Source of the DNA: Candidatus Aalborgicola bjergmarkensis
Lineage (GTDB): Bacteria; Pseudomonadota; Gammaproteobacteria; Burkholderiales; Burkholderiaceae_C
Length of the DNA: 64,000 nucleotides
NCBI GenBank assembly: GCA_016708725.1
Contig: JADJFE010000002.1
Span: forward strand, 150,505-214,504
Direction of reading: 5' to 3'
The translations under genes and the position numbers were made by a program. Under the pieces are notes generated by a model that was not told where the DNA came from, did no database searches, and worked only from the letters and a program-made list of their open reading frames with translations. This document shows positions 1 to 64,000 of the stretch, piece after piece (position 1 is the first letter of the stretch; each line of letters starts with the position of its first letter).

Positions 1-80
1 ACATACTTGCGAGAACAAATTACAAGCCAAATGCCAATGCGCCGCCGCGACATATATAGCGATTTTGTTAACGAGGTTTT

Positions 81-1217
81 ATGAGGAAGAACTTTTCAAA
101 CGCGGAAGCGCCGCCATCAAATCAGGAAGAGGTGGAAGGCCTAGATAATTCGCAATCCGAAGGATGGGGCGGGGATTACCCGCTAGATGCTGTTTTCGTT
201 CGCACCGAAACTCGCACCGTTCAAGAGGTTGTTAAACGCATAAAAGCAGGCCGTTATCAACTCGATCCAGATTTTCAGCGTGATTTTGTTTGGCCTGTGG
301 ATAAACAATCCCGCCTAATCGAATCCTGCGTTATGCGGGTCCCACTGCCGGTATTTTATGTTGCTGAAGCCAAGGATGGCCGCATTGCTGTAGTTGATGG
401 CTTGCAGCGCTTAACGACATTTAATCGCTTTCTTGCCGATGAATTCAGCTTGATTCTTAGAGCCGACGAAGATCAACCCGCCCACCCGCTCGACGGCAAA
501 AAATACGGCGAACTTCCACTGCTTTTGCAAGAGCGGATCGAAGATACGCAACTGACACTCTATATTCTCGATGCAAAAGCTCCAGAGAGAGCAAAACTCG
601 ACATCTTCGAGCGAGTAAACAGCGGAGTGTCCTTAACCCGACAACAGATGCGTAACTGCCTATTCAACGGACCAGCAACGCAGTGGCTTAAGAAAGCCAG
701 CAAGAATCCTGAATTCCTCTCGGCAAGCGGGAGATCCCTTGACAGTAAATCGATGCGTGATCGCGAAGCCATCAATCGGTTTTGTGCCTTTTATTTGATT
801 GGTGAAGAAAAATACTCTGGAGGCGATATGGACGCCTTCCTTGCTCGGGCATTGGAGAAGATGCAGAAAGAAAGCACCGACCTGGATCAGCTTTATTCCA
901 CCTTTACATATTCAATGAAGGTGAACCGGTATCTATTTGGTAATCATGCATTTCGTAAATCATTAGAACATTGTGAAGCGCTCGCCTCACGAACTGTACT
1001 CAACATTGCCCTATTCGACGTTTGCTCGGTACTGCTTGCCGATATCGATAAGGATATCATAAATAACAATACGCAAGCATTGCGCGAAATGTTTTCATCT
1101 TTAATTAAAGATGCGGTTTTCAATCATGCCATTACCTACTCAACCAATAGTACGCGCCAAGTAAAAAAACGTTTTGAAATGGCTCGGGTAGCGATCTCGA
1201 AGGCTCTATATGTTTAA
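81..1217 (+). CDS. DUF262 (ParB-like/GmrSD N-terminal) domain protein, Menshen NsnA-like
   Basis: Motifs P.FQRDFVW, SRLIES, P.FY, VVDGLQRLTT and IFERVNSG are typical of DUF262; the ORF overlaps the start of a downstream AAA ATPase. Confidence 0.8.
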   Translation: MRKNFSNAEAPPSNQEEVEGLDNSQSEGWGGDYPLDAVFVRTETRTVQEVVKRIKAGRYQLDPDFQRDFVWPVDKQSRLIESCVMRVPLPVFYVAEAKDGRIAVVDGLQRLTTFNRFLADEFSLILRADEDQPAHPLDGKKYGELPLLLQERIEDTQLTLYILDAKAPERAKLDIFERVNSGVSLTRQQMRNCLFNGPATQWLKKASKNPEFLSASGRSLDSKSMRDREAINRFCAFYLIGEEKYSGGDMDAFLARALEKMQKESTDLDQLYSTFTYSMKVNRYLFGNHAFRKSLEHCEALASRTVLNIALFDVCSVLLADIDKDIINNNTQALREMFSSLIKDAVFNHAITYSTNSTRQVKKRFEMARVAISKALYV

Positions 1218-1495
1218 TTGTCTTCATATCCAGGACTTCAAATGTTTCGAAACCCTATCGCTGCCGCTGGCGCCCATGACATTGTTGACCGGCTTCAATG
1301 CCGCAGGGAAATCTACGACTCTACAGGCCATGCTGCTTCTGGCGCAAGCTCAGCGCCAAGGAGGGCACTTGCCGCTCCTTCCACTGAATGGATCATTGAT
1401 ACGTCTTGGATCACCCGGTGATGTTTTGCGCAAAGGTGGCGGACCTACATTGGTCCTGGGGATTGAAACTGCCGAGGTCCGAGTCGACTGGTCTG
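1210..1495 (+). pseudogene. 5' fragment of AAA_15/AAA_21-type ATPase (NsnB-like), truncated
   Basis: LHIQDFKCFE...LLTGFNAAGKST Walker A; the ORF ends after 114 aa with no Walker B; similarity appears to stop near 1490. Confidence 0.75.
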
Positions 1496-2195
1496 GGAGG
1501 ATGCTCGTGAATCCAATGAGGAAGACTATTTTGAGCAAGATGGGCAGGACGTAACCGATCTCGGACTTGGTGAAGCGGCGCGGCGCTGGCTTGCCGGTCA
1601 ATATGCATCTAGCTTCAGTTTTATCCGGGGTGGATTCGATTACACACCGATTGAGATTTTGCAAGGCTTGCCTGAAGCTCCTATCAATACAGTATCGGTG
1701 TGCAACCTCTGGACTACGGATGCTTTGCGCCAAAGTGCCCAAAGTGCTGTTCCGGCACCTGTGAACTGGTTGCAGATGCTAAAACACGCTAAAAACCGCT
1801 TTGATAAGTTGACTATATATTCCAGTTCAATAATCTCCCTTCGCAGCGAACCATTTGGTCAGTACGTTGTAGAGCGGATATTCGTTCTACTAGGCGTGCT
1901 TCAAGAATTCATGGAATGCCTTCATACGGATGGAAGCTATTCAGGCAGAAATAATGAATTGATAGCAACACACTTTTCGGGCGCAAAGGCGTGGTTCACC
2001 GATGAATCGGATACAAACAAAAGAGATTATTTCGAAAAATTGAGTTTCCCCGACCCGGAACATGACGGAAATATTTTCTGTCCGTGGCATGGGAAAATAA
2101 AGACCCCCCAATACAGAATTCATTTTGAATGGCCAATAGAAAGCAGAAAGTCGTTACGAGTATTTTACATTGGCCCCAAGATAACGAAAAATTGA
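1494..2195 (+). pseudogene. 3' part of a third gene of the DUF262-ATPase locus (NsnC-like, possible RelE-like C-terminus), lacking its start
   Basis: The frame of ORF 1659-2195 is open back to about 1494 (WEDARESNEEDYFEQDGQDVTDLGLGEAARRW) and ends CPWHGKIKTPQYRIHFEWP...YIGPKITKN; there is no native start. Confidence 0.6.
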
Positions 2196-2206
2196 GCGGT
2201 CTTGAT

Positions 2207-2539
2207 CCATGCGCGGCAAACCTCGCCCTTCAGGGCGGGGTCAAGAGCGCGGACAGCGAAGCTGGCCTTGTTTTCTGGTTGTGTCATAATTTCCCTGTCG
2301 CAAGACCTATGGCGGGATACGCCAAAAGTAATGCTTGTGGAGCGAATGTGAGACCTGGGGGAGCATGGCGTCGGCTCATAGCCGTAAAGCTCCCCACTGT
2401 GGGAGCTAACGGCGAAAACCAAGCCATGCACCCCTGGGCAGTCGTGGTGAAGCAAGAACCCACCGAAGTGACTAAATGTGAGGTAACTCATGTTTTGCAC
2501 CGTAGGAATCCCCTTCCTTTAGGGAGGGGAGGATGTCAA
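2207..2539 (+). mobile_element. Non-autonomous IS200/IS605-family mini element (tnpA absent, tnpB 3' end only)
   Basis: TTGAT at 2202-2206 precedes the left end; left hairpin CCTCGCCC-TTCA-GGGCGGGG (2221-2240); right hairpin CCCCTTCC-TTTA-GGGAGGGG (2510-2529) followed by AGGATGTCAA; internal frame ...VKQEPTEVT... resembles a TnpB C-terminal tail; no target duplication. Confidence 0.8.
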
Positions 2540-2559
2540 GAACTAATAAACGCCGAAAT
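2380..2559 (+). ncRNA. Putative TnpB omegaRNA/reRNA scaffold with flanking guide (5' boundary uncertain)
   Basis: Established: omegaRNA overlaps the tnpB 3' end and right end, with the guide read from the flank. Here the flank after TCAA is GAACTAATAAACGCCGAAAT. Expression is not shown. Confidence 0.4.
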
Positions 2560-2649
2560 CATGAATTGGACTGGGGTTTTCTCAATTTAAGCTACCAATT
2601 GAAATTTGAACCTGGTTCATTTTCGTGCCTTTCTCCGCACTTTTTTCCT

Positions 2650-3050
2650 GAGATATGATCAGGGTTTCGGTGAGCCGTTTGAAATTGAGATAAGGCAGCA
2701 GGAAGATGGACAGCAGTGTGACCGGGATCACAATCTTCATCGTTTCAATCGCCCGCTCCATGTATTCGAACTGGCCACTCCAGGTGACGTAGTAGCCGGG
2801 CGGGAATTTGACTTGCGCGGCGACGGCCTTTTTGGCATCGGCGACATAGCCGCCGATGTCGCGGTCGCGGATATCGACGTAGATATAGGCGAAGAGCAGC
2901 GCGTTTTCGGTACGGATGCCTGGGGCGCCCTGGGCGATCACCACTTTGGCCACCTATCCCAACGGAATCATCGCGCCGCCCATGGTAGGGGCCAGAACTT
3001 CGCGGGCGATCAGTTGCGGGTCGGAGCACAACTCGCGGGGGTATACACCA
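2650..3050 (-). pseudogene. CusA/CzcA heavy-metal RND efflux internal fragment
   Basis: GAPGIRTENALLFAYIYVDIRDRDIGGYV...FPPGYYVTWSGQFEYMERA; the upstream frame contains a stop; about 130 aa versus over 1000 aa for the family. Confidence 0.8.
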
Positions 3051-3064
3051 GCCCAAAGCCAAAT

Positions 3065-3262
3065 CGCTCCTGATACAAGAGCTGCCCTCGCTTATCCCAT
3101 GGGGCTTACAGCCCGATTTGCCATGTAAAAACACCCGATAACGGCCCGTTTTACCCCTCATGGCGGTTGCTGGCATCGCTGTGACCCGTTTTGAAAGGAA
3201 AAATTCAAGGCAAATCTGGCTGTACGCCTTATGTACCAAGCGGGAGTAGCTATGTTTTTTGC
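3065..3262. repeat. 198-bp dispersed palindromic (MITE/REPIN-like) repeat, copy 1
   Basis: Colinear with 14395-14592 (CGCTCCTGATAC...TATGTTTTTTGC); long imperfect terminal inverted arms (GCCCGATTTGCC / GGCAAATCTGGC). Confidence 0.85.
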
Positions 3263-3315
3263 CAGTGGAATCGGGTCGACTGCCGTGGCTCAACCGCAGC
3301 AGTTCAGCGGATCAG

Positions 3316-4919
<1,604 letters not shown>

Positions 4920-4965
4920 CTACTCCCGCACGATCCATGTGCTTTATCCGAGGTTAGAGGTCTTG

Positions 4966-6081
4966 ATGCGAATTTTCCACATCCAAAACAGCAGCAACGT
5001 GGCCGAAATCGCCGAGCTGGAAGATCTGAGCGCTTCTACGCTTGGTCGGCAGTCGTACGTATGGATTGCCTGTGCGCGTGACGAATTCGAAGGAAAAATC
5101 AGCCAGATCCAGTCTACATTGAATGCCCTGACAGGCTTGCAATTGGTGGATTTGCACGTTTCCGATTTACGCAACAACCACTTACCCTCGCATTACGATT
5201 ACACCTCGGAATACGACGTTCTGGTCTTTCGGCGCCTGGCAACCGGCGCTGAATCGGGTAACGAGATAGCACCTCCCGATGTGGACCGCCGCCGTAACAG
5301 TCTGCCCATCCTGCGCCGTATCGACACCAGTCCGGTCGGTTTTGCCATGTTTGACCGGGTTGTGCTGACCGTACACCCAGCCGGTTGTCCGGTGCGCACG
5401 GCCTACGCGAGTCGCTTATTGCAAGCAACCAGCGCCGAGTCGCGCGCAGCCGGTGTACGCTTGCCTACCAGCCCGGCTGATTTGATGCTGCGTATTGTCA
5501 ATCTGATGGTCGATGGTTATCTGGAGCTGCGCCGCGAACTGACCCGTCAATTGGACCACTGGCAGGCGGCATTGATCGAGCCAAAAAACAAGTTCAATGA
5601 TTGGGGCGCGTTGCTCGATGCCCGGCTTTCGCTGCACCAGCTCGATGAAATTTGCGAAGACCAGCGTTCTGCCATACAGGACTGGATCGAGGCGCTGAAA
5701 ACCTGGCCCCAAGCCGCCAGCCCGGCAGAACAGCGCGAACAGGATTTGTTGCATGTACGCAGCCGCGATGTGCTGGAACACATCGAGCGCGTGGTACACC
5801 ATGTCCAGCGCATGGAACAAAGCACCGAGACGGCCGTGCAGATGCATTTCAGCGTGCAAGGGAGCCGCACCAACGAGATCATGCGCACGCTGACCGTATT
5901 GACCTCGATTTTTTTACCACTGAATTTCATGACCGGGTTTTTTGGCATGAATTTTGAATTTTTGCCCTTGATTCACCACCAAACCGGATTCTGGTGGGCC
6001 ATAAGCGGCATGGTGCTCACCGGCATTAGCTTGCTGGTGCTGTTCTGGCGCAAGCACTACCTGGGGCGTAGCACGCGGTAG
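4966..6081 (+). CDS. CorA-family magnesium transporter
   Basis: C-terminal TNEIMRTLT...PLNFMTGFFGMNF (GMN motif) plus two TM segments. Confidence 0.92.
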   Translation: MRIFHIQNSSNVAEIAELEDLSASTLGRQSYVWIACARDEFEGKISQIQSTLNALTGLQLVDLHVSDLRNNHLPSHYDYTSEYDVLVFRRLATGAESGNEIAPPDVDRRRNSLPILRRIDTSPVGFAMFDRVVLTVHPAGCPVRTAYASRLLQATSAESRAAGVRLPTSPADLMLRIVNLMVDGYLELRRELTRQLDHWQAALIEPKNKFNDWGALLDARLSLHQLDEICEDQRSAIQDWIEALKTWPQAASPAEQREQDLLHVRSRDVLEHIERVVHHVQRMEQSTETAVQMHFSVQGSRTNEIMRTLTVLTSIFLPLNFMTGFFGMNFEFLPLIHHQTGFWWAISGMVLTGISLLVLFWRKHYLGRSTR

Positions 6082-6092
6082 GATGAAGGTTT

Positions 6093-6941
6093 CTACTTGA
6101 AAATCACAGTCTTGTGGCCGTTTTGCAGCACGCGATGCTCGCTGTGCCATGCAACGGCCCGTGCCAGCACCTGGCTTTCGGTGTCACGGCCAATGGCGCT
6201 GAGGTTCTCGACGGTTTTGCTGTGGTCCACCCGGGCCACGTCCTGCTCGATGATCGGACCTTCGTCCAGATTTGCGGTCACGTAGTGGGCGGTGGCACCG
6301 ATCAGCTTCACGCCCCGGTCATGCGCCTGGTAATACGGTTTGGCGCCCTTGAAACTCGGCAGGAATGAGTGGTGGATATTGATCGCCCGGCCTTCGAGCT
6401 TGCGGCACATGGTCTCACTCAGAATCTGCATATAGCGTGCCAGAACCACCAGTTCGGCACCTTCGGATTCGATGATTTCCAGCTGACGTTCTTCCACTCG
6501 GGCTTTGGTGTCGGCGCTTACCGGGATGTGGTGAAAAGGGACGTTATAACCAGCCGCCAACTGGTAGAAGTCGCGGTGGTTGGAGATGATGGCGCGGATG
6601 TCAATGGCCAGCAGGCCGCTTTTCCAGCGAAACAACAAGTCGTTGAGGCAGTGCCCTTCCTTGCTGACCATCAGAACGGTACGCATGGGTTGCGCTGTAG
6701 CGTGCAAGCCCCAGCGCATGGAATAGGGGGTGGCGAAAAAACCCAATTGGGTACGTAAGTCATCGTGTGTCAGTTGCACGCAACTGAATTGCACCCGCAT
6801 GAAAAAGAGTCCGGTAGCGGGGTCGTTGTACTGCGCGGCTTCTTCAATGTTGCCACCACGTTCCAGCAAAAAACCGGAGACAGCATGCACAAGCCCCAGA
6901 CGATCCGGGCACGAGAGGGTAAGGATATAGGTTCTGCTCAT
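6093..6941 (-). CDS. purU: Formyltetrahydrofolate deformylase
   Basis: ACT domain SCPDRLGLV; INIHHSFLPSFKGAKPY.QA..RGVKLIGATAHYV. Confidence 0.97.
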   Translation of the reverse strand: MSRTYILTLSCPDRLGLVHAVSGFLLERGGNIEEAAQYNDPATGLFFMRVQFSCVQLTHDDLRTQLGFFATPYSMRWGLHATAQPMRTVLMVSKEGHCLNDLLFRWKSGLLAIDIRAIISNHRDFYQLAAGYNVPFHHIPVSADTKARVEERQLEIIESEGAELVVLARYMQILSETMCRKLEGRAINIHHSFLPSFKGAKPYYQAHDRGVKLIGATAHYVTANLDEGPIIEQDVARVDHSKTVENLSAIGRDTESQVLARAVAWHSEHRVLQNGHKTVIFK

Positions 6942-6958
6942 GGCACCTTAGTGGTCAG

Positions 6959-7270
6959 TCAGTGAATTCGTACCGGATTTTGCGCCAGTTCCGCATATTG
7001 TTCGAGTGTGTGCTCAACTTCTTCCTGGCTGGGGGTTTTGAGCTGCCAGGCCATGATGTGCTGCTGAAACAGCTCGGCCCAGGAGCCATCCAGATACACC
7101 TCCTTGCCCGAGCGCTTGTCAACAATCTCAAAACCGTGGCGTGGCAGCATCGGCACGCCGCCAGGATACTGGGCCGTTTTGATGCTTCCCACCTCCGGTT
7201 TGCCATCGGCTTGCGCGTTGGCCAGCATGTGGGTCACCGAATATGTTTCCGAATCATAGAGTGTTTGCAT
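6959..7270 (-). CDS. DUF3567 (BTH_I0359-like) protein
   Basis: MQ.LYDSE.YSV, GFEIVDKRSGKEVYLDGSWAE.FQ..I..WQ pattern. Confidence 0.75.
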   Translation of the reverse strand: MQTLYDSETYSVTHMLANAQADGKPEVGSIKTAQYPGGVPMLPRHGFEIVDKRSGKEVYLDGSWAELFQQHIMAWQLKTPSQEEVEHTLEQYAELAQNPVRIH

Positions 7271-7366
7271 AGGGGGTATATGGTAAGGGTTCTTGTTGAA
7301 TATATCGGTACCAGGCGCTTCTATTCAAGAGACAAGCAAGGGCGATTCTGACAGAATTTTTCCCCT

Positions 7367-8509
7367 CTACGGCGCTTGTGTCGAACGCCACTGCTGCTCC
7401 ACAAAGTCTCCATTGGCCTGGCTCAGGCGAATACGCACGGGTAGATAGGCCATTTCGGGCGCCAGCCACAGTTCGACCTTGGGGTCGTATTCGCCCGTAG
7501 GGTCGCGCCAAAGCCGCACGGCGTGCACATCACCACCGGGCAGGCTGAGGTTTTCCGTGCCACCTACCGCGAACGTCCACGTATCCGACGAGCGCGGGCC
7601 CACGGCCTGAAACGACACGCTGCGTCCTGGCGTCCATGCCTGGGGTTGCGCGCCCAGCATGACGCCTAACTGGATGATGATGCTGAGCTGATCCTGTGCT
7701 CCAGGCTGCAAGGGGGCATCGGGCGTGTTGGCGCTGAAGATGACTTTGCCCTTGTCGTAAACAAAATGCGCGGCAACTTCACTACGCACCTTGTCGCCAA
7801 AGCGACTCGGCATCAATCCCTGTTCCGTGAGCTGTCCGGTGCTCGTCTGTACCCGTGATCCTAGCAAAAAATGGCTCACTTCCATGCGTGCCGAGTAGGC
7901 CTTGCCATCTTGCAACCAGAGCAATTCACCGTTGACAAAGTAGGGAATTCCCTTGATCTCACCCTTGATGGCGTATTTCAGGCGTGTGGATGGCGGAAAC
8001 ACATGGATGGGGATCGGCTTGGTCGCAGTGGCTTCCGTGGGTTTTTCTGGTGCCGGATGGTGGGTCATGGTGGCCACATTGACAGGCTCCTGCGTTGTTG
8101 CGGGAGGCGTGTTGTCTTTGGTGTCCGAGTTTGCTACTGATTCAGTAGCTTCTTGCGCTTGTCCCACGGGCGATAGATGGATATCCGATCCGGAATTTGA
8201 TTCAGGATGCGAAGCTGGAGATGGTGCTGCGGTGTGCGTTGCTTTCGGGGTATGTCTGGCAGCAGGGTTGCGCGCTGCAGGCAGTGGCGGGCGCTGTGGC
8301 GGTAGTGTTTGCTGTGGTGTTGGTGTTGGTGTTGGTATCGGCAAGCTGCGGGTGTTGAACGCCCAGTTGCCCACTGGCTCTAAAGTCTGCGCCGCTGGCA
8401 GGGGCAATGACACAGCACCTAACAACATCCAGTGCGCCAGTAACACGCCCAAAGTCAGCAAGGCAGGTCGCCAGGGGATGTTGTGATATATATTAGTACA
8501 GGTGTACAC
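7367..8509 (-). CDS. DUF3108 domain protein with Pro/Thr-rich linker (start uncertain)
   Basis: C-terminal GLMPSRFGDK, AQDQLS and WLAPEMAYLPVRIRL. Confidence 0.75.
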   Translation of the reverse strand: MYTCTNIYHNIPWRPALLTLGVLLAHWMLLGAVSLPLPAAQTLEPVGNWAFNTRSLPIPTPTPTPQQTLPPQRPPLPAARNPAARHTPKATHTAAPSPASHPESNSGSDIHLSPVGQAQEATESVANSDTKDNTPPATTQEPVNVATMTHHPAPEKPTEATATKPIPIHVFPPSTRLKYAIKGEIKGIPYFVNGELLWLQDGKAYSARMEVSHFLLGSRVQTSTGQLTEQGLMPSRFGDKVRSEVAAHFVYDKGKVIFSANTPDAPLQPGAQDQLSIIIQLGVMLGAQPQAWTPGRSVSFQAVGPRSSDTWTFAVGGTENLSLPGGDVHAVRLWRDPTGEYDPKVELWLAPEMAYLPVRIRLSQANGDFVEQQWRSTQAP

Positions 8510-8644
8510 TGATTTTTTTACTCGCTACAGGGATGCGCTAGGGTAGGATGGCCACTCCCATTCTAATAACGAGGGGATTGGTCTGGTGTGCAAGAAGCCG
8601 AATACACCGACTAAGTTTTTTACTAGCAACATGGAGAACCCTGG

Positions 8645-9409
8645 ATGAAATTGAACCGTAACTTCTTTCGCTCGGCGCTATTGGCCGCAGCACTTGGCGT
8701 TGGAGCCATGCATGTGCAAAGCGCAGAACCACTGGAAGTGGGCTTACTGAATTTTCCGCCCTATTACGTGCTGGAAAATGAAAGCAAGGTGGTTGGTGGT
8801 TATTGGTACGAGTTTCTTAAAACCCTGATGGATCGTACCGGGTTGGAATACGCCTTCAAAGGCTATCCGCCCAAGCGCCTCTATCTCAACGTAGGCGAAG
8901 GTGTTACCAAAATCTGGATGGGAACGATAGGGGTTGCGGAGTACGAGGGCAAGGTGTTGGTCAGCCCCAAGGCCATCTCGGAAATCAACATGGAACTTTA
9001 TACCATGGGATCGGAAGACTCTCTGCCCAAAAGCGTCGAGGAGCTCAAAGGCAAATCGCTCATCACGATACGCGGCTACAACTATTCCGGACTCATCAAG
9101 GAACTGAGCGACCCGAAAAACAACATAAAGCTGGAAACAGCGAACACCCACGAAGCGGCTTTTCAAATGCTGCAGGCCGGACGTGCCAGTTTCTTGCTGG
9201 ACTACATCGAACCTGCCAGCGAAACCTTGGCAAAACTGAGTTTTCCCGCAGTCAACAAAGTTTCCCTAAAGCGTGTACCGATTTACATCATGGTCAGCAA
9301 GACCCTGCCGGATGCCCAGGCCGTTATGGACAAGATCATGAAAACGTATGAAGTCGTAAACCTCGAAAACAAGCTCAAGGCCGAGACGAAGTTCAAAAAA
9401 CGTCCCTGA
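8645..9409 (+). CDS. Periplasmic substrate-binding protein (family 3-like)
   Basis: Signal peptide, NFPPYY, P.KRLY, ITIRGYNY, AFQMLQAGR. Confidence 0.8.
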   Translation: MKLNRNFFRSALLAAALGVGAMHVQSAEPLEVGLLNFPPYYVLENESKVVGGYWYEFLKTLMDRTGLEYAFKGYPPKRLYLNVGEGVTKIWMGTIGVAEYEGKVLVSPKAISEINMELYTMGSEDSLPKSVEELKGKSLITIRGYNYSGLIKELSDPKNNIKLETANTHEAAFQMLQAGRASFLLDYIEPASETLAKLSFPAVNKVSLKRVPIYIMVSKTLPDAQAVMDKIMKTYEVVNLENKLKAETKFKKRP

Positions 9410-9591
9410 TCGCTTTGTTTTTCCGGGGCAGCTTTGCCTGCTCCGAGGGGTAGGCCGACTTGCTTCCCATACCATACATTTTTAATGCACGTTGTTAATC
9501 GTGTAAATACTCCTTACTTCCTGTCAGGTTATCATCAGCCTGGGGTTCAGTGGTCTGGATGGCACGTGTTCTTGATCGGGGGAATGGGGGT

Positions 9592-11412
9592 ATGGATAAA
9601 GCAACAACAGCGAGTTCGCTCAGTTTCGCTGCACGAATCAAATTGGGGTTTGGCCTGCCAGTTGTATTGATCGTTGCATTTATGGGTTGGTTGTGGTTCG
9701 CCAACGGTGAGATTGGTGTACGGGCCGAACAGATGCGCAGCACCGGTTTGCAACGCATGCTGGGTAGCAAGGAAATGGACAAACAGGTGGTCCAGGTGCA
9801 GCAGTTTTTAACCGATGCATCGGCAACACGCACGCCAGAGGGCGAAGGGTCCTGGAAGGAAGCTGAAGCTGCACGGCAGCAGTTTTTGCAATTACTGGAT
9901 GGTTTTGAGAGTGTCTACCGACAGCAAAATGACCAGGAGATGACGCGTCAACTCAAGGAATTGCGTCAACGCTTCGATGCGTTCTACACGGAGGGTGTCA
10001 GCATGGCGCGGGCCTACGTCAGCAATGGCACCGAAGCCGGCAATGTGGTGATGGAAAAGTTTGATGCCAGTTCGCTGGAATTGCAACGGGTGCTGGAGCC
10101 TTTTGTTGCCCATGAGCTAGCCGATGGTAACCTGAGTATGGCGACGGTTAGCGCGCAGTCGCAGTGGGTGCGTTGGTGCGGTATGGGGTTGGGGCTGGCA
10201 CTGGTGCTGGTAACGCTGCTGACCGGCGTGCAGATCGTGCGCAGCACATTGTGCCAACTCGGTGGCGAACCCGCTTTGACAGTGGAGATTGCCCAGCGGA
10301 TTGCGCGTGGCGATCTCGCAAGCCAGATTAAATTGCAAACCGGCGACAACACCAGCCTGCTGGCTGCAATGGGCGTGATGCAAGAGAGCATCCGTTCGCT
10401 GGTTGTCGATGCCCGGATGCTGGCGCAAGCAGCCATGGAAGGGCGGCTTGCGGTGCGGGCTGATGCGGCGCGCCACCAAGGCGATTTTTTTGCAATCGTC
10501 CAGGGCATCAATGAAACCCTGAACAATGTTGCAGGCCCGGTACACGAGGTAAAACGGGTGGTGAGCGCGCTGGCAAACGGCGACATGGGCCAGGCCATCA
10601 CACTGGATTGCCAAGGCGATTTTGACGAATTGAAGCGTGCCATCAACAGCACCATCAACCGCCTGGCTGGGACCATAGAGCAAGTCAGTCAAGCAGCCGA
10701 CGCATTGGGTAATGCTGCCACCCAGGTTTCGATGACGGCACAGAGTCTGTCGCAATCCTCTTCCGAGCAAGCTGCCAGTGTGGAACAAACGACGGCCAGC
10801 ATCGAACAGATGACGGCCAGCATTACGCAAAACACCCAGAATGCCACCGTGACGGATACGATGGCCAGCCGTTCTGCGGTAGAGGCTGGAGATGGCGGCG
10901 CAGCGATGAGGGATGCCGTTGCAGCCATGCGCCAGATTGCAAAACGGATTGATGTTATTGACGAAATCGCTTATCGCACCGACCTGCTGGCACTGAATGC
11001 CGCGATTGAAGCTGCAAGGGCCGGTGCACAGGGCAGTGGATTTGCAGTCGTGGCAACAGAGGTCGGCAAACTGGCTGCACGCAGCCAGGCTGCTGCACTG
11101 GAGATTAGCAAGCTGACGGGCGATGGCGTTGGCCGCGCTGAAAAGGCGGGTGAACTATTGGCGGCAATGCTGCCTTCTATCCAGAAGACTTCGGCATTGG
11201 TGCAAGAAATTTTCTGCGCAAGCCAGGAACAATCGAATGGGGTGGGGCAGATCAACAGCGCAATGGGACAGTTGAACATGGTTGCCCAGCAGAACGCAGC
11301 AGCATCGGAAGAATTGGCGGCAATAGCCAAGGAAATGACAAGCCAGGCGGCACAGCTGCAGGAACTGATGGCGTTTTTCGATACGAACAGGGCAGACGAG
11401 GCAGCATGGTAG
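9592..11412 (+). CDS. Methyl-accepting chemotaxis protein with HAMP repeats
   Basis: Two TMs, [39 protein letters not shown] signalling hairpin. Confidence 0.95.
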
Positions 11413-11418
11413 TGATTG

Positions 11419-13281
11419 TCAGTATTCTTTCTTGTCTTCCCACATCTCAGCGGCAAACCGGACTACCTGGTTGCGTCCGCTGTGTTTGGCCTTGTACAGC
11501 GCCACGTCGGCGAACTTGATGGCTTGCCAGAACGTGTCGCTGTCGGTGGGAAAGTCTGCAATCCCGATGGAAATGGTTTTTTGCAAAATCACTCCACCAA
11601 CCTGCGTTTTCATGGCTTCCACCGCCAGGCGAATGTTCTCGGCAACCTTGTCTGCAGCCTCGGCTTGCGTGTTTTGCAGGATGATCAAAAATTCCTCGCC
11701 CCCGTAACGGATCACCATATCCGAGGCGCGCACCTTTTGTTTGAGTACACGCGCCAAGGCCTTGAGGACAGCATCACCGGCATCGTGTCCGTGCGTGTCA
11801 TTGACCATCTTGAAATAATCAAGATCGAGCATGAGGATAGCCAGATGGATGTTGTTGCGCTGTACGTTGCTCAACAATGTGTCTACATACTCCTCAAGAA
11901 AGCGCCGGTTGCTCAGGCCCGTCATCGGGTCACGCAGATTGGCTTCGCGCAGGGTTTCCATCAGGCGCTTGGTCTCCAGCACCGGGGCTGACTCTCGCAA
12001 GTAGACGCCGATGTAGGGAATCTTGTCGTGTAGTTGCTGTCCGGCTTCGGGAGTGACCACCAGCTGCATCACGCTGCCAACCGAGCCGGACTGCATGATG
12101 GGAAAGCAAATGTGTCGGCGGTTTTCGGCCTCGGTGGGAGGCGAGAAGGCGTAACAGATTCCAGGACTGTCAACACTATCGACAATGTGGCCTGTGCGCC
12201 GTGCGCGGCAGGCTTCCGGGCGGACCTGAATCTGCGCATCGCACCAGCGGCACGCGCCATTTAATTCGCCGTCCACGATGATCGGGGTTATCTCGACCTT
12301 GGTACGGCCCACTTTGTAGAGAGAGTATTCCCGAATGCCAAATTCGTTCTCCATTGTTTTGGCCAGACGCTGGTAGATCTCCTGGGTGGCCTCGTCCTCC
12401 TCAATGGCTTGCTTGAAGCGTGCCGCCTTGGTCAGACTGTCCACGGTGTCTATGGTGGCGGTCAGCAGGTTTTCCCCAGGAGACGGCGTTCGTTCCGTTA
12501 ACCGGGCCACATTGGTGCCTATGGTGTTGAGACCTTCGTTCAGAAAACTCAGCAACCGATTCATGTCCCGTGCGATCTGGCCTATTTCATCGTGGGTTTG
12601 TATATCGATCTGCGATTTGAAGTTACCCTCCAAAGCGTCATGCACCGCGATCTCAACCGCATGGGCAGTGGCAGAAACCGGGCGCAGGAGGCGGCCCAAC
12701 AGAAACAGCACCACCAGCGTGAACAGGGCAATAACAACCGCAATGCCAAGCACCGTCAACATGGCCTTGTTGCGTAGGCTCTCAACCGACATGGTCATTG
12801 TCACCGCACCAAGAACGGCCCCGGATTTGACCTGGTGGCATTGAAGGCAATTGGGCGTTCCAGAAGAAGATGCAATGTAGGGGATGGTGGCGCGCAAAAT
12901 CGTGTCGTCTGGAAGTTCTACGACATCAAAACGCGCCTTGCCGTCCTTCAGAACGCCTAGCTCGACTTCATCTGCGGCAGTTTCCGTATTCAAGCCCTTG
13001 CCGAACTGGCGTGTAACTTCCTCGGAGCGTACGACATGGGCCGATTTGATCCCCTGGACTTCCATCAGACGGTTGAGAAACTGCTCACGCTTGTTGATAA
13101 CGCCATTAATCATGGATTCGGTCAGGTGGACCCGCACAATTTCTGTGGCAGTGCGCAAATGATCTCCCACGGCGGAAATGGAGAAGGAGCGAAACGCATA
13201 CAGACACAGACTCACCAGGACGATCATCAAACCCACTGACATGGCGACAAAAAACAGCGTAACTTTGGCGTTGAGCTTCAT
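11419..13281 (-). CDS. Membrane HAMP/GAF-like GGDEF diguanylate cyclase
   Basis: RDPMTGLSNRR, DLDYFK.VND..GH..GD, RYGGEEF; CLQCH motif in the periplasmic region; start taken at MKLNAK. Confidence 0.9.
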   Translation of the reverse strand: MKLNAKVTLFFVAMSVGLMIVLVSLCLYAFRSFSISAVGDHLRTATEIVRVHLTESMINGVINKREQFLNRLMEVQGIKSAHVVRSEEVTRQFGKGLNTETAADEVELGVLKDGKARFDVVELPDDTILRATIPYIASSSGTPNCLQCHQVKSGAVLGAVTMTMSVESLRNKAMLTVLGIAVVIALFTLVVLFLLGRLLRPVSATAHAVEIAVHDALEGNFKSQIDIQTHDEIGQIARDMNRLLSFLNEGLNTIGTNVARLTERTPSPGENLLTATIDTVDSLTKAARFKQAIEEDEATQEIYQRLAKTMENEFGIREYSLYKVGRTKVEITPIIVDGELNGACRWCDAQIQVRPEACRARRTGHIVDSVDSPGICYAFSPPTEAENRRHICFPIMQSGSVGSVMQLVVTPEAGQQLHDKIPYIGVYLRESAPVLETKRLMETLREANLRDPMTGLSNRRFLEEYVDTLLSNVQRNNIHLAILMLDLDYFKMVNDTHGHDAGDAVLKALARVLKQKVRASDMVIRYGGEEFLIILQNTQAEAADKVAENIRLAVEAMKTQVGGVILQKTISIGIADFPTDSDTFWQAIKFADVALYKAKHSGRNQVVRFAAEMWEDKKEY

Positions 13282-13439
13282 TTTTCCAACCTTCGTTTTT
13301 TCGTTTGCACCCACAACATCCTCAAACACGTGCTGACGGCTGTTATCTATGGACATTGTATAAAGTAAGGGATAAAGCCAAGAGACGTTACGGGTGTGAT
13401 TCAAGTGATGTGGTCGTGATGTGGTCGTTGGATTTAGCT

Positions 13440-13733
13440 CCCTCGCCCCGGCGGGGAGAGGGCTAGGGAGAGGGGACTGGCTTGTCATGGTGCGGCTCTC
13501 TGGATGTTCTGCGGTGCTGTGGACGGGGTTATTGCTGCTATATTATTAATAGCTGCAACCGCACATACCACGGGGGCTGGAGGCTTATTTGATGCCTTAT
13601 TTGTGGCCAAAAAGATGCCACAAAGGCTTGCAAGAGGGTTTCGCATCGCAGTTTTTGCATATGTCATATCACGGGTAATATGAGATTCCAGCGCAAAGCC
13701 ACCAGCAGCCCCTCTCCCCAGCCCTCTCCCCGC
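13440..13733. repeat. Inverted pair of GGGGAGAGGG/CCCTCTCCCC motifs flanking a short insert
   Basis: 13451-13475 GCGGGGAGAGGGCTAGGGAGAGGGG is the near-perfect reverse complement of 13709-13733 CCCCTCTCCCCAGCCCTCTCCCCGC. Confidence 0.7.
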
Positions 13734-13738
13734 TGATG

Positions 13739-13846
13739 GCGCACGGCTTTGAATTCAAAACCAACCCGGTTCTCGACCCATTGGATCAAATCGAATGCCG
13801 CGATGCGCTGCTGACCGAGGGAGCCGAAGCGCGTTGGCCCAAGGTC
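13739..13846 (+). pseudogene. Fragment A of MmeI-like (Type IIG/IIL) restriction-modification gene
   Basis: HGFEFKTNPVLDPLDQIECRDALL...EARWP resembles the segment immediately upstream of the NPPF motif in such enzymes (recognition by eye). Confidence 0.6.
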
Positions 13847-13900
13847 GTACCGTTCTGGAGCATTTACTTGCCAAGCCCATTTCAGTCCATAATTCGCCTC

Positions 13901-14152
13901 ATGAGCACGATCACTTTCGACACACTGCAATTGGTGGAGCAACTGCGCTCGGCGGGCATATCGCAGGAGCAAGCGGAGGCGGTGGTAAAAGTCATCGCCA
14001 AGAGTCAGGACAGTCTGGTGACGGTGGACTACTTCGATCGCAAGCTGGAATCAGCACTGGCTCCACTGCGCACCGATCTGGCTGTGCTCAAGTGGATGAT
14101 GGGCGTGGTAGCCGCCGGGGTCATGTCCTTGGTGCTCAAAGCCTTCCTCTAA
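13901..14152 (+). CDS. DUF1640/CCDC90-like small coiled-coil membrane protein
   Basis: TITFDTL.LVE.L..AGIS.EQAEA...LRTDLAVLKWMMG plus a C-terminal TM. Confidence 0.8.
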   Translation: MSTITFDTLQLVEQLRSAGISQEQAEAVVKVIAKSQDSLVTVDYFDRKLESALAPLRTDLAVLKWMMGVVAAGVMSLVLKAFL

Positions 14153-14169
14153 TCCCGATCCCACTTTCC

Positions 14170-14318
14170 ATTTTTAACGCCTGGGCCGATGAGCCTTGGG
14201 TCAACGAAGGCGCTGCGGTGCGGGTGTCGCTGGTGTGCTTTGGCGTGGATAAGCACAGCGCTCAACTCAACGGCCAGCCGGTGCCGCGCATTCATGCGGA
14301 TTTGACGGGGGGTGTGGG
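14170..14318 (+). pseudogene. Fragment B of MmeI-like restriction-modification gene
   Basis: IFNAWADEPWVNEGAAVRVSLVCFG...LNGQPVPRIHADLT. Confidence 0.6.
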
Positions 14319-14394
14319 GTACGGGTTCCCACTCAAAGCGGGACAGCACGGCACTTTGTGACAGGCTTCAGGATACTCCCAGTCAAAGCTAAAG

Positions 14395-14592
14395 CGCTCC
14401 TGATACAATAGCTGCTCCCGCTTGTCCCATAAGGATTTCAGCCCGATTTGCCATGCAAAAACACCCGACAACGGCCCGTTTTGATGCCTCATGGCGGCAT
14501 CAGCATCGCCTTGACCCGTCTTGAAGGGCAAAATTCAAGGCAAATCTGGCTGTACGCCTTATGGGACAAGCGGTAGCAGCTATGTTTTTTGC
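14395..14592. repeat. 198-bp dispersed palindromic repeat, copy 2
   Basis: Arms AGCTGCTCCCGCTTGTCCCATAAGG...GCCCGATTTGCC and GGCAAATCTGGC...CCTTATGGGACAAGCGGTAGCAGCT; colinear with 3065-3262. Confidence 0.85.
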
Positions 14593-14668
14593 AGAGACAG
14601 CACCACAGACGAATGCGCGCATACTTTGTGGGAGCCGCAATATTTACGCCTTTAAGTGGGAAGCCTGC

Positions 14669-14995
14669 TTATTCAAACAGCGTCGCGACCTTCGCCAGCA
14701 CTTCGTCCATGAGGGGCGCTGGCAGGGTATCGATTTTGCAGGCATTACGAGCGACCAAATCGAGCACACGGGGTTGGTCACAGCGCACGATACCGGTGGT
14801 CTTGATTCCTGTCACGGGCACGGCGAACCCCAGGCGGCGTACGAAGTCGCCGCCCTTGGTGATCGGCAGAATCACGGGTAGTCTGGTTGCCGCGTTGAAC
14901 TCGCCCGGCGACACGACCAGAACGGGACGGCTGCCACTTTGTTCAGGCCCTGCTGTCGGATCGAGTGACACCAGGTAAATATCGCCGCGCTTCAA
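14669..14995 (-). CDS. PemK/MazF-family endoribonuclease toxin
   Basis: RGDIYLVSLDPTAG.EQ.G.RPVLVVS, CDQPRVLD. Confidence 0.93.
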   Translation of the reverse strand: MKRGDIYLVSLDPTAGPEQSGSRPVLVVSPGEFNAATRLPVILPITKGGDFVRRLGFAVPVTGIKTTGIVRCDQPRVLDLVARNACKIDTLPAPLMDEVLAKVATLFE

Positions 14996-15249
14996 AGCAG
15001 CTCGCCACCTACGGCTGGCGCATCAACCCATTCACGTTCTTCTGGCGGTTGTGGTTGCGAATAGTCCGAAGCGGCCAGCAACTCCGCCAGCGTATAGCGC
15101 GGTCGTGGACTGGGGTTAACCAACAGACAGCCGTGATCAACAGCCAGACCGACCGTTGCACCCGCTTTTAGATGCAGTTGATCGAGGAAGACCGGCGGTA
15201 CGACTAGCATGACCGAGCCGCCGACTTTGCGCAGATTGGTGGTGTGCAT
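14992..15249 (-). CDS. AbrB/MazE (PemI-like) antitoxin
   Basis: LRKVGGSVML.VP, PR.YTLAELLA, EW.DAP.VG.E; 4-bp overlap with the toxin. Confidence 0.92.
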   Translation of the reverse strand: MHTTNLRKVGGSVMLVVPPVFLDQLHLKAGATVGLAVDHGCLLVNPSPRPRYTLAELLAASDYSQPQPPEEREWVDAPAVGGELL

Positions 15250-15272
15250 GATGCACCTCTGAATGGGTTAAA

Positions 15273-15288
15273 TTATATTTAAATATAA
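15273..15288. promoter_or_regulatory. Perfect 16-bp palindrome, probable TA autoregulatory operator
   Basis: TTATATTTAAATATAA lies 24 bp upstream of the antitoxin start. Confidence 0.65.
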
Positions 15289-15393
15289 CATATTGCCATT
15301 GGTACTGCATGCCACACAATCACGCTATGACAGCAAAAGGTTCTTGACCATCTCCAGATTACCGCCTGAAAGCATCGCTGATAAACTTGATCC

Positions 15394-15609
15394 ATGAAAA
15401 CTGCATTACAACCCGTAGAACATCTCGGCAAATTTGAACGCCTTCAATTGGTGCAGGATTTGTGGGATGAGTTCGCCCATGAATCTGACGTTGAAACCCG
15501 TCCAGAGGTTTTGAATGAACTGGAACGCCGCGCACTCTGGCGTGACAACCATCCCAACCAAGGCAAGAGCTTGCACCAGATCGCCCAGTTGCTGGGCGTC
15601 CACTTGTGA
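15394..15609 (+). CDS. Putative addiction module component (TIGR02574-like antitoxin), orphan
   Basis: ERLQLVQDLWDE...ELERR pattern; no RelE/ParE partner follows. Confidence 0.7.
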   Translation: MKTALQPVEHLGKFERLQLVQDLWDEFAHESDVETRPEVLNELERRALWRDNHPNQGKSLHQIAQLLGVHL

Positions 15610-15610
15610 C

Positions 15611-15700
15611 CTGGAGTACGGCTGGGGCGACTACACGCCAGATATGCCGGATGAGGAGATTTTGCAACGGCTGCTGGCGTTGAATCTGGAACATAGTTAG
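15611..15700 (+). pseudogene. Fragment C (extreme C-terminus) of MmeI-like restriction-modification gene
   Basis: YGWGDYTPDMPDEEILQRLLALNLEHS-stop. Confidence 0.65.
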
Positions 15701-15722
15701 TGCTTGACAGAAAATCCTGAAA

Positions 15723-16205
15723 ATGCCCATCCCGCGTATCTACGTTGAAACCTCGGTCATCAGTTACCTGACCTCCCGCCCCAGCCGTGATCTGGTGATT
15801 GCCGCACGACAGGAAATGACCCGCGAGTGGTGGGAATTGCGCAACTTGGTCTTTCAACCCCTGATCTCGAATCTGGTCATTCAGGAGGTTGCGGCAGGTG
15901 ATCCTGGTGCCGCGCTGTTGCGGTTGCAAATGTGTCAAAAGGTCGAACAACTCGGTATTGATCCGGCGGCCAAGGAACTTGCCGCAAAGTTGATCGAAGT
16001 GAAAGCGATTCCAGCGCATGAGGAGGAAGATGCGTTGCATATTGCGCTGGCGACCATTGCCCAAGTCGAATACATTGCTACCTGGAATTTTGTTCACATG
16101 GTGTCACCAGCAGCCAAATTCCGCTTGCAAAATCACATTCAACAACTGAATTTCACTTCTCCTCTGCTGGCCACACCCGAAGAACTCCTGGAGAGCTTGC
16201 CATGA
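15723..16205 (+). CDS. PIN-domain (VapC-like) protein
   Basis: IYVETSVISYL, EEDALHIALATI...YIATWNFVH. Confidence 0.9.
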   Translation: MPIPRIYVETSVISYLTSRPSRDLVIAARQEMTREWWELRNLVFQPLISNLVIQEVAAGDPGAALLRLQMCQKVEQLGIDPAAKELAAKLIEVKAIPAHEEEDALHIALATIAQVEYIATWNFVHMVSPAAKFRLQNHIQQLNFTSPLLATPEELLESLP

Positions 16206-16411
16206 CTACCCCCATCCCCCAGTTTCCCCCTCAGGAAGCTGTGCGCCCACGCTTGGGCCGCCACGATCCGATCCTGCAAGAGTTGTGGGCAGTAAAGGCT
16301 GCACTCAACGCTGAGGCTGGCTACAGCATTGACAAATTAATCGAGCGGGCGAACAGCTTTGATCTCGAAGCCACCATCGCCCGCCTCAAGCGCGAGGTTT
16401 CGAAAACGTGA
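16202..16411 (+). CDS. Small partner protein of the PIN gene (putative antitoxin)
   Basis: DPILQELWAVKAALNAE motif; 4-bp overlap with the PIN gene. Confidence 0.6.
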   Translation: MTTPIPQFPPQEAVRPRLGRHDPILQELWAVKAALNAEAGYSIDKLIERANSFDLEATIARLKREVSKT

Positions 16412-17646
16412 TAGTCACCCCGAATATGACCATGAAATATTGCACACCCCCTTCTTTTGACCGGTTTGGTAAATCCTTCGCACTATGTCTGCTGCTGTCC
16501 CTGGTACCCGCCCAGGTGCTATTGGCGTCATCGCAAGACAGCAGTAATAGCAATCCCCCCAAGGCGCCCAGACCCGCCATGACCGTCACCACCGTGCGGC
16601 CCGTGCAAGCCAGCCTACCCTTGCGTCTCTCAGCCAATGGCACGATTGCCGCCTGGCAGGAAGCCAGTGTGGGCTCCGAGGCCAACGGGTTGCGTTTGTC
16701 CGAGGTGCATGCCCATGTGGGGGATACGGTGCGCAAAGGTCAGGTATTGGCCGTATTCGATACCGAGAGCGTGGCGGCTGATGTGGCGCAGGCCAAGGCT
16801 GCCGTGCAGGAAGCACAGGCGCTGGTCAACGACGCCGCAGCCAACGCGGTGCGCGCCCGCAGTTTTCAGGCCAGCGGCATGATGAGCGCCCAGCAGATCA
16901 GCCTCTTGCTCACCGCAGAACAAACCGCATTGGCGCGGCTGGAAAGTGCACGCGCCATGCTGGCGGTGCAGCAGTTGCGCCTCAAACGCACCCAGGTGCA
17001 GGCACCCGATAGCGGCATCATCTCGGTACGCACGGCAACCGTGGGCGCTGTGGCCGGGCCTGGCACCGAACTATTTCGCCTGATTCGCCAGGGACGGCTG
17101 GAGTGGCGCGCAGAAGTTACTTCGACCGAGCTGGCACGCCTGCAAAGCGGTATGCCAGTCACGCTCACTGCGGCCAGTGGAACCCGGCTTGCGGGCAAGG
17201 TGCGCCTAGTGGCACCCACGGTGGACATGCAGACACGCAATGCGCTGGTCTATGTCGATCTGCCCACCAGCACGGCGACAACCAGCACGGTCAAGGCCGG
17301 GATGTTTGCGCGCGGTGAATTTGATCTGGGCGACAGCGCAGGGCTTACCCTGCCACAGGCCGCCATCGTCGTGCGCGACGGCTTTCATTTCATTTTCACC
17401 GTTGCACCCGGCGGCGAGGGCATTCAGCGCGTGACCCAGCACAAGGTCAGCGTGGGGCAGCGCATGGGGGAGCGGGTGGAAGTCACCCAGGGGCTGGCGC
17501 CGGATGCCACCGTGGTTCTGGCGGGCGCCGGTTTCCTCAACGATGGTGACACGGTGCGCATCAACAACGCTTTTGTCAATCCTGTTAATCCAATGCCAAA
17601 TCAGCCGCAAGACAGCGCCAAACGTGCGCAAGCAGCTACTAAATAA
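16408..17646 (+). CDS. RND efflux membrane fusion protein (start uncertain)
   Basis: Lipoyl-like halves (V.VGDTVRKGQVLA; QVQAPDSGIIS) around a coiled coil. Confidence 0.92.
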   Translation: MIVTPNMTMKYCTPPSFDRFGKSFALCLLLSLVPAQVLLASSQDSSNSNPPKAPRPAMTVTTVRPVQASLPLRLSANGTIAAWQEASVGSEANGLRLSEVHAHVGDTVRKGQVLAVFDTESVAADVAQAKAAVQEAQALVNDAAANAVRARSFQASGMMSAQQISLLLTAEQTALARLESARAMLAVQQLRLKRTQVQAPDSGIISVRTATVGAVAGPGTELFRLIRQGRLEWRAEVTSTELARLQSGMPVTLTAASGTRLAGKVRLVAPTVDMQTRNALVYVDLPTSTATTSTVKAGMFARGEFDLGDSAGLTLPQAAIVVRDGFHFIFTVAPGGEGIQRVTQHKVSVGQRMGERVEVTQGLAPDATVVLAGAGFLNDGDTVRINNAFVNPVNPMPNQPQDSAKRAQAATK

Positions 17647-17652
17647 GGAGCA

Positions 17653-20600
17653 TTGGCGATGAATGTCTCTGCCTGGTCCATCAGGAATCCGGTTGCGGGT
17701 GTGATGCTGTTCGTGCTGCTCACCTTTGCCGGCATCCTTTCCTTCAAGGCCATGAAGGTGCAGCAGTTTCCCGACATGGACCTGCCCACCATCAGCGTGG
17801 TGGCCTCCTTGCCGGGGGCTGCACCCGCACAGATGGAAACCGAAGTAGCGCGCAAGCTGGAAAACAGCATTGCAACGCTTGCGGGACTCAAACACATCTA
17901 TACCAAGGTGCAAGACGGTGGTGTCACCATCACCGCCGAATTCCGCCTGGAAAAACCAGGTCAGGAGGCGCTGGACGATGTGCGCTCCGCCGTATCGCGC
18001 GTGCGCGGTGACTTGCCCGCCGACTTGCGCGAGCCGCAGGTCAACAAGATGAACCTGTCCGGTCAGCCCGTGCTGGCTTTCACCGTAGGATCGCAAAGAC
18101 TGGACGACGAGGCCCTGAGCTGGTTTGTGGACAACACCATCACCAAGCGCTTGCTGGCGGTGCGTGGCGTTGGCGCCATCAACCGGGTCGGGGGTGTCAG
18201 CCGCGAAGTGCAGGTGGCGCTTGACCCCCTGCGTCTGCAGGAGCTGGACGCCACTGCCTCCGATATTTCACGCCAGCTGCGCCTGGTGCAGCAGGACTTT
18301 TCCGGTGGCCGTACCGACATCGGCAGCAGCGAGCAACCCGTGCGTACGCTGGCAAGCGTGGGTTCTTCGGACGAACTCGGCCGCCTTGAGTTAACGCTGT
18401 CCGATGGAAGGCGCATCCGGCTGGACCAGATTGCCACCATCCGCGACACGATTGCCGAGCCGCGTTCCGTGGCTTTGCTCAACGGCACACCGGTCGTTGG
18501 TTTTGAAGTAGCGCGCAGCAAGGGCGCCAGCGAGGTGGAAGTGGGTGCGGCGGTGCAAAAGACGCTGGCCGAGATGCGTTTGCAATACCCGGAAATTGAC
18601 ATTACCGAAGCTTTCGATTTTGTCACGCCGGTGGCAGAAGAATATGACGCTTCGATGGTTTTGCTGTACGAGGGTGCGGTCCTGGCCGTGCTGGTGGTCT
18701 GGCTGTTTTTGCGCGACTGGCGCGCCACGTTCGTCTCGGCTGTAGCACTGCCCCTGTCGGTTATTCCGGCCTTCATCGGCATGTATTTCCTGGGATTTTC
18801 GGTCAACGTGATTACCCTCTTAGCCTTGTCGCTGGTCATCGGTATCCTGGTGGACGATGCCATTGTCGAAGTGGAAAACATCGTGCGCCACCTGCGCATG
18901 GGCAAAACGCCGTACCAGGCGGCCATGGAAGCAGCGGATGAAATTGGTCTGGCGGTGATTGCCACCACGTTCACCCTGATTGCGGTCTTTCTACCCACGG
19001 CCTTCATGAGCGGCATTGCCGGCAGATTTTTCAAGCAGTTTGGCTGGACAGCGTCATTGGCGGTTGCGGCATCGCTCCTGGTCGCGCGCGTGCTCACGCC
19101 GATGATGGCGGCCTACATGCTCAAACCCATTGTCGATGCGCATAAAGAGCAGCGCTGGATCGGTGTCTACATGCGCTGGGCCAACTGGTGCATACACCAC
19201 CGATTCCTGACCATGCTGGGCGCCAGCGGGTTTTTCGTCGGTTCCCTGATGTTGATTCCGCTGCTGCCGCAAGGCTTCATTCCACCGGATGACAACTCGC
19301 AAACCCAGGTGTACCTGGAACTGGCCCCCGGCGCCACCTTGAGCCAGACGCGCGCGCTGGCCGAGTCGGCACGCTTGCTCGTCAGCCAAGAGCCCCACGT
19401 ACGCAGTGTGTACACCACCATCGGTGGCGGCAGCGCCGGCAGTGATCCCTTTGCCCCGCAGGGTGCTGCCGAGACGCGCAAGGCAACCCTGACCATTTTG
19501 CTGGATGAACGCGGCAAGCGCCCGGTGAAACAACACATCGAAAAATCCCTGCGTAACAAACTGGAAGCCTTGCCCGGTGTGCGCAGCAAGGTGGGGCTTG
19601 GTGCTTCAGGAGAAAAATACATTCTGGTCATCACCGGCGATGATGCGGATACCTTGCAAACTGCAGCGCGCGCGCTGGAGCGCGATTTGCGCACCATTCC
19701 GGGCCTGGGCAATATTGCATCGAGCGCCAGCATGGTACGCCCCGAGATTGCGGTGCGCCCCGATTTTGCCCGCGCCGCCGACTTAGGGGTTACGACCGCC
19801 GCCATTGGCGACACGCTGCGCATCGCCACCGTAGGCGATTACGATGCCGCGCTGCCCAAACTCAACCTGAGCCAGCGCCAGATTCCCATTGTGGTCAAGC
19901 TCGACACCAGCGCGCGCGCCGACCTGGAGTTGCTGGGCCGATTGTCGGTGCCCGGTAGCAAGGGTCCGGTCATGCTCAACCAGGTGGCCACGCTGGAAGT
20001 GGCCAGCGGCCCGGCCATCATCGAGCGTTACGACCGTGCGCGCAATACCACCTTTGAAGTCGAACTGACCGGAATGCCGCTGGGCACCGTTGTTGATGCG
20101 GTGCAGAACCTGCCTGCCATCAAGAATCTGCCAGCGGGGGTCAAGGTGGTGGAAGTGGGCGATGCAGAAGTCATGGCCGAGGTGTTCGCCGGATTCGGCC
20201 TGGCGATGCTGACCGGCGTTTTGTGCATTTACATCGTGCTGGTACTGCTTTTCAAAAACCTGTTGCACCCGGTAACGATCCTGGCAGCGCTGCCCTTGTC
20301 GCTGGGGGGTGCCTTTGTCGGCTTGTTGCTGGCCAGGATGAGTTTTTCCATGCCCTCGCTCATCGGCCTCATCATGCTTATGGGGGTGGCTACAAAGAAC
20401 TCCATCCTGCTGGTGGAATACGCGATTGTGGCGCGGCGTGAGCACGGCATGTCGCGCCTTCAAGCGCTGCTGGACGCCTGCCACAAGCGCGCGCGCCCCA
20501 TCATCATGACCACGCTGGCCATGGCCGCCGGCATGATGCCGATTGCCATTGGCCTGGGGGCTGCCGACACCAGCTTTCGCGCCCCGATGGCGATTGCGGT

Positions 20601-20721
20601 GATTGGCGGCTTGATTACTTCGACCTATTTGAGTCTATTGGTGATTCCAGCCGTCTTTACCTATGTGGACGATGTGGCGCTGTGGCTGGAAAAGATGCAT
20701 TCGAAGGTACGCAAAAAGTGA
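17653..20721 (+). CDS. AcrB/AcrD/AcrF-family RND permease
   Basis: 1022 aa; VIGILVDDAIVEVENI, KNSILLVEYA, RARPIIMTT. Confidence 0.95.
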   Translation: MAMNVSAWSIRNPVAGVMLFVLLTFAGILSFKAMKVQQFPDMDLPTISVVASLPGAAPAQMETEVARKLENSIATLAGLKHIYTKVQDGGVTITAEFRLEKPGQEALDDVRSAVSRVRGDLPADLREPQVNKMNLSGQPVLAFTVGSQRLDDEALSWFVDNTITKRLLAVRGVGAINRVGGVSREVQVALDPLRLQELDATASDISRQLRLVQQDFSGGRTDIGSSEQPVRTLASVGSSDELGRLELTLSDGRRIRLDQIATIRDTIAEPRSVALLNGTPVVGFEVARSKGASEVEVGAAVQKTLAEMRLQYPEIDITEAFDFVTPVAEEYDASMVLLYEGAVLAVLVVWLFLRDWRATFVSAVALPLSVIPAFIGMYFLGFSVNVITLLALSLVIGILVDDAIVEVENIVRHLRMGKTPYQAAMEAADEIGLAVIATTFTLIAVFLPTAFMSGIAGRFFKQFGWTASLAVAASLLVARVLTPMMAAYMLKPIVDAHKEQRWIGVYMRWANWCIHHRFLTMLGASGFFVGSLMLIPLLPQGFIPPDDNSQTQVYLELAPGATLSQTRALAESARLLVSQEPHVRSVYTTIGGGSAGSDPFAPQGAAETRKATLTILLDERGKRPVKQHIEKSLRNKLEALPGVRSKVGLGASGEKYILVITGDDADTLQTAARALERDLRTIPGLGNIASSASMVRPEIAVRPDFARAADLGVTTAAIGDTLRIATVGDYDAALPKLNLSQRQIPIVVKLDTSARADLELLGRLSVPGSKGPVMLNQVATLEVASGPAIIERYDRARNTTFEVELTGMPLGTVVDAVQNLPAIKNLPAGVKVVEVGDAEVMAEVFAGFGLAMLTGVLCIYIVLVLLFKNLLHPVTILAALPLSLGGAFVGLLLARMSFSMPSLIGLIMLMGVATKNSILLVEYAIVARREHGMSRLQALLDACHKRARPIIMTTLAMAAGMMPIAIGLGAADTSFRAPMAIAVIGGLITSTYLSLLVIPAVFTYVDDVALWLEKMHSKVRKK

Positions 20722-20729
20722 CCGCCAAC

Positions 20730-20872
20730 AGCACTGGAGTCGGCTGCGCCGTTTGCTGGCGCACACACCCAGCGCCGGGAAGCGACATTTGACAATCGAG
20801 AATGGCAACATCAACCAATTGACCTTCACCCGATTTTTCGCGGTGATGCAATGCGGCTAATATTCCGATCAC
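20730..20872 (-). pseudogene. CaiB/BaiF CoA-transferase internal fragment
   Basis: IGILAALHHREKSGEGQLVDVAILDCQ; only about 45 codons are recognisable. Confidence 0.65.
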
Positions 20873-20935
20873 CGTAAAAAGATGGTGTCAATACGTCGTT
20901 AATTATCAATGTGAAAACAATGGGTTCCCAGCGGT

Positions 20936-21784
20936 CTAGCCGCGTACTCCTTTCCACATCATGTAGGCTGCCAGAGCGTACAGAACTAGTGCAAAAATCT
21001 TTTTTAGTTTGGCAACCGGCAGACGGTGCGCCACTTTGGCACCCAAGGGTGCAGTAATCACGCTGCAACTGGCGATCACGGCCAGTGCGGGCAGCCAGAC
21101 ATAACCCAGAGAATATTCGGGCAAGCCGGGCAGGACGCTACCACTGAGCACATAACCAGCGGTATTGACCAGGGCAATGGGAAAGCCCAACGCCGCGCTA
21201 GTGGCCACTGCGTTCAGGATGGGCACGTTGTGTGCCAGCATGAAAGGCACGCTGATAAAGCCACCACCGACACCGACCAAACCCGACAAAAAGCCAACGA
21301 TGCTACCCATCGCAAGTTGTCCCGCAACGCCCGGCATCTGCCGACTGGGCTTGGGCTTTTTGTCCAGAATCATCTGGGTCGCCGAGAATCCCACAAAAAG
21401 TGCAAAAAAGATGGCCAGAGTCGTGCCCTTGATCAGGGCAAAAGCGCCGACGCTCGCCAGCGCACCGCCGAAGACAATGCCGGGAGCCAGCCCCCGGACG
21501 AGGTCCCAGCGCACCGCACCGCGTTGGTGGTGGGCACGCACACTGGAGAGGGAGGTGAACATGATGGTCGCCATCGAGGTCGCAATCGCTATCTTGACCG
21601 CCAAATCGGCTGGGACGCCGCGCACCGACAGGAAGAGGGTCAGAAACGGCCCCATCAACCCGCCGCCGCCTATGCCCAACAAGCCAGCCAAAAAGCCGGT
21701 CGCCAAGCCGAGTGCGGCCAGTTCAACAATCAAGAGGGGTTCAAGCATGAGAAAGGGGGGGGTGTTGCGGAAAGGAGTATTCAT
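20936..21784 (-). CDS. Sulfite exporter TauE/SafE family protein
   Basis: GFLAGLLGIGGG, AIATSMAT, SGLVGVGGG, AVATSAA; multiple TMs. Confidence 0.92.
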   Translation of the reverse strand: MNTPFRNTPPFLMLEPLLIVELAALGLATGFLAGLLGIGGGGLMGPFLTLFLSVRGVPADLAVKIAIATSMATIMFTSLSSVRAHHQRGAVRWDLVRGLAPGIVFGGALASVGAFALIKGTTLAIFFALFVGFSATQMILDKKPKPSRQMPGVAGQLAMGSIVGFLSGLVGVGGGFISVPFMLAHNVPILNAVATSAALGFPIALVNTAGYVLSGSVLPGLPEYSLGYVWLPALAVIASCSVITAPLGAKVAHRLPVAKLKKIFALVLYALAAYMMWKGVRG

Positions 21785-21786
21785 TC

Positions 21787-22248
21787 ATGAGGCATTCTGA
21801 CGTCATTTTCGCAGCGTTATCTGCATTGGTATTTTCTTTCCCCATGGGCATTCAGGCCCAAACCAAGGCCACGGCAGCAGACGCCACCGCCATGGTGCAA
21901 AAGGGCGTGGCATTCATCAAAGCCAACGGTAAGGAAAAGGCCTACGCTGAAATCACCGATAAAAAAGGGCAGTTCACCAAATACGACCTGTATTTGACGG
22001 TTTACTCCCTGGATGGAACGGTACGAGCCCACGGAGCCAACGAAAAAATGGTGGGCAAAAACCTGATAGCTTTCAAGGATTCTGATGGCAAGGAATTCAT
22101 CAAGGAACGCATGGAGCTAGCCAATAGCAAAGGCACATTCTGGCAAGACTACAAGTTCACCAACCCGACCGAAAAGAAAGTCGAACCCAAGACCACGTAC
22201 TGCGAAAAGCTCGACGACATCGTGGTGTGCGGCGGCATCTACAAATAA
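21787..22248 (+). CDS. Stand-alone periplasmic single Cache (sCache_2) protein
   Basis: Signal peptide; DLYL.VY...AHG.N..MVGKN....D.DGK.FIKE; GTFWQDYKF.NP; EPKTTY. Confidence 0.85.
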   Translation: MRHSDVIFAALSALVFSFPMGIQAQTKATAADATAMVQKGVAFIKANGKEKAYAEITDKKGQFTKYDLYLTVYSLDGTVRAHGANEKMVGKNLIAFKDSDGKEFIKERMELANSKGTFWQDYKFTNPTEKKVEPKTTYCEKLDDIVVCGGIYK

Positions 22249-22309
22249 GACAAACGGTCAGGTGTAGGGGAAGGTGCGCTCGTGTTGTGGATATGTTTAG
22301 GAAGTCGCC

Positions 22310-23896
22310 ATGAAATTGGGAACCAAGTTATTGATGGCGCCGCTACTGACGGCGCTTGTGTTTTTGCTGACCGGCCAGATCAATGTGGTATTGCGGGCGC
22401 AGGGTGATACCAAAGACATGGCAAACTCCGACGCGACCTTGACTCAATTCAGGACGGTGGTCAATGTGCAGCAACAACTCTACCAAGTGCATTCCAGCGT
22501 GTATAGGACAGTCGGTTTGGTCGCTTCTTTTGACGATGCCAAAGTTAAGTCTTCCCGTGCTGATATGGCCAAACAGATCAACGGCATCAAGGCCATTGCG
22601 AATACCCTCGTTGAGACACCCAGCGCCAACGCCAATTTGCAATCTGCTGTCAGCAATATTAGCAAGGAACTGGAGAACTACATACGGCAGGCTGACTCTG
22701 CGATTGATCTTGCTTCGGTTGACCCCAACACCGGTGTTATGGCGATGCAATCGGCGGATGCCTCTTTCATTGTTTTAAGCAAAATCATCAACGAGATCGT
22801 TTCAGCGGCTACATCAAGAGCCAACGACGACTCGCTGAGCCGTTCGCGCACCATCAATGTGGTTATGCTCATCGTCGAGCTGCTTGCCACCTGTCTGGTG
22901 GTCTGGTTATCGTGGCTGATGCAGAAAAAAATTGTGTACGAGCTGACGCGCGCAGTCAATGTGGCGCATGAGGTGGCCAGCGGCAACCTGGTGATCGATT
23001 CCAGTACCACCCGCCAGGACGAGGTGGGTGACTTGATGCGTGCACTAGCCAATATGCAGGACAGTTTGACCCAGGTTGTCACCAAAGTGCGCCAGGGGGC
23101 CGAAGGGGTTTCTACGGGTAGCGCGGAGATTGCCAACGGCAATCAGGATCTGTCGGCGCGTACCGAGAGCCAGGCCAGTTCATTGGAAGAAACCGCTGCC
23201 TCCATGGAAGAACTGAGTGCGACGGTCAAACAAAATGCAGACAGTGCCCGCGAAGCCAATCAGTTGGCTGTGAATGCGTCTTCGGTCGCGGTAAAAGGCG
23301 GCAATGTGGTCGCTCAGGTCGTAGAAACCATGAAAGGCATCAACGGTGCCTCACGCAAGATTGCCGACATCATCCAGGTGATTGACGGTATTGCGTTCCA
23401 AACCAATATCCTGGCCCTGAATGCTGCGGTTGAAGCCGCCCGTGCAGGGGAACAGGGCCGTGGTTTTGCCGTGGTGGCCAGCGAAGTGCGCAGCCTCGCT
23501 GGGCGAAGCGCCGAAGCCGCCAAGGAAATCAAGAGTCTGATCAACGCCAGTGTGGAGCGCGTCGAGCAGGGCACGGCACAGGTTGACCAAGCCGGAGTCA
23601 CCATGACCGAAGTGGTCAGCAGCATCAAGCGTGTCACCGACCTCATGGGCGAGATCAGTGCCGCCAGCAGCGAACAAGCTGCCGGGGTCGCGCAAGTGGG
23701 TGAGGCGGTCACACACATGGACCAGACCACGCAGCAAAACGCCGCCTTGGTGGAGCAGATGGCCGCTGCAGCTGGCAGTCTCAAGAGCCAGGCGCAGGAA
23801 TTGGTGCAAGTGGTGGCCGTGTTTAAGCTGGGGTCAGAAAGTGGCTTACTTCGGCAAACGCGACCCACCTACGCGCGCATCCGTTCTGCTGTGTAG
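22310..23896 (+). CDS. Methyl-accepting chemotaxis protein
   Basis: [34 protein letters not shown]. Confidence 0.95.
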
Positions 23897-24083
23897 CTCT
23901 TTGCGCAGCCGGTCCATGGCCAATCACCGCGTGGATGGGTTTATGCTGTACGGGCGCAAGAACGTTTTTAGGCTGTATAGCTCATGGATAGTGCGGGAAC
24001 AGCTATTTTTTCATGAGCAAAGCCTGGGGTTGCCTCAAAACATTGCCGAGTCGCACAGAGGGTGGCCGCGCGCCCTCTGTCAC

Positions 24084-24267
24084 TTACCTATCCCCAAACC
24101 CCCGCACCAGCGCCCGGCAAGCCGCCTCGGGGTCAGGTGCTTGGGTGATGGCTGAAATAACCGCTGCACTGGCTGCACCTGTGGCGCCCACTGCGGCCAC
24201 GTTGTCCATACCGATACCGCCTATGCCCACCACCGACAATGGCAGCAGGCCCGCCCAGTAGCGCAGG
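24084..24267 (-). pseudogene. thiE: thiE 3'-end fragment (copy adjoining resumed chromosome)
   Basis: LRYWAGLLPLSVVGIGGIGMDNVAAV.ATGAASAAVISAITQAPDPEAAC; homologous to 26361-26551 and 35141-35228. Confidence 0.85.
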
Positions 24268-24501
24268 CTACGAGCTTCGTGGCCTGCAAGAAAAGGAAAC
24301 TCCGCTTCTCCTCAAACTTGCCCGCAAGGCCGTTCTGGGCGCTATTCATGCAATTCCCATCTGGGCGAGAAAGCGATTGAAGAAACCACGGGCGTGGTGA
24401 CAATTGATGAGCTTGACTTGCACCTGCACCCCCAATGGCAAAGCACAGTCATTCAAGATTTGCTCACGGTTTTTCCAGTGCCTTTTCTCGCAGTACTGGC
24501 T

Positions 24502-25041
24502 TTAAAGCGATCGTTTTTTTCTAGGCGCTCTACCGGGACGATTAGGGACACCTGAGATTAGTTCAGTGTCTTGTGCTGGCGACATTTTAAGATTGTCTGG
24601 AATGGGCAAGGCAACTCCACGAAAACCTGCAGCCAATAGATGTTCTTCAGCTCGTTGCCTCGCCAGATAGTGCACCATGGCGAAGTAGGGGATCATTAGG
24701 TCATCAGGCATATCTGCCCAATTTTCGAATCCCCCCTTGCCCTGCAATTGAAAGAATGCCACTGAAGTGCACTCGTACTTGCACAACTGTCTGGCGTCTT
24801 TCTCAAAGCTCAATATCACGGTGTAATGTATCTTTACGCAAAAGTCAGTAACCTTCGTGTTTTCAGGGATGCTAAATTCAAACGTCGTAGTCGTTTCATT
24901 GCGGATTTTTGACTTCTCCCCTTTGCCATTTTGGAGAATAGGGTCAGTCGTAGATAGCTTCTCGTCAATTTGACGCACCTGACTTATCACTCCCATCAAG
25001 TACGCTGCCGTGCTCCCTTTTTTTTCACTTGGTTTTGTCAT
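24502..25041 (-). CDS. SecB-like chaperone (putative TAC chaperone)
   Basis: Beta-rich pattern FCVKIHYTVIL...CKYECTSVAFFQL then helix YFAMVHYLARQRAEEHLLAAGF..VALPIP resembles the SecB fold; third gene after a TA pair. Confidence 0.6.
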   Translation of the reverse strand: MTKPSEKKGSTAAYLMGVISQVRQIDEKLSTTDPILQNGKGEKSKIRNETTTTFEFSIPENTKVTDFCVKIHYTVILSFEKDARQLCKYECTSVAFFQLQGKGGFENWADMPDDLMIPYFAMVHYLARQRAEEHLLAAGFRGVALPIPDNLKMSPAQDTELISGVPNRPGRAPRKKRSL

Positions 25042-25286
25042 ATCTTGGTTTCCTGTGTGATGAAGAATATTTGGTAGCGCCTCAGAGCGTATTGCAAAAT
25101 CTAAATTTAATATAACGAAGACTATACTCCTCATTTTTTCCATGGACTTTGCGCAGGGAGAATCTGTTTCAATATAATCCTGATAATTGAAATGCAAATC
25201 ATATTCTTACCTGATTGCGTTGTTTGCTCTTGATCTCTAGATAATTTGATATAAGCGAGTATAAATTTATAGAAAATTATTACAAA

Positions 25287-25997
25287 TCAATAAGTTATAT
25301 TTCTCAATACACTCTCCGACTTGTGCGTCGCTACTTTTGCAATGCACAAATCCGAGGCACTACTGGAAAATTGAGTGCGATCATCCTCATGGCCTTCCAT
25401 ATCCTGTGTGATGGCTACGTTTGCATTGGCGCTTATTACGAGGCGACGCTGGTAAATATGGCCGCCATCGGTCGCCTCACTTATCAGACATTCACCGCCA
25501 CTACTTTGTGACTTGGTAATCTCAACTATCAGTTTTGGAACATCAAAGCGATAAGACCACTTCCCACCCACATGCGAAAGGACGATCTTGTCTGTTGGAA
25601 ATCGTGTGGCACCGTCATGAATTGACAGTATTTCGCCAATCGACACGCTGGGCTCGTATCGACCGAAAAATCGGGTGCGAATTGCCAAATCAACCAACTT
25701 TGGAACGGCGGCATCGGATTTCTCCAACCGCGCGACTGTCTGAGTATCGCGGTCGATCAACGTGCCAAAAACCTCTTGGGATATTTCAAGCCCACGCCTG
25801 AGAAATCGCAACTGGCGGCCATTCAGCCCTCTGGGAATGCGGACAAGAATTTTTCGAACACATGCCTCCAAGGCATCTTCGTCCACGTAAGAAACGATTT
25901 CACCGTACGACGACTCCTCTACCAAATATCCATTTTCCAGGTGGAGATTCGGCATGGCGAAATGTGGGTATGAAATCATGGCAATCTTGAAGTTCAT
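25287..25997 (-). CDS. MqsA/HigA-like XRE-HTH antitoxin with long C-terminal extension
   Basis: NLHLENGY, LNGRQLRFLRRGLEISQEVFG..IDRDTQTVARLEK HTH; about 90 extra residues at the C-terminus; ATGA overlap with the upstream gene. Confidence 0.75.
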   Translation of the reverse strand: MNFKIAMISYPHFAMPNLHLENGYLVEESSYGEIVSYVDEDALEACVRKILVRIPRGLNGRQLRFLRRGLEISQEVFGTLIDRDTQTVARLEKSDAAVPKLVDLAIRTRFFGRYEPSVSIGEILSIHDGATRFPTDKIVLSHVGGKWSYRFDVPKLIVEITKSQSSGGECLISEATDGGHIYQRRLVISANANVAITQDMEGHEDDRTQFSSSASDLCIAKVATHKSESVLRNITY

Positions 25998-26302
25998 TTG
26001 TCAGGGAAGACCGTTATTACGACCACCTTCTTGGCGGGGATCAACGACGCTGCGACGATGAGGGTCTCATGGTCCACTATCGCTTCAATTCGAAACGTGT
26101 ACTCGATATCTCCAGAACGGTTTGGAATTGTCGGACTCTCAGTGAATACGCCTTTTTTCAAGCACTCTTTGACTTGTCCCTTGTCAATTCCTCTCAGAGC
26201 CATCCTTTCTTCTGCATGGCGTGTCCAGCCGATTCGGTTGGCGGAAACCAAATGCCGAACTTCTGTGGCGACTTGAGCATCTGACAGCGGCTTATTCGAC
26301 AT
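25994..26302 (-). CDS. DUF4258 family putative toxin (RelE/MqsR-like fold)
   Basis: WTRHAEERMALRGI...V.ECLKKG...VVVITV. Confidence 0.8.
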   Translation of the reverse strand: MSNKPLSDAQVATEVRHLVSANRIGWTRHAEERMALRGIDKGQVKECLKKGVFTESPTIPNRSGDIEYTFRIEAIVDHETLIVAASLIPAKKVVVITVFPDK

Positions 26303-26360
26303 TTATGGCGCGAAGTATATACAAAAATCTATCAAAATGATAGATTTTAATTTAAGAAGG

Positions 26361-26551
26361 CCCCACTCCCGCACCAGCGTCCGGCAAGCCGCCTCGGGGT
26401 CAGGCGATTGGGTGATGGCAGAAATAACCATTGCGCTGGCTGCACCTGTGGCTCTCACCGCAGCCACGTTGTCCATGCTGATACCGCCGATGCCCACCAC
26501 CGGCAATGGCAGCAGGCCCGCCCAGTAGCGCAGGTTGTCCAGTCCTTGCAA
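26361..26551 (-). pseudogene. thiE: thiE 3'-end fragment (second copy)
   Basis: LQGLDNLRYWAGLLPLPVVGIGGISMDNVAAVRATGAASAMVISAITQSPDPEAAC. Confidence 0.85.
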
Positions 26552-26553
26552 AT

Positions 26554-26670
26554 CTACGACTTCCCCGTAAACGCCAGCTGCTGCAGCAAGGCGAACAGGG
26601 CGTCGAGTTGGGCCAGGGCCGTGCGGTGGGTGGCTTTGAGGGCTTCAATGGCTTGGGTGCGGGTGGCGAA
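26554..26670 (-). pseudogene. hsdS: Type I R-M specificity subunit C-terminal fragment
   Basis: FATRTQAIEALKATHRTALAQLDALFALLQQLAFTGKS-stop resembles the conserved HsdS terminal helix (LF.SL..RAF.GEL). Confidence 0.65.
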
Positions 26671-26698
26671 AAGTCAGACTTGACAGAGTATCAAGAAA

Positions 26699-27191
26699 CT
26701 AAAAGAGAATCTGCTTTACTTTCGCATTCAGTCGCGCCCGCTCAACCGCGTTATGCGACAAAAGCGGATGACTCCAGAGCGCTGTTCCGTGTTTCATCTG
26801 CGCAGCATTCAGCCGCCAAAGCTTTCCCGATGTTTTCAAGCGAATCGCCATATTGCTTTTTGAGTGGTTCAGGTTCACTCGACGTGCCGAGTAAAAACAC
26901 ACGATCTACCAAATCGAGGGGTATGTGCGCTTTGAACTTGGCGGTACGCTCTTCGACGTGATCATCAAAATCGATCAGCAGCACCAGATAGCGATTCGGA
27001 TACCGACGAAGTCCCGCAACGTGATCTTCTAGAAAGCTGCCAAGCACCTTGCCCCAGCCTCCGACGCGAGGCAACACCTGAATGTTGCGCGGCTTCAATG
27101 AGGGATCCAGAAGAAAACCGTTTGCGATATCGCGATCAGCATCGTCCTCTGGTACTACAAGCACATGGGGTTTATAGACGTTTACGCTCAC
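26699..27191 (-). pseudogene. TOPRIM-like partner of AAA ATPase, frameshifted near 26790
   Basis: HVLVVPEDDADRDIANGF acidic motif, LLIDFD; a plausible C-terminus (WSHPLLSHNA...KQILF) lies in another frame. Confidence 0.6.
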
Positions 27192-28177
27192 AACTCTAAC
27201 TCCCCAAGCATCAGCGACTTAATTACATCTGAATCAAAATCCAGTTCACCCAGCAGACGCTGCTGCGTTGGCTCCAAGTGGCTCTTGCGCTCCAAGAGCC
27301 AAGTGTTCTCATTTGAAAACTTGCGTATGGCCTCCTCGTTGTGGGTTGTCATGATGATCTGCCCTTGCCCCTCGAAGGCTCGCCGCAGATGCAACACAAA
27401 ATGGCCAACCTCCGCCAGCGAAAGGTAGTTATCCGGCTCATCCAAAAAACAAAAGATAGGCCCGTATGACTGGTTGGCTGCCACGATGACAGCACACAGA
27501 AAAAAGCACCTCTCTCCGTCTGACAGCTCATCAAAATTCAGAGGAAGTACACCACCTTCGCTCTTGAACTGAATGACTAACCGTTTGGACTCCTTACCCA
27601 AGCTTTCGTATTTGAAGTCCCGCAGGTCAGGCATTACATCTTTCAGGTAACTATCAATGGTGGTATAGGCCGCCGGATACTGCCCCAGCAAGCCAGCCAG
27701 CCAGTCCACCGTATTACTGGTGTCTGTCAATGGCCAAAGGGATTCGTCGTTAGACTCGCCCACCATTAACTGCGGCACCGGCGCAATGATCACCATCTGC
27801 GCCAGCCATGTCTTGAAAATGTGGACAGGATCGGTTTCGGACTGCACTTGAATCAGTGGCAGCGCCACCAGATGCCAATCCACCATGAACCGGGCATCGA
27901 TAGTCGCCTCAGGCAGCTTACGCAGCAGCGATACCTGCGCCTGCTCTCGCACATAGACGATGTCGCCTTGCAACTCCAGCTTCTCTTCCAGCACCCGCAA
28001 CTCTTTGAATTTCTCGGGCAATTCGAGGGCCAGGCTATAGCGATACCACTTATCCTGTAGTAGCACATCTACTACAAAGCGCATGGGCACTGCGGACTGA
28101 CCGCAAAAAAAATGGCGAGGGTTGACCAACTGCCCCACGCGATTCACCCCACGTCCAATGCTTTGCAACACTTGCAA
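27188..28177 (-). pseudogene. AAA_21-type ATPase, 3' part (gene split by IS insertion)
   Basis: FDELSDGERCFF signature, FLDEPDNYLS Walker B, IIMTTHN; begins exactly at the TTGCAA duplication. Confidence 0.88.
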
Positions 28178-29650
28178 CGGATCTTCCCCCTAGTCAACCG
28201 AGCAAAACTGCATCAACTAATTGATTTAATTCACTTTCTTTGAGTGGTCAATTTTCTTTTAGTGGACACATTGACTTCCTTGTTTGGTGATTTTGGCAAT
28301 CCAATGCCGGCATGTTCAAATAGTTTCTGGATTGCATCATTGGGAGTGGGGACACAGCGCACGATCTGATGATTCTCAGCACCCTTAACACTGAGCTCAT
28401 GCACACAAAGCGTGGTCAATTGAGCAACCCCCTCTGCCACTGTTACATCTAAATTGCGCCAGCGTTTAGCTAACTCTTGTACCAACCGATATGCCAACAT
28501 CACTACCAGGGCATGTCCGCGTGTGTGCGAAGCCAACCGCACGTATAGCGGACGCATTTCCAGCATAGTCTTGGAGGTGCGAAACGCCCACTCCATGTGC
28601 CAGATCCTTGTAGCGCGCGTGCGACTTCTTTGCTCGCTTTTTTGGCTTTTACATCGGTTTTTATCACGTAGCAGCCATCGAGTTGGGTGTGTTTTGATTT
28701 TGCCTGTGCGTCTTCTTTCAAACTGAGTATGCGCTCGTTGAGCGTCACGCTGACCCACGCCTGTAGTCCCAGCTCTTTGCATTTTTTCTCAATTCGCGCC
28801 AGCGCCAAATTGGTTTTGGCTCGTTTATGCTCGTCCAGGTACTGGTTGCTTTTGTCCAAAAGTGCCTGCAACCGCTCAAATTTGCTCTGATGTGAAGCTG
28901 CCAATTCACTCTGACGCACTGGGTTGCGCCGCAGCACGTAGCGCACCTGATCAACTCCGTCGCTGACCTCGGCCAAGCCATCCTTAAACAAGTCCATCCG
29001 CAATACACCAGACTTGAGCAAGCCCCTCAATCTGAGGTTTTGTAATGGCCGTAATGTATGAATACCCCTTTTTAGCAAGCAGCTCTATCTGTTCGCTTTT
29101 GATCATGCCCCGATCACCCACCAGCGTGACCTCTTTGGCTCCAAAACGCGCAGCGAGCTTGTCGATCCTTTGGCGCTCACGGAAATTGACCCACCCCTGC
29201 TCATTGGAATTGACCCACAGACTTTGGCTGAGAGTACGTTGGCATGTGGTGATAGACGAACCCACAGCTCTTGGATGAATGCCTGAGGCTGACGTTCTTG
29301 CGTATGTCAACCGCCATTGCTTGAATTAATTCGTTGTCCAGACTCAAGATATCGTTTGACAAAGGCAGGCTTGGTCAATGTGGGTACGGATAGTTGGTGG
29401 TCTGCCAAGACTATGAATTGGCACTGCGCCCGACAAGCGTGTAAAACGCAGATGTAATGAAGAACGGGCGCACCAACCGCTTTCGACCCGAACAAGTGAT
29501 TTCGGCTAGCGCGCCCCACCCGTATCAGCCACGAGTGCGCACCAATTATTGTCCCCAGTCGTGATCAATGTCCAGTGCTGAATGTGCTGTGAGCATGAAC
29601 CACGGATCGACTTTCGAGGTGTCCATTTGAGGCTCCAACAGGAGCGCTGA

Positions 29651-30091
29651 ATGCAAGCTGCATTGAGCAGTGGACGCACGCTGCAATGTGCGTGCTGTCA
29701 AACCGAAGTGCTAGTGTGTACGCCTTGTGACCGAGGTCAGCGCTACTGCAGCGCTGAGTGTCGCAAACAGGCACGTCTAGCCAGTCAACGCAGAGCCTCC
29801 AGGATATATCAAAGCAGCCGTGTCGGACGCTGCAACCACGCCCGTCGTCAACAACGATTACGCCTACGCCAGCGAGAGCAGGAACTGCCTCCAAAAAATA
29901 GTGACTCATCAGGGCCTTCCCAAGAAGCCTGTGCGGGTGATTTACTACCACCACAGCTCGATGTGAAGCCAGCGCAACTGTCCAAGCCGACACCAGCGGG
30001 GCATTGCCACTGGTGCGCGCGCCCTGTGGCGAGCGGAGTTCGCCGTAGTCGGCTGCTGCGGGCAACGAGTGAACCGATTTTCGACCCATAA
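29651..30091 (+). CDS. Cys-rich (zinc-finger-like) basic protein upstream of the IS21 genes
   Basis: CACCQTEVLVCTPCDRGQRYCSAECR followed by an Arg-rich helix. Confidence 0.7.
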   Translation: MQAALSSGRTLQCACCQTEVLVCTPCDRGQRYCSAECRKQARLASQRRASRIYQSSRVGRCNHARRQQRLRLRQREQELPPKNSDSSGPSQEACAGDLLPPQLDVKPAQLSKPTPAGHCHWCARPVASGVRRSRLLRATSEPIFDP

Positions 30092-30108
30092 AAGACAAGG
30101 AATTACCC

Positions 30109-31065
30109 ATGACCGACTCCCTTGAAAGCCAGACCAGCAACACCCATGGCTTTGGCGCTCATGAACAAAGTGTGGGCGGGTACGTTGGCGCAAGACAAGT
30201 CGATTTACACCGCCTGGAGCTGCGCTTTGAGGCCACCCGCATCGCCGATACGGCGGCAGTGCAGCGACTGACTGAATCGATACGCACAAGCGGACAACTG
30301 GTAGCGTGCATTGCCGCTGACGACCAAGACAGTGGTGCCCTGGTACTGATTGACGGCTACCGGCGCCTGAGCGCGCTCAAGCGACTGGGCGCAGACACCG
30401 CCCTGGTGCAATGCTGGCACTGCCCGGTGGGGCCTGCGCTGGCACAGATGCTGGCCCACTCGTTCTCGCGGGCATTTGACCCCATGGAGGAAGCCCTCAT
30501 GCTGCGCGAGCTGATCGACTCCCTTGGCCTGAGTCAGCGCGAAGCTGCACGTCAATGCGCCCGTGATGTGAGCTGGGTACAGCGCCGCTTGGTACTACTG
30601 GGGGCACTGTCCCAGGACCTGGTGCAGGCGGTGCGCAGTGGGGGCATATCGAGTTGGGCGGGCTCACGCATTGTGGCCCCGTTGGCGCGCGCCAACAGCG
30701 AGCATGCCAGTCAACTACTGGCCAGCATGGCAAGCGACCACTTAAGTACGCGTGAACTGCAAGCCTGGTTTAGCCACTACCAAGCCGCCCAACACACGCA
30801 GCGCCAACGCATGGTGGAACACCCACGCCTGTTTATCGACAGCTTGAACGAGAGACAAAGCCAGAGCATTGCCAAAGACCTGCGGGGCGGACCTGAACGT
30901 GAGGTGGCTGCTGAGCTGGGTTACCTGCAAGCACTGCTGCAACGCGCACACCGACGCCTAGTGCCACTGACCGCCCCGTTGGAACCAACGCTAAAGGGCG
31001 CGTGTCTGCGCCTGCATGTAGCGCTGGAACAAGTGAACAACGAACTTACCAGGCTGGTGCCATGA
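30109..31065 (+). CDS. ParB N-terminal domain/HTH protein linked to istA
   Basis: LVLIDGYRRLSALKRLG, DPMEEA, LSQREAARQCARDVSWVQRRL; overlaps the istA start. Confidence 0.85.
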   Translation: MTDSLESQTSNTHGFGAHEQSVGGYVGARQVDLHRLELRFEATRIADTAAVQRLTESIRTSGQLVACIAADDQDSGALVLIDGYRRLSALKRLGADTALVQCWHCPVGPALAQMLAHSFSRAFDPMEEALMLRELIDSLGLSQREAARQCARDVSWVQRRLVLLGALSQDLVQAVRSGGISSWAGSRIVAPLARANSEHASQLLASMASDHLSTRELQAWFSHYQAAQHTQRQRMVEHPRLFIDSLNERQSQSIAKDLRGGPEREVAAELGYLQALLQRAHRRLVPLTAPLEPTLKGACLRLHVALEQVNNELTRLVP

Positions 31066-32519
31066 CCCCGATAGATATTCGTGCCAGTGTGCTCACCTTG
31101 CACCAACAGAGCACAGGTTTACGTGAAATCAGCCGGGTGCTGCATCTCTCGCGCAACACCGTGCGAGGCATCCTGCGCGAGCCACAAGGCGTGCAAACAC
31201 CTGCCCACCCGGTGAATGAGGTCACCCAACAACAACTCACCGAAGTCTATGCCAGAGCCAAAGGTAACGCCGTGCGTATGGCCCAGATACTGGCTGATGA
31301 GTACAAGCTGCACCCGCCCTACAGCACCCTCACGCGCTGGGTGCGCCAAGCTGAACTGCGCCAACCACCCAAGCGCTCCGGCGAATACCACTTCGAGCCC
31401 GGCCAGGAGATGCAGCACGACACATCGCCCCATAAGATGGAGGTGGCGGGCAAGAGCATTACCGCCCAGTGTGCAGGTCTGACCTTGGCGTACTCGCGGC
31501 GTTTGTTTATCTGGTACTACCCACGATTTACCCGCTTTGAGGCCAAGGACTTCTTGTTGCGCGCAGCCCAGTTCATGGACGGCACTTGCCCACTTTGCGT
31601 GATCGACAATACCAGCGTCATTCTCGCTGGTGGTGCTGGGCCTGATGCGGTATTCGCACCAGAGATGGCCGCCTTTGCACGCGCCCTGGGCTTCAAGTTT
31701 ATGGCACACCGTGTCAATGACCCTGATCGCAAAGCCAGAATCGAGCGCCCCTTTGCATGGGTTGAGGACAACTTCCTGCCTGGGCGCAGTTTTAGCTCTT
31801 TCGATGACTTGAACGCACAGGCGCTCAAGTGGTGCGTTGAAGTGGCCAATGCCAAGCCAAAACGCAGTCTGGGCATGGCACCTGAGGTGGCGTACGTGAT
31901 GGAGAAGCCTTACCTCACCAGCCTGTCAATCGTCTTGCCAGCAGTCTACGAGGTGTTTGAGCGGGTGGTGGACTTGTACGGTTTTGTCAGCGTCGACACC
32001 AACCGGTATTCGACACCTGAACGGCTGGTGAGTAAGACGGTGACGGTGTACAAGCATTACGCCAGTATCGAGATTCATTACAAACGCACCCTGGTGGCCA
32101 GTCATCCCCGTTTGCTGGGTGTGCGTGATGCGCGCTCCACCTTGCCCGGGCATCACACCATACCCAAACGCACGCCTCGCCAGCCTTCGCTACAGGCGCA
32201 GTTGTTGTGTGGTCAATCTCCTGTTCTTGATGCGTACGTCACAGCGCTCATCAAGCACCTCAATGGGCGTGGTACACGGGCACTGAACCGACTGCTACAG
32301 ATTAAACGGACCTACCCAGCGCAGCCGTTCCTAGCAGCGCTGGAGCAGGCGCTCAAGTACGGTCTGTTTGATTTGACGCGACTGGAGTCCATGGTGTTGC
32401 GCCATGTGGCAGGCGACTTCTTTGCGCTAGGTGAGAGCAGCCATGACAACCTCCCCAATGAACCGGATGATAAAGACGATGAGCAAACCAAAAACGACAG
32501 CGACCCCGACCCCGCGTGA
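31062..32519 (+). CDS. istA: IS21-family transposase
   Basis: HTH start; PGQEMQHD, LAYSR, IDNTS, KARIERPF (DDE), FVSVDTNRYS.P. Confidence 0.92.
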   Translation: MTPIDIRASVLTLHQQSTGLREISRVLHLSRNTVRGILREPQGVQTPAHPVNEVTQQQLTEVYARAKGNAVRMAQILADEYKLHPPYSTLTRWVRQAELRQPPKRSGEYHFEPGQEMQHDTSPHKMEVAGKSITAQCAGLTLAYSRRLFIWYYPRFTRFEAKDFLLRAAQFMDGTCPLCVIDNTSVILAGGAGPDAVFAPEMAAFARALGFKFMAHRVNDPDRKARIERPFAWVEDNFLPGRSFSSFDDLNAQALKWCVEVANAKPKRSLGMAPEVAYVMEKPYLTSLSIVLPAVYEVFERVVDLYGFVSVDTNRYSTPERLVSKTVTVYKHYASIEIHYKRTLVASHPRLLGVRDARSTLPGHHTIPKRTPRQPSLQAQLLCGQSPVLDAYVTALIKHLNGRGTRALNRLLQIKRTYPAQPFLAALEQALKYGLFDLTRLESMVLRHVAGDFFALGESSHDNLPNEPDDKDDEQTKNDSDPDPA

Positions 32520-33287
32520 GGCCTTGCACGCATTGCTAACGGAGTTGAAATTCAAAGGCATGGCGCGTGTGCTGGACAGCGAACTTGATCGCGCTGAGCG
32601 CAATGGCACCTCTTGCGCAGAGGTGGTGCAACGCCTGCTAAGCGAGCAGGCTTCGTTTCAGCGGGAACGCTCATTAGTCAATCGGGTGGCGCAGGCACAC
32701 CTGCCCTGGCAATGGACGATCGACACCTTTCCCTTTGATCGCCAAAGCGGGGTGAATAAGGCACAAATCCTCGGTCTTGCCGACTTGGAGTTTGTGCGTC
32801 GCGCCGACAATCTGGTGCTCATTGGTGGCACCGGCACCGGCAAGACCGGCATCGCTCTGGGACTATTGCGCCAGGCCTGCATCAATGGCTGGCGGGGGCG
32901 CTTTACAGTGCGCAGGCGCTGCTCGATGAGCTGTATGCCTCGCTGGCAGATCGCTCCACAACCAAGCTGCTCACGGCGCTTGCACGTATGCAGCCGCTTT
33001 GCATTGACGAGCTGGGTTACTTGAACTTGAAGACAGAACAGACCAACGCGTTCTTTCGTCTGATGGATCAACGCTATGGGCGGGTGAGCACCATCATCAC
33101 TACGAATTTGGACTACCCCCAGTGGTACGAGTTGTTTAACAACAAGCCGCTGGTCGATGCCTTGCTTGATCGGCTGCAGCACCACTGCATCACCATCCGC
33201 ATTGAAGGTGCATCTTTGCGCACCAGCGCACCTGCCACAGCACCTGTGCAGAGCTCAACCAGTCCTGCGAGCCCCAAGGCAAAGTAA
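32479..33287 (+). pseudogene. istB: IS21-family helper ATPase, 1-nt frameshift near 32903
   Basis: GGTGTGKT Walker A in one frame; IDELGY, STIITTN and ALLDRL.HH in another; restoring one T in CGCTTTACAGT gives GRFYSAQALLDEL. Confidence 0.9.
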
Positions 33288-34923
33288 AACCGTCTCACCA
33301 CCGCCGTGCAGTATCTGCTTGATGGATAAGTAGGGGGTCGGCGTGGATATGTGGACAAGCTTGCAAAACGCCCAGCTTGACCACATACCCACACCTCCCA
33401 CCCGTACTTACCCACAAGGGTCTTGCCCACGGGCCTGACGCGCTTCGCTTGCCAAATTGCCATTTGAAAATAAAACCATGAAGACCAATACCAAGACAAA
33501 AACCCGGGGCAACGCCATCCAGTTGCATACGCACAAAACGAGAACAGCTTAAATTAACTGAAAATTTTGTCTTGACTCTCAGTTCCACCTTACACCGGTT
33601 CACCAAGTATCAAAACCGGTATTCTGCCAACAACGCAAGAGCCTCGATTTGATCAGCAACGGTGATGGATGCAGCAATCAATCCATCACGGAAGGTGATC
33701 ATGCTCAGTCGAGCAGGGTGGCAACCCATGCTTGCGTAACCAAATTTCATCTTCAAACGGGTTGCTTCTTCAATGAACTGAAGTCGCTTCTTCACGCACA
33801 TTGGTCGAGCCAATGATCGCCGATTCTGTTTCCTGCAGGCCATCAAGTTACAAACAGCCGCGCAACCGGTGGGTCAGCTTTCTGTGAGCACAGGTGGGTC
33901 AGTTATTTTGAGCGCCGAAGGTCGATCTGGTTTTTTACTGTCTTGGGGTCTTGAGTATTGCCAGAAAATACCTCAATGCCCAGCGGCACTCCGTAGCCAT
34001 CGCACAGTAAACCAATGACAATCTGGCTTTTGCCCTTCTTGCCGTCCCGGTTGTAGCCAAAGGCTCCGAGTTCGTTACATGAACCCTCCAGATAACTGCT
34101 GGTGACATCGTAGAGAAACAGTCCATCTGATGTACGTTGTGCTGACTTGTTCGTAACCTGCTCAGGTGCGCTCTGTGTGTGATGCTGTGCGCTGTAGTTG
34201 CTTGCTTGAGAGTGTGTAAAAGCGTTTTCTCAATGAACTCCTGTTGCTCGGTGAGCCAACCAAGGTTTTGGTACAAATCGTCTTCATCAAAACGTGGCAA
34301 ATCCAAAATTCCGCATGCGTGAACGCGTGCCAGGCGCACCGCAGACAGCCGTGAGCCTTGGTCTATTGCGCGTGCCAACACCTGCCACAACGCAAGACGA
34401 CCTGCACGCTCTGAACCCAAAGCGCTCGTAATACCCAACTCACGCGCAAGTTCTGCGAGTAGCCAGATCGCACCAATGGACTGCCCTTGATGCAGTTGCG
34501 TGCATCAAATCAATGTCACTGACAACAGCGGTCTTTGCCTCAGCAATGGGGTGTCTAGCTGGGGTACCTTTGGGACAGAAATAGGCCCGTCAAGTTGAGC
34601 AGACAGCGTGCTCAATTGATCCTTGTGTTTGAAGGCCAAGCGCATGGCTGCAATATCTTGTTCAGAGCACTTGCTTAGGTTAGCAATGGTGCGATGCTTG
34701 ACCTTTCCGCCATCGCGAAAGCTTTCACGCAGAAGATAACGGGTGTATGATTTCTCGCCGTTACGAACAGTAGAAGCGTCGATATACATAGTGACTACAA
34801 ATATAGTCAAAAAACTGCAAATTACCAATGAAAAAATAAATTTTCTAAAGAAAAATTAGTGGCTACAAAATTGCTAAGTCATTGATTTAGATAGATGTGG
34901 CAAAGGTTATGGGGGAAGATCCG

Positions 34924-35055
34924 TTGCAATGCCTTGGCCACTGAAGACTTACCCGCACCGTTTTTGCCCAGTAACAGCGATGAATGCTTGCCTTGCGGCT
35001 TGAGCTCAAAGTTCTGAAAGGTCTTGAAATTGTGAATGTACAGACGTTGCAACAT
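34924..35055 (-). pseudogene. AAA_21-type ATPase, 5' part
   Basis: MLQRLYIHNFKTFQNFE...LLLGKNGAGKSS Walker A; joins in frame to 28177 across TTGCAA. Confidence 0.88.
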
Positions 35056-35140
35056 GTTGGCGCTACTCAAGTAAGAAACTAAACGAATTGTCGGCGATGT
35101 CCAACTCGGATTGAAAGCACCTTTTCCTGCGAAATGTTCT

Positions 35141-36058
35141 TCATTGACCCCCAAACCCCCGCACCAACGCCCGGCAAGCCGCTGCGGGGTCCGGCGACTG
35201 GGTGATGGCCGAAATCACCGCTGCGTAGGCGTGGCACAGTGCGTGGGTGGTGGCCATCTTGGCCAGCACCACAGCGTCGGCCACGCAGTAGCCACAAGCC
35301 AGCGCCGCAGCGGCGGTGGATGCAAAGGTGCAGCCAGTGCCGTGATGGTGATGGGTATTCACGCGCGGCAGGCTCAACCAGCCGCTGGTCTGGGCGCATT
35401 GCAGCCAGTCGCTGGCCAGGCCTGTGGCGGGTGCTGCGTCGCCCCCGGTGATGGCCAGCGGCGGCTGGTTCTTCGTACCAGATGTCTGCCCGATGTGCAG
35501 GCCCAGGCGCCTGGCTTCCGCGCGGTTGGGTGTGGCCAGGGTGGCGCGCGGCAGTAGCTCTTGCATGTAGGTCTGCACCAGTGCGTCGTCAGCAAAGCTG
35601 GCTCCGGTGGTGGCGCCCAGTACCGGGTCCACGACCAGGGCCAGCGCATGGCCTCTTCCCCGCAAACGGTCCACCCAGTCGCACACCACGCGCAGATTGT
35701 CCACGCTGCCCAGCAGCCCGGTCTTGATGGCCTGTGGCGGCAGGTCTTGTGCGAGCGCGGCCAGCTGGGCATCCAGCAGAGCGGCGCTGACCGGCTCCAC
35801 GTGTGTGACGGACACCGAGTTTTGCGCGGTGATGGCGGCCACTGCCGTACACCCATGCACGCCAAAGGCTTGCAAGGCCTTGAGGTCGGCCTGCAGTCCG
35901 GCGCCAGCACCTGGGTCGGAACCGGCCACGCTCCAGACCACGGGACGCATGTCGGCGGCCAGCGAGCGCACTTCAGTGCCAAATGTGCCTAATGTGCCTA
36001 ATGTGCTCAATGTGCTTGCAGCCCTTGTGGGATGTGCGGGAGCAGCTTCTTTTTTCAT
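35141..36058 (-). CDS. thiD: Hydroxymethylpyrimidine/phosphomethylpyrimidine kinase joined directly to the last about 25 codons of thiE
   Basis: SVAGSDPGAGAGLQADLK, TAQNS, IKTGLLG, VVDPV, TPNRAEA, HGTGCT; ends AVISAITQSPDP (ThiE tail). Confidence 0.9.
   Translation of the reverse strand: MKKEAAPAHPTRAASTLSTLGTLGTFGTEVRSLAADMRPVVWSVAGSDPGAGAGLQADLKALQAFGVHGCTAVAAITAQNSVSVTHVEPVSAALLDAQLAALAQDLPPQAIKTGLLGSVDNLRVVCDWVDRLRGRGHALALVVDPVLGATTGASFADDALVQTYMQELLPRATLATPNRAEARRLGLHIGQTSGTKNQPPLAITGGDAAPATGLASDWLQCAQTSGWLSLPRVNTHHHHGTGCTFASTAAAALACGYCVADAVVLAKMATTHALCHAYAAVISAITQSPDPAAACRALVRGFGGQ
35982..36017. repeat. 4 x 9-bp in-frame tandem repeat (AATGTGCYY) in the thiD 5' end
   Basis: AATGTGCCT AATGTGCCT AATGTGCTC AATGTGCTT. 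Confidence 0.8.
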
Positions 36059-36065
36059 AGTAGAT

Positions 36066-36160
36066 TCACAGCAGGATGGGGTGGCCTGCGACGGGTGTGG
36101 ACGCTACCGCCATGTCCTGACGCGCCATGATTCCGGCCTCAAAGGCCAGTCGCCCGCCTC
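36066..36160 (-). pseudogene. thiG: Thiazole synthase C-terminal remnant
   Basis: GRLAFEAGIMARQDMAVASTPVAGHPILL-stop resembles the ThiG C-terminus; lies directly upstream of thiD. Confidence 0.75.
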
Positions 36161-36182
36161 GCTGCCATGGGCCAGCTGGCGG

Positions 36183-36253
36183 GCTGGTATGAACCAGATC
36201 AAGTTCACGGGTTCGGCATCCATCTCAGCGCAACCATTGCGCACCCCGGACAA
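36183..36253 (-). ncRNA. TPP riboswitch aptamer, 3'-truncated
   Basis: Minus strand GGGGTGCG...GCTGAGA...GAACCCGTGAACTTGATCTGGTTCATACCAGC; the expected G(T/A)AGGGA P4'/P1' strand is absent. Confidence 0.85.
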
Positions 36254-36717
36254 AGGGCGAGTGTACGTAGGGGATGCGTCCCTTGACCGGATGTCAACTG
36301 CGCCCGGATGCAGCGCAGGTGAACATGGCATCCACACACATCGGCGCGGTGGCTTTCATCCACCAGTTTGGCTCCAGTCTGAACGAATTAGGGTCGTACA
36401 TCTAATTCACTATTGGAAAAATTAAACGAACGTTCGTACAGTTCCACGCGACCGTCACCGGTTTTTTATTAAATGTCTAAATTTTTAAACGTGGAGTTCG
36501 ATCATGCAACAAGTCTCAAAAAGGCGCCCTCTTTTCTTCCGCGCCGCTTTCGTTGGTTGTGCTAAAGCACTAACCGTCGAGGATTCCTCTACAGCCGATG
36601 TCGCCTGCTGGTTCAAAAAACCTACGGCGGCGAATTTAATCTGATGTGAACAGTCTGGCAACCATTGCCGTGTTGACTGAAATTGCAAACAAATCGGTTT
36701 TTTTTTAGGGGACTATC

Positions 36718-37728
36718 ATGAGCAACCAATTACTGGTGTTGGAGTCAGGTTTTCAGGTACCGTCGACTTACACCTTCACCCAGAGCGAGCGCCTCAGCTA
36801 TTTGAAGAACTATGGCGTTCATTCCATGGCGTTTTCAACCTTGCAGCCTGATATGGAGTATTTTGATGTTCCAGGGGTTGGGTATATTGCGTATGCCCGC
36901 TACCTGGGCTTGAAGTTTGTTCTGTCAGATCCAATTTGTGATCCATCACACGTGGAGTCGATGCTCAATCGCTTTGTTGCCAAGTATCCGAATGCAGTAT
37001 TTGCACAAGTTACCAAGAACGTGGTGGACATACTGCACCGCAATCACGGTTATTTCGGTACCCAGTTTGGGTCCGAATCCAAAATACCGCTGGCCGACTG
37101 GGATCTGCGCGGCAAGAAAAAACAGATCATTCGCACGGCCATCAACCAGGCCGTCGCACAGAATGTCGAGATTCGCGAGGGTTGTTTTGATCACTATACC
37201 AAGAAGATTTCCGAATCGTGGATCAAGACACGCAAGTGCAAGAGCAATGAGATCCGTTTTCTGATCCGTCCCATGCTGATGAGCTACAAGGAAGGCACGC
37301 GTTACTTTTATGCCTACCAGAATGGCGAAGCAGTGGGCTTTGTATTTTTTGACCCCATTTACCGCAATGGCAAACTGGTTGCTTATGTGCCGAACATTTC
37401 CCGTGCTTGTGCCACGTTCAAGCAGGGATTGTGGTATCCCATGATGGCACACGCCATGGAGGTATTCAAGGCCGAAGGGGTGGAGTATCTGGACATGGGT
37501 CTGATACCACTCATGCTGGACGATGAGATGGAAGCGCAAGAGTCACGTTCCCTGCGTTCGGTGCAAAACCTCATATCGAAGTGGGGAAACTCTCTCTACA
37601 ACTTCAAAGGTTTGGGGTTTGCCAAATCCCGATTCCAGGGGCGTATCGAAAAAACTTACTGCTGCCACCGCAACCAGTTCCCCGGTTTTGCCATGTTTGC
37701 CATGTTCCGGTTAACGCGCCTTATCTGA
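36718..37728 (+). CDS. DUF2156 / MprF C-terminal (aminoacyl-tRNA-dependent transferase) domain protein without membrane domain
   Basis: LSDPICDP, DWDLRGKKKQ.IRTAIN, GFVFFDP, EGVEYLDMGL, YNFKGL.FAKSRF. Confidence 0.75.
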   Translation: MSNQLLVLESGFQVPSTYTFTQSERLSYLKNYGVHSMAFSTLQPDMEYFDVPGVGYIAYARYLGLKFVLSDPICDPSHVESMLNRFVAKYPNAVFAQVTKNVVDILHRNHGYFGTQFGSESKIPLADWDLRGKKKQIIRTAINQAVAQNVEIREGCFDHYTKKISESWIKTRKCKSNEIRFLIRPMLMSYKEGTRYFYAYQNGEAVGFVFFDPIYRNGKLVAYVPNISRACATFKQGLWYPMMAHAMEVFKAEGVEYLDMGLIPLMLDDEMEAQESRSLRSVQNLISKWGNSLYNFKGLGFAKSRFQGRIEKTYCCHRNQFPGFAMFAMFRLTRLI

Positions 37729-39777
37729 GGCCTTATCTGAGTCGTTTGCACTACCCAAGGTCTCGTAAAAACACAGGGTGTTGCGGCCCTTGGATTTTGC
37801 CTGGTACATGGCCAGATCGGCTTGTTTGATGATGTCTATTGGATCGCCTGCGCGCCCCAGGAACAGGGTGACACCCATGCTGGGGGTCAAGGTGTGGATA
37901 CGCCCTTGCAGGGTATAGGGATCATTCAGACTCAGCAGGATTTTGTGCCCCACGGCATTGGCATGTTCGCGTGCATCCGATGCGGTGCTGCCAATATTTT
38001 GAATCAGCACGACAAATTCGTCACCACCGAGCCGCGCCACCGTGTCAATGGCGCGCACGCAGTGCTGCAAACGCTGCGCGACTTCTTGCAACAACAAATC
38101 ACCGGCATCATGGCCGTAGGTGTCGTTGAGTAACTTGAATTTGTCCAGGTCCAGAAACAGCAAGGCACCATAGCTGCTATTGCGCTGGCTGGCCGCGCGC
38201 GCAATGTCCATGCGGTCCATCAACAAGCGCCGGTTGGGCAGACCCGTCAGCGTGTCGTGGAACGCCAGATGTTCAATGGCTTTTTGTGCCTGCTTGCGCT
38301 CGCTGATGTTGCGCGCGATGGCGATCAGGCGTTCTTCTTCTCCGCTTTGGGTTGGCTTGCGCACGACCGAGAGTTCAAACCACTGCCAGCCTTGCGCCAG
38401 TTCCAGGCTGTATTGCTTGCCGCTGGAGCGGCCATTGGCCAGCGCTTCGTTCAAGGCACTTAAACAGATATCGGCTGCCTCCTGGGGCAATATCTCGGAG
38501 ATATGGCGGTTGATCTGGTATTCCACTGGCGCAATCAGGTCGCTGGTGTTGTGGCTGTGAATTGCACGGTAATGGCCATCGGCGCTGAATTCGAACACCA
38601 GATCGGGCAATGCGTTAAGCGTGGCTTGCAGCTCGGCCTGGGTGGCGAGCAGTTCTGCTTCCATCTGTTTGCGTCTGGATATATCCATGACGGTCCCCAC
38701 CATGCGCAGCGGCTGGCCATCCTGGCTGAACTGCACGACCTTGCCCCGGTTACTTAACCAGACCCAGTGCCCATCCTGATGGCGTGCCCGGTATTCTGCC
38801 TCGTAAGCGTTTGCTTCACCATGAAGGTGCGCACGCATGGCCTTCAAGGTGCCTGGCAGGTCATCGGGATGAATCAGATGCCCCCAGGGGCGTGCATATT
38901 TGCTCTCGGAAATATCGCGCCCCAGCATGGTGCAGGTGTGCTCATCCATGCGATAGCCTTTTTCCACGGTCAGATCGTGGTCCCAGCGGCCCAGGTCGGC
39001 GCCCATGATCGCCAACTCCAGTTGCTCGGTAATCTCGCGCAGCAGAGCCTCGGAGCGCTTACGCTGGTGGATGTCGCGCGCAACACCCACGATGCCGATG
39101 ATGCGCTCGTTCGCGTCGCGCAGTGGCGTTCGGATGATTTCAAAAAGAGTGCCCGAGGTCTGATTGGCGCGATCCATGACCTCTTCGCTGACCACGGGTC
39201 TGCCTGCCTGGAGCGCGGTACGGTCACCCTTGAGAATGTGTGCGGCGAAAACCTGGTCCACCCAGTCGCTGTCACAGCTTCCCACAATATCGCTCGTTCT
39301 GGCATGGTAGCCTGCCGCAAAAGCGTCATTGCAGCTCAGATACACACCATTGATATCCTTGACCCACACCCTGTCGGGAATCATTTGTAGCGCGGCAGTG
39401 GCAGCGTGTTGCTGTGTGATGTCTTCAACGGTACCTTCAAGGTACAAAGCTTCACCCCTGGCATCACGTACCAGGTGGGCCTGTTCACGAATCCAGATGC
39501 GCTCTTTGGATCGGATGCGCCTGGCTTCAGAAACGAAGTCCACAACCCGCCCCTCCAATTCGAGCAAAGAGCGAAACTGCGAATGCCTGCTATGATCCAC
39601 GTAGCAGTTGCTGACAAGCGGCCCGTCATCCGTCAAACACTCGGTTTGACTAGAATAACCGTATATTTTGAGCCAGGCAGCGTTTACATGCAGCAGCCTA
39701 CCATCGGGGTTGGCACGGTAAGCTCCGATGGGCAGCAGGTCAAACAACGTGGATAAATCTGGGACATCGTGGGACAA
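37711..39777 (-). CDS. Multi-PAS GGDEF diguanylate cyclase
   Basis: Four PAS-like units; FHDTLTGLPNRR, DLDKFK.LND, RLGGDEF. Confidence 0.93.
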   Translation of the reverse strand: MSHDVPDLSTLFDLLPIGAYRANPDGRLLHVNAAWLKIYGYSSQTECLTDDGPLVSNCYVDHSRHSQFRSLLELEGRVVDFVSEARRIRSKERIWIREQAHLVRDARGEALYLEGTVEDITQQHAATAALQMIPDRVWVKDINGVYLSCNDAFAAGYHARTSDIVGSCDSDWVDQVFAAHILKGDRTALQAGRPVVSEEVMDRANQTSGTLFEIIRTPLRDANERIIGIVGVARDIHQRKRSEALLREITEQLELAIMGADLGRWDHDLTVEKGYRMDEHTCTMLGRDISESKYARPWGHLIHPDDLPGTLKAMRAHLHGEANAYEAEYRARHQDGHWVWLSNRGKVVQFSQDGQPLRMVGTVMDISRRKQMEAELLATQAELQATLNALPDLVFEFSADGHYRAIHSHNTSDLIAPVEYQINRHISEILPQEAADICLSALNEALANGRSSGKQYSLELAQGWQWFELSVVRKPTQSGEEERLIAIARNISERKQAQKAIEHLAFHDTLTGLPNRRLLMDRMDIARAASQRNSSYGALLFLDLDKFKLLNDTYGHDAGDLLLQEVAQRLQHCVRAIDTVARLGGDEFVVLIQNIGSTASDAREHANAVGHKILLSLNDPYTLQGRIHTLTPSMGVTLFLGRAGDPIDIIKQADLAMYQAKSKGRNTLCFYETLGSANDSDKASDKAR

Positions 39778-39869
39778 AGCCGAGTTTCCTTGCTAGGTGG
39801 TGGATTTTCAGTGTAACAAAGCGCCCTGGGCGCCAACCATAAATTACTTTAAACCAAACCGGAGTCCCC

Positions 39870-40625
39870 GTGCGACTGGCCTTGCTGTCCGATATCCACG
39901 CCAATTTGCAGGCATTTGAAGCCTGCATTGCCCATGCCCGCGCCCAGCGGGCGCAACGCTTTGTTTTTTTGGGTGATTTGGTGGGCTATGGCGCCCATCC
40001 GGCGGAAGTGGTCGAGCGTGTCATGCACATGGTGCGAGAAGGCAGCGTTGCCATCCAGGGCAACCACGATGCAATGGCCGTGGATCCTCCGGCAAAGGTC
40101 AAAACGGTAGGCGCAAGTACTGCCTCCTGGACACACGACCAGCTCGGCAAGGAGCAGCTTTCCTGGCTTAAGAAATTGCCCTTGACACTGCACCACAAAA
40201 ATCTCCTGTTTGTGCATGCCAGCGCCCATGAGCCCGAAACATGGCCCTATGTCTACGACCAGGATGCCGCCAAGGTCAGCATGGATGCCGCCATGGCAAA
40301 CTGGCCCGATGTGCATTACGTGTTTAATGGCCATGTACACGCACAAACGCTGTATTACCGGGCAGGAGGCAATAGTCTGGTGTTATTCAAACCGCAGCCG
40401 GGTATCGCCATTCCGGTGCCCCGGCACCGGCAGTGGCTTTGCACCGTGGGATCGGTCGGTCAACCACGCGACGGCAACCCTGCGGCCATGTACTGCATGA
40501 TGGATACGCAACGCGCACAATTGACCTATTACCGCGTACCCTATGACCATTACGCTGCGGCCACATCCATTCGCCACGCAGGTTTGCCGGATTTTTTTGC
40601 CACCAGACTGGAGGAAGGACGTTGA
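39870..40625 (+). CDS. Metallophosphoesterase (calcineurin-like)
   Basis: SDIHAN, LGDLVGYG, QGNHD, FVHAS, GHVH, VGSVGQPRD. Confidence 0.93.
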   Translation: MRLALLSDIHANLQAFEACIAHARAQRAQRFVFLGDLVGYGAHPAEVVERVMHMVREGSVAIQGNHDAMAVDPPAKVKTVGASTASWTHDQLGKEQLSWLKKLPLTLHHKNLLFVHASAHEPETWPYVYDQDAAKVSMDAAMANWPDVHYVFNGHVHAQTLYYRAGGNSLVLFKPQPGIAIPVPRHRQWLCTVGSVGQPRDGNPAAMYCMMDTQRAQLTYYRVPYDHYAAATSIRHAGLPDFFATRLEEGR

Positions 40626-42148
40626 AAACACCCAAGATCGGCTCCGAGTATGACGGCTTCATGCTGGAAGAGCACATGTACTCGGGTGGTATCTCCGATA
40701 TCTACCATGTGCGGCCTAACCCAAAAAAGCCGGATCCGGGGTTTGCGCTGGTGATGAAAATTCCGTGCGCGTCCACGGGCGACTCAGCGGAAAACATGGT
40801 GCATTTCGAAGTCGAATGCCAGATCATGTCGGTACTGCAAGGTAGCCATGTGCCGCGCTTTGTCGCAGCCGGTGATTTGCAGCGTGAACCCTATTTGCTC
40901 ATGGAGTACGTCAACGGCCAGACCCTGCAACGCAAGCTCAATACAAAAGTACTCCCCAGCGTGCAAGAGGTAGCCAGGCTGGGGGCGAGCATGGCGCGCG
41001 CCGTGCATGCTGTACACCAGCAAAACACCGTGCATTCCGGGCTCAATCCCGCCAGGGTGTTGTTCCGCCCCGATGGCAGCACCGTGCTACTGGGCTTTGG
41101 CCGGGCGTGCCATGCCCATTACCCCGACTTGCTGGCCGGACGCTTACCCAAGCCCACGGGGGCAACGGCCTGGCTTGCTCCCGAGCAGATCGTGGGGGTA
41201 CGCGGTGATGCGCGCAGCGATGTTTTCACGTTGGGTGTCATGCTCTATGTGTTGTGTACCGGACAGCTGCCCTTTGGCATTGCGCAAACCCCGCTGGATT
41301 TGCGCCAGCGCCCCTGGCTCAAACCGATACCGCTGCGCAAGTTGCGGCCCGAGTTGCCTGAATGGCTGCAGGAGGTCGTGCTACGTTGCCTGGAGCGACA
41401 TGCTGAGAACCGTTACGCGTCGGCCGCACTTTTGAGCTTTGACCTCTTGCACCCGAATCAGGTTGCCATCACCGGACGCGGCCGCAAGATCACCAAAAGC
41501 CAGTTTGGCAACTATTTCAAACGTTGGCTTGGCACCATCGGCGTGCTGCGCTACCGGCCCAGCCCGCTTGTCACACACCCCGTGGAGAACACCCCGATTG
41601 CGATGGTGGCCGTTCCCTACTCCAACGTGACCGATGCCACGCTGTATTCGCTGCGCGATGCAGTGACCCGTTTGCTGGGAACCTTGCCCGATGCCCGGCT
41701 GTCCTGCGTGACCGTCATCGCGCCCACCCACCATGGCCGCACGCCCAGCATATCCGTCGTATCCGGGGAAGAGAGTACCGCCAGCAATGCGTACCGGCGC
41801 CACCTGGCGACCCTGCAGCGCTGGGCGCAGGCGCTGAATACTCCCGGCCGCCAGATTTCATACCACGTGCTGGAGTCGGGTGATGTAGCGCAAGCCTTGC
41901 TCAACTACGCAGCAGGCAACCATGTAGGCGTCATTGTCATGGGTGCGTCCACCCACGGACGCAAGACCCAGCGTTTGTTAACTACCGTGCCAATCAAGGT
42001 TGCCATGTCTGCCCCTTGCACCGTTATCCTGGTCAAACCGTCCTTGCCCTCCGGTCTGCTGTTGAGTGAGCAACCCGTGGAGGAAGCATCGGGCAGGGTT
42101 GCTACCGACCCGTCGTTGTACGGCGATGACCTGGGACCCTTGGGGTAA
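40622..42148 (+). CDS. Ser/Thr kinase-like + universal stress protein (UspA) fusion; catalytic motifs degenerate
   Basis: [19 protein letters not shown] kinase scaffold; HSGLNPAR and LGFG replace HxDLKPxN and DFG; C-terminal IVMGAS.HG UspA motif. Confidence 0.85.
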
Positions 42149-42164
42149 TCAAACAGTAAGTTCC

Positions 42165-43226
42165 ATGAGCATTCAGACCGACGATTTTTCCGCGCCACCT
42201 GCCAAACGCACCGTGTCTGCGCAACCGGCCTCGCCCAACGAGGTGGCGCTGGAACGCGCCTTGCGGCCCAAGCTGCTTGACGAGTATGTGGGACAGGTCA
42301 AGATCCGCGAACAACTGGAAATCTTTGTCAGTGCTGCCAGAATGCGCAACGAAGCGCTGGACCATGTACTACTGTTTGGTCCTCCGGGTCTGGGGAAAAC
42401 CACGCTGAGCCATATCGTTGCCGCCGAACTGGGTGTCAAACTGCGCCAGACCAGCGGGCCGGTGCTGGAAAAGCCCAAAGACCTCGCGGCGCTGTTGACG
42501 AATCTGGAAAAAAACGATGTGCTCTTTATTGATGAAATCCATCGTTTAAGTCCCGTGGTGGAAGAAATCTTGTACCCGGCGCTGGAAGACTACAAGATTG
42601 ACATCATGATCGGCGAGGGGCCGGCCGCGCGCAGTATCAAGCTGGACTTGCAACCCTTTACGCTGGTGGGTGCCACCACACGTGCCGGCATGCTCACCAA
42701 CCCCTTGCGTGACCGCTTTGGTATCGTGGCGCGGCTGGAGTTTTATACCCCTGAAGAACTGTTGCGCATCGTCACGCGTAGCGCCGGACTGCTCAAGGTG
42801 CCCATGGATGCCGACGGCGGTTTTGAAATCGCCCGGCGCTCACGCGGCACGCCACGCATTGCCAACCGTCTGTTGCGCCGGGTACGCGACTTTGCCGACG
42901 TCAAGGGCAAAGGCCACATCAGCCTGGATATTGCCAGCCGTGCGCTGGCCATGCTGGACGTGGACCCCATGGGGTTTGATCTGATGGACCGCAAACTGCT
43001 GGAGGCTGTCATCCTGCGTTTTGATGGCGGCCCGGTAGGTCTGGACAACATTGCCGCCAGCATTGGCGAGGAGCGCGAAACCATCGAGGATGTGATCGAG
43101 CCTTACCTGATCCAGCAAGGCTTTTTGCAACGCACCCCGCGCGGGCGCATCGCCACGCTGGCGGCTTACCAGCACCTGGGTGTGGCACCCAAAAGCACGA
43201 CCGCCGATTTGTTTACGGCTGGCTAA
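42165..43226 (+). CDS. ruvB: Holliday junction branch migration helicase
   Basis: [42 protein letters not shown]. Confidence 0.98.
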
Positions 43227-43250
43227 ACGCAATGAACACAACCATGGTGT

Positions 43251-43811
43251 TCATGGTGAGGTAGGCAGCGCCGTAGCGCGGTGATTGGCTTGTTCCTTGA
43301 GGCGCTTGTCGCGCTCCAGACGGCGTTGGATCAGGGCTGCCTGCTTTGCCTGGTAGTCCGCACGATTCTGGGCAATGGTGGAGGCATCCAGGCCCGCAGG
43401 CACCTTGGCTGTGGAAAGCTTCGGACTGGCCGGGGATAACGGGTGGCGTTTTTCCTGCGGGGATTTGGGGTGCTCGGCTGACTGGCGCTGCCGCTCCCAA
43501 TCGTCCAGCTTGTCCTGGCTGCGCAGCAGTTGCTGCGCGCCTTTCTGATGCCGCTGTGCATCGTCGAGTTGCACCTCCTGGTTTTTCAGATCGGACAGCA
43601 TTTGCCGACGGCGCACGGCCACGGTGTTCTGGCAATCGGTCACGGCGAATCTGGATTGGCACTGTGCATCCTGCGCGTCGAATTCCGCCATTTTCTGCTG
43701 ACGCAAAGTGGCAATGCTCTGGCGTGTGGTTGTTGATTCTTCCTGGGCCTGTGCCACAGGGGCCAGCAGGGCCAGGGCGGCGGCCATGCACAGCCCGGTC
43801 ATGTTGATCAT
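43251..43811 (-). CDS. Hypothetical exported coiled-coil protein
   Basis: Signal peptide; CQSRFAVTDC motif; ATGA overlap with the zapE stop. Confidence 0.7.
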   Translation of the reverse strand: MINMTGLCMAAALALLAPVAQAQEESTTTRQSIATLRQQKMAEFDAQDAQCQSRFAVTDCQNTVAVRRRQMLSDLKNQEVQLDDAQRHQKGAQQLLRSQDKLDDWERQRQSAEHPKSPQEKRHPLSPASPKLSTAKVPAGLDASTIAQNRADYQAKQAALIQRRLERDKRLKEQANHRATALPTSP

Positions 43812-44905
43812 GTCAGACCCGTATCCACCACGCGCCGCTCCTGCGCCAGATACTCGTGCGACTGCATCTCCACCAGACGCGAGACGGTGCGGGCAAATTC
43901 GTGCGCCATGGGGCCTTGGGTATAGAGGTCTTCCGGCGCCACCTGGGCCGAGAGCACCAGCTTGACGCGCCGGTCGTATAACACATCGACCAGCCAGGTA
44001 AAGCGGCGCGCCTCGGAAGCCATGCGCACGCCCATGTGCGGGACATCGCTGAGGAAAACCGTGTGGAACAGCGACGCAATTTCCAGGTAATCGTTTTGCG
44101 AACGCGGCCCGCCGCACAGGGTTTTGAAATCAAACCATACCATGCCACCGGCGCGGCGGCGGGCACGGATCTGGCGTGCTTCGATATGCAGCAAGGGGTC
44201 CTGGTCGTGCGAAGCCGCCAGCACATTGAACGCCTGCTCCATGGCCGAATCCGCATCACTTCCGTTGGGAACATGGTAGACCTGCAGGCTGTCGAGGGTC
44301 TGGCGGCGGTAGTCGGTGCCGTTATCGACATTGATGACTTCCAGTTGCGCGTTGAGCAAGGCTATCGCTGGCAGGATACGGTTGCGGTGCAAGCCGCCGG
44401 GGTACAGGTCGTCGGGGCGGAAATTGGAAGTCGTGACAAAACCGACGCCGTGGGCAAACATGGCATCCAGCACGCGATGCAGGATCATGGCATCGGTGAT
44501 GTCGGCCACATGGAACTCGTCAAAACAGATCAGACGAAAGCGTTTGGCCATGTGCTTGACCAGGGCATCCAGCGGATTGACGGTGCCTTGCAAACGGGCC
44601 AGTTCCCGGTGCACTTCACGCATAAACTCGTGAAAATGCAAGCGTGTCTTGCGTTTGAGCGGCACGGCGTTATAAAAGCAGTCCAGCAGGAAACTCTTGC
44701 CCCGCCCTACCCCGCCGTACATATACACGCCACGCGGGATTTCAGGGTGGTTGATCAGTTTCTTGAAAGCGTTGGAGCGTTTGAGCTTGAACGTGGCCCA
44801 TTCGCCGGCGCAGCGCTCCAGCGCATCAATGGCCCGTAACTGCGCGGGGTCGGCTACATGACCACGACTAAACAGTTCAGCCTCGTAGGTTTGTTTGACG
44901 TTCAC
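43808..44905 (-). CDS. zapE: AFG1-family ATPase (cell division protein ZapE)
   Basis: GVYMYGGVGRGKS, ICFDEF, TTSNF.P..LY, ARRFTWLVD, RTVSRL.EMQ. Confidence 0.93.
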   Translation of the reverse strand: MNVKQTYEAELFSRGHVADPAQLRAIDALERCAGEWATFKLKRSNAFKKLINHPEIPRGVYMYGGVGRGKSFLLDCFYNAVPLKRKTRLHFHEFMREVHRELARLQGTVNPLDALVKHMAKRFRLICFDEFHVADITDAMILHRVLDAMFAHGVGFVTTSNFRPDDLYPGGLHRNRILPAIALLNAQLEVINVDNGTDYRRQTLDSLQVYHVPNGSDADSAMEQAFNVLAASHDQDPLLHIEARQIRARRRAGGMVWFDFKTLCGGPRSQNDYLEIASLFHTVFLSDVPHMGVRMASEARRFTWLVDVLYDRRVKLVLSAQVAPEDLYTQGPMAHEFARTVSRLVEMQSHEYLAQERRVVDTGLT

Positions 44906-45041
44906 GCCGATGCCTCGCAATTTACTATTAAATAAGTAGCTGTTCTCGCACATTCCATGCGGGTTTCAGCCAATTTTACCCTGAGTTTATAGGGTCACCA
45001 TGTCCCCGATAGAATCCGGTAGCTGTCAAAAGGAAAAAACC

Positions 45042-45653
45042 ATGTCCCACCACGATGCGCTGGCCATTGTCACGCCTGAGGAGGCTATCGAGCGGCTCCA
45101 GCAAGGAAACGAACGATTTTTGAGCGGAAAAACTAACCACCCGCACATCGCCCGCAAGTGGCTGGAGGAAACCTGTGAAGAAGGCCAGCATCCTTTTGCA
45201 ACCGTCATTGCCTGTTCCGATTCGCGTGTGCCCGTGGAGGAAGTGTTCGACCAGGGCGTTGGCGATATTTTTACCATCCGCGTGGCTGGTAACGTGGTGC
45301 ATGCCGACGAAACCGGCAGCGCCGAATACAGCGCAGCACACCTGGGCACGCCGTTGATCGTCGTCATGGGACACACCAAATGCGGTGCGGTTACGGCTGT
45401 TGTGCATAAAGACAAACTCGAAGGCAACATCCATAAACTTGTTCACAATATTGCCTCGGTCGTCAAACGCTCCAGGGCCAAAGGATTCAAGGGAGACGCG
45501 CTGATTGACGATGCAATCCGTGAAAATGTCCAGGAATCCATCAACGGTCTGCTCAAGGGCAGCACAGAGATTCTCCGGCTCGTCGTTGAGGGCAAGGTAA
45601 AAATTGTCGGTGCGATTTACCACCTGGAAAACGGTCGGGTAGAGTGGATATAA
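45042..45653 (+). CDS. Beta-class carbonic anhydrase
   Basis: IACSDSRVP, IRVAGN, VMGHTKCGAV zinc ligands. Confidence 0.93.
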   Translation: MSHHDALAIVTPEEAIERLQQGNERFLSGKTNHPHIARKWLEETCEEGQHPFATVIACSDSRVPVEEVFDQGVGDIFTIRVAGNVVHADETGSAEYSAAHLGTPLIVVMGHTKCGAVTAVVHKDKLEGNIHKLVHNIASVVKRSRAKGFKGDALIDDAIRENVQESINGLLKGSTEILRLVVEGKVKIVGAIYHLENGRVEWI

Positions 45654-47737
45654 CCCGTCGCTTTCCCTTCCTGACGTCCATGCCGCATGGAAGCCCGCAA
45701 AGTTACGTGCTGACGCTTGCGTTGATGGGTCTTGCCCTGTGGGTGCGCCTGGCAATTGCACCTGTCAATGCCGGGTTGCAGTATGTGACATTCTTTCCCG
45801 CCGTCACCATCGCGGCCATTACCGGGGGACACCGGGCAGGATTGCTTGCCACCGCCGTGGGGCTGGTGTTCGCCACGTACATCTTCACACCGCCCTACTA
45901 CTCCCTATCCATAGAAGTATTGGTGGCCAGCGCGTGGTCGAACTTGGTATTCCTCATGGATGGGATCATCATTTCTTATGCCATCGAAGCCATGCACCGG
46001 TACCGCCAGCGTTATGCGTTGGAATTGCAACAATCCAGGGATGCACATGCGGCGCTGGAAGAAAGCACACAGTACCTGAAAACCATCATCGACAACCTGT
46101 TTACCTACGTTGCCTTGCTGGATGTGCATGGCGTCGTTCAGGAAGTCAATAAAGCCCCCCTTGAACGGGGCGGATATTGCCGTAAGGATGTGATTGGCAA
46201 GTTTTTCTACGACACGCCGTGGTGGACGCATGACCAGACGGTGCGCGCGCAATTGATGGCGGCCATGGAAGCGGCCAGGCAGGGACAGACGCGACGCCGT
46301 GATCTGGTGGTACGCATGGGCGATGACCTCGTTCCTATCGACTTCCAGATTTCGCCGGTACGCGATGGCGATGGCCGGGTTGTGGGGTTACTGCCAACGG
46401 GAGTGGATATTTCTGAGCGTAAGCAGATGGAAGCAACGTTGCTGCAGAGTGAAGCCACGCTGGAACAATTCAAATTCACCCTGGATCACACGCAGGATGG
46501 GGTGCTCATTTTTCTTCCCACCACCTTGCGTTTCATCTACACGAACCATGGTGCCAAACGGCAAGTGGGTTATAGCGCAGAGGAGTTGCTGCAGATGACG
46601 CCGCTGGACATCAAGCCGGGATTTAGCGAGCAGCGCTTTCGTGCCATGCTGGAACCGCTGCTGGATGGCAGTCTGCAGGTGCGATCCTTTGAAACCGTCC
46701 ATCGTCACAAGGATGGACACGATATTCCCGTGGAGATCGTGCTGCAACTGGTGCAACGGGTTGACCTGGAGTCGCGCTTTGTCGCTTTTTCGCGTGACAT
46801 TTCCGAACGCAAGCGAGTCGAGACAGAACTCCGTATTGCAGCCGCTGCCTTCGAATCACAAGAAAGCATCATGGTGACCGATGCCAATTGCGTCATTTTG
46901 CGCATCAACACGGCATTCACCAGGACCACGGGCTACACAGCGAAGGAAGTTATTGGCCAATCGCCGCGCATCGTGCAATCCGGTCGCCACGATACGGCCT
47001 TTTATGCTTTGATGTGGGAAAGCATCAACCGCACGGGTAGCTGGGAGGGAGAAATATGGAATCGGCACAAGGATGGCACGATTCACCCCAAATGGCTTTC
47101 GATTACGGCAGTGAAATCGGATGACGGCACGGTGACCCACTACGTCGGGGCCGAAACAGACATCACGCAGCGCAAGGAAATTGAAGATGCCGTACGCTAT
47201 CTGGCGTCTTATGACCCGCTCACCAAACTGCCGAACCGCCGCCTGCTCTGTGACCGATTGGGCCTGGCCATGGCCGCCAGCAAGCGCAACGGTTTGCATG
47301 GCGCGCTGATTTTTCTCGATCTGGACAATTTCAAGCCACTGAATGATACGCACGGGCATGAAGTGGGCGATTCGCTGTTGCTGGAGGCTGCGAATCGGCT
47401 CAAGAGCTGCATCCGGGAGACAGACACGGCCGCGCGCTTTGGTGGCGATGAGTTCGTGGTGGTGCTCGGTGAGCTGAATACAGCCAGGGACAAGTCGATA
47501 GAGCAAGCCATGTCCGTTGCGGAAAAGATCCGCAGCAAGTTATCAGAGCCTTATTTTCTGACCATCAAGCGTGTGGGTTTGGATGAGGCCAAAACCGTTG
47601 AACACCATTGCTCGGCAAGCATCGGTGTGACGGTGTTTACCAATCACGCCATCAGCCAGGAAGACATCATGAAGCAGGCGGACCTGGCCATGTACCAAGC
47701 CAAGGAAGCGGGACGCAATCTGATCCGGTTTTTATAG
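45644..47737 (+). CDS. DUF4118 membrane sensor-PAS-GGDEF diguanylate cyclase
   Basis: N-terminal TMs, three PAS units, YDPLTKLPNRR, RFGGDEF. Confidence 0.9.
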   Translation: MDITRRFPFLTSMPHGSPQSYVLTLALMGLALWVRLAIAPVNAGLQYVTFFPAVTIAAITGGHRAGLLATAVGLVFATYIFTPPYYSLSIEVLVASAWSNLVFLMDGIIISYAIEAMHRYRQRYALELQQSRDAHAALEESTQYLKTIIDNLFTYVALLDVHGVVQEVNKAPLERGGYCRKDVIGKFFYDTPWWTHDQTVRAQLMAAMEAARQGQTRRRDLVVRMGDDLVPIDFQISPVRDGDGRVVGLLPTGVDISERKQMEATLLQSEATLEQFKFTLDHTQDGVLIFLPTTLRFIYTNHGAKRQVGYSAEELLQMTPLDIKPGFSEQRFRAMLEPLLDGSLQVRSFETVHRHKDGHDIPVEIVLQLVQRVDLESRFVAFSRDISERKRVETELRIAAAAFESQESIMVTDANCVILRINTAFTRTTGYTAKEVIGQSPRIVQSGRHDTAFYALMWESINRTGSWEGEIWNRHKDGTIHPKWLSITAVKSDDGTVTHYVGAETDITQRKEIEDAVRYLASYDPLTKLPNRRLLCDRLGLAMAASKRNGLHGALIFLDLDNFKPLNDTHGHEVGDSLLLEAANRLKSCIRETDTAARFGGDEFVVVLGELNTARDKSIEQAMSVAEKIRSKLSEPYFLTIKRVGLDEAKTVEHHCSASIGVTVFTNHAISQEDIMKQADLAMYQAKEAGRNLIRFL

Positions 47738-47784
47738 CTGCTTGCGCACGCGGGACGGGCGAAAGAGCGTATTTTGGCATATAC

Positions 47785-49730
47785 CCGACATTCCGCACCC
47801 CATTTTTTCATTTGGCAATTTTTTTTGACCGAGTGCATCAAAAGCAGCCAGGTTGGTTGTGAACAAAAGGAGAATCGGCCAACTATCAGAAATTGCTTAA
47901 CGCCACTCGGATGAAGTACGGGGATGAGTCTACGCGTCAAATCGGTTTACATGAGCCGCAATTGAGTAAGCTTGATAGATGTTTTACTTTTGCCGTGCAC
48001 TACTCCGTCATGAGCAGTAAAGAGACCATTAGCACTCAATATGCCAGTTACAACCTTGACCATTTCGGGATGGTTGCAGGCATGGTTGATGAACTGGGCA
48101 TAGTTGAAACGATTGACACATTGATCGTCCAGGATTTTGATCAACGCCTTGTTTCTGTTGGAACTTTGGTCAAGGCAATGATATTAAATGGCCTTGGCTA
48201 TATCAACCGAACCCTGTATCTGATGCCTGATTTTTTCAGGGACAAGCCGGTTGAGCGGTTGCTCGGACAGGGGATAACGGCAGAGCAACTCAACGACGAT
48301 GCCTTGGGGCGCGCACTGGATTCAATTTTTGATTATGGTGTAGAGAGCCTGTATTCCCAGGTGGCGGCATCAGCGATGAACAGGTTGGGTCTGCTGTGCC
48401 CGGAAGGACATCTGGATTCAACCAGTTTTCATACTGATGGCAAGTACAACAGCGAAGCCGAATCCACGGAAGGTGTGATTCAGATCACGAAAGGCTACAG
48501 TCGCGACCATCGCCCCGATCTGAATCAAGTGGTGTTGCAAATGATCACTGATGGTCAGGCGGGTATTCCGATATTGATGCAGCCATTGAGCGGCAATAAC
48601 AGTGATCAAAACAGCTTTCGTGCGACTGTTGACGAGCATATTAAACACTTGAATGCTGACTTTGGCATGAAACTGATTGTGGCCGATAGCGCCCTGTTCA
48701 ATGAGAAAAGTCTTGCAAAACTGGGGCGCTTTCCCTGGGTCAGTCGAGTGCCAGAAACGATTACAGCGGCCAAAGAACTGATCAAGGCAACAGCCGAGGC
48801 TTTGATGCAAACAGGGCAGGAGCAAGCCCATTGTTCACTGGGTGTAGTCTACGCAAAAATCAAACAACGCTGGTTGGTTGTATACAGTGAAGCCGCTCGA
48901 CATCGTGTGCAGAAAACGCTGTGCCGACAGCACCTGAAGCAAAGTAGCGCCAAGCTCAAGGCATTCGATCAATTGTGTAGGCAATCCTTCAATTGCACGG
49001 AGGATGCACAAGCTGCTTTGGCCAAATTTGAAAAAGGTCTGAGTCTGATGTTTGTCAGTGAAAGCCAGATCAAGCAAATTCCCCAGTACAAAGACAAGGG
49101 CCGTCCCCGCAAAGACCAGACCCCGGATAGCTACATTTATCAGATAGAAGGCCAGCTAGCCTGCAAGCCTGATGTTCACAACCAGAAGTTACTGCAGAAA
49201 AGCTGCTTCATTCTTGCCACCAATCAACTTGATGAGCTGTCCCTAAGCGATGCGTATCTTATTGAAGCGTATAAGAAAGATCAACAAAAGGTAGAGCGAG
49301 GCTTTCGTTTCCTGAAAGATCCACGCTTCATGGCATCCACGCTGTTTCTAAAATCTCCCACGCGAATCATGGCATTGATGATGGTGATGACGCTTTGCTT
49401 GATGGTCTATGCCGCCCTTGAGTGGCGTATCCGCCAGTCCCTCAAGGAGAGTCAGAAGACCTTCCCCAGCCAACAGGCAGTGGCGAACAACAAGCCAACC
49501 GCCCGCTGGGTGTTCCAGTGCTTTTCTGGCATTCATCTGCTGAAAATCGGGGAAGGACATGCGCGTGTTTTAAATCTGAACAAGCATCACAGATCTTTGT
49601 TGACATTGCTCGGCAAACAATACGTCGCCATATATGCCGACACGGGATAGGCAATTAACACATGAGAAGTTGATCCGCAAAGGCGGTTCTAACAAATCGC
49701 GGAATTTCGAAGGGGGGTGCGGAATGTCGG
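47785..49730 (+). mobile_element. Intact IS1634-family insertion sequence
   Basis: 17-bp inverted ends CCGACATTCCGCACCCC / GGGGTGCGGAATGTCGG; 6-bp duplication ATATAC (47779-47784, 49731-49736). Confidence 0.93.
48010..49650 (+). CDS. IS1634-family transposase
   Basis: HLDSTSF, GYSRDHRPDLNQ, VADSAL, VERGFRFLKDP. Confidence 0.92.
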   Translation: MSSKETISTQYASYNLDHFGMVAGMVDELGIVETIDTLIVQDFDQRLVSVGTLVKAMILNGLGYINRTLYLMPDFFRDKPVERLLGQGITAEQLNDDALGRALDSIFDYGVESLYSQVAASAMNRLGLLCPEGHLDSTSFHTDGKYNSEAESTEGVIQITKGYSRDHRPDLNQVVLQMITDGQAGIPILMQPLSGNNSDQNSFRATVDEHIKHLNADFGMKLIVADSALFNEKSLAKLGRFPWVSRVPETITAAKELIKATAEALMQTGQEQAHCSLGVVYAKIKQRWLVVYSEAARHRVQKTLCRQHLKQSSAKLKAFDQLCRQSFNCTEDAQAALAKFEKGLSLMFVSESQIKQIPQYKDKGRPRKDQTPDSYIYQIEGQLACKPDVHNQKLLQKSCFILATNQLDELSLSDAYLIEAYKKDQQKVERGFRFLKDPRFMASTLFLKSPTRIMALMMVMTLCLMVYAALEWRIRQSLKESQKTFPSQQAVANNKPTARWVFQCFSGIHLLKIGEGHARVLNLNKHHRSLLTLLGKQYVAIYADTG

Positions 49731-49760
49731 ATATACCACTCGCGGCTTTAGCCAGACACC

Positions 49761-49805
49761 GTAGGTCGGGATTTATCCCGACAATCGGGTTGAAACCCGA
49801 CCTAC
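49761..49805. repeat. GTAG-family REP doublet (REPIN-like)
   Basis: GTAG-GTCGGG-ATTTAT-CCCGAC followed by inverted TCGGG-TTGAAA-CCCGA-CCTAC. Confidence 0.75.
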
Positions 49806-49853
49806 CTTGCGCTATTTTCAAAACCCGAGAATTGCACCGTGCGAGGCATATAA

Positions 49854-51986
<2,133 letters not shown>

Positions 51987-51998
51987 GAAGACCAGCCC

Positions 51999-53819
51999 AT
52001 GTCCGACGCCATCATCAACCGCCGCGACCTCGACTTCCAGCTTTTTGAGGTACTGGACACCGAAGCACTCACGGCCCACCCGCGCTTTGCCGAGCACAGC
52101 CGCGAGACTTTTACGGCGGTACTCGACACGGCACAAGCCATCGCCAGCGAAAAGTTTGCCCCGCACAACCGCAACGCCGATGAAAACGAGCCACACCTGG
52201 TAGATGGAAAAGTGCGCCTGACCCCCGAGGTTGCCGTAGCGCTGGAAGCCTTTGTGCAAGCGGGTTTCCTGGCGGCCAGCTATGACTTTGCGGAAGGTGG
52301 CATGCAGCTGCCTGCTGTGGTGTCGCAGGCGGCGATGTCGATCTTCGCCAGCGCCAACATGTCCACCACGGTCTACCCCCTGCTCAGCATGGGCAACGCC
52401 AGCGTGATCCACCGCTACGGTAGCGCGGAACAAAAAAAGACATACTGGGAGCCGCTGATGGCGGGGCGCTTCTTTGGCACCATGGCGCTGACCGAACCGC
52501 AGGCAGGCTCCGGCCTAGCCGACCTCAAAACCAGCGCCACACCCAACCCGGATGGCAGCTACGCCATACGAGGCAACAAAATCTTCATCTCCGCTGGCGA
52601 CCATGCCTTGAGCGACAACATCGTCCACCTGGTACTGGCGCGCATTGAAGGCGCACCGCCCGGCGTCAAGGGCATCTCGCTCTTCATCGTGCCCAAATTC
52701 CGCGTGCAAGCCGATGGCAGCCTGGGCGCACGCAACGATGTCGCGCTGACCGGACTCATCCACAAAATGGGCTGCCGGGGTGCGACTTCCACCATGCTGG
52801 CCTTCGGGGAAAACGGCGCGTGCCGGGGCGAGTTGGTGGGCGAGCCGCACAAGGGCCTGCGCTACATGTTCCACATGATGAACCAGATTCGCATCGGCAC
52901 GGGCATTGGCGCCGTCATGCTGGGGTATAGGGGCTACCAGGCATCGCTGGCCTACGCCAAAGAGCGCCTGCAAGGCCGCGCGCCCACCAGCAAGAATCCC
53001 GCCGAGCCACCGTTGCCCATCATCGAACACGGCGACGTGCGGCGCATGTTGCTGGCGCAAAAAGCTTATGTGGAAGGCGGCTACGCGCTGTGCCTGTACT
53101 GCGCCCAGCTGGTGGACACCCAGACCACCGGCGCAGACGAAACCGCCCGGCGCGAGGCTGGCATGCTGCTGGAACTGCTCACCCCCATCACCAAGTCCTG
53201 GCCCTCGCAATGGTGCCTGGAAGGCAACAGCCTGGCGATCCAGGTGCATGGCGGCTACGGCTACACCCGCGACTATCCCGTCGAGCAGTATTACCGCGAC
53301 AACCGGCTCAACGCCATCCACGAAGGCACCCACGGCATCCAGGCACTCGACCTGCTGGGCCGCAAGGCCTTCATGCACAACGGCGCTGCCAGCCAGCTGC
53401 TGGCGCGTGCCATCCAGCACACACTGGAACAGGCCGACGAAGCCGACAATGCGGCGGAGTTGCAGGAATTCACCACCGCTCTGGGGGCCGCACTCATGGA
53501 CATGGCCAGCACCTTGCAAACCTTGGGCGCCGCCCTGGCAAAGGAGCCCGAGCGGACCCTGGCCAACGCCAGCGTATTCCTCGAAGTCTGCGGCCATACC
53601 GTCATTGCCTGGATGTGGCTACGCCAAGCACTCGCCGCCCGCCGTGGCCTGGCGACGCATACCTCGACCGACAACGCCGCCGAGCAGGCCTTCTACCAGG
53701 GCAAACTCAGCACCTGCCGCTGGTTCTACCGCTGGGAATTACCCAAAACCCGCGCCTGGCACGCACTGCTGCGCAGCCTGGACGACACCGCACTGGCGAT
53801 GCCGGATGGTGGGTTTTGA
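51999..53819 (+). CDS. Acyl-CoA dehydrogenase (copy 1)
   Basis: TMALTEPQAGS, G.KIFIS.G, HKMG.RG, QVHGGYGY, IHEGTHGIQALDL. Confidence 0.95.
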   Translation: MSDAIINRRDLDFQLFEVLDTEALTAHPRFAEHSRETFTAVLDTAQAIASEKFAPHNRNADENEPHLVDGKVRLTPEVAVALEAFVQAGFLAASYDFAEGGMQLPAVVSQAAMSIFASANMSTTVYPLLSMGNASVIHRYGSAEQKKTYWEPLMAGRFFGTMALTEPQAGSGLADLKTSATPNPDGSYAIRGNKIFISAGDHALSDNIVHLVLARIEGAPPGVKGISLFIVPKFRVQADGSLGARNDVALTGLIHKMGCRGATSTMLAFGENGACRGELVGEPHKGLRYMFHMMNQIRIGTGIGAVMLGYRGYQASLAYAKERLQGRAPTSKNPAEPPLPIIEHGDVRRMLLAQKAYVEGGYALCLYCAQLVDTQTTGADETARREAGMLLELLTPITKSWPSQWCLEGNSLAIQVHGGYGYTRDYPVEQYYRDNRLNAIHEGTHGIQALDLLGRKAFMHNGAASQLLARAIQHTLEQADEADNAAELQEFTTALGAALMDMASTLQTLGAALAKEPERTLANASVFLEVCGHTVIAWMWLRQALAARRGLATHTSTDNAAEQAFYQGKLSTCRWFYRWELPKTRAWHALLRSLDDTALAMPDGGF

Positions 53820-53922
53820 AGCTGTGGGGGTGATCTGGGCGGTAAGCGCCGCGAGTGGCCGTTAGCGAACCTTGGGTAGCGTGGTGGTGCGGCCTTGGTT
53901 GGCTGGCGCGTGTGGCCGATGT

Positions 53923-54019
53923 GTACAACGTGGAGCTAAGCCGACCGGTGCCGCCACTTACCTCAAACAAAAACCATAAAAACGACGGCACCAAGTCGGC
54001 CTTGAGTGACCAGTTAGCA
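53923..54019 (-). other. attC site (terminal), array 1
   Basis: Minus strand TGCTAAC...GCCGACTTGGTGCCG / CGGCACCGGTCGGC...CAC-GTTGTAC; palindromic; follows the ORF stop by about 26 bp. Confidence 0.8.
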
Positions 54020-54045
54020 CCTACTATTGGCTATAAGTATCATAC

Positions 54046-54780
54046 TTAAACAAGAAAATTATCAATTTTACAAATCAACTCATCTAACTCATTTATTTTT
54101 CTGCCGAGTGTTAAATAAATGTCCGAGTAATCCAAGCATTCAACTGTGCGCTCTATTTTATTTTTTCTCTTTCTATTTTTACCGTCTAAATATGATTTTC
54201 CTGCGAGTTGATAAATTGCATGTAGGTCTTCCGCTGGGTGATCTCGAGTTGTCATATCATCATTACAAGGATCAAATCCAACTCTTGACACTATAAAAGA
54301 ATTGGTAAGTATTGTATCAACAAACTGGAAATGCTTGCATTCCGCCAAAAACCAAGATTCCACTTCTCTTACAGCAATAATGATTGAGGTATTGATAGGT
54401 AATGGTAGTGCTATTTTAACACCATTTCTTACGACTCCATTTCTTAAGTTAGATTGAAACAGTTGTAAATCTGTCCTAGGATACAAGTCTAGCAGACCTA
54501 CAATTTCCGTGTATCCTTGTAAAAACAGGCGCTGATAGTCTTCTAGCATCCTAGATTTAACGCCACCATCTCCTGCACAATCAAAAATAAGAGCATGATG
54601 TCTTGGGTTACTTGGTTGAGAGGTTGTTTTTGGATATATTTCTGTACAACAGTTCTTTCCCGCTCCTTGGAAACGTTCTAGCTTAATCTCTATGTTCTTT
54701 TGACCTGCAATTTCTATTAAAAGTTTATTTATAAATAACTGCTCTGTCAGCCCTTCAACATAAAATGCAATCTTTTTCAT
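54046..54780 (-). CDS. Cassette gene: DUF4276/TOPRIM-like protein
   Basis: IAFYVEGLTEQ (TOPRIM-type Glu), GLLDLY, IIIAVREVESWFLA; AT-rich. Confidence 0.7.
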   Translation of the reverse strand: MKKIAFYVEGLTEQLFINKLLIEIAGQKNIEIKLERFQGAGKNCCTEIYPKTTSQPSNPRHHALIFDCAGDGGVKSRMLEDYQRLFLQGYTEIVGLLDLYPRTDLQLFQSNLRNGVVRNGVKIALPLPINTSIIIAVREVESWFLAECKHFQFVDTILTNSFIVSRVGFDPCNDDMTTRDHPAEDLHAIYQLAGKSYLDGKNRKRKNKIERTVECLDYSDIYLTLGRKINELDELICKIDNFLV

Positions 54781-54786
54781 AAGAGA

Positions 54787-55950
54787 CTAATCCTCTGCAT
54801 TATCAATATAAAATTCAGAGGACAAGAAATCAAAATTACTCAACCCTGTATACTTGAAATCTTCAAATGTTGCTTTTGAATTTCTATGATTGTAAAACAA
54901 AGATTTTTTAGAAACCCTCTGAATAACAGACCAATACTCTAGAGGAACCTCATTCATTACAAATCTATCATTAGTTGTCATGATAACCTGAACAGATGAG
55001 CCAGAAACTTTTTGAATAATTAAATTAATAAGAGTTTTCGATCTGTCAAAATCAAGACCTTCTCCAATATCATCAATTAAAATACAACTTGGCGCCACAC
55101 TCAAAAGAGAGTAATTTAATTGTATTAGCAAAGACAAAACCCTAAACATACCCTGCGACATTTCTCTTTGATCGGTAATATCATCCAGTTCATTTTCTTT
55201 AACTGTTAAACCATATCCTGTAATAGGGAAATTTTTCAAAGGTTTAGCATCTATATCCTTTATGTCATAAGATATAGCTTTCATATCAGCTATAATTCCA
55301 TTACTAAATGAATCTGGAAATAAGCGCTTACCTCGAATAAAAGCTTCGGTAACTTCGTGACCATCTTTTAAATCCACTTCATCATCATCTTTGATCGCAT
55401 CCAAATCTCTTAGGTATGCATTTTTGCCTAATTGATCTCCGAATCTGTAGTGGCTTAAATTCTTACCCCAAAAATATAGCTTTTCAAAAAAAGAATGTTG
55501 TTTTTTATCTCTCTTTGAGACAGCCAAGACACCATCATCAGTCTGAAAATCCAGAAAATCGTTGGCCCCTTCATACCACAACTTTCCTAATGATCTATTG
55601 AGTTTCTCTACACCGTTAACAGTAAGAGTTTCATCGGTAATTTTTCCTTCTGCAAAATTTATATAATAATCAATTGATTCATTTTCATCAGTAAATTTTA
55701 GTGAATACTCTGCTGTTCCATAACCTAGCGTGTTAAGTACGGACAGCTTTACATCGCTTGATAACAAATCCGCAATATGTCTTATTGCATTAATAGTTCT
55801 GCTTTTTCCAGATGCATTTTTTCCAACAATAAGGTTCACATTATCTAATGTTAACCATTGTTCGAAATTCCCTTCTTTAGGTCTTCCTTCAACGGCCCAT
55901 TCATTAGGTTGACCTTTAAATCGGCAAAATTTCAATGCCTTTAAGTTCAT
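54787..55950 (-). CDS. Cassette gene: AAA_21/AAA_15 ABC-type ATPase
   Basis: IVGKNASGKS, EMSQGMFR signature, LIDDIGEGLD, IMTTND; AT-rich. Confidence 0.88.
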   Translation of the reverse strand: MNLKALKFCRFKGQPNEWAVEGRPKEGNFEQWLTLDNVNLIVGKNASGKSRTINAIRHIADLLSSDVKLSVLNTLGYGTAEYSLKFTDENESIDYYINFAEGKITDETLTVNGVEKLNRSLGKLWYEGANDFLDFQTDDGVLAVSKRDKKQHSFFEKLYFWGKNLSHYRFGDQLGKNAYLRDLDAIKDDDEVDLKDGHEVTEAFIRGKRLFPDSFSNGIIADMKAISYDIKDIDAKPLKNFPITGYGLTVKENELDDITDQREMSQGMFRVLSLLIQLNYSLLSVAPSCILIDDIGEGLDFDRSKTLINLIIQKVSGSSVQVIMTTNDRFVMNEVPLEYWSVIQRVSKKSLFYNHRNSKATFEDFKYTGLSNFDFLSSEFYIDNAED

Positions 55951-55995
55951 TTCCGCAACTCCAAAGTTAAAAATAATGGTAGCTTAAAATGAATT

Positions 55996-56060
55996 CGCTA
56001 ACCTAATGTCTGGAGACACACCCGTGTCTCCCTAACATGGCGGTTGCTCCATAACATGGC
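55996..56060 (-). other. attI-like site, platform 1
   Basis: Minus strand ATGTTA-TGGAGCAACCGCC-ATGTTA (direct repeats 19 bp apart), then GGAGACAC/GTGTCTCC, then G-TTAGCG at the first cassette. Confidence 0.75.
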
Positions 56061-56110
56061 TGGACGAAACCCCTGCAACCCCGCATGAAATAAGACTTTC
56101 ATCCAATATT

Positions 56111-56126
56111 CTGTATGCATCAGCAG
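56111..56126 (+). promoter_or_regulatory. LexA box-like site (one mismatch) upstream of intI remnant 1
   Basis: CTGTATGCATCAGCAG versus CTGT-N8-ACAG. Confidence 0.6.
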
Positions 56127-56141
56127 TCATAATATCCCAGA

Positions 56142-56300
56142 AAAACCAGCACGCCGGTTTTCGCGCCAACCCGGCTGCTGGATCAAGTACGTGCACAGAT
56201 GCGCCACCGGCACTATAGCCTCAGCGCCAAAGAGATATACCTGTACGGGGCGATTTTTTTGTTCGCTGACGTGGGAGCAACGCAATATGTCCGTTCCCAC
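56142..56300 (+). pseudogene. intI: Integron integrase 5' remnant 1
   Basis: RLLDQVRAQMRHRHYSLSAKEIYLY matches the IntI N-terminal SAM-like domain; no catalytic domain follows. Confidence 0.85.
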
Positions 56301-56427
56301 CCGAACCCCAAACCAGTGCCTGAGAAAACCCGAAAAACTCCCATTTCAATAGCTGTTCCCGCACGTTTCATGGGGCTTTCAAGCCGATTAGCTCAAAATT
56401 TAACCCAAAAACCACCCCATCACACAC

Positions 56428-56471
56428 CAGCCGCCCGGCAAGGCGGGGAGAACCTGGAAGTCTTGTTAGGC
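56428..56471 (-). other. Truncated attC (R'' half only)
   Basis: Minus strand GCCTAAC-AAGACTTCCAGG...CCCCGCCTTGCCGGGCGGCTG just after the ORF stop; no R' GTT arm. Confidence 0.6.
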
Positions 56472-56478
56472 TAGATGT

Positions 56479-57891
56479 TTACCAATGAATAACTTGAATG
56501 TCTAAGTCCTGCGCTGTCATGGCAACTTCTATACCTTCTTCGTTTGCACGAAATGCTGGGGCCTCATAACGCTGCATATACGAAACATAAGTATCCGCCT
56601 TCAATAATCCATCTGATGGATCTAAGTAGGACACCCAATAATTATTCGACTTGCGATCTAGAAAAACACCTGTCAGCACGGTCGCATGCCTTCCGAACTG
56701 ATTATCAATGGTAAACCATACTGGTCCAAAATCTTTTAAAAGTGAAACCAGGCCATTTTCAGAATAACTTTGTGGTGCAGCGTATTTCAGATTGGCCGAC
56801 AATAATAATGTCAACTTGTAGCTATTAGGTAAAGGCGCATCGCGCTCATATAAAGATAGAAACTGAAGTCCCAAACTTTTAACAGCCTCATTTTCATCAA
56901 TTTCTTGACTCAACCTCCAAGAAGTCATCATTGCTATAGCTGCAACCCAGCAACGGTTAGAAGAGGATTGCTTTACAGGATAAATATCTTCCAACCAAAC
57001 TAATTTTTCGAACTTATATAAAGTTTGCGGCAAGCTGGATTGAAGTTTTGTCAACGGCACCGATGTGGGAGCGGTAGTTTTAGCTTTTTCATGCAAAATA
57101 TTAGTAAGAGTGGATGCTTCTTCATTGGTAAGCTGTTCTCGACGAGATTTCATGATGAGCCGAGCAAGATCATCCCCACTACCTGATTCTCCCGGTTGCA
57201 AGTCCAAGACATTGATGGGTCTGAACGAAACAACTTTTTGTGTTTTAACAGCATCTTGCTCGGTGTAGATGCTTCCATTTGCACCAAAAGCCATGCCTTT
57301 TATTTTTCCATCACCAGTTTGCTTTCGGAATCGTCTAACTGTTATATCAGTGACAATTACATTGTCTATAAAAAAGTAATCCTTGTTTGGTATGGGGTGA
57401 ACCTTTCCTAGAGACTGAAATGGAATATCAGTTTGATTTTTATAGCCAAGCACTAGCTGATTTCTTATTGTTACTTCGGCAAGCTCATCACCAGTGGCGT
57501 CACCAGAAGTAAGTTGAAAACGACCGCCAAAATTTGCTTTTGCAGAAACTATCCCATGATATAATTTTTCTTCGATAATTTTCGTCTTAATCAAGTCACG
57601 CGATGGTCGATTCCTAGGGTCAAACGACCAAGTGACTTTTCCATCTTCAGATTGTGTGCGAATGGCTATAGCCCCTATCAAGTCCATTATCGAATCTTCA
57701 TCAGCAGAAAGCGCTGGCATACTAACATAGCCACTTGCTATCTGATCAAGTACATTTTCATTGATTTCAACTTGAACATCACTAAATGACACAGTATCGT
57801 TGACCATCTTAGATTTAAGAATAAATGCACCAACAGCTGATCCAATAAGCACTACTGCTAAAAGAATAGATATTTTTATATTCATCTTCAC
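56479..57891 (-). CDS. Cassette gene: N-terminally anchored protein with beta-rich domain and C-terminal papain-like (C39/C70-like) cysteine protease
   Basis: Hydrophobic N-terminus; VKQSSSNRCWVAAIAM (Cys), GPVW, RHATVLTGV (His), YLDP (Asp). Confidence 0.75.
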   Translation of the reverse strand: MKMNIKISILLAVVLIGSAVGAFILKSKMVNDTVSFSDVQVEINENVLDQIASGYVSMPALSADEDSIMDLIGAIAIRTQSEDGKVTWSFDPRNRPSRDLIKTKIIEEKLYHGIVSAKANFGGRFQLTSGDATGDELAEVTIRNQLVLGYKNQTDIPFQSLGKVHPIPNKDYFFIDNVIVTDITVRRFRKQTGDGKIKGMAFGANGSIYTEQDAVKTQKVVSFRPINVLDLQPGESGSGDDLARLIMKSRREQLTNEEASTLTNILHEKAKTTAPTSVPLTKLQSSLPQTLYKFEKLVWLEDIYPVKQSSSNRCWVAAIAMMTSWRLSQEIDENEAVKSLGLQFLSLYERDAPLPNSYKLTLLLSANLKYAAPQSYSENGLVSLLKDFGPVWFTIDNQFGRHATVLTGVFLDRKSNNYWVSYLDPSDGLLKADTYVSYMQRYEAPAFRANEEGIEVAMTAQDLDIQVIHW

Positions 57892-58012
57892 ACATCTTGA
57901 AAAATTTTATATGCAAACAGTTCGTGATGATCGGACAAAGCCATTTAAACGCTCTATCCGGTATTCCGAACCCGACTTTTCTCATAGGGTGACGTACCCT
58001 AAAAAATAACCT

Positions 58013-58082
58013 GCCTAACGTCCAAGTTTAGGGACAGGCAAAAGCGAAGCTTTTGGCTGTCCGCTGGAACGAACTGTTAGAG
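58013..58082 (-). other. attC site, array 2
   Basis: Minus strand CTCTAAC (overlapping the ORF's TAA stop)...GGACAGCCAAAAGC-TTC-GCTTTTGCCTGTCC...GTTAGGC. Confidence 0.9.
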
Positions 58083-58715
58083 GTTTTGTCTGGAAGAGAG
58101 TTGCCATATGTGTTCTCTATCCAAAATACACACGAGCTCAAATTGATCGAGTGCCGTACACATTGTTGTACCAACTAGCTTAATGCAACTATCCCATTCA
58201 GTTGGGTGTGATTCGTCCTTACAATAAATTATAAGAGCGGTGCCTTTTGGGTATTCCTTTCCGAGTTTCTTTGCTAGAACTCTCGCCAGAATTCTTCCCC
58301 GCTCAGCTACCCATTCTGAGTCGCGCTTTATCGCTGTTACAACCCCATTCCTATGGAGTTCAGTACGTGTCTTGTGCTCGGTTTGATCCTCGAGGGATGT
58401 AACCTCAATGAAGTTAATTTTAGAACCACTATCGTGCTCATGTTCAACGGTTGCATCGTATGTCTGATTCCCTAACTTCAGGGAAACTTTGGCTTGTGGC
58501 GCCTCAAGCTTTAGAAATAGTTCACAGAAATATCCAATTGGTACCATTTCATCACATAGTTCTTTCGCTAGGCCGATGCGCTTGAGAAATTGTTCCTCAC
58601 CAAATGGCGTACTTCTAACAAGTGCGCATAAATTCCAAGATTTCTGAAGATATTCAGCAACTGAATATTTACGCTGCATTTTTTCTTGAAGCCATTCGTT
58701 CGTAATTTGAATCAT
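58077..58715 (-). CDS. Cassette gene: hypothetical, possible PD-(D/E)xK-like nuclease
   Basis: EMVPIGYF...GNQTYDATV...FIEVT pattern; bounded by GTTAGGC upstream and attC downstream. Confidence 0.6.
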   Translation of the reverse strand: MIQITNEWLQEKMQRKYSVAEYLQKSWNLCALVRSTPFGEEQFLKRIGLAKELCDEMVPIGYFCELFLKLEAPQAKVSLKLGNQTYDATVEHEHDSGSKINFIEVTSLEDQTEHKTRTELHRNGVVTAIKRDSEWVAERGRILARVLAKKLGKEYPKGTALIIYCKDESHPTEWDSCIKLVGTTMCTALDQFELVCILDREHIWQLSSRQNL

Positions 58716-58752
58716 ATTGATCGCTTCGAAGCCAAAAACCAGGGGAAAGGAT

Positions 58753-58810
58753 GCCTAACTCAATATGAAGAGACACTCTCGCGTCTCCGTAACATGGCCG
58801 GGCAACATCC
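58753..58810 (-). other. attI-like site, platform 2
   Basis: Homologous to 55996-56060; G-TTAGGC at the first cassette; ATGTTA motif retained. Confidence 0.7.
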
Positions 58811-58848
58811 GCGCAAACCCGCATGAAATAAGGCTTGTAGCCGACATT

Positions 58849-58864
58849 CTGTATGCATAAACAG
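58849..58864 (+). promoter_or_regulatory. LexA (SOS) box upstream of intI remnant 2
   Basis: CTGTATGCATAAACAG is an exact CTGT-N8-ACAG match. Confidence 0.8.
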
Positions 58865-58880
58865 TCATAACATCCCCAGA

Positions 58881-59025
58881 AAAACCAGCACGCCGGTTTT
58901 TGCGCCAACCCGGTTGCTGGATCAAGTACGTGCGCAGATGCGCCACCGGCACTATAGCCCAAGAGTTGAAGTGGCCTATTTGTATTGAGCGAATTTTTTT
59001 GTTCGCCGACATGGGCACAATGCAA
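58881..59025 (+). pseudogene. intI: Integron integrase 5' remnant 2
   Basis: TRLLDQVRAQMRHRHYSPRVEVAYLY-stop-ANFFVRRHG; TGA at 58986-58988 where IntI has Trp. Confidence 0.88.
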
Positions 59026-59370
59026 TATACCTAGCCCACCAGTAACCAAAGCTCTCCGCACCGAATTCTGCGTGTGCAGTCATCCAGCCAGGAGAAATCC
59101 GACAAACTCCCATTTCAATAGCTGTCTCCGCAGGCTCCATGAGGCCTTCAAGCCGATCAGCTCAAAATTCAACCCAAAAACCACCCCGCCACACACCACC
59201 AGCAGCCCGGCTAGGTGGGATGGTTTTGGGTTGGTAGCCCCGGAATAAAGAGAAAATATGGCTGTACCCCTCATGGAATAAGCGACAACAGCTACAAATG
59301 TAGAAGCACTCTACAGCAGGGAGCAGGCCATAAACTCTACTGCGACACGGAAACAAAGTAGCATCAATAC

Positions 59371-60293
59371 CCGCCACCACCCCCAAACGCATCGCAGTAG
59401 TCGGCGCCGGCCCGGCGGGCATGGCCGCAGCCACTTTGCTGGCCGAGCGCGGGCATCAGGTCACGCTGTTTGACGCTGCGGCGGATGTGGGCGGCCAGTT
59501 CAACCTGGCGCGCAAGATTCCGGGCAAGGAGGAGTTTGCGGAAACGCTGCGCTACTTCCGCAACCGCCTGAACGAACTCAAAGTGGACTTGCAATTCAAG
59601 CGCCATGTCAGCGCAGATGACCTCAAAGGCTATGCCCATGTGGTGCTTGCCACCGGCATTGTGCCGCGCACGCCCGCGATTGACGGCATCCACCACCCCA
59701 AGGTCACCAGCTACATCGACCTGATCGAAGGCCGCAAACAGGCCGGTAAACGGGTGGCCATCATCGGCGCCGGTGGCATTGGTTTTGACGTGGCCGAATT
59801 GCTCAGCCACGCCAACCCACACAGCGATGACCCCGCCAGCCCCGTCAACCTGGAAGCCTACCAGAAGGAATGGGGCATTGACGTTCAGTATGGCGATGTG
59901 CGTGGCGGCCTGACCGCACCACAAATGCCAGCCGCTGTACGCGAAATCTGGCTGCTGCAACGCAAGACCGGCAAGCTCGGCGAAGGCCTGGCACGCACCA
60001 CCGGCTGGGCGCGGCGCCTGCTGCTGCAAAAGCGCGACGTACACATGCTGGGCGGCGTGGAGTACCGCAAAATCGACGATGCCGGTCTGCACATTGCCAT
60101 CGACGGCAAGGATCAACTGCTCGACGTGGACACCGTGGTCATCTGCGCCGGGCAGGACCCGCGCCGCGAACTGGTACAAGGTCTGGCTGCGCTGGGCATC
60201 GCCTACACCCTGGTGGGCGGTGCCGATGTGGCCGCTGAACTCGATGCCAAGCGCGCCATTGCACAAGCAACCGAAGTGGCACTGGAACTCTGA
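59371..60293 (+). pseudogene. fadH: Duplicated 3' half of fadH (FAD/NADPH domains only)
   Basis: Near-identical to about 51065-51986 with scattered substitutions; TIM-barrel half absent. Confidence 0.92.
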
Positions 60294-60314
60294 CCCACCA
60301 CAGCAAGCCTAGCC

Positions 60315-62141
60315 ATGTCCGACAGCATCATCAACCGCCGTGACCTCGACTTCCAGCTGTTCGAGGTGCTGGACACCGAAGCACTCACGGCCCACCCGCG
60401 CTTTGCCGAGCACAGCCGCGAGACTTTTACGGCAGTGCTGGACACGGCACAAGCTGTCGCCCGCGAAAAGTTTGCCCCGCACAACCGCAACGCCGATGAA
60501 AACGAGCCACACCTGGACCCGGTGGATGGGCAGGTGCACTTGATTCCCGACGTTGCCGTGGCGCTAGAAGCCTTTGTGCAAGCCGGTTTTCTGGCGGCCA
60601 GCTATGACTTTGATGAAGGCGGCATGCAGCTGCCTGCTGTGGTGTCGCAAGCAGCGATGTCGATTTTCGCCAGCGCCAACATGTCCACCACGGTCTACCC
60701 CCTGCTCAGCATGGGCAACGCCAGCGTGATCCACCGCTACGGTAGCGCGGAACAAAAAAAGACATACTGGGAGCCGCTGATGGCGGGGCGCTTCTTTGGT
60801 ACCATGGCGCTGACCGAACCGCAGGCAGGCTCTGGACTGGCCGACCTCAAAACCAGCGCCACACCCAACCCCGATGGCAGCTACGCCATCCGGGGCAACA
60901 AAATCTTCATCTCTGCGGGCGACCATCCCTTGAGTGAAAACATCGTCCACTTGGTACTGGCACGCATCGAAGGCGCTCCGCCCGGCGTCAAAGGCATCTC
61001 GCTCTTCATCGTGCCCAAATTCCATGTGCAAGCCGATGGCAGCCTGGGCGCGCGCAACGATGTCGCACTGACCGGACTCATCCACAAAATGGGCTGCCGG
61101 GGTGCGACTTCCACCATGCTGGCTTTCGGGGAAAAAGGCGCGTGCCGGGGCGAGCTGGTGGACGAGCCGCACAAGGGCCTGCGCTACATGTTCCACATGA
61201 TGAACCAGATTCGCATTGGCACGGGTATTGGCGCCGTCATGCTGGGCTATCGGGGTTACCAGGCATCGCTGGCCTACGCCAGGCAGCGCCTGCAGGGCCG
61301 CGCACCCACCAGCAAAAATCCCTCCGACCCCCCGTTGCCCATCATCGAACACGGCGACGTGCGGCGCATGTTGCTGGCACAAAAAGCCTATGTGGAAGGC
61401 GGCTACGCACTGTGCCTGTACTGCGCCCAGCTGGTGGACACCCAGACCACTGGCGCGGATGAAACCGCCCGGCGCGAGGCCGGTATGCTGCTGGAGCTGC
61501 TCACCCCCATCACCAAATCCTGGCCCTCGCAATGGTGCCTGGAAGGCAACAGCCTGGCGATCCAGGTGCATGGCGGCTACGGCTACACCCGCGACTATCC
61601 CGTCGAGCAGTTTTACCGCGACAACCGGCTCAACGCCATCCACGAAGGCACCCACGGCATCCAGGCGCTCGACCTGCTGGGCCGCAAGGCCTTCATGCAC
61701 AACGGCGCTGCCAGCCAGTTGCTGGCGCGCGCCATCCAGCAAACGCTGGAACAGGCCGACGAAGCCGACAATGCGGCGGAGTTGCAGGAGTTCACCACCG
61801 CCTTGGGCGCAGCACTCATGGACATGACCAGCACCCTGCAAACCCTGGGCGCCGCCCTGGCAAAGGAACCCGAGCGGACCCTGGCCAATGCCAGCGTATT
61901 CCTCGAAGTCTGCGGCCACACCGTGATCGCCTGGATGTGGCTACGCCAGGCACTCGCCGCCTGCCGTGGCCTGGCGACGCACACCGCAACCGACAACGCT
62001 ACAGAGCGCGCCTTCTACCAAGGCAAACTCAGCACCTGCCGCTGGTTCTACCGCTGGGAATTACCCAAAACCCGCACCTGGCACGCACTGCTGCGCAGCC
62101 TGGACGACACCGCACTGGCGATGCCGGATGGGGGGTTTTGA
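60315..62141 (+). CDS. Acyl-CoA dehydrogenase (copy 2, diverged)
   Basis: Full-length paralog of 51999-53819 with a 2-aa insertion (PHLDPVDG) and many synonymous changes. Confidence 0.95.
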   Translation: MSDSIINRRDLDFQLFEVLDTEALTAHPRFAEHSRETFTAVLDTAQAVAREKFAPHNRNADENEPHLDPVDGQVHLIPDVAVALEAFVQAGFLAASYDFDEGGMQLPAVVSQAAMSIFASANMSTTVYPLLSMGNASVIHRYGSAEQKKTYWEPLMAGRFFGTMALTEPQAGSGLADLKTSATPNPDGSYAIRGNKIFISAGDHPLSENIVHLVLARIEGAPPGVKGISLFIVPKFHVQADGSLGARNDVALTGLIHKMGCRGATSTMLAFGEKGACRGELVDEPHKGLRYMFHMMNQIRIGTGIGAVMLGYRGYQASLAYARQRLQGRAPTSKNPSDPPLPIIEHGDVRRMLLAQKAYVEGGYALCLYCAQLVDTQTTGADETARREAGMLLELLTPITKSWPSQWCLEGNSLAIQVHGGYGYTRDYPVEQFYRDNRLNAIHEGTHGIQALDLLGRKAFMHNGAASQLLARAIQQTLEQADEADNAAELQEFTTALGAALMDMTSTLQTLGAALAKEPERTLANASVFLEVCGHTVIAWMWLRQALAACRGLATHTATDNATERAFYQGKLSTCRWFYRWELPKTRTWHALLRSLDDTALAMPDGGF

Positions 62142-62245
62142 AGACGTGGGGGTGATCTGGGTCGCAGGCGCTGTCAGTGCTGTCACTGCACCTTGGGCAG
62201 CACGGTAGCACGGCATTGGTTGGCTTGCGCGCGTGCAGCTGACGT

Positions 62246-62314
62246 GCACAACGTTTGAATTAACCGGCTGGCGCGGCTTTATCGCGCCAGTCCGTGTTGA
62301 ATGATGGGTTAGCG
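62246..62314 (-). other. attC site (terminal), array 3
   Basis: Minus strand CGCTAAC-CCATCATTCAACACGGACTGGCGCG-ATAAAGC-CGCGCCAGCCGGTTAATTCAAAC-GTTGTGC; R'' overlaps the TAA stop. Confidence 0.9.
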
Positions 62315-62815
62315 GCCGTGTGAAGTTCGACCATGAAGAACATAGAGATTTTCTGTTTCGGCAAATTTGAGTACCGCAAGATGCGCTTTTAATATCCTTA
62401 TCATATAAGGCAAGTCATCGCCATCCCATTGGCTGTCCGGGTTCTGTTCTGTAGGAAGGCTTAACCCTTCAAGGATTTCACTTTCTGTCCAAGAATCTTG
62501 CTCAACGCAGATGGCAACTGCACGGGGATCTTTTTCGAAAGACACCAATAACGATTCGATATCTTTAATGGCTTGGTATACCTTTTCTGGATTGAGGGTT
62601 GCGGCGCTTTCTGAAAGATATGCGAGATATTTTTTATCGTATGCCCGAACCACTTTCTCCAGCATATTTGATAGTGCAGGTTTTCTGTTTGAGTATCCGA
62701 AACAAAACGGACCGCCATTGCTGATTAGGTGTGAAATGTCATCCAGCGACCCGAATTGAGGGGGAATTTCATCCGCTCGTGCTGAAACAGAAAGTAAGGC
62801 ATGGTCATTCGCCAT
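62309..62815 (-). CDS. Cassette gene: hypothetical protein
   Basis: 168-aa AT-rich ORF whose ATG is 4 bp after GTTAGCC and whose stop lies within the attC. Confidence 0.75.
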   Translation of the reverse strand: MANDHALLSVSARADEIPPQFGSLDDISHLISNGGPFCFGYSNRKPALSNMLEKVVRAYDKKYLAYLSESAATLNPEKVYQAIKDIESLLVSFEKDPRAVAICVEQDSWTESEILEGLSLPTEQNPDSQWDGDDLPYMIRILKAHLAVLKFAETENLYVLHGRTSHGR

Positions 62816-62819
62816 AGAC

Positions 62820-62885
62820 GGCTAACCTAATGTGTGGAGACATTCTCGTGTCTCCCTACCATGGCGATTATCTCCATGACATGGC
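62820..62885 (-). other. attI-like site, platform 3
   Basis: Homologous to 55996-56060 (CTAACCTAATGT.TGGAGACA...GTGTCTCCCTA.CATGGC). Confidence 0.7.
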
Positions 62886-62965
62886 TGGGCGAAACCCCTG
62901 CAACCCCGCATGAAATAAGATTTTCATCCAATATTCTGTATGCATCAACGGTCATAACACCCCAG

Positions 62966-63115
62966 AAAACCCAGCACGCCGGTTTCTGCGCCAACCTGGC
63001 TGCTGGATCAATTACGTGCGCAGGCGCGCCACCGGCACTATAGCCTCAGAGCCGAAGGAGCTTGCCTGTATGGAGTGATTTTTTGGTTCGCTGGCATGGG
63101 CACAGTGCAATGTGC
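62966..63115 (+). pseudogene. intI: Integron integrase 5' remnant 3
   Basis: LLDQLRAQARHRHYSLRAEGACLY, then VRWHG after a frameshift; degenerate LexA box at 62936-62951. Confidence 0.85.
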
Positions 63116-63259
63116 CCGGCCCCTCCCGCAACCAAAGCCAGCGCCTGAGAAAACCAACAAAACTCCCATTTCAATAGCTGTTACCGCACGTTCCATGAGG
63201 CTTTCAAGCCGATTTGCTAAAAATTTAACCACAAAACGACATGACGCAGGGGAGCGCCG

Positions 63260-63517
63260 TCAGGCGTGAGCTTGTGCTTCAAATGCAGCCACCGATACCG
63301 GGCGGCTCACTGCCACGGACCTGCGCAAAGTCTTGATGCGTTCAACTTCATGCATGGTTGCGGCGGTGAAATACGACTCGCCACAGTTTGAGCATGACCA
63401 TAGGGGGATGCCCTCAATAACAAGCAAGTTCGCACCTTTTCCAAAACTACGGGTGACGTGCTTGAGTTGTACCGACGGGCTACCGCAGTGCTCACAGATA
63501 TGTTGATTAGCAGACAT
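63260..63517 (-). CDS. YgiT-type zinc-finger (MqsA N-terminal-like) antitoxin
   Basis: CEHCG...LLVIEGIPLWSCSNCGESYF. Confidence 0.85.
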   Translation of the reverse strand: MSANQHICEHCGSPSVQLKHVTRSFGKGANLLVIEGIPLWSCSNCGESYFTAATMHEVERIKTLRRSVAVSRPVSVAAFEAQAHA

Positions 63518-63788
63518 AGGCAGTAATGACAATGAGTTTTCCGGTAAAACCGACTTTGACGACAACCTCTGCGGCGGTGCCATTGAGCGTAGTGCCCGCA
63601 ATTACAAACTTTGTTTCGTTTGTTCTGGTGTCGCGTTGCCGCTCAACGACATCCCCGGAAAGAACGATGCTCTCAAGGTCGAGGACTGAAAGGCCGTCAT
63701 CTTCAAGCTCTTCCGCAGCGTGTGACGAGACAAAGTAATCGAGGTTACGAACCAGCCGTCGGAAATGGTTGATCGTGTAACGTGCCAT
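63507..63788 (-). CDS. DUF4258 family putative toxin
   Basis: YFVSSHAAEELEDDGL...LSGDVVE...LIVITAY; overlaps the partner gene. Confidence 0.82.
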   Translation of the reverse strand: MARYTINHFRRLVRNLDYFVSSHAAEELEDDGLSVLDLESIVLSGDVVERQRDTRTNETKFVIAGTTLNGTAAEVVVKVGFTGKLIVITAYVC

Positions 63789-63831
63789 GCGTTCCAGTTT
63801 AGCAGGCTGCGGCGATGAATGCGCCGCTAAC

Positions 63832-63900
63832 GAAGGTACCCACGGCATCCAGGCACTGAACCTGCTGGGCCGCAAGACGTTCCGATGCACAACGGCGCTG
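63832..63900 (+). pseudogene. Third, short acyl-CoA dehydrogenase remnant
   Basis: GAAGGTACCCACGGCATCCAGGCACTGAACCTGCTGGGCCGCAAG...ATGCACAACGGCGCTG matches about 53322-53389 (EGTHGIQALDLLGRK..MHNGA). Confidence 0.85.
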
Positions 63901-63904
63901 GCAA

Positions 63905-64000
63905 CCCAAACCAGCGCCTGAGAAAACCAACAAAACTCCCATTTCAATAGCTGTTCCCGCACGTTCCATAAGGCTTTCAAACCGATTTGCCAATAATTTA
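63905..64000 (+). repeat. 3' part of the repeated platform unit (ATAGCTG REP-like element)
   Basis: CCAGCGCCTGAGAAAACC...ACTCCCATTTCAATAGCTGTTCCCGCACG matches about 56310-56400 and 63135-63225. Confidence 0.85.

What the first reader, a model, noticed from the sequence alone, without database searches (positions are those of the whole stretch)
2202..2559. 333-bp IS200/IS605 mini-element that keeps only both ends and the tnpB tail (possible stand-alone omegaRNA)
Seen: TTGAT immediately left of the element, two terminal hairpins, a right end GAGGATGTCAA, no target duplication, and a TnpB-tail-like frame. Established: ISDra2-type elements insert 3' of TTGAT, end in TCAA, and TnpB uses an RNA from the right end plus flank as guide. 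Inference: excision would create TTGAT|GAACTAATAAACGCCGAAAT, the TAM plus target of this copy's own guide, so the element could be a guide-RNA module served in trans by TnpA/TnpB encoded elsewhere.
Basis: partly seen in the sequence, partly recalled or inferred. Interest (0 to 1): 0.65.

Follow-up and report, generated by a model that had tools for sequence, protein, structure and literature searches.

The report
Gene-less mini-transposon carrying a guide RNA
This 333-bp stretch is a stripped-down copy of an ISDra2-type (IS200/IS605) transposon that has lost its nuclease gene but keeps both ends and the complete guide-RNA (omegaRNA) scaffold; such elements have been described before, so it is a clean but ordinary example.

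Summary
TTGAT lies at 2202-2206, the 333-bp element at 2207-2539, it has two subterminal hairpins, it ends in ...GAGGATGTCAA, and there is no target duplication.

- **Copies.** The genome (a Comamonadaceae bacterium) holds three copies of the mini-element. It also holds seven complete ~1.38-kb tnpB-only elements with the same ends, plus one cut by a contig end. One tnpB is intact (411 aa, ISDra2-like).
- **omegaRNA scaffold.** I built a covariance model from 58 tnpB 3' ends, none of them minis. Its structure forms standard pairs in 93.9% of cells, and 23 of 32 pairs show compensatory changes. It matches window 2310-2539 at 97.6 bits (E 2.5e-28). The match starts at the first structured hairpin and carries an 87-nt expansion in a variable hairpin.
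- **Compensatory change.** The minis carry a C-G to U-A change in a pair that is invariant in all 58 relatives.
- **Boundaries.** A paralogous empty site for a sister element confirms insertion 3' of the 5-nt motif with no duplication.
- **What is missing.** No cognate tnpA is in the assembly. The only intact tnpB belongs to a TTTAT-targeting subtype.
- **Novelty.** Palindrome-associated transposable elements (PATEs) that carry omegaRNAs served in trans are already described (Meers 2023; Gomes-Filho 2015). This is a new member of a known kind.

The parts
2202..2206 (+). TTGAT: the transposon-adjacent motif (TAM), i.e. the TnpA target and left cleavage site. It belongs to the flank, not to the element.
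   Evidence: Four of five subtype-A copies in the genome are preceded by TTGAT and one by CTGAT. The same motif precedes this LE type in relatives.
2207..2539 (+). The 333-bp non-autonomous mini-element (PATE-like), made of LE + omegaRNA scaffold + RE, with no gene.
   Evidence: Three copies in the genome at 92-100% identity. The ORF running through it has no Pfam match.
2207..2272 (+). Left end shared with the full-length tnpB elements. It holds the target-specifying nucleotides GCGCGGCAAAC (2211-2221) and the subterminal hairpin 2221-2240. A second hairpin at 2251-2267 has one mismatch in this copy.
   Evidence: 92% identity to the LEs of full-length copies over element positions 1-65. The second hairpin covaries between subtypes: GGACAGC/GCTGTCC versus GGACACC/GGTGTCC.
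2282..2290 (+). TGTCATAAT: an extended -10-like motif, conserved in all three minis, about 20 nt upstream of the omegaRNA scaffold. This is a possible own promoter and is inferred only.
   Evidence: Sequence. The promoter scan did not call it because no -35 is present. There are no expression data.
2310..2539 (+). The complete omegaRNA (reRNA) scaffold.
   Evidence: Model R1, built without the minis: 97.6 bits, E 2.5e-28, model positions 45-190 of 190, only two non-canonical pairs marked in the alignment. Weak Rfam hits to HgcC and sot0042 fall in the same region.
2310..2324 (+). Hairpin 1, UGGCG-GGAUA-CGCCA. The relatives have CGCGG-GGAYA-CCGCG.
   Evidence: Helix 1 covaries in the family.
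2334..2338 (+). 5' strand (CUUGU) of the long-range helix. It pairs with GCAAG at 2452-2456.
   Evidence: The pair at columns 81/146 is C-G in 58 of 58 relatives. All three minis have U-A there, a compensatory double change.
2354..2438 (+). Expanded, highly structured arm of variable hairpin 2. It is 87 nt where most relatives have 7. The segment is found only in the three minis.
   Evidence: No match in the full-length copies, in 200 genomes of the family, or by exact-word scans of the genome and metagenome collections.
2447..2468 (+). Conserved core GUGAAGCAAGAACCCACCGAAG, which includes the 3' strand GCAAG (2452-2456) of the long-range helix.
   Evidence: Nearly invariant block in 58 relatives.
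2471..2498 (+). Hairpin 3, the covarying stem that spans the former tnpB stop codon.
   Evidence: Helix 7: 7 of 8 pairs show changes on both sides in the family.
2510..2529 (+). RE subterminal hairpin. It serves as the TnpA recognition hairpin in ssDNA and as the last stem of the omegaRNA.
   Evidence: helix 8. There is a U-A to G-C compensatory change between the window copy and the C30 mini.
2536..2539 (+). TCAA: the right cleavage site and the last bases of the element.
   Evidence: Every copy ends in GGATGTCAA and the flanks diverge immediately after it.
2540..2559 (+). Flank that would form the guide of this copy's omegaRNA (GAACTAATAAACGCCGAAAT).
   Evidence: Assigned by position, by analogy with ISDra2 (established knowledge). 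There is no other TAM-flanked match in the genome with up to 3 mismatches in 16 nt.

Best explanation
The element is a PATE-like, non-autonomous derivative of an ISDra2-type IS200/IS605 element of the tnpB-only ('IS1341') kind. An internal deletion removed tnpB up to the 5' edge of the omegaRNA scaffold.

**What is left.**
- The left end: the TnpA-binding hairpin plus the nucleotides that specify the TTGAT target.
- A short A/T-rich, -10-like stretch.
- The whole omegaRNA scaffold, which includes the right-end hairpin and the TCAA cleavage site.

**Shown here.** The anatomy and the boundaries. The three copies at different sites. The conserved and covarying RNA structure. The presence of cognate tnpB elements.

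**Inferred from the established ISDra2/GstTnpB model.**
1. In the past, a Y1 TnpA supplied in trans peeled the element out as ssDNA and pasted it 3' of TTGAT.
2. Transcription, either from the internal -10-like motif or by read-through from the co-oriented upstream ORF that ends 11 nt before the TTGAT motif, gives an RNA whose 3' end is the flank GAACTAATAAACGCCG.
3. A TnpB made by a full-length element binds or processes this RNA.
4. If the element were excised, TnpB would cut the restored joint TTGAT|GAACTAAT.., so that recombination with a sister chromosome puts the element back.

**Present state.** In this genome no cognate tnpA is detectable and most tnpB copies are frameshifted. The system is therefore most likely dormant for transposition, with the guide module latent.
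For: - **Copies and ends.**: three mini copies, seven complete full-length copies and one cut by a contig end, all sharing LE (positions 1-65) and RE (last 93 nt) at about 90% identity, with flanks that diverge exactly at TTGAT| and |after TCAA.
- **Cognate tnpB.**: full-length copies encode TnpB. One is intact at 411 aa, with D181/E265/D361 and both CxxC pairs. Its Pfam domains are HTH_OrfB_IS605, OrfB_IS605 and the TNB domain. It matches ISDra2 TnpB structures 8h1j and 8exa at E 9e-52.
- **RNA structure in the family.**: in 58 relatives 93.9% of cells form standard pairs, against about 40% when partners are slid. 23 of 32 pairs change on both sides, and 0 of 500 shuffles reach the observed values.
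- **The minis fit that structure.**: the model, built without minis, scores them at 93-98 bits. The match begins at the first structured hairpin.
- **Compensatory change.**: a U-A pair in the minis replaces a C-G pair that is invariant in 58 of 58 relatives.
- **Insertion mode.**: the empty-site paralog ...CCTTTAT|ACTGACC... shows that a sister element inserted 3' of the motif without duplication.
- **Target specification.**: the motif covaries with an LE nucleotide by Watson-Crick rules (TTGAT with C, TTTAT with A, TTCAT with G). This copy has C after TTGAT.
- **Literature.** PATEs encoding omegaRNAs (PMC10055086). A transcribed PATE-derived RNA and the HgcC tetraloop (PMC4615843). TnpB processing of its own transcript into omegaRNA (PMC10278001, title and abstract).
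Against: - No cognate Y1 tnpA in the assembly. The only Pfam Y1_Tnp hits are two unrelated single-copy genes without these hairpins nearby. tblastn with the TnpA that accompanies this tnpB clade in relatives finds nothing.
- Six of the seven complete full-length tnpB copies are frameshifted or deleted in the assembly.
- The intact tnpB is in a TTTAT-type element, so its compatibility with a TTGAT target is unknown.
- The 5' half of the mini's scaffold differs in sequence from that of the resident elements, and hairpin 2 is 80 nt longer. Whether the resident TnpB binds it is untested.
- One mini has a truncated LE.
- No empty-site allele of this locus was found.
- Substitutions among the three minis are too few to show selection (p = 0.75).
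Confidence: 0.8

Rival explanations
1. Inert fossil. The identity is the same (a deletion derivative of a tnpB element), but the element has no activity today. It is not transcribed or not bound by TnpB, and it is simply decaying along with the rest of the family.
For: - No cognate tnpA.
- Most tnpB copies are broken.
- One mini has lost the first ~16 nt of its LE.
- The second LE hairpin of the window copy has a mismatch.
- The copies differ by 5-8%, so they are not recent.
- The element lies among gene fragments: a broken AAA_15 ATPase and a truncated RND pump.
- The family is absent from the two congeneric genomes.
Against: - All 32 modelled pairs but two are intact in the window copy.
- There are compensatory changes in the long-range helix and in the RE hairpin.
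- All four variable sites within the 87-nt expansion fall in unpaired positions.
- One tnpB is intact, with a complete catalytic triad.
- Three of the tnpB frameshifts are single-base changes in one A-run and could be assembly errors.
Confidence: 0.35
2. Domesticated guide or small RNA. The mini has been co-opted as a stand-alone regulatory RNA, either as a guide directing TnpB or a TldR-like protein to a host promoter, or as a base-pairing sRNA. On this view it is not part of transposon maintenance.
For: - It has a possible promoter of its own (extended -10-like motif at 2282-2290).
- It has a mini-specific, strongly structured 87-nt expansion.
- Overexpressing a PATE-derived RNA changed growth in Halobacterium (PMC4615843).
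Against: - The 16-nt guide has no TAM-flanked match elsewhere in the genome with up to 3 mismatches.
- The three copies have unrelated guides.
- The element is not conserved in related genomes, whereas TldR-type guides are conserved with their targets.
- The intact TnpB keeps its catalytic residues.
Confidence: 0.05
3. Protein-coding gene. The 153-aa ORF at 2129-2590 that runs through the whole element encodes a small protein.
For: The frame is open across the element and is the same frame as the TnpB tail.
Against: - No Pfam match.
- The ORF starts in the flank, so the other copies cannot share it.
- The C30 copy keeps the old TAG stop.
- The frame is open mainly because the old tnpB stop was mutated in this copy.
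- Conservation follows RNA pairs, not codons.
Confidence: 0.01

Closest known systems
PATEs (palindrome-associated transposable elements): gene-less derivatives of IS200/IS605, described in haloarchaea and noted in Geobacillus stearothermophilus and Clostridioides difficile (PMC4615843; PMC10055086; bioRxiv 10.1101/2023.11.20.567912)
   Same: - LE and RE with subterminal hairpins and no ORF.
- Multiple copies.
- Ends shared with co-resident full-length elements.
- Carries the RE-overlapping RNA.
- Needs TnpA and TnpB in trans.
   Different: - Larger than a bare LE-RE fusion: it keeps the entire ~230-nt omegaRNA scaffold, starting exactly at its first hairpin.
- Hairpin 2 carries an 87-nt lineage-specific expansion.
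- The LEs of the three copies are mosaics of the two resident subtypes.
- No cognate TnpA in the genome.
ISDra2 of Deinococcus radiodurans (IS200/IS605; TnpA + TnpB; reRNA/omegaRNA)
   Same: - TTGAT target/TAM.
- TCAA at the right end.
- No target duplication.
- The guide is taken from the flank after the RE.
- The resident TnpB matches ISDra2 TnpB structures at E 9e-52.
   Different: The window element has neither tnpA nor tnpB. It is a betaproteobacterial lineage with its own scaffold sequence. Sister subtypes use TTTAT.
Rfam HgcC (RF00062) and sot0042 (RF02656), archaeal RNAs from the 3' ends of IS1341-type tnpB genes
   Same: The terminal 8-bp stem with a UUYA tetraloop followed by GAGGAKGUCA. 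The position at the transposon right end.
   Different: Scores are well below the gathering thresholds: 28.4 versus 50 bits, and 17-18 versus 88 bits. The upstream scaffold is not alignable. These are archaeal families.
[quoted passage not shown] 2023
   Same: The predicted logic is the same: excision recreates TAM + target for the element's own guide. Many non-autonomous copies share ends.
   Different: Here the guide-bearing element lacks the nuclease gene. The model has not been tested experimentally for such a mini-element in this lineage.

Membership tests
IS200/IS605 non-autonomous derivative (PATE) | Subterminal imperfect-palindrome hairpins at both ends, similar to each other, with no terminal inverted repeats | tested here: met
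   LE hairpin CCTCGCCC-TTCA-GGGCGGGG (2221-2240). RE hairpin CCCCTTCC-TTTA-GGGAGGGG (2510-2529)..
IS200/IS605 non-autonomous derivative (PATE) | Insertion 3' of a specific 4-5-nt motif without target-site duplication | tested here: met
   TTGAT precedes this copy and 3 of the 4 other subtype-A copies; the fourth has CTGAT. A sister element's empty-site paralog shows exact insertion after TTTAT with no duplication. No empty site was found for this locus itself.
IS200/IS605 non-autonomous derivative (PATE) | Ends shared with full-length, gene-bearing elements of the same genome or lineage | tested here: met
   Element positions 1-65 and 241-333 match seven complete tnpB elements at 88-92% identity.
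IS200/IS605 non-autonomous derivative (PATE) | No transposase or nuclease gene inside | tested here: met
   Only 333 bp. The through-reading ORF has no Pfam hit.
IS200/IS605 non-autonomous derivative (PATE) | Several copies at unrelated sites (evidence of past mobilisation) | tested here: met
   Three copies, on contigs C2, C30 and C6, with unrelated flanks.
IS200/IS605 non-autonomous derivative (PATE) | A Y1 (HUH) TnpA able to mobilise it is available in trans | tested here: not met
   No cognate tnpA in the 98%-complete assembly. Relatives carry one next to tnpB. This concerns present mobility, not the element's origin.
TnpB omegaRNA (reRNA) | Conserved secondary structure of the tnpB 3' end plus RE, as in the cognate TnpB clade | tested here: met
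   Model R1, built without minis: 97.6 bits, E 2.5e-28. Family covariation is shown. The minis carry a compensatory U-A in an invariant C-G pair.
TnpB omegaRNA (reRNA) | A cognate, catalytically intact TnpB encoded in the same genome | tested here: met
   G000:C1:275395-276778(-), 411 aa, D181/E265/D361. It lies in a TTTAT-type element.
TnpB omegaRNA (reRNA) | Transcribed, with a ~16-nt guide from the flank after the RE | not testable with these tools
TnpB omegaRNA (reRNA) | Bound by TnpB, and directs cleavage of TAM + target | not testable with these tools
   This needs RIP-seq and an interference or cleavage assay.
Rfam HgcC (RF00062) | Score at or above the family's gathering threshold | tested here: not met
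   28.4 bits against 50. The resemblance is confined to the RE hairpin and tail.

The most novel reading that the evidence does not exclude
The mini is a self-contained 'guide-only' parasite of the resident TnpB elements. It would have its own promoter (TGTCATAAT at 2282-2290) driving a full omegaRNA with a lineage-specific 87-nt expansion arm. RNA-level selection would be maintaining it, as the compensatory U-A in an otherwise invariant pair suggests. It would borrow TnpB in trans to protect itself from loss, and might compete with the full-length elements' own guides for the nuclease.
Probability: 0.2. Interest if true: 0.5.

Novelty: new member of a known kind. Interest (0 to 1): 0.3.

Why it matters
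It is a tidy natural example of how modular the OMEGA system is: transposon ends, guide RNA and nuclease can be uncoupled, and the guide module survives on its own.

The genome offers a compact test set:
- three guide-only minis;
- two TnpB subtypes with different motifs (TTGAT and TTTAT);
- an IscB family (TTCAT) that shares the same end hairpin;
- no transposase.

This set could be used to ask two questions. Can a TnpB load a heterologous, expanded omegaRNA in trans? Does a single LE nucleotide reprogram the target motif? The second is suggested by the Watson-Crick covariation seen here. None of this changes current understanding, because the concept is already in the literature.

Tried and rejected
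- **Empty-site allele of this locus.** The joined flanks found nothing spanning the joint in 100 genomes of the family. Only the RND-pump fragment matched.
- **Parent of the mini-specific middle segment.**
  - No DNA match in 200 family genomes.
  - No exact-word match in genome contigs.
  - No exact-word match in metagenome contigs.
- **More minis in relatives.** Model hits of ~100 nt in other genomes turned out to be 3' ends of a different tnpB clade, and one 140-nt hit was cut by a contig end. Recurrence elsewhere is not shown.
- **Off-target or regulatory targets of the guide.** None with a TAM.
- **Selection test on the three minis.** 6 variable paired sites against 5 unpaired, Fisher p = 0.75. 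This is uninformative.
- **Sigma-70 scan.** No full promoter and no intrinsic terminator inside or next to the element. The extended -10-like motif is my own reading.
- **Earlier notes of this scan.** Nothing relevant.
- **Rejected readings.**
  - REP/RAYT element: the two Y1 genes lack these hairpins nearby.
  - Protein-coding ORF.

Full report
**1. The observation**

The sequence at 2202-2559 reads TTGAT | CCATGCGCGGCAAACCTCGCCCTTCAGGGCGGGG... ...GGAATCCCCTTCCTTTAGGGAGGGGAGGATGTCAA | GAACTAATAAACGCCGAAAT. The element proper is 2207-2539, 333 bp. It has an 8-bp hairpin close to each end, at 2221-2240 and 2510-2529. It has no terminal inverted repeats and no duplicated flank.

**2. Copies in the genome**

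The window is contig C2:150505-214504 of a 6.09-Mb, 40-contig assembly (98% complete). A BLAST of the 333 bp against that genome gives three kinds of match.

- Three mini-elements:
  - the window copy;
  - C30:199433-199749, 95% identical, with the first ~16 nt of its LE missing;
  - C6:94785-95118, 92% identical.
- Seven complete elements of ~1.28-1.39 kb, plus an eighth copy cut by the end of contig C39. They share only element positions 1-65 and 241-333 with the mini, at 88-92% identity.
- Various solo ends.

Printing the ends with their flanks shows that similarity always stops right after ...GGATGTCAA. On the left it begins right after TTGAT/CTGAT in subtype A (LE CCATGCGCGGCAAACC...). 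In subtype B (LE CAGTCTTGCGCGGAAAACC...) it begins right after TTTAT. The window copy has a subtype-A LE. The C6 mini has a subtype-B-like LE. The second LE hairpin is swapped between them, so the minis' left ends are mosaics of the two resident subtypes.

**3. The long elements are tnpB-only ISDra2-type elements**

Each long element carries one long frame. Only C1:275395-276778(-) is intact, at 411 aa.

- Pfam finds HTH_OrfB_IS605, OrfB_IS605 and the Cas12f1-like TNB domain.
- The PDB sequence search finds ISDra2 TnpB (8h1j, 8bf8/8exa) at E 9e-52 over residues 3-384.
- The RuvC acidic residues D181, E265 and D361 and both CxxC pairs are present.

The other copies are frameshifted or deleted. 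Three carry the same one-base loss in an A-run and one has an extra G in a G-run. These may be real mutations or assembly errors.

The TnpB tail ...KQEPTEVTRREVTHV* corresponds to the mini's ...KQEPTEVTKCEVTHV. The 'TnpB-tail-like frame' is therefore genuine.

**4. The mini keeps the whole omegaRNA scaffold**

The middle of the mini (element positions 66-240) has no BLAST match in the long elements. A plain alignment is poor.

Folding shows the same architecture in both:
- a short hairpin with a GGAUA loop;
- a long-range helix enclosing a variable hairpin;
- a conserved single-stranded core;
- a third hairpin;
- the RE hairpin.

To test this independently I took these steps.
1. I collected 80 loci encoding relatives of the TnpB (60-84% identity; Rhodoferax, Polaromonas, Janthinobacterium, Massilia, Burkholderia and others).
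2. I cut out the 190 nt ending at TCAA.
3. I aligned 56 non-redundant ones with two resident full-length copies and no minis (A1).

RNAalifold gives 32 pairs, 23 of them with compensatory changes. On this structure:
- 93.9% of cells form standard pairs, against 37-44% when partners are slid by 1-3 columns;
- the covariation score is 0.40, against 0.05-0.08;
- no shuffle out of 500 reaches the observed values.

The covariance model R1 built from A1 finds exactly one hit in the 64-kb window. It covers 2310-2539 on the + strand at 97.6 bits, E 2.5e-28. It spans model positions 45-190, with only two non-canonical pairs, and has an 87-nt insertion where the model has a 7-nt loop in hairpin 2.

In the whole genome R1 finds the seven full-length copies (170-178 bits), the three minis (93-98 bits) and one distant tnpB element (40 bits).

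Model positions 1-44 are unstructured coding sequence. So the deletion that made the mini stops at the 5' edge of the structured RNA.

One detail is telling. The long-range helix CCUGU/GCAGG has a C-G pair (columns 81/146) that is invariant in 58 of 58 relatives. All three minis have CUUGU/GCAAG there, a U-A pair produced by a change on both strands. The RE hairpin likewise differs between the window copy and the C30 copy by a U-A to G-C swap. The structure has been maintained in the mini's lineage. With only three copies, a formal test is uninformative.

**5. Boundaries and mode of insertion**

No empty allele of the window's own site could be found. While checking guides, however, I found that the intact subtype-B element has a paralogous uninterrupted site on contig C28. 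It reads ...CCGTTCCTTTAT|ACTGACCGCGTTTTTT..., collinear with both flanks of the element over ~300 bp. That proves insertion immediately 3' of the pentanucleotide, with no target duplication and precise ends. This is the IS200/IS605 signature.

Across the genome and the relatives, the pentanucleotide covaries with one LE position just 5' of the hairpin:
- TTGAT with GCGCGG**C**AAAC;
- TTTAT with GCGCGG**A**AAAC;
- TTCAT with GCGCGT**G**AAAC (an IscB family in the same genome);
- and, at a second position, TTGAC and TTTAC with ..AA**G**C.

This is what the DNA-guide mechanism established for IS608/ISDra2 TnpA predicts. The window copy obeys it (C, TTGAT).

**6. What is missing**

Pfam Y1_Tnp finds only two genes in the genome. 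One is a 150-aa IS200-like protein on C32 and the other a 235-aa RAYT-like protein on C14. Neither has these hairpins nearby.

In at least 30 of the 80 related loci a ~140-aa Y1 tnpA lies divergently next to tnpB. tblastn of that protein against this genome gives nothing better than E 0.3.

So about 25 IS200/IS605-type elements sit in this assembly without a detectable cognate transposase: TnpB type, IscB type and minis. The omegaRNA family is patchy in the bacterial family (22 of 301 genomes) and absent from the two congeners.

The host is a Comamonadaceae bacterium (HemB 85-88% identical to Polaromonas, Rhodoferax and Comamonadaceae MAGs).

**7. How it most likely works**

Shown: the anatomy, the copy number, the conserved RNA structure and the presence of a cognate intact TnpB.

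Inferred from the ISDra2/ISGst model (PMC10055086; my knowledge of Karvelis 2021 and Altae-Tran 2021):
- the + strand is transcribed;
- TnpB made elsewhere binds the scaffold, and may trim its 5' end as shown for its own mRNA (PMC10278001);
- the ~16 nt after TCAA (GAACTAATAAACGCCG) act as the guide;
- after a TnpA-mediated excision the joint TTGAT|GAACTAAT... is TAM + target and would be cut, which favours re-copying of the element from a sister chromosome.

The source of transcription is uncertain. A TGTCATAAT extended -10-like motif, conserved in the three minis, lies about 20 nt upstream of the scaffold (2282-2290). In addition, the co-oriented ORF 1659-2195 ends 11 nt before the TTGAT motif, with no terminator predicted between them.

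Without TnpA there is no excision, so the guide has nothing to cut. It has no other TAM-flanked match in the genome. At present the element is probably dormant.

**8. Comparison with what is known**

- Gene-less IS200/IS605 derivatives (PATEs) are known.
- Gomes-Filho et al. 2015 showed a transcribed PATE-derived RNA in Halobacterium and linked the RE tetraloop to Rfam HgcC. That explains the sub-threshold HgcC and sot0042 hits here.
- Meers et al. [quoted passage not shown]

What is particular here:
- the deletion edge coincides with the start of the structured RNA;
- there is an 87-nt expansion arm found nowhere else;
- the left ends are mosaic;
- the genome lacks a transposase.

**9. Verdict**

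The finding is real and correctly interpreted, and it is a new member of a known kind. Interest is modest (0.3). The more novel reading, a self-promoted guide-only parasite under RNA-level selection, is not excluded but has no direct support.

Noticed in passing
G000:C1:34081-35765 and at least 10 further copies (e.g. C1:124987-126671, C3:155861-157541, C32:83366-85048); not in the window: A second OMEGA family in the same genome. These are ~1685-bp IS200/IS605 elements encoding a ~480-aa IscB-like protein (HNH motif), inserted 3' of TTCAT. Their LE hairpin is identical to that of the TnpB elements. Short derivatives that keep both ends also exist (C1:87771-88200; a similar one at C14:86770).
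   Followed up: partly
Own genome and loci L036-L113: The 5-nt insertion motif covaries, by Watson-Crick rules, with nucleotides just 5' of the LE hairpin. TTGAT goes with C, TTTAT with A and TTCAT with G; at a second position, final T goes with A and final C with G. This suggests single-nucleotide reprogramming of the TnpA target. It also implies that closely related TnpBs must cope with different TAMs.
   Followed up: partly
G000:C28, minus strand, around 2990: An uninterrupted paralog of the insertion site of the only intact TnpB element (TTTAT|ACTGACCGCGTTTTTT). It matches that element's own 16-nt guide with one mismatch, at position 10. It is therefore a potential self-target that coexists with an intact nuclease.
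   Followed up: partly
G000: C30:423405-424789, C1:172910-174292, C1:361151-362533 (tnpB codons ~62-66): Three tnpB copies carry the same one-base deletion in the run GAAGAAAGAAAAAG, and C10:74801-76187 has an extra G in a G-run nearby. This is either a slippage hot spot or homopolymer assembly error. It decides how many TnpBs are really intact.
   Followed up: no
Whole genome G000: About 25 IS200/IS605-type elements (TnpB, IscB and minis) are present, but no cognate Y1 tnpA. The only Y1_Tnp genes are single-copy and of other types: C32:262901-263239 and C14:30560-30883 (RAYT-like).
   Followed up: yes
window 81-2195 and 2582-2953: Upstream lies a GmrSD_N (DUF262) gene (81-1217), followed by an AAA_15 ATPase start (1210-1554) that breaks off. 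ORF 1659-2195, which has no Pfam match, comes next and may be the rest of that gene. Downstream, on the minus strand, is a 123-aa fragment of an RND (ACR_tran) pump. The mini sits in a patch of decaying genes, possibly a degraded defence island.
   Followed up: partly
G000:C30:423281-423332, C2:534098-534127, C3:283035-283075: Solo or truncated left ends of the TnpB-element family. One lies only ~70 bp upstream of a complete subtype-A element (about 140 bp between the two LE hairpins), which suggests nested or repeated insertion there.
   Followed up: no

What the first reader, a model, noticed from the sequence alone, without database searches (positions are those of the whole stretch)
24084..35228. 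Three copies of the thiE 3' end partition an 11-kb island into defence-type cargo blocks
Seen: homologous thiE tails at 35141-35228, 26361-26551 and 24084-24267, all on the minus strand. Similarity ends at the last codons (CGGGGGTTTGGGG / CGGGAGTGGGG) and is followed each time by unrelated DNA: the ATPase/TOPRIM pair, then the TAC operon, then the resumed chromosome. Established: islands integrating into a gene's 3' end duplicate that end. Inference: tandem integrations at a thiE attB, but no integrase is present and the repeats are long and diverged.
Basis: partly seen in the sequence, partly recalled or inferred. Interest (0 to 1): 0.62.

Follow-up and report, generated by a model that had tools for sequence, protein, structure and literature searches.

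The report
Integrase-less cargo stack behind thiE
Three leftover copies of the end of a thiamine-synthesis gene mark where small toxin-antitoxin and anti-phage-type gene blocks were stacked one behind another in a Rhodoferax chromosome without any integrase; the stack is real and shared with sister genomes, but it is old and decaying, so it is a moderately interesting variant of a known kind of insertion hotspot.

Summary
Three minus-strand copies of the thiE 3' end lie at 24084-24267 (A), 26360-26551 (B) and 35141-35225 (C), 86-91% alike. Relatives carry a fused thiD-thiE gene. Here the ThiE domain is deleted in frame, thiC/O/S/G are gone, and no intact thiE exists in the genome. About 6.7 kb of the "11-kb island" is a nested IS insertion that splits the ATPase gene.

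Three other assemblies of the same narrow Rhodoferax clade also carry extra thiE tails, next to different small cargo: a PIN toxin-antitoxin pair, a 239-aa gene, the same ATPase pair, an HNH gene and a methylase-like gene. Nineteen other species carry none.

No tyrosine recombinase or attC site was found, and the cargo blocks share no common leader sequence. Tail lengths vary from 39 to about 450 nt, and the right-hand junctions scatter over about 15 nt. The ATPase pair is much younger (4-fold-site divergence 3% against about 20%) than its flanks.

Best reading (0.5): homology-anchored, integrase-free stacking of chromosomal fragments exchanged among close relatives, followed by decay. Main rival (0.25): classical site-specific accretion whose integrase has been lost. 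This is a new variant of a known kind; interest about 0.4.

The parts
24084..24267 (-). thiE tail A. It holds the last about 61 codons, the native stop, about 15 nt of native 3' UTR and a terminator-like hairpin. It is most like the functional thiE ends of clade-mates.
   Evidence: PF02581; the end GGGGGTTTGGGGATAGGTAAG is shared with the full-length thiE of G031, L148 and L149; 91% identical to G031 thiE.
24340..24480 (+). Remnant of an ABC/AAA_21-type ATPase gene (signature S-x-GEK and Walker B IDELDLHLHP). It is debris of an earlier cargo between the toxin-antitoxin block and tail A.
   Evidence: Six-frame translation; motif reading is my own inference.
24502..26302 (-). Three-gene block: DUF4258 toxin-like gene (25994-26302), HTH protein (25287-25997) and a third gene (24502-25041, about 179 aa). 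It is shared with sister genome G031 at about 90% nt, the genome-average divergence.
   Evidence: Pfam. Orthologous block in L049/L050. 4-fold-site divergence.
26360..26551 (-). thiE tail B (last about 63 codons). Its end is altered (GGGAGTGGGG|CCTTCT) and runs straight into the palindromic operator of the DUF4258 operon.
   Evidence: The same junction is present in Logan contig L147 at 99%.
26557..26670 (-). 3' remnant (about 37 codons plus stop) of a type I restriction hsdS gene, 5 nt upstream of tail B.
   Evidence: Translation. About 85% nt identity over 108 nt to the hsdS that precedes the ATPase pair in Giesbergeria locus L079 (score 141 against a shuffle maximum of 31).
26699..27191 (-). 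Small TOPRIM-like partner gene of the ATPase, frameshifted here (intact copies are 161 aa).
   Evidence: 7-nt indel. Invariant E15 and D74-x-D76 in 31 homologues. AF2 pLDDT 84 with weak TOPRIM-containing fold hits.
27188..28177 (-). ABC-type ATPase gene, C-terminal 329 codons.
   Evidence: Pfam AAA_21/SMC_N. PADLOC AbiLi/HEC-01A/AriA-like. 98% identical to L027.
28178..34923 (.). Nested IS insertion. The outer 1.99-kb IS (28178-29166 plus 33922-34923) has terminal repeats CGGATCTTCCCCC, a 6-bp target duplication TTGCAA, and four other copies in the genome. It is interrupted by a 4755-bp IS21-family element (29167-33921; istA, frameshifted istB, ParB-like gene) that has at least 8 copies.
   Evidence: and I1.
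34924..35055 (-). ABC-type ATPase gene, N-terminal 44 codons with Walker A, plus about 85 nt of leader up to tail C.
35141..35225 (-). thiE tail C: the last about 27 codons, fused in frame to thiD. It is probably the resident gene's own 3' end after an internal 630-nt deletion.
35226..35950 (-). thiD (HMP-P kinase) moiety of the former thiDE fusion. The ORF extension to 36058 is REP-like repeat sequence.
   Evidence: Pfam PF08543..
36066..36258 (-). Last about 30 codons of thiG (36066-36156) joined directly to a sub-threshold TPP riboswitch (36157-36258). This is the scar of the thiC-thiO-thiS-thiG deletion.
   Evidence: (RF00059, 34.4 bits against a gathering threshold of 54.3).

Best explanation
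The locus is an old, decaying insertion hotspot at the stop codon of thiE. It is specific to one narrow Rhodoferax clade.

Proposed mechanism. Small self-contained modules arrived as chromosomal fragments from close relatives: a DUF4258/HTH three-gene toxin-antitoxin-like block, an ABC-ATPase plus mini-TOPRIM pair, and a type I R-M system of which only the hsdS end is left. Each fragment carried the donor's own thiE 3' end. Normally such a fragment replaces the resident cargo by double homologous recombination. Occasionally it is added instead of exchanged. This could happen by single-crossover (Campbell-type) integration of a circularised fragment, or by one homologous and one illegitimate join. 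Either route leaves the displaced thiE 3' end behind as a pseudogene tail. Once present, the tails are extra homology arms for further stacking, swapping and deletion. No dedicated recombinase is needed.

Later events in this genome:
- The thi pathway was lost: thiCOSG was deleted, and ThiE was deleted in frame at a 6-nt microhomology.
- The ATPase was split by two nested IS elements.
- Its partner gene was frameshifted.

Shown: the tails; the deletions; the IS nesting; clade-specific recurrence with different cargo; absence of recombinases and attC sites; recent exchange of the ATPase pair.
Inferred: the recombination route (homology-anchored, RecA-type) and the order of events.
For: 1. Extra thiE tails with different cargo occur in three further assemblies of the same clade:
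- G031: thiDE, a 239-aa gene, a 446-nt tail, then the ATPase pair. It also has a 39-nt tail fragment and the last about 12 nt of a tail in front of the DUF4258 block.
- L148: thiDE, a PIN toxin-antitoxin pair, a 170-nt tail, then an HNH gene.
- L149: a 32-nt thiD fragment fused to a 228-nt tail.
2. All tails cluster with the clade's own thiE (78-91%) and are far from other species (65-77%), so any donors were close relatives.
3. Left ends of the tails differ (-85, -185, -185, -198, -228, about -450). Right junctions fall at four or five different nucleotides within about 15 nt. The cargo blocks share no leader.
4. No tyrosine recombinase lies in the window or on the G031 contigs. No attC cores were found.
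5. The ATPase pair has 4-fold-site divergence of 0.034 against 0.19-0.21 for thiD and the RND gene. Mismatches are about 4 times denser in the adjoining tail (7 in about 65 nt) than in the cargo (6 in about 245 nt). So cargo is exchanged between lineages with a crossover at the thiE end.
6. Truncated remnants (hsdS 3' end, ATPase fragment) abut the tails, as expected from illegitimate joins and deletions.
7. [quoted passage not shown]
Against: - Tail A and the L148 tail start at the same nucleotide (..|CCTGCGCTACTGG) although their upstream DNA is unrelated, and tail B starts 14 nt away. Random breakpoints would seldom coincide. My rough estimate is under 10% for any pair among six ends.
- The young ATPase tract begins within about 25 nt of the tail end. 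That is short for RecA-type exchange and more like a site-specific core.
- All junctions sit in one clade-specific G-rich motif (CTGGTGCGGGGGTTTGGGGG).
Stacking by recombination is therefore inferred, not observed.
- Only four assemblies support the pattern, and three of them are short MAG or metagenome contigs.
Confidence: 0.5

Rival explanations
1. Classical site-specific tandem accretion. Integrative elements with a tyrosine or serine integrase and an attP that mimics the last about 185 nt of thiE inserted one after another at a core in the last codons (CTGGTGCGGGGG). The integrase genes were later deleted, or act in trans, leaving CIME-like integrase-less units between att repeats.
For: - Direct repeats of the target gene's 3' end bracket each unit.
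- The native end sits on the distal-most tail in the window, as this model predicts.
- Tail A and the L148 tail share a left boundary to the nucleotide, and tail B lies 14 nt away.
- The high-identity ATPase tract starts within about 25 nt of the tail end.
- Tails of 170-190 nt at 80-90% identity resemble the icd duplication made by prophage e14 (my own knowledge).
- One relative (L037) has a recombinase gene, a dead intI, 0.5 kb behind thiDE.
Against: - No recombinase is present at the locus in any of the four assemblies.
- The L037 gene is an integron integrase with ordinary attC cassettes and has no thiE repeat.
- Junctions are not at one position, and tail lengths run from 39 to about 450 nt.
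- In G031 and L148 the native end sits on the full-length gene, not on the distal tail.
- No shared element arms or leaders exist.
- A search of 5.8 billion proteins for short thiE-tail ORFs found true tails only in this clade among the hits I examined.
Confidence: 0.25
2. In-situ segmental (tandem) duplication of a block 'thiE 3' end plus downstream DNA' in the clade ancestor, followed by independent replacement and decay of the DNA between the copies. On this reading there were no serial integrations.
For: - All tails fall within the clade's own thiE diversity.
- A and B have nearly the same length and are 2267 bp apart.
- The same window holds other large diverged tandem duplications (51064-53372 against 59371-61694, 91-98%).
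- G031 has tandem WGR/DUF4132 paralogues in this very region.
- Part of the array (tail B remnant plus the DUF4258 block) predates the split from G031.
Against: - Nothing between or beside the copies is duplicated. The DNA upstream of A and of B is unrelated (score equal to the shuffle mean), and so are the downstream sequences.
- Each clade member has different cargo and different tail lengths.
- The ATPase pair is demonstrably a recent import.
Confidence: 0.15
3. Assembly artefact: strain variants of one locus concatenated in a mixed-population assembly (CheckM contamination 4.2%).
For: The genome is in 40 contigs with 4.2% contamination. The repeats are about 90% identical, like strain or species variants.
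Against: Tail-cargo junctions recur in independent assemblies: L147 at 99%, L027, and L148 with thiE plus a tail on one contig. The tails have different lengths and flanks. The contig is 589 kb.
Confidence: 0.03

Closest known systems
[quoted passage not shown] 2017, PMC5635113), and defence-island hotspots of E. coli and P. aeruginosa (PMC10121019, PMC10250203)
   Same: Variable small defence and toxin-antitoxin cargo lies directly behind a conserved core gene. There are no integrase or conjugation genes. There is evidence of recent exchange of one module between lineages.
   Different: In those hotspots cargo is normally replaced between two intact flanks. Here the flank gene's 3' end has been duplicated up to three times and partitions the cargo, and the flank gene itself has since been destroyed.
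Tandem accretion of site-specific integrative elements and CIMEs (cis-mobilizable elements) at the 3' end of fda in Streptococcus (reviewed in PMC7563491), and tandem ssrA-specific genomic islands of Dehalococcoides (PMC3146451)
   Same: Head-to-tail units are each bounded by a direct repeat of the target gene's 3' end. Some units lack any recombinase.
   Different: Those repeats are short, precise att cores (about 20-30 nt) made by an identified integrase that is present in sister elements. Here the repeats are 39 to about 450 nt and 78-92% identical, the junctions are imprecise, and no integrase was found in any relative.
Prophage e14 / phage 21 integration into icd of E. coli (my own knowledge, not checked here)
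   Same: A long (about 165 nt), diverged duplicate of the 3' end of a protein-coding metabolic gene is left at the far end of the insert.
   Different: e14 carries its integrase and a defined crossover core. It is a single insertion, and icd stays functional.
Homology-facilitated illegitimate recombination and Campbell-type integration during natural transformation (Acinetobacter, Streptococcus, Pseudomonas stutzeri; my own knowledge; term confirmed in the literature search)
   Same: One homologous anchor plus one microhomology join adds foreign DNA without a recombinase. Truncated genes are left at the illegitimate joint.
   Different: These are known from laboratory selections, usually with deletion of recipient DNA. 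As far as I know, they have not been documented as building natural multi-copy stacks behind one gene.
PARIS (AriA/AriB), OLD/Gabija and AbiL-type ATPase + TOPRIM defence systems (for the cargo only)
   Same: ABC-type ATPase (AAA_15/AAA_21; PADLOC AbiLi/HEC-01A/AriA hits) next to a small protein with the TOPRIM E...DxD signature. In Giesbergeria the pair sits between hsdS and hsdR, a typical defence context.
   Different: The partner is only 161 aa and matches no Pfam or PADLOC family (not DUF4276). The function is untested. The copy in this window is inactivated.

Membership tests
Site-specific integrative island / CIME tandem accretion | Units bracketed by direct repeats derived from the 3' end of the target gene | tested here: met
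   Three thiE tails in direct orientation. Further tails in G031, L148 and L149.
Site-specific integrative island / CIME tandem accretion | A tyrosine or serine recombinase in the element, or in sister elements at the same site | tested here: not met
   PF00589 search: no match in the window (nearest on the contig is more than 300 kb away) and none on G031 contigs C75/C115. Gene lists of L148 and L149 hold none. Serine recombinases were not searched separately; the ORF and Pfam scans of the locus showed none.
Site-specific integrative island / CIME tandem accretion | One precise crossover core shared by all att copies | tested here: not met
   Homology ends after GCGGGG, GCGGGGG..GTGGGG or ..TTTGGGGGT in different copies. 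Left ends lie at -85, -185, -185, -198, -228 and about -450. The coincidence of A with the L148 tail keeps this partly open.
Site-specific integrative island / CIME tandem accretion | Target gene regenerated intact after integration | tested here: not met
   No intact thiE in this genome. The gene is intact in G031 and L148.
MGE-free recombination hotspot at a core gene | Different cargo at the same position in close relatives, with conserved flanks | tested here: met
   Window, G031, L148 and L149 differ behind thiE. The RND-side flank is shared with G031 at 91.6%.
MGE-free recombination hotspot at a core gene | Signs of recombinational exchange at or next to the flank gene | tested here: met
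   4-fold-site divergence of the ATPase is 0.034 against 0.19-0.21 for thiD and the RND gene. The switch in divergence falls at the end of the tail.
Integron cassette array | attC sites (RYYYAAC ... GTTRRRY) bounding cassettes, and an intI/attI platform | tested here: not met
   No GTTAGCG or related core pairs in 20000-37000. No similarity to the window's own integron stubs. intI fragments lie elsewhere in the genome only.
ATPase + TOPRIM two-gene defence systems (PARIS / AbiL / OLD-like) | ABC/AAA_15-21 ATPase adjacent to a TOPRIM-fold nuclease (E ... DxD) | tested here: inconclusive
   ATPase: Pfam AAA_21/AAA_15 and PADLOC AbiLi 4.7e-24, AriA 3.4e-17. Partner: invariant E15 and D74-x-D76 and a confident model (pLDDT 84). 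Only weak fold hits that include TOPRIM proteins (retron Eco2, Topo II; E about 0.03, TM about 0.4). No DUF4276 or PADLOC hit.
ATPase + TOPRIM two-gene defence systems (PARIS / AbiL / OLD-like) | Anti-phage activity | not testable with these tools
   Needs expression in a laboratory strain and phage challenge. The copy in the window is inactivated by IS and a frameshift.
Toxin-antitoxin-chaperone (TAC) operon | SecB-like chaperone as third gene | tested here: inconclusive
   No Pfam hit. No PDB sequence hit at E up to 10. AF2 model with 2 sequences has pLDDT 43 and is unusable. The DUF4258 toxin-like gene and the HTH gene are confirmed.

The most novel reading that the evidence does not exclude
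The thiE tails are not just scars. They work as portable homology pads. In this Rhodoferax clade, and perhaps in the other 'integrase-less stacks behind a gene end' noted elsewhere in this scan, promoter-to-stop defence and toxin-antitoxin modules would be captured, stacked, swapped and shed by host recombination alone. The G-rich end of thiE (CTGGTGCGGGGGTTTGGGGG) would act as a break or crossover hotspot. That would be a recombinase-free functional analogue of an integron.
Probability: 0.2. Interest if true: 0.65.

Novelty: new variant of a known kind. Interest (0 to 1): 0.4.

Why it matters
Many defence islands sit at hotspots with no mobility genes, and how they get there is an open question. 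This locus keeps unusually long and legible scars: diverged copies of a protein-coding gene's end, truncated remnants of earlier cargo, and one module demonstrably exchanged after speciation. The order and manner of insertions can be read from these, and they can be tested with a few more genomes of one clade.

The locus also shows a bacterium that has dismantled its thiamine pathway (no thiC, thiG or thiE) while keeping thiD behind a riboswitch remnant. That predicts thiamine or precursor auxotrophy.

If the recombinase-free stacking route were confirmed, it would explain a recurrent pattern of tiny integrase-less cassettes behind gene ends in several phyla.

Tried and rejected
- **Integron origin of the cargo: rejected.** No attC or attI cores in 20-37 kb. 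No similarity to the window's integron stubs. The palindrome after the ATPase pair in G031 has GTT...AAC in the wrong order for an attC.
- **IntI cleavage at a secondary GTT/AAC at the -185 boundary: rejected.** The hybrid junctions do not keep AAC/GTT (sequence inspection).
- **thiE-linked integrase in relatives: not supported.** Only L037 has a recombinase nearby. It is a dead integron integrase with ordinary cassettes, unique to that species.
- **Tail plus cargo moving together as one mobile unit: rejected.** The ATPase pair is in 79 other loci without thiE. The DUF4258 block in G031 lacks most of tail B.
- **Shared leader or arms among cargo blocks: none found**. The apparent GAAGxTCGTAG match upstream of A and B is at chance level.
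- **Metagenome scan with the tail peptide:** gave only distant thiE genes.
- **Mosaic test along thiDE (G031 against L148):** uninformative, because divergence simply rises in the unconstrained last 60 nt.
- **SecB-like third gene:** no sequence evidence, and the AF2 model was too poor to use.

Full report
**1. Observation**

The three repeats exist as described. The repeat finder reports a 170-nt pair, 24098-24267 and 26365-26534, at 91% identity. It also reports a 76-nt family with a third member at 35149-35224 (86-88%), all in direct orientation. MAFFT shows the same. Pfam finds the C-terminal end of thiamine-phosphate synthase (TMP-TENI, PF02581) in copies A and B.

Two junctions are confirmed by independent assemblies:
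- A Logan contig (L147) is 99% identical across tail B and the DUF4258 gene.
- A contig of a sister MAG (L027) carries a thiE tail joined to the same ATPase gene.

An assembly artefact is therefore very unlikely.

**2. What the 'thiE' really is here**

The ORF at 35141-36058 is thiD (PF08543) with only the last about 27 codons of ThiE attached in frame.

All relatives carry a bifunctional thiD-thiE of about 500-536 aa. This holds for 4 genomes of the genus, 19 Comamonadaceae species, and 120 database proteins.

The junction in the window lies at a CGCAGC microhomology between the end of the ThiD part and position -85 of thiE.

The genome is 98% complete and has no other TMP-TENI match than tails A and B. 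It has no ThiC and no ThiG.

Upstream of thiD, the last about 30 codons of thiG are joined directly to a sub-threshold TPP riboswitch (RF00059, 34 bits).

**3. Anatomy of the 11 kb**

Read on the minus strand, the order is:

1. thiD'
2. tail C
3. leader and ATPase N-terminus (to 34924)
4. nested IS (28178-34923)
5. ATPase C-terminus (28177-27188)
6. frameshifted small partner gene (27191-26699)
7. 3' remnant of a type I hsdS gene (26670-26557)
8. tail B
9. DUF4258 gene, HTH gene and a third gene (26302-24502)
10. fragment of another ABC-type ATPase on the plus strand (about 24340-24480)
11. tail A, with the native stop and a hairpin

The IS insertion has two layers:
- The outer layer is a 1.99-kb IS with a 6-bp TTGCAA target duplication and four other copies at 99%.
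- It is itself hit by a 4755-bp IS21-family element that has at least 8 copies.

So the real cargo is only about 4 kb.

The hsdS remnant is about 85% identical to the hsdS that precedes a homologous ATPase pair in a Giesbergeria MAG. There the pair lies between hsdS and hsdR.

**4. The cargo**

*ATPase pair.* The ATPase matches AAA_21/AAA_15 and PADLOC AbiLi, HEC-01A and AriA. Its 161-aa partner is conserved next to it in 79 of 79 related loci, mostly cyanobacteria and some Comamonadaceae.
- The partner has an invariant Glu15 and Asp74-x-Asp76.
- Its model is confident (pLDDT 84).
- It gives only weak fold matches, which include TOPRIM proteins.

'ATPase/TOPRIM pair' is therefore reasonable but not proven. 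The copy in the window is inactivated.

*DUF4258 block.* The DUF4258 and HTH genes are confirmed. The supposed SecB-like third gene could not be supported:
- no Pfam hit
- no PDB hit
- an unusable AF2 model, pLDDT 43

**5. Relatives**

Nineteen other Rhodoferax/Curvibacter-like species have one thiDE and no repeat of its end within 9 kb. The immediate clade is different.

*Sister MAG G031.* Its thiD shares 91% nt with the window. The layout is thiG, thiDE (intact), a 239-aa gene, a 446-nt thiE tail (92.4% to its own thiE), then the intact ATPase pair. On a second contig it has:
- the RND gene that flanks the window's region
- the orthologous DUF4258 block, preceded by the last about 12 nt of a thiE tail
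- a WGR/DUF4132 gene
- a PhD/PIN pair
- a 39-nt tail fragment
- a second WGR/DUF4132 paralogue

*MAG L148.* The layout is thiDE, a PIN toxin-antitoxin pair, a 170-nt tail, then an HNH gene.

*Metagenome contig L149.* It has a 32-nt thiD fragment fused to a 228-nt thiE tail, followed by a methylase-like gene.

I searched 5.8 billion proteins for short thiE-tail ORFs. Among the hits I inspected, true tails occurred only in this clade. One other hit (L150) is a frameshifted thiDE. Five hits on contigs of at most 1.6 kb were not examined.

All tails and all full-length thiE ends of the clade are 78-91% alike, and 65-77% like other species.

**6. Ages**

Window against G031, divergence at 4-fold degenerate sites:

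| Gene or block | Divergence |
|---|---|
| RND gene | 0.21 |
| thiD | 0.19 |
| DUF4258 block | 0.06-0.14 (small numbers) |
| ATPase | 0.034 |

The tail-B/DUF4258 arrangement therefore predates the split of the two species. The ATPase pair was exchanged long after it.

Mismatches are about four times denser in the 65 nt of tail next to the ATPase pair (7) than in the following 245 nt (6). The high-identity tract ends 5 nt after the partner's stop codon.

**7. Mechanism**

*Against a dedicated integrase system:*
- No tyrosine recombinase lies in the window or on the G031 contigs.
- There are none in the gene lists of L148 and L149.
- No attC cores are present.
- There is no similarity to the integron stubs in the same window.
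- The cargo blocks share no arms or leaders.
- Tails run from 39 to about 450 nt.
- Homology ends at several different nucleotides within the last about 15 nt of thiE.
- In G031 and L148 the 'native' end (…GGGGGTAGGTAAG…) sits on the intact gene, while in the window it sits on the distal tail.

These facts fit exchange of ordinary chromosomal fragments among close relatives, with thiE as homology anchor. Usually such a fragment replaces cargo, as in the MGE-free hotspots of PMC5635113. Sometimes it stacks it, by Campbell-type single crossover of a circularised fragment or by one homologous and one illegitimate join. Stacking leaves the displaced gene end behind. Deletions and IS then erode the stack, leaving the hsdS and ATPase remnants.

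*In favour of a site-specific process:*
- Tail A and the L148 tail begin at the same nucleotide although their upstream DNA is unrelated. Tail B begins 14 nt away.
- The young ATPase tract starts within about 25 nt of the tail end.
- All junctions sit in a clade-specific G-rich motif.

I therefore give 0.5 to homology-anchored integrase-free stacking, 0.25 to decayed site-specific accretion, 0.15 to in-situ duplication with later cargo turnover, and 0.03 to artefact.

**8. Comparison with known systems**

The closest known kinds are:
- MGE-free hotspots diversified by recombination at flanking core genes (PMC5635113)
- tandem accretion of integrative elements and CIMEs at a gene's 3' end (PMC7563491; Dehalococcoides ssrA islands, PMC3146451)
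- from my own knowledge, the long diverged icd duplication made by prophage e14

This locus differs from the first kind by the repeated, partitioning gene tails. It differs from the others by the absence of any recombinase, the imprecise junctions and the variable repeat length.

Earlier notes of this scan list similar 'integrase-less stacks behind a gene end' in other phyla. These are unchecked leads, but they suggest the pattern is recurrent.

**9. Limits**

- Three of the four supporting assemblies are short contigs.
- The recombination route is inferred.

**10. Verdict**

This is a new variant of a known kind, with interest about 0.4.

Noticed in passing
window 35141-36258; whole genome G000: The thiamine pathway is dismantled. 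There is no ThiC, ThiG or intact ThiE anywhere in a 98%-complete genome. A TPP riboswitch remnant is joined to the last about 30 codons of thiG and an intact-looking thiD. This predicts auxotrophy for thiamine or its precursors.
   Followed up: yes
window 28178-34923: Two young, multi-copy IS families are nested in one another. The outer is a 1.99-kb IS with terminal repeats CGGATCTTCCCCC and a 6-bp target duplication. The inner is a 4755-bp IS21-family element that also carries a ParB-like gene and a 146-aa Cys-rich ORF. Other copies in the genome are 97-99.8% identical.
   Followed up: partly
L051-L129 (79 loci); L079:295-2400: The ABC-ATPase plus 161-aa E...DxD partner is a widespread two-gene module with no Pfam or PADLOC family for the partner. 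It is commonest in filamentous cyanobacteria (57-60% aa identity). In Giesbergeria it sits between hsdS and hsdR. It is a candidate uncharacterised defence pair.
   Followed up: partly
window 35951-36156; L027:352-618; L050:18700-19060: REP-like units of about 110 nt (translated MKKxAxPAHPTRxxSTxGT...) are repeated in tandem between thiG and thiD and again beside the WGR gene in G031. They give the thiD ORF a false N-terminal extension.
   Followed up: no
L050:10606-18673 (G031 contig C115): Two tandem paralogues of a 1210-1227-aa WGR + DUF4132 protein are separated by a PhD/PIN pair and a 39-nt thiE tail fragment. Each paralogue's stop codon is followed by a different piece of the same thiE tail.
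   Followed up: partly
L037:11409-17100: In Rhodoferax sp. STL-PRO67 a frameshifted integron integrase lies 0.5 kb behind thiDE (after an esterase gene). It is followed by cassettes with canonical GCCTAAC...GTTAGGC attC sites. This arrangement is unique to that species among those examined.
   Followed up: partly
window 51064-53372 vs 59371-61694; 53320-53372, 61642-61694, 63830-63882: This is another 'repeated flank piece plus different cargo' architecture in the same window. A 2.3-kb chromosomal segment is duplicated 8.3 kb apart at 91-98% identity. A 53-nt acyl-CoA-dehydrogenase piece is present three times, next to integron stubs. It may reflect the same stacking process as the thiE tails.
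   Followed up: no
G000 contig C8:18157-22568: The 5-kb gene block that lies upstream of thiC in other Rhodoferax species sits on another contig here and is followed by lolC/lolD-like genes. The thi locus of this clade is therefore at a different chromosomal place than in other species.
   Followed up: partly
window 24092-24111, 26359-26378, 35149-35168 and clade-mates: The thiE end of this clade alone carries the G-rich motif CTGGTGCGGGGGTTTGGGGG. All cargo junctions fall inside it. Other species have CTGCTGCAGGGCTTTGC-type ends and no tails. It is a possible break or crossover hotspot.
   Followed up: no
window 20766-24083: The MCP, sCache and TauE-like genes between tail A and the RND gene are absent from the sister genome, which has a methyltransferase and an acyltransferase there. 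The variable region is therefore about 14.5 kb, larger than the finding's span.
   Followed up: partly

What the first reader, a model, noticed from the sequence alone, without database searches (positions are those of the whole stretch)
24502..26302. Putative new TAC variant: DUF4258 toxin, extended HTH antitoxin and SecB-like chaperone
Seen: a DUF4258 gene translationally coupled to an XRE-HTH gene carrying about 90 extra C-terminal residues, followed by a 179-aa protein with a SecB-like pattern. Established: HigBAC, MqsRAC and CmdTAC use a chaperone-addiction (ChAD) tail on the antitoxin, and several are anti-phage sensors. Inference: a TAC with a DUF4258 toxin inside a defence island. The 245-bp AT-rich gap before the chaperone could hold a separate promoter.
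Basis: partly seen in the sequence, partly recalled or inferred. Interest (0 to 1): 0.7.

Follow-up and report, generated by a model that had tools for sequence, protein, structure and literature searches.

The report
DUF4258 toxin-antitoxin-SecB-fold chaperone triad
Three linked genes form a likely chaperone-dependent toxin-antitoxin module: an untested RNase-type toxin, a DNA-binding antitoxin with a floppy tail, and a helper predicted to fold like the SecB chaperone though sequence searches miss it.

Summary
On the minus strand lie g1 (25994-26302, DUF4258), g2 (25287-25979, MqsA-like XRE-HTH protein) and g3 (24502-25041, no family hit).

- **g3:** the AlphaFold model has SecB topology. Its 18 best PDB matches are all SecB or the M. 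tuberculosis TAC chaperone Rv1957. No sequence model detects SecB in it.
- **g2:** residues 1-148 fold confidently. Residues 149-230 are predicted disordered and vary in sequence, like a chaperone-addiction tail.
- **Synteny:** the same three genes, in the same order, recur in all nine lineages examined, in unrelated flanks.
- **Operator:** a conserved palindrome (CTATCA-N3-TGATAG) sits upstream of g1 in eight of nine lineages.

Corrections:
- The "245-bp AT-rich gap" is a 302-bp insertion that g2 and g3 lack in seven lineages, where they overlap or lie 9 nt apart. It replaced the antitoxin's last residues.
- The g1/g2 ATGA overlap is doubtful, because homologues start at Met7.
- The "defence island" is mostly broken genes.

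The module is rare and horizontally acquired. I read it as a new variant of TAC systems. Toxicity, chaperone dependence and any anti-phage role are untested.

The parts
24478..26370 (-). Whole mobile module: promoter/operator, g1, g2, insertion and g3.
   Evidence: This 1893-bp stretch aligns at about 92% identity with the Rhodoferax sp. MAG contig JAYRRD010000115.1 (L001). Similarity stops at both ends.
26324..26348 (-). Operator-like palindrome AAAATCTATCA-TTT-TGATAGATTTT (core CTATCA-N3-TGATAG at 26329-26343). A TATACT -10-like hexamer follows at 26314-26319.
   Evidence: The core palindrome is found upstream of g1 in 8 of 9 lineages despite 35-90% protein identity. It occurs once in the 64-kb window, where 0.06 matches are expected by chance, and once in the 6.09-Mb genome. 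That the antitoxin binds it is inferred.
25994..26302 (-). g1: putative toxin, 102 aa, DUF4258 (BECR/RelE-ParE superfamily).
   Evidence: PF14076 at E 6.1e-9, 36.5 bits against a cut-off of 25. His29 is invariant, and R37, E55 and D77 are nearly invariant, across 10 sequences. dN/dS against L001 is 0.37.
25287..25979 (-). g2: putative antitoxin, 230 aa from Met7 (236 aa if the ATG at 25997 is used). It has an N-terminal beta domain, an XRE HTH, a beta hairpin, and a disordered tail (residues 149-230).
   Evidence: TIGR03830 MqsA family, partial match at E 5.5e-6. HTH_31 match. phrog_5119 over residues 1-102 at E 5.7e-15. AlphaFold gives pLDDT about 90 for residues 1-148 and below 50 for 149-230. 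The tail is unalignable among 15 homologues. dN/dS is 0.17 for the core and 0.71 for the tail.
25067..25368 (-). 302-bp AT-rich insertion with imperfect terminal inverted repeats of about 29 nt. It supplies the last ~26 codons and the stop of g2, and the 245-nt gap before g3.
   Evidence: Absent from L006 in a base-by-base alignment. Shared with L001. The inverted-repeat score exceeds all 500 shuffles. It is single-copy in the own genome and absent from 150 genomes of the same family. The old end of g2 (HRKPRYDKTK-stop) is still readable across the g3 start.
24502..25041 (-). g3: SecB-fold protein, 179 aa, putative dedicated chaperone.
   Evidence: No Pfam, NCBIfam, PADLOC or PHROG hit. AlphaFold topology is b1-b2-b3-b4-a1. 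The top 18 Foldseek PDB hits are SecB or Rv1957. Profile-profile comparison against a 30-sequence SecB alignment gives E 8.5e-4 and Prob 24%, in the right register. The family has 94 representatives among 1.84 billion proteins.
26365..26534 (-). Upstream flanking copy of the thiE 3' end.
   Evidence: It forms a 170-nt direct repeat at 91% identity with 24098-24267. PF02581 TMP-TENI, profile positions 136-180 of 180.
24098..24267 (-). Downstream flanking copy of the thiE 3' end.
   Evidence: A third, shorter copy ends the thiD ORF at about 35141-35225.

Best explanation
This is a tripartite toxin-antitoxin-chaperone (TAC-type) module of about 1.9 kb that was acquired horizontally.

Proposed mechanism:
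- g1 is a small DUF4258 toxin of the RelE/ParE (BECR) superfamily, most likely an RNase that blocks translation.
- g2 is its antitoxin. An MqsA-like N-terminal domain without the zinc-binding cysteines would bind the toxin.
- An XRE helix-turn-helix in g2 would bind the conserved CTATCA-N3-TGATAG palindrome over the promoter and autoregulate the operon.
- A disordered, fast-evolving C-terminal tail of about 80 residues would act as a chaperone-addiction element.
- g3 is a very divergent SecB-fold protein. It would bind that tail and keep the antitoxin soluble and protected from proteases.
- Anything that titrates g3 away or destabilises g2 would free the toxin. In the characterised TAC defence systems (CmdTAC, HigBAC) that trigger is a phage structural protein.

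Shown here: family membership of g1, the HTH of g2, the predicted disorder and variability of the tail, the predicted SecB fold of g3, strict three-gene synteny, and the conserved palindrome.

Inferred: toxicity, RNase activity, tail-chaperone binding, autoregulation, and any phage trigger.

In this genome and in one Rhodoferax MAG, a 302-bp insertion replaced the last residues of the antitoxin tail and uncoupled g3 from g2. All three genes have nevertheless stayed intact and under purifying selection since then.
For: 1. Toxin: PF14076 above the cut-off. Conserved His/Arg/Glu/Asp positions.

2. Antitoxin:
- HTH plus a partial MqsA family match.
- Folded core at residues 1-148 and a low-confidence tail at 149-230.
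- The tail does not align among 15 homologues, whereas the core is 35-89% identical.
- dN/dS is 0.17 for the core and 0.71 for the tail.

3. Chaperone:
- SecB topology.
- SecB and Rv1957 are the 18 best PDB hits.
- SecB-annotated phage proteins are among the best BFVD hits.
- Profile-profile alignment to SecB is in the right register at E 8.5e-4. The PYF...RAE...GF.G..LP.P motif aligns with SecB's FPY.R...GFP.l.L.P.NF.

4. Synteny:
- g1, g2 and g3 keep the same order in nine lineages: window, L001, L003, L006, L010, L013, L014, L047 and L048.
- The flanks are unrelated: HicAB, an Mrr nuclease, a serine recombinase, WGR/DUF4132 genes, and inovirus-like Zot genes with an integrase.
- g2 and g3 overlap by 14-35 nt in six lineages.

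5. A conserved palindrome lies upstream of g1 in 8 of 9 lineages and is unique in the genome.

6. dN/dS against L001 is 0.37, 0.35 and 0.43 for g1, g2 and g3.

7. The genome has a separate canonical SecB (183 bits), so g3 is not the housekeeping copy.

8. T-A-C gene order and a variable ChAD tail are the published TAC hallmarks (PMC3581621, PMC5105189).
Against: - No experiment and no complex model links the tail to g3.
- SecB similarity rests on one AlphaFold model built from only four sequences (pLDDT 71; the five models range from 45 to 71).
- HMMER profiles find no SecB, and hhalign probability is only 24%.
- The tail (about 80 aa) is longer than the ChAD regions swapped by Bordes 2016 (30-41 aa).
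- No short, chaperone-free relatives of g2 were found to show that the tail is an addition.
- In this genome the native tail end is replaced by insertion-encoded residues, and g3 has lost its overlap with g2. This copy could therefore work differently or less well.
- DUF4258 toxicity has never been tested (PMC11980606).
Confidence: 0.68

Rival explanations
1. The triad is a real three-component toxin-antitoxin system, but g3 is not a chaperone for the antitoxin tail. The SecB fold would be co-opted for another role. Candidates are a direct second inhibitor of the toxin, a co-repressor, or a stand-alone sensor or adaptor that delivers g2 to a protease.
For: Only the fold, not the function, is predicted. 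g3 is too far from SecB for any sequence model. Its conserved C-terminal motif differs from that of SecB. The window's copy tolerates a changed tail end.
Against: Every SecB-fold protein so far found next to a TA pair and tested acts on the antitoxin's C-terminal extension (PMC5105189, PMC6377645, bioRxiv 10.1101/2024.02.24.581848). The antitoxin has exactly such a disordered, variable tail. The gene order is the TAC order.
Confidence: 0.15
2. In this genome the module is a decaying remnant. The insertion damaged the antitoxin tail and uncoupled g3, so the cassette is silent or only partly functional cargo in a junkyard of broken genes.
For: - The 302-bp insertion lies inside the 3' end of g2.
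- The neighbours are fragments: two thiE tails, an AAA_21 fragment, and an ATPase split by nested IS1634/IS21.
- Promoter-like matches in the region are at chance level: 3 found against 2.9 expected.
Against: - All three ORFs are intact.
- The same insertion is kept in a second genome at about 92% identity, with dN/dS of 0.35-0.43 in all three genes since their split.
- The palindrome is perfect here.
- g3 keeps its AGGA ribosome-binding site.
- An intact toxin without a working antitoxin should be counter-selected.
Confidence: 0.12
3. g3 is an export chaperone paralogue or an unrelated small beta-sheet protein, and it sits beside an ordinary two-gene DUF4258/HTH pair by chance.
For: No sequence family match for g3. 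The AlphaFold model has moderate confidence.
Against: g3 homologues were found beside g1 and g2 homologues in nine of nine lineages, usually with overlapping reading frames. The genome already has a canonical SecB. The family is absent from 60 relatives and from 400 genomes of the phylum, so it is not housekeeping.
Confidence: 0.03

Closest known systems
MqsRA-SecB TAC systems (for example V. cholerae RC385 MqsR-MqsA-SecB^TA, Bordes 2016, PMC5105189), and the 'MqsA-like antitoxin plus unknown ORF' TAC class of Sala 2013 (PMC3581621)
   Same: Toxin-antitoxin-chaperone gene order. The antitoxin is built as an N-terminal toxin-binding domain, an XRE HTH and a C-terminal extension. The third gene has a SecB fold. 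The toxin is a small RNase-superfamily protein.
   Different: - The toxin is DUF4258, not MqsR.
- The antitoxin lacks both CxxCG zinc motifs and scores below the MqsA family cut-off (26 against 62 bits).
- The third protein is not detectable with the SecB Pfam model, which those surveys used.
- The tail is about 80 aa rather than about 40.
M. tuberculosis HigB1-HigA1-SecB^TA (Rv1955-Rv1957), the TAC paradigm (PMC5105189, PMC6377645; PDB 5mtw)
   Same: Rv1957 is among the best structural matches to the g3 model (E 1.2e-5). Both have a disordered C-terminal ChAD-type extension on an HTH antitoxin, and the operon order is T-A-C.
   Different: The toxin family is different (gp49/HigB). Rv1957 is recognisably SecB by sequence and can replace E. 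coli SecB. Nothing suggests that for g3.
CmdTAC and HigBAC anti-phage TAC systems of E. coli (PMC11618068; bioRxiv 10.1101/2024.02.24.581848)
   Same: A mobile three-gene TAC layout, found in accessory islands and prophages. One relative here sits in an inovirus-like element (L047). These systems are the model in which a phage structural protein triggers the toxin through the chaperone-antitoxin contact.
   Different: The toxins differ: CmdT is an mRNA ADP-ribosyltransferase. There is no defence phenotype, no PADLOC model match, and no evidence of phage sensing here.
Two-gene DUF4258 + YgiT/MqsA-type pairs, including the one in this window at 63260-63785, and the DUF4258-MqsA fusions listed in PMC11980606
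   Same: The same toxin family is paired with an MqsA-related antitoxin. The toxin gene comes first.
   Different: Those pairs have no third gene. The window's second antitoxin is a zinc-ribbon-only protein of about 85 aa with no HTH and no tail. The two toxins are only 19% identical.

Membership tests
DUF4258 (PF14076) toxins of the RelE/ParE BECR superfamily | Match to the Pfam model above the gathering score. | tested here: met
   36.5 bits against a cut-off of 25, E 6.1e-9, model positions 1-70 of 71.
DUF4258 (PF14076) toxins of the RelE/ParE BECR superfamily | Toxic (RNase) activity. | not testable with these tools
   The family is described as uncharacterised in PMC11980606. Only conserved His29, Arg37, Glu55 and Asp77 were seen.
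MqsA antitoxin family (TIGR03830, CxxCG_CxxCG_HTH) | Family model above the cut-off, and two CxxCG zinc-binding motifs in the N-terminal domain. | tested here: not met
   26.2 bits against a cut-off of 61.8. Only model positions 41-114 are matched. There are no Cys pairs in residues 1-33. The protein is therefore 'MqsA-like' only.
XRE-type HTH transcription factors | A helix-turn-helix domain of the lambda/P22 repressor type. | tested here: met
   HTH_31 at E 0.006. The profile of 15 homologues hits P22 C2 and CylR2. Foldseek of the model finds P22 c2, C.AhdI, HipB and HigA HTH domains with prob 0.9-1.0 but E above 0.01.
SecB family (PF02556) | Sequence match to the SecB model. | tested here: not met
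   No hit at E <= 1 for g3. No hit at E <= 0.1 for any of the 83 family members. The same model finds the genome's true SecB at 183 bits.
SecB-like fold (SecB and TAC chaperones) | A four-stranded antiparallel sheet followed by a long helix, superposable on SecB. | tested here: met
   Predicted model only. Strands at 14-31, 46-57, 66-79 and 85-103, helix at 113-137. The top 18 PDB hits are SecB or Rv1957, with TM 0.51-0.78 on the target. hhalign against a SecB profile gives E 8.5e-4 and Prob 24%.
Tripartite TAC systems | A conserved operon in the order toxin, antitoxin, SecB-like chaperone. | tested here: met
   Nine of nine lineages. g2 and g3 overlap in six of them.
Tripartite TAC systems | A C-terminal ChAD extension on the antitoxin that is unstructured, variable, and absent from two-component relatives. 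| tested here: inconclusive
   The disordered, variable tail at 149-230 is shown. g2 extends about 110 residues beyond the end of the MqsA family model. No short relatives were found for a direct comparison.
Tripartite TAC systems | The antitoxin needs the chaperone to neutralise the toxin. | not testable with these tools
   This needs co-expression assays.
Anti-phage defence systems (PADLOC catalogue) | Match to a known or candidate defence-system model. | tested here: not met
   No PADLOC hit for g1, g2 or g3 at E <= 1. Only the broken neighbouring ATPase matches AbiLi, HEC-01A and AriA models.

The most novel reading that the evidence does not exclude
The g3 proteins are an unrecognised family of SecB-fold chaperones: about 94 clusters at 50% identity, with no Pfam, NCBIfam, PHROG or PADLOC model. 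They are found only with DUF4258/MqsA-like pairs. The triad would be an abortive-infection-type phage sensor carried by islands and filamentous prophages. This would show that surveys seeded with SecB sequence miss TAC systems, and it would give the first functional handle on the roughly 6,000-member DUF4258 toxin family.
Probability: 0.3. Interest if true: 0.7.

Novelty: new variant of a known kind. Interest (0 to 1): 0.52.

Why it matters
TAC systems are the best-understood case of a chaperone acting as a switch for a toxin, and two of them are proven phage sensors. The known examples were all found by searching for SecB-like sequences.

This triad suggests that the same design exists with a chaperone that sequence searches cannot see. 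It also uses a toxin family (DUF4258) that a 2025 review lists as undescribed.

It offers a compact, testable system of 1.9 kb with three small proteins and a clear operator. It could be used to ask whether chaperone addiction is more widespread than catalogued and what DUF4258 toxins do.

The natural insertion variant in this genome is a ready-made experiment on how much of the tail is needed.

Tried and rejected
- **Sequence route to SecB failed.** Pfam, NCBIfam, PADLOC and PHROG scans of g3 gave no hit. phmmer and hmmsearch against PDB gave only noise. None of the 83 family members matches PF02556. hhalign against a single SecB gave E 0.16 and 0.017. Only a 30-sequence SecB profile gave a marginal E of 8.5e-4.
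- **Insertion as a MITE: not confirmed.** It has inverted-repeat ends. No second copy exists in the own genome or in 150 genomes of the family.
- **Short, chaperone-free relatives of g2: none found.** A search with residues 1-115 returned nothing.
- **Foldseek of the full g2 model** gave only weak HTH hits and no MqsA, probably because of the disordered tail.
- **Plasmid and phage collections:** no g3 relative.
- **The stretch 26570-26690,** which looks to me like the C-terminal end of a type I HsdS, gave no Pfam hit. That reading rests on my knowledge only.
- **A separate g3 promoter in the gap:** two sigma-70-like matches lie inside the insertion, but the count is at chance level.
- **One preprint on BECR RNases that mentions DUF4258** could not be opened.
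Full report
**What is there**

Three minus-strand ORFs fill 24502-26302.
- g1 (25994-26302, 102 aa) matches Pfam DUF4258 above the curated cut-off: 36.5 against 25 bits, E 6.1e-9.
- g2 (25287-25997) has a weak HTH_31 match and a partial, sub-threshold match to the MqsA family model TIGR03830. That match covers residues 34-107 against model positions 41-114 at E 5.5e-6.
- g3 (24502-25041, 179 aa from the ATG) matches nothing in Pfam, NCBIfam, PADLOC or PHROGs.

Three details need correction, and they are covered below.

**Is g3 SecB-like?**

A word-indexed search of 5.8 billion proteins found only four g3 clusters. An exhaustive HMM search of 1.84 billion representatives found 94 at E below 1e-3.

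An AlphaFold2 model built from four sequences has mean pLDDT 71 and pTM 0.63. Its order of elements is four long strands followed by a long helix.

Foldseek against the PDB returned, as ranks 1-18, only three kinds of protein:
- H. influenzae SecB (1fx3, 1ozb);
- E. coli SecB (1qyn);
- the M. tuberculosis TAC chaperone Rv1957 bound to its ChAD peptide (5mtw).

These hits have E 2e-6 to 1.3e-4 and TM 0.51-0.78 normalised on the target. SP1558-like SecB-superfamily proteins follow, and then noise. Against viral models, phage proteins annotated as SecB rank among the top six.

Sequence methods do not see the relationship:
- None of the 83 family members hits PF02556 at E <= 0.1.
- The 83-sequence profile finds no SecB chain in the PDB.
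- A profile-profile comparison with 30 SecB sequences taken from genomes of the same phylum gives only E 8.5e-4 and Prob 24%.

That last alignment is in the structurally correct register. It lines up the family's conserved PYF...RAE...GF.G..LP.P motif with SecB's FPY.R...GFP.l.L.P.NF.

The genome has its own canonical SecB elsewhere at 183 bits. I conclude that g3 is very probably a SecB-fold protein from a family too divergent for current sequence models. This rests on one moderate-confidence model.

**Is the trio a unit?**

Every context I could recover for a g3 or g2 homologue shows the same order: a DUF4258 gene (100-109 aa), a g2 homologue (212-252 aa), then a g3 homologue (156-187 aa).

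| Locus | Source or flanking genes |
|---|---|
| L001/L002 | Rhodoferax sp. MAG, beside WGR/DUF4132 genes |
| L003-L005 | metagenome contigs |
| L006-L009 | metagenome contigs |
| L010-L012 | beside HicAB |
| L013 | Azonexus hydrophilus, near a serine recombinase |
| L014/L015 | beside an Mrr-type nuclease |
| L047 | between inovirus-type Zot/DUF2523 genes and an integrase |
| L048 | very distant member; the toxin gene was not called but is present as a 109-aa DUF4258-like ORF |

With the window, that makes nine lineages, all with the triad, in unrelated flanks. In six of them g2 and g3 overlap by 14-35 nt. In L013 they are 9 nt apart.

A palindrome, CTATCA-N3-TGATAG, lies upstream of g1 in eight of the nine lineages and is usually followed by a -10-like hexamer. 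In the window it is a perfect 11+11 palindrome at 26324-26348. It is the only match in the 64-kb window, where 0.06 are expected, and the only one in the 6.09-Mb genome.

The natural reading is an operator for the HTH protein over a single operon promoter. Binding is inferred.

**The antitoxin and its tail**

An alignment of 15 g2 homologues shows strong conservation over residues 1 to about 150 and no alignable conservation afterwards.

The AlphaFold model built from that alignment is confident (pLDDT about 90) for three parts:
- an N-terminal beta domain plus helix (residues 1-45);
- the HTH (residues 54-121);
- a hairpin (residues 132-145).

It is below 50 for residues 149-230.

Between the window and L001, dN/dS is 0.17 for codons 1-150 and 0.71 for the rest.

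The N-terminal domain matches the MqsA model region that follows the zinc ribbon, but it lacks the cysteines. 'MqsA-like' is therefore as far as the evidence goes. Residues 1-102 also match phrog_5119, a phage family of unknown function.

A disordered, variable C-terminal extension on an HTH antitoxin that is encoded between a toxin and a SecB-fold gene is the published signature of chaperone addiction (PMC5105189, PMC6377645).

Two caveats apply. This tail is about twice as long as the ChAD segments swapped in those studies. I also found no short, chaperone-free relatives for comparison.

1. All 14 homologues begin at the window's Met7 (MISYPHFA...). The likely start is therefore the ATG at 25979, 14 nt after the g1 stop, exactly as in L001. 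The ATGA overlap at 25994-25997 may not be used.

2. The 245-bp AT-rich gap is part of a 302-bp insertion (25067-25368).
   - Base-by-base alignment with L006 shows the window matching on both sides of a clean 302-bp gap.
   - The insert has imperfect terminal inverted repeats of about 29 nt, with a score above all 500 shuffles.
   - The former end of g2 (HRKPRYDKTK-stop, against YRKQTYDKTN-stop in L006) is still readable across the g3 start codon.
   - The insertion supplies the last ~26 residues and the stop of g2.
   - It is shared with the Rhodoferax MAG, but it is single-copy in this genome and absent from 150 genomes of the family. I cannot call it a MITE.
   - Two promoter-like matches fall inside it, at chance frequency.
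   - g3 keeps its AGGA ribosome-binding site.

3. All three genes are intact in both insertion-bearing genomes, with dN/dS of 0.35-0.43. This argues that the module still works.

**Context**

The unit shared with the Rhodoferax MAG is 24478-26370, at about 92% identity. It lies between two 170-nt direct repeats at 91% identity that are 3' ends of thiE. A third, shorter copy ends the thiD ORF at about 35141-35225.

The rest of the 11-kb island contains:
- an AbiLi/HEC-01A/AriA-like ABC ATPase split into an N-terminal piece (34879-35154) and a C-terminal piece (27188-28177);
- an IS1634-family element that splits it, itself interrupted by IS21;
- a 146-aa partner ORF;
- an AAA_21 fragment on the plus strand (24394-24480).

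'Defence island' is thus only loosely true.

The triad is absent from 60 relatives, including 36 of the same genus, and from 400 genomes sampled across the phylum. A pattern scan of 185,579 species genomes found it only in the Rhodoferax MAG and in Azonexus hydrophilus. It is rare accessory cargo.

**Comparison with the literature**

Published TAC systems pair SecB-like chaperones with HigBA, MqsRA, HicAB and CmdTA. Sala 2013 also noted 'MqsA-like' antitoxins with unknown-ORF toxins (PMC3581621).

A 2025 review of RelE/ParE toxins lists PF_DUF4258 (about 6,000 members) as undescribed. It notes DUF4258-MqsA fusions but no TAC link (PMC11980606). Only two papers in the library contain both 'DUF4258' and 'SecB', and they are two versions of that review.

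An unchecked note from this scan reports a DUF4258 TAC cassette in another genome, so the toxin/chaperone combination is probably not unique.

What is distinctive here is the chaperone family, which is invisible to the SecB-seeded searches on which TAC surveys relied (bioRxiv 10.1101/2024.02.24.581848).

**Verdict**

This is a real, conserved, mobile three-gene module that fits the TAC design on every point that can be checked computationally. It uses an uncharacterised toxin family and a cryptic SecB-fold partner. It is a new variant of a known kind.

Toxicity, chaperone addiction and any anti-phage role remain to be shown. My confidence in the TAC mechanism is about 0.68.

Noticed in passing
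window 24084-24267, 26303-26551, 35141-35225: Three copies of the thiE 3' end (PF02581 positions 136-180) partition an 11-kb island. The thiD ORF (35141-36058) ends in a ThiE-like tail (…AVISAITQSPDPAAACRALVRGFGGQ) with no thiE body. This suggests recombination between the copies.
   Followed up: partly
window 34879-35154 and 27188-28177 (minus strand), with 26751-27191: A defence-type ABC ATPase (AbiLi/HEC-01A/AriA-like) is split into N- and C-terminal parts about 6.7 kb apart. The cause is an IS1634-family element (fragments at 28231-29310 and 33935-34438) that is itself interrupted by IS21 istA/istB (31002-33287). A 146-aa downstream partner has no family match.
   Followed up: partly
L003/L004, L006, L013 (about 60-95 nt upstream of g1): A conserved GC-rich hairpin, CCCCCGTGTTACTTNNACGGGGG, precedes the promoter/operator in three otherwise different contexts. 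L001 and the window keep only a similar 3' arm (…CGGGGGGTGGAGCC / …CGGGAGTGGGGCC) at the point where similarity begins. It could be the cassette boundary, a recombination site or a terminator.
   Followed up: no
L047 1-5018: A distant member of the triad sits between inovirus-type genes (DUF2523, Zot) and a tyrosine integrase. It may therefore be carried by a filamentous prophage.
   Followed up: no
window 63260-63785 (minus strand): A second, unrelated DUF4258 pair. The toxin is about 92 aa and 19% identical to g1. The antitoxin is a YgiT-type zinc ribbon of about 85 aa with no HTH, no tail and no third gene. It serves as a natural two-gene comparator in the same genome.
   Followed up: partly
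window 24394-24480 (plus strand) and about 26570-26690 (minus strand): Two short gene fragments flank the module. One is an AAA_21/AAA_15 D-loop fragment (VTIDELDLHLHPQWQ; Pfam E 0.002). The other ends …LDALFALLQQLAFTGKS, which resembles an HsdS C-terminus but has no Pfam hit.
   Followed up: partly
window 25994-26302 / 25287-25979: The -10-like TATACT lies only 11 nt before the g1 ATG, and no Shine-Dalgarno sequence is visible before g1 or g2. The operon mRNA may be leaderless or nearly so.
   Followed up: no

Follow-up and report, generated by a model that had tools for sequence, protein, structure and literature searches.

In integron theory, one integrase, one attI site and one cassette array belong together, and the loss of the integrase is the start of erosion to a CALIN. 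A CALIN consists of at least two clustered attC sites with the integrase absent, and attI is not required. The term (Cury 2016, as cited in 10.1101/2025.06.18.660453) denotes an attC cluster with no integron integrase, and attI is not part of the definition. Pseudo-integrons are chromosomal integrons with a decayed intI, for example the ilvD-linked integron of Xanthomonas (Gillings 2005, as cited in 10.1101/2025.06.18.660453; Nemergut 2008, PMC2426708). A single live integrase, a single attI and one long array without interruptions characterise large sedentary chromosomal integrons, of which the Vibrio cholerae superintegron is an example (PMC8191803, PMC11551772).

Judged by its sequence, the system in our window (the whole 64-kb stretch of DNA that was analysed) is a variant of the pseudo-integron with a multiplied platform. 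As in pseudo-integrons, defined by an inactivated intI beside cassettes (PMC2426708), it is sedentary at a fixed chromosomal site, intI is inactivated by deletion, stops or frameshifts while attI and cassettes are kept, relatives differ in cassette content and the decay predates species splits. However, pseudo-integrons have one platform per locus, whereas about 38 copies of the dead platform, arranged in serial modules, were counted per genome here; the modules also carry pieces of flanking housekeeping genes, and the intI remnant has only ~60 codons. With a CALIN it shares attC-bearing cassettes and no functional integrase nearby, but each short array (1-2 attC sites) keeps an intI stub and an attI that is still recognisable, with non-cassette DNA between one array and the next. 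The likeness to the V. cholerae superintegron lies in a lineage-specific attC family with covarying stems, toxin-antitoxin and defence cargo, and a control region with an SOS box; in contrast, the integrase is absent here, attI is present many times over and each array is very short. The predicted attI and attC-bearing cassettes of a complete integron are present, and an intact intI, coding for IntI with its extra domain, is missing. An earlier note on this DNA had placed the locus outside both complete integrons and plain CALINs, and we agree; the attI sites and intI stubs exceed the CALIN definition. Our main reading, to which we give a probability of about 0.65, is a decayed sedentary chromosomal Rhodoferax integron whose platform was multiplied into serial modules with cassettes and pieces of beta-oxidation genes (Table 1).

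Table 1. Features of the window. CM, covariance model; ACAD, acyl-CoA dehydrogenase.
Feature	Position	Strand	Remarks
fadH-like 2,4-dienoyl-CoA reductase, full copy	49866..51986	+	Pfam Oxidored_FMN and Pyr_redox_2; left chromosomal flank of the integron
ACAD copy 1	51999..53819	+	Pfam Acyl-CoA_dh N, M, 1 and C domains
attC1, 97 nt, terminal site of array 1	53923..54019	-	CM 21.1 bits, E 0.005; not in seed
Two-gene cassette	54046..55950	-	AAA_21 ATPase 54787-55950, DUF4276 protein 54046-54780 (Pfam)
Unit 1	55997..56440	+	attI 55997-56063; SOS-like box 56111-56126; intI remnant 56133-56324; B repeat ~56336-56392; right end removed by deletion
Crossover box GTTAGC, unit 1	55997..56002	-	
Truncated attC of the C70-peptidase cassette	56445..56471	-	R''-L'' half only; fused to unit 1 right end
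Cassette ORF, 470 aa	56479..57891	-	Peptidase_C70 (AvrRpt2-like) domain, Pfam 3.3e-19
attC2	58013..58082	-	CM 44.9 bits; seed member
First cassette of array 2, ORF 212 aa	58077..58715	-	without family match
Unit 2, full-length form	58754..59318	+	perfect SOS box 58849-58864; intI remnant 58845-59015; B repeats and hairpin; reaches common right end (~587 of unit)
Crossover box GTTAGC, unit 2	58755..58760	-	
fadH 3' fragment (fadH'), 307 codons	59371..60293	+	open frame; aligned to full fadH copy
ACAD copy 2	60315..62141	+	dS 0.22 to copy 1, 0.23 to sister-species orthologue
attC3, terminal site of array 3	62246..62314	-	CM 68 bits; seed member
Cassette ORF, 168 aa	62309..62815	-	without family match
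Unit 3	62821..63240	+	attI 62821-62887; SOS-like box 62936-62951; intI remnant 62967-63137; B repeat; right end lost beyond ~unit position 456
Crossover box GTTAGC, unit 3	62822..62827	-	
Toxin-antitoxin cassette	63260..63829	-	DUF4258 toxin and MqsA-like antitoxin (Pfam)
Internal ACAD fragment, 77 nt	63830..63906	+	joined to next partial unit
Fourth unit, 3' part (unit positions 351-587)	63908..64000	+	extends to window-equivalent 64145

The window holds three units and the 3' part of a fourth, after which come the last 110 nt of ACAD. A recurring unit of about 430 bp had been proposed, and its recurrence and positions were borne out (units 1 and 3 are 86% identical over 421 bp, E 1e-135; units 1 and 2, 76%), but the complete unit is longer, ~590 bp, with a common right end at about unit position 587. 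Base by base, the unit can be aligned with the complete integron of another Rhodoferax genome, over its attI, SOS box and intI 5' region. The predicted attI of the units is homologous to that of this integron, adjacent and divergent to intI and with a G/TT crossover. Read on the minus strand, all three units have the attI-like site, with the palindrome GGAGACAC..GTGTCTCC. Two ATGTTA direct repeats, ascribed by the earlier note to every attI, were found in units 1 and 3, but unit 2 has a single repeat and a 20-bp deletion.

Each unit also has the LexA box that had been seen with its attI. The SOS box of unit 2 is perfect (CTGTATGCATAAACAG), as are those of six other units, while the boxes of units 1 and 3 have one mismatch each, and their position in the unit corresponds, by alignment, to that in the complete Rhodoferax integron. 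In SOS-controlled integrons, a CTGT-N8-ACAG box overlaps the intI start or promoter, with the LexA box at Pint (PMC3108266). The boxes of the units, as predicted LexA sites, have this form and place. Among the 15 best AT-rich-spacer SOS boxes of the genome, 7 lie inside units, and this retention counts against the reading of a decayed integron. The intI stub matches IntI proteins of the genus over residues ~1-60 (blastx, E 1e-8 to 1e-11), close to the 50 or so codons first estimated, and the cut point common to all units was confirmed. The stub, ~55-60 codons long, is dead: its ATG start codon has become ATA, and stops and frameshifts are present. The ATAGCTG element (B repeat), previously taken as part of the unit, has ~950 copies genome-wide and was ruled out as integron-specific.

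The attC sites were searched with a home-made covariance model (CM R1), preceded by a local scan and an nhmmer family search. A search for AAC...GTT boxes with constrained folding was unspecific, missed known sites and was replaced by these methods. Covariation supports the model, with 81% of cells paired compared to ~33% in slid controls and 11 pairs with compensatory change. It found 33 sites in 470 kb of unit-bearing loci, all pointing away from attI. The three sites that the earlier note had placed in the window were accepted, all on the minus strand, and no further attC was scored in the 64 kb. They are spaced by 4.0 and 4.2 kb with non-cassette DNA between them, and whether they count as clustered depends on the distance threshold of the software.

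The attC1 site folds as one long imperfect hairpin under constraints; it was not listed with filters off, probably because its length exceeds the model window. Its R' box abuts the flank downstream of ACAD, and the flanks downstream of the two ACAD copies are, as had been noticed, homologous up to the R' box. The attC3 and the terminal attC of the sister species (L009 11949-12015, CM 81 bits) belong to one type, and the changes in the stem are compensatory. What had been described as a half site at 56428-56471 is a deletion-truncated attC joined to unit 1, not a recombination half site, and 56445-56471 gave no model match even at E 10. The hairpin at 59165-59235 and its copies likewise gave no model match at E 10, and most of the copies lack AAC/GTT boxes. 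A search of Rfam gave nothing for the region.

The cassette-side flank genes are fadH-ACAD, and those on the intI side are fadA-fadB. First cassettes differ between units and are joined to attI exactly at the G/TT crossover; identity between unit copies is ~70-77% and drops to a random 26% precisely at the crossover (AAC/GTT) base. The AAA_21 and DUF4276 genes matched AbiLi (7.8e-20), AriA (1.3e-17), HEC-01A (3e-16) and HEC-01B (6e-6) in PADLOC, and this cassette is a defence candidate with resemblance to HEC-01, AbiLi and AriA. The toxin-antitoxin cassette starts with G/TTAGCG within an ACAD fragment, a junction also present in the sister species; no attC was detected at 63260-63829.

The modules consist of a dead integron and chromosomal-flank pieces, joined by illegitimate junctions with microhomology or filler, and their boundaries do not lie at attI or attC sites. 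Unit 2 is joined to fadH' by a 52-bp filler (59319-59370), and the junction between the unit end and the ACAD 3' end has the shared microhomology CAGCA and is repeated head to tail. The fadB' ends showed neither a G/TT nor an attC signature. One apparent fadB' end, taken as a truncation, was instead a 143-bp MITE with an 8-bp target duplication.

Tandem gene amplification proceeds by illegitimate duplication and then unequal crossing-over, and its copies are ordinarily identical and short-lived. The locus resembles it in the single derived junction repeated head to tail, but its copies are 5-25% diverged, stable across a species split and different in internal cargo. The junction between the unit end and the last 110 nt of ACAD occurs in 5 copies here and 4 in the sister species, which shows amplification, one of the two origins suggested in the earlier note. 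The other, import from different strains, also has some support: the unit tree, the equidistant ACADs and the low dN/dS of the truncated flank fragments suggest exchange between lineages.

Somewhat short of even odds, most modules may be alleles of one native locus (cassettes-attI-intI'-fadA-fadB, or fadH-ACAD-cassettes-attI) that came from several related lineages, and not in-genome duplicates. With similar reserve, we consider that they were added beside the resident copy without replacing it, for instance when a circularised fragment inserted through a single crossover. Between the eight fadA-fadB' copies, pairwise dS is 0.2-0.3 and dN/dS 0.05-0.1, and none has a stop although they are cut at different points, and fadH' behaves alike (dS 0.21, dN/dS 0.10 to the full copy). 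ACAD1, ACAD2 and the sister orthologue are mutually equidistant, and the ACAD copy 1 and sister proteins are 95% identical. In a tree of the units, a check proposed in the earlier note, the copies of the two species mix completely (8 label changes, as in shuffles), which suggests exchange between lineages. Moreover, one sister-genome fragment matches a single G000 module at 97% identity and the others at 91-95%, and neither the unit 2/fadH' junction nor the fadB' junctions were found in the sister genome. Nevertheless, other junctions and cassettes occur in both species, which makes part of the array old, and one junction present five times indicates in-genome amplification. A mechanism of additive insertion would be hypothetical, and low dN/dS could instead reflect function of the complete thiolase copies and dehydrogenase-domain fragments.

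Across the truncated flank fragments (fadH', fadB' and an internally deleted fadA), frames are open, with dS of 0.2-0.3 and dN/dS of 0.05-0.15. This is unexpected for old fossils and counts against the decayed-integron reading; it requires that the fragments came recently from functional genes in other lineages, were overwritten repeatedly by recombination or have kept a function. Together with the interleaved units, the low dN/dS points to allele exchange between lineages or selection on the fragments. It is possible, but unlikely, that the dead locus acts as an additive sink, where whole mini-integrons from related species in the clade, made up of cassettes, attI and the housekeeping DNA next to them, are repeatedly added beside the resident copy without replacing it. 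Integrase in trans or RecA-driven insertion of circularised fragments is one possible mechanism.

The genome of the sister species has ~26 unit copies. Two module junctions are identical in both species, the unit end with the ACAD 3' end and the toxin-antitoxin cassette with the ACAD fragment and unit position 351. Orthologous modules, cassettes included, are 87-93% identical over 1.0-1.2 kb. As read from these alignments, the serial array predates the species split and was vertically inherited, with at least some junctions and cassettes identical in the sister. Since the module junctions are the same, the array is ancestral and no assembly artefact. An assembler might have concatenated strain variants of one hypervariable locus, as the strain- or species-level divergence of the copies and a CheckM-type contamination of 4.2% would allow. 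However, the junctions join non-homologous sequence, which is not a product of overlap or k-mer errors, and another species, assembled independently from short reads, shows the same junctions and serial order, so the collapsed or chimeric assembly that the earlier note named as a refutation is very improbable.

The comparison of cassette content, also proposed there, showed that some modules are shared with their cassettes, and that orthologous attI sites of the two integrase-less species have different cassettes. This means that some turnover took place after the death of the integrase, which also counts against the main reading. Exact-protein look-ups found no independent contigs, and synteny with a more distant Rhodoferax gave no empty site.

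The three units first counted are part of ~38 in this genome, 18 of them with attI, in serial clusters and dispersed loci. Flank fragments are limited to two clusters on one contig, and there is a third cluster of the same design. A search for a full intI, suggested along with that for more units, gave no TIGR02249 match above the cut-off in this incomplete assembly (the best covers model positions 1-94 only), and no full-length IntI was found in the incomplete assembly of the sister species. An integrase could lie in a gap of these assemblies, another point against the main reading.

The attI stubs were earlier seen as satellite platforms that let many cassettes be expressed at once from parallel first positions. 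They are attI-bearing, integrase-dead integron remnants, but function as platforms is unsupported. It is rather improbable that they persist to provide additional landing pads and sites of expression, served by an integrase in trans, although the exact crossovers with different first cassettes, the cassette differences at orthologous attI and the retained SOS boxes would fit, and full IntI is present in 32 of 121 genus genomes (26%), with related, longer intI genes in metagenomes. Parallel expression is unsupported because no sigma-70-like promoter was found in unit 1 by a consensus scan of 55900-56500, and the dead intI stub (74-84% identity between copies) is at least as well conserved as attI (68-77%). 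Moreover, neither genome showed an IntI, attI is entirely missing from many units, and 7 of the 18 attI-bearing units have no adjoining attC detectable by the model.

Under the preferred reading of a decayed integron, the platform would combine attI and the SOS-box promoter region with the 55-60 initial codons of the dead intI, fused to a genome-wide short repeat. The integrase was probably inactivated once, because the lost start codon and the cut point are common to all copies. The whole dead integron would then have been duplicated in tandem by illegitimate recombination and expanded through unequal crossing-over, and the modules may have diversified later by deletions and cassette turnover. 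The agent of turnover could be an integrase in trans, or homologous recombination with alleles of related lineages carrying other cassettes. Most likely, the modules are now static fossils that store cargo (the defence candidate, the C70 peptidase and the toxin-antitoxin pair) and not working capture sites.

This is an unusual end state for an integron: attI and a dead intI stub were multiplied to dozens, kept through a species split and still lie beside different cargo. Such loci would be overlooked or broken up by tools that seek only intI or attC clusters. The truncated flank fragments that look purified by selection are a population-genetic signal worth attention. The locus also raises the question of which agent exchanges cassettes where no integrase is encoded. 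If it does act as a sink, a heritable library of alleles and cargo would be built without a resident integrase, by an unrecognised route that collects integron platforms themselves and not only cassettes. With its many diverged attI copies and the related intI genes of metagenomes, it is a natural system to test attI recognition and trans-acting integrases.

The window spans C2:150505-214504 in a genome of 6.09 Mb and 40 contigs, and its units 1-3 share 76-86% identity (BLAST, E down to 1e-135). In minus-strand order, each has GTTAGC as its first element, then the palindrome GGAGACAC/GTGTCTCC, the ATGTTA direct repeats (two per unit, but one in unit 2) and, further along, an SOS box CTGT-N8-ACAG, which is perfect in unit 2 and has one mismatch in units 1 and 3. 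The stretch beyond the SOS box corresponds to residues ~1-60 of Rhodoferax integron integrases (blastx, E 1e-8 to 1e-11). This intI stub (intI') has ATA in place of the ATG start codon and also contains stops and frameshifts. When we aligned the complete integron of another Rhodoferax genome, its attI, SOS box and intI 5' end matched the unit base for base. Since the unit aligns to all three, the anatomy proposed in the earlier note (an attI-like site, a LexA box and an intI stub) is right, and the remnants do align to IntI.

No part of the unit is better conserved than the ATAGCTG element (88%), which lies at the intI cut point. It occurs in ~950 copies across the 6-Mb genome, with a consensus of about ATAGCTGCTCCCGCACGTTCCATAAGGC.TACAGCCCGATTTGCC, and has no match in Rfam. 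The genome has 15 perfect CTGT-N8-ACAG boxes whose spacer is AT-rich, and seven of these sit in integrase-less units; the unit-borne SOS boxes could bind an appreciable part of the LexA.

Features of the window and unit clusters on contig C2 (window coordinates unless C2 is given)
Feature	Position	Strand	Basis or content
Unit 1	55997-56440	plus	repeat search and alignment
Unit 2	58754-59318	plus	repeat search and alignment
Unit 3	62821-63240	plus	repeat search and alignment
Fourth unit, 3' part alone	from 63908	plus	repeat search and alignment
ATAGCTG element	56336-56392, 59105-59161, 63161-63217, 63934-63990, also 14406-14451 and 44937-44976		
attC1 (97 nt)	53923-54019	minus	CM R1 21 bits, E 0.005, outside seed
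attC2	58013-58082	minus	CM R1 45 bits, seed member
attC3	62246-62314	minus	CM R1 68 bits, seed member
Array 1, first cassette	54046-55950		AAA_21 ATPase and DUF4276 protein; pair related by PADLOC to AbiLi, AriA, HEC-01
Array 2			212-aa ORF without match; 470-aa protein with Peptidase_C70 domain
Array 3			168-aa ORF without match
Beyond unit 3			toxin-antitoxin pair, DUF4258 / MqsA-like
Cluster I	C2 204-223 kb	all units plus	includes the window
Cluster II	C2 331-378 kb		
Cluster III	C2 532-553 kb		

A local search yielded an attC family of ~19 lineage-specific members, and 14 aligned sites were used for the covariance model R1 (CM R1). In this alignment the proposed fold is 81% paired versus ~33% with slid partners. 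Compensatory change was observed in 11 pairs, and the observed value was reached by 0 of 500 shuffles. CM R1 found all three attC sites claimed in the window, though two of them were seed members, and no other site scored elsewhere in the 64 kb. The attC1 site is absent from the CM R1 listing with filters off, probably because its 97 nt exceed the model's window. Its support as an attC site is thus moderate, with a clean fold under constraint behind it. A supposed recombination half site at 56428-56471 was never matched by CM R1 and was rejected: its sequence reads as the R''-L'' half of the C70-peptidase cassette's attC, truncated and, through a deletion, fused to unit 1, whose right end is shortened. 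Across 470 kb of unit-bearing loci the model identified 33 attC sites, every one directed away from the nearest attI, and for 11 of the 18 units with attI, one or more such sites lie within ~2 kb. CALIN-like arrays with no units nearby were also seen with the model on two other contigs of this genome, with five attC sites at C37:75.5-81.2 kb and two at C32:73-74.5 kb.

We counted ~38 matches to the attI-intI' portion of the unit in this genome (~18 near full-length with attI), with three serial clusters on C2 and single copies on six other contigs. Pairwise identity among the copies is 68-77% in attI versus 26% on the cassette side, left of the crossover-box AAC. Since similarity is lost exactly there, each attI meets different DNA at the integron-integrase cut site. 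Behind another attI lies a low-G+C gene pair (387 aa and 210 aa, C2:338877-340669), which may be akin to the ATPase and DUF4276 cassette of array 1.

Using the family model TIGR02249, we found no full-length integron integrase in this assembly. The top match, on C32, is an N-terminal remnant of 94 residues with two attC sites of its own, so the search agrees with the integrase-dead state proposed before. The longest intI remnant of the genome is located at C32:254944-256594 (~109 residues aligned, start codon present, two attC sites adjoining). Among 121 Rhodoferax genomes, 32 have a full IntI. A complete integron was rejected for want of an integrase; the locus is, as first suggested, neither this nor a plain CALIN, and we filed it as a pseudo-integron.

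The repetition is not restricted to the units. The segment 51064-53920 of the window (fadH 3' half, acyl-CoA dehydrogenase gene (ACAD) and flank up to the R' box) is repeated at 59371-62245 with 92% identity, which bears out the homologous DNA noted downstream of both ACAD copies. The fadH fragment begins abruptly past a 52-bp filler behind unit 2. Outside the window, seven more partial units have a common right end at about position 587 of the unit, and in five of them the final 110 nt of ACAD follow directly, with the microhomology CAGCA at the joint. The array could have arisen by tandem duplication of a segment running from the ACAD 3' end through cassettes, attI and intI' to the unit end, followed by expansion; the repeated junction of unit end and ACAD 3' end is the single novel junction expected from such a duplication. 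In cluster II, eight modules are each made up of a unit, a thiolase gene (fadA) and fadB truncated at varying points, followed by cassettes, and cluster III has the same design with other flanking genes. No attC or G/TT signature was found at the module junctions, with the toxin-antitoxin cassette as the sole exception. Within the 47 kb of C2:331-378 kb lie eight thiolase genes, six complete and two with internal deletions, that differ by 4-6% at nucleotide level, and the thiolase copies may raise the 4.2% contamination estimate. One fadB copy carries a 143-bp MITE-like insertion (C2:353683-353825) that has terminal inverted repeats of 23 bp and is flanked by a duplicated 8-bp target (GCTCGATC).

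The ACAD protein puts the genome in Rhodoferax, and the nearest record is the sister-species MAG Rhodoferax sp. XM1_ASGE3bin.20 (G041), with ~91% nucleotide identity at this locus. The locus is the same there, running from ACAD through an attC3-type attC, whose stem carries compensatory changes, to a cassette and attI, and the intI stub is cut still earlier by a restriction-modification insertion. In the sister-species sequence L009 (12019-17141), a ParA-like cassette is interrupted by an IS (577-aa transposase), and a methyltransferase and restriction-enzyme pair stands in place of most of intI. G041 has 26 unit matches and no full IntI in its assembly, while 24 other Rhodoferax genomes have no unit copies, save one weak match to a live intI.

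The sister MAG was assembled from short reads with a different assembler. On one of its contigs, serial order and junctions agree with those of this genome; the junction of unit end and ACAD 3' end is present in four copies, and the one linking toxin-antitoxin cassette, ACAD internal fragment and unit position 351 (window 63799-63950) is common to both. Two modules with cassettes are collinear between the species, with 87-93% identity over 1.0-1.2 kb. Since order, junctions and collinear modules are shared, the sequences indicate that the array was already in the common ancestor of both species (dS between them ~0.25) and can hardly be an artefact of how this genome was assembled. The toxin-antitoxin cassette starts at G/TTAGCG within ACAD coding sequence (window 63799-63906; native ...CTTCG/TGGAT...). 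This junction with ACAD, identical in the sister species, looks like an off-target integrase insertion at a secondary site.

The flank copies have open frames, a dS of 0.2-0.3 and a dN/dS of 0.05-0.15, and the low ratio extends to fragments without the N-terminal part (fadH' and most fadB') and to two thiolase copies that have lost 91 codons in frame. Such values and open frames would not be expected of long-standing pseudogene fragments. The truncated fragments might still retain function. The two ACAD copies of the window and the sister orthologue are mutually equidistant (dS 0.22-0.27), and in the unit tree the two species are fully interleaved, with eight label changes, equal to shuffled labels. 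One sister fragment shares 97% identity with just one module of this genome versus 91-95% with the others, and a search of the sister genome for the fadH' and fadB' junctions gave none. Taken together with the low dN/dS, these patterns favour ongoing allele exchange between related lineages, in which modules are either imported and added or overwritten by homologous recombination.

Cassettes differ at orthologous attI sites of the two species, which share the same dead start codon. Since this is so, cassette turnover appears to have gone on after the integrase died. It would have required either an integrase acting in trans for a time or recombination with relatives bearing other arrays. Longer related intI genes occur in metagenome contigs: one has an open frame of 183 residues that runs to the edge of its contig, and a further two are near full length yet frameshifted. 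The earlier note proposed that parallel first positions serve cassette expression. This is not borne out, since no sigma-70-like promoter was seen in unit 1 and attI is no more conserved than the dead intI stub. Many units have also lost attI, and with no full-length integrase in either assembly, the stubs are most likely fossils.

Earlier work has described chromosomal integrons that have decayed, genomes with several intI genes, and CALINs (PMC2426708; 10.1101/2025.06.18.660453), whereas here the platform itself is multiplied and the modules include flank DNA. In the literature searched, tandem arrays of attI and dead-intI stubs are not described. What is new is the copy number and the building of flank DNA into modules, as well as the array's survival through the split of two species and a signal in its fragments that resembles selection.
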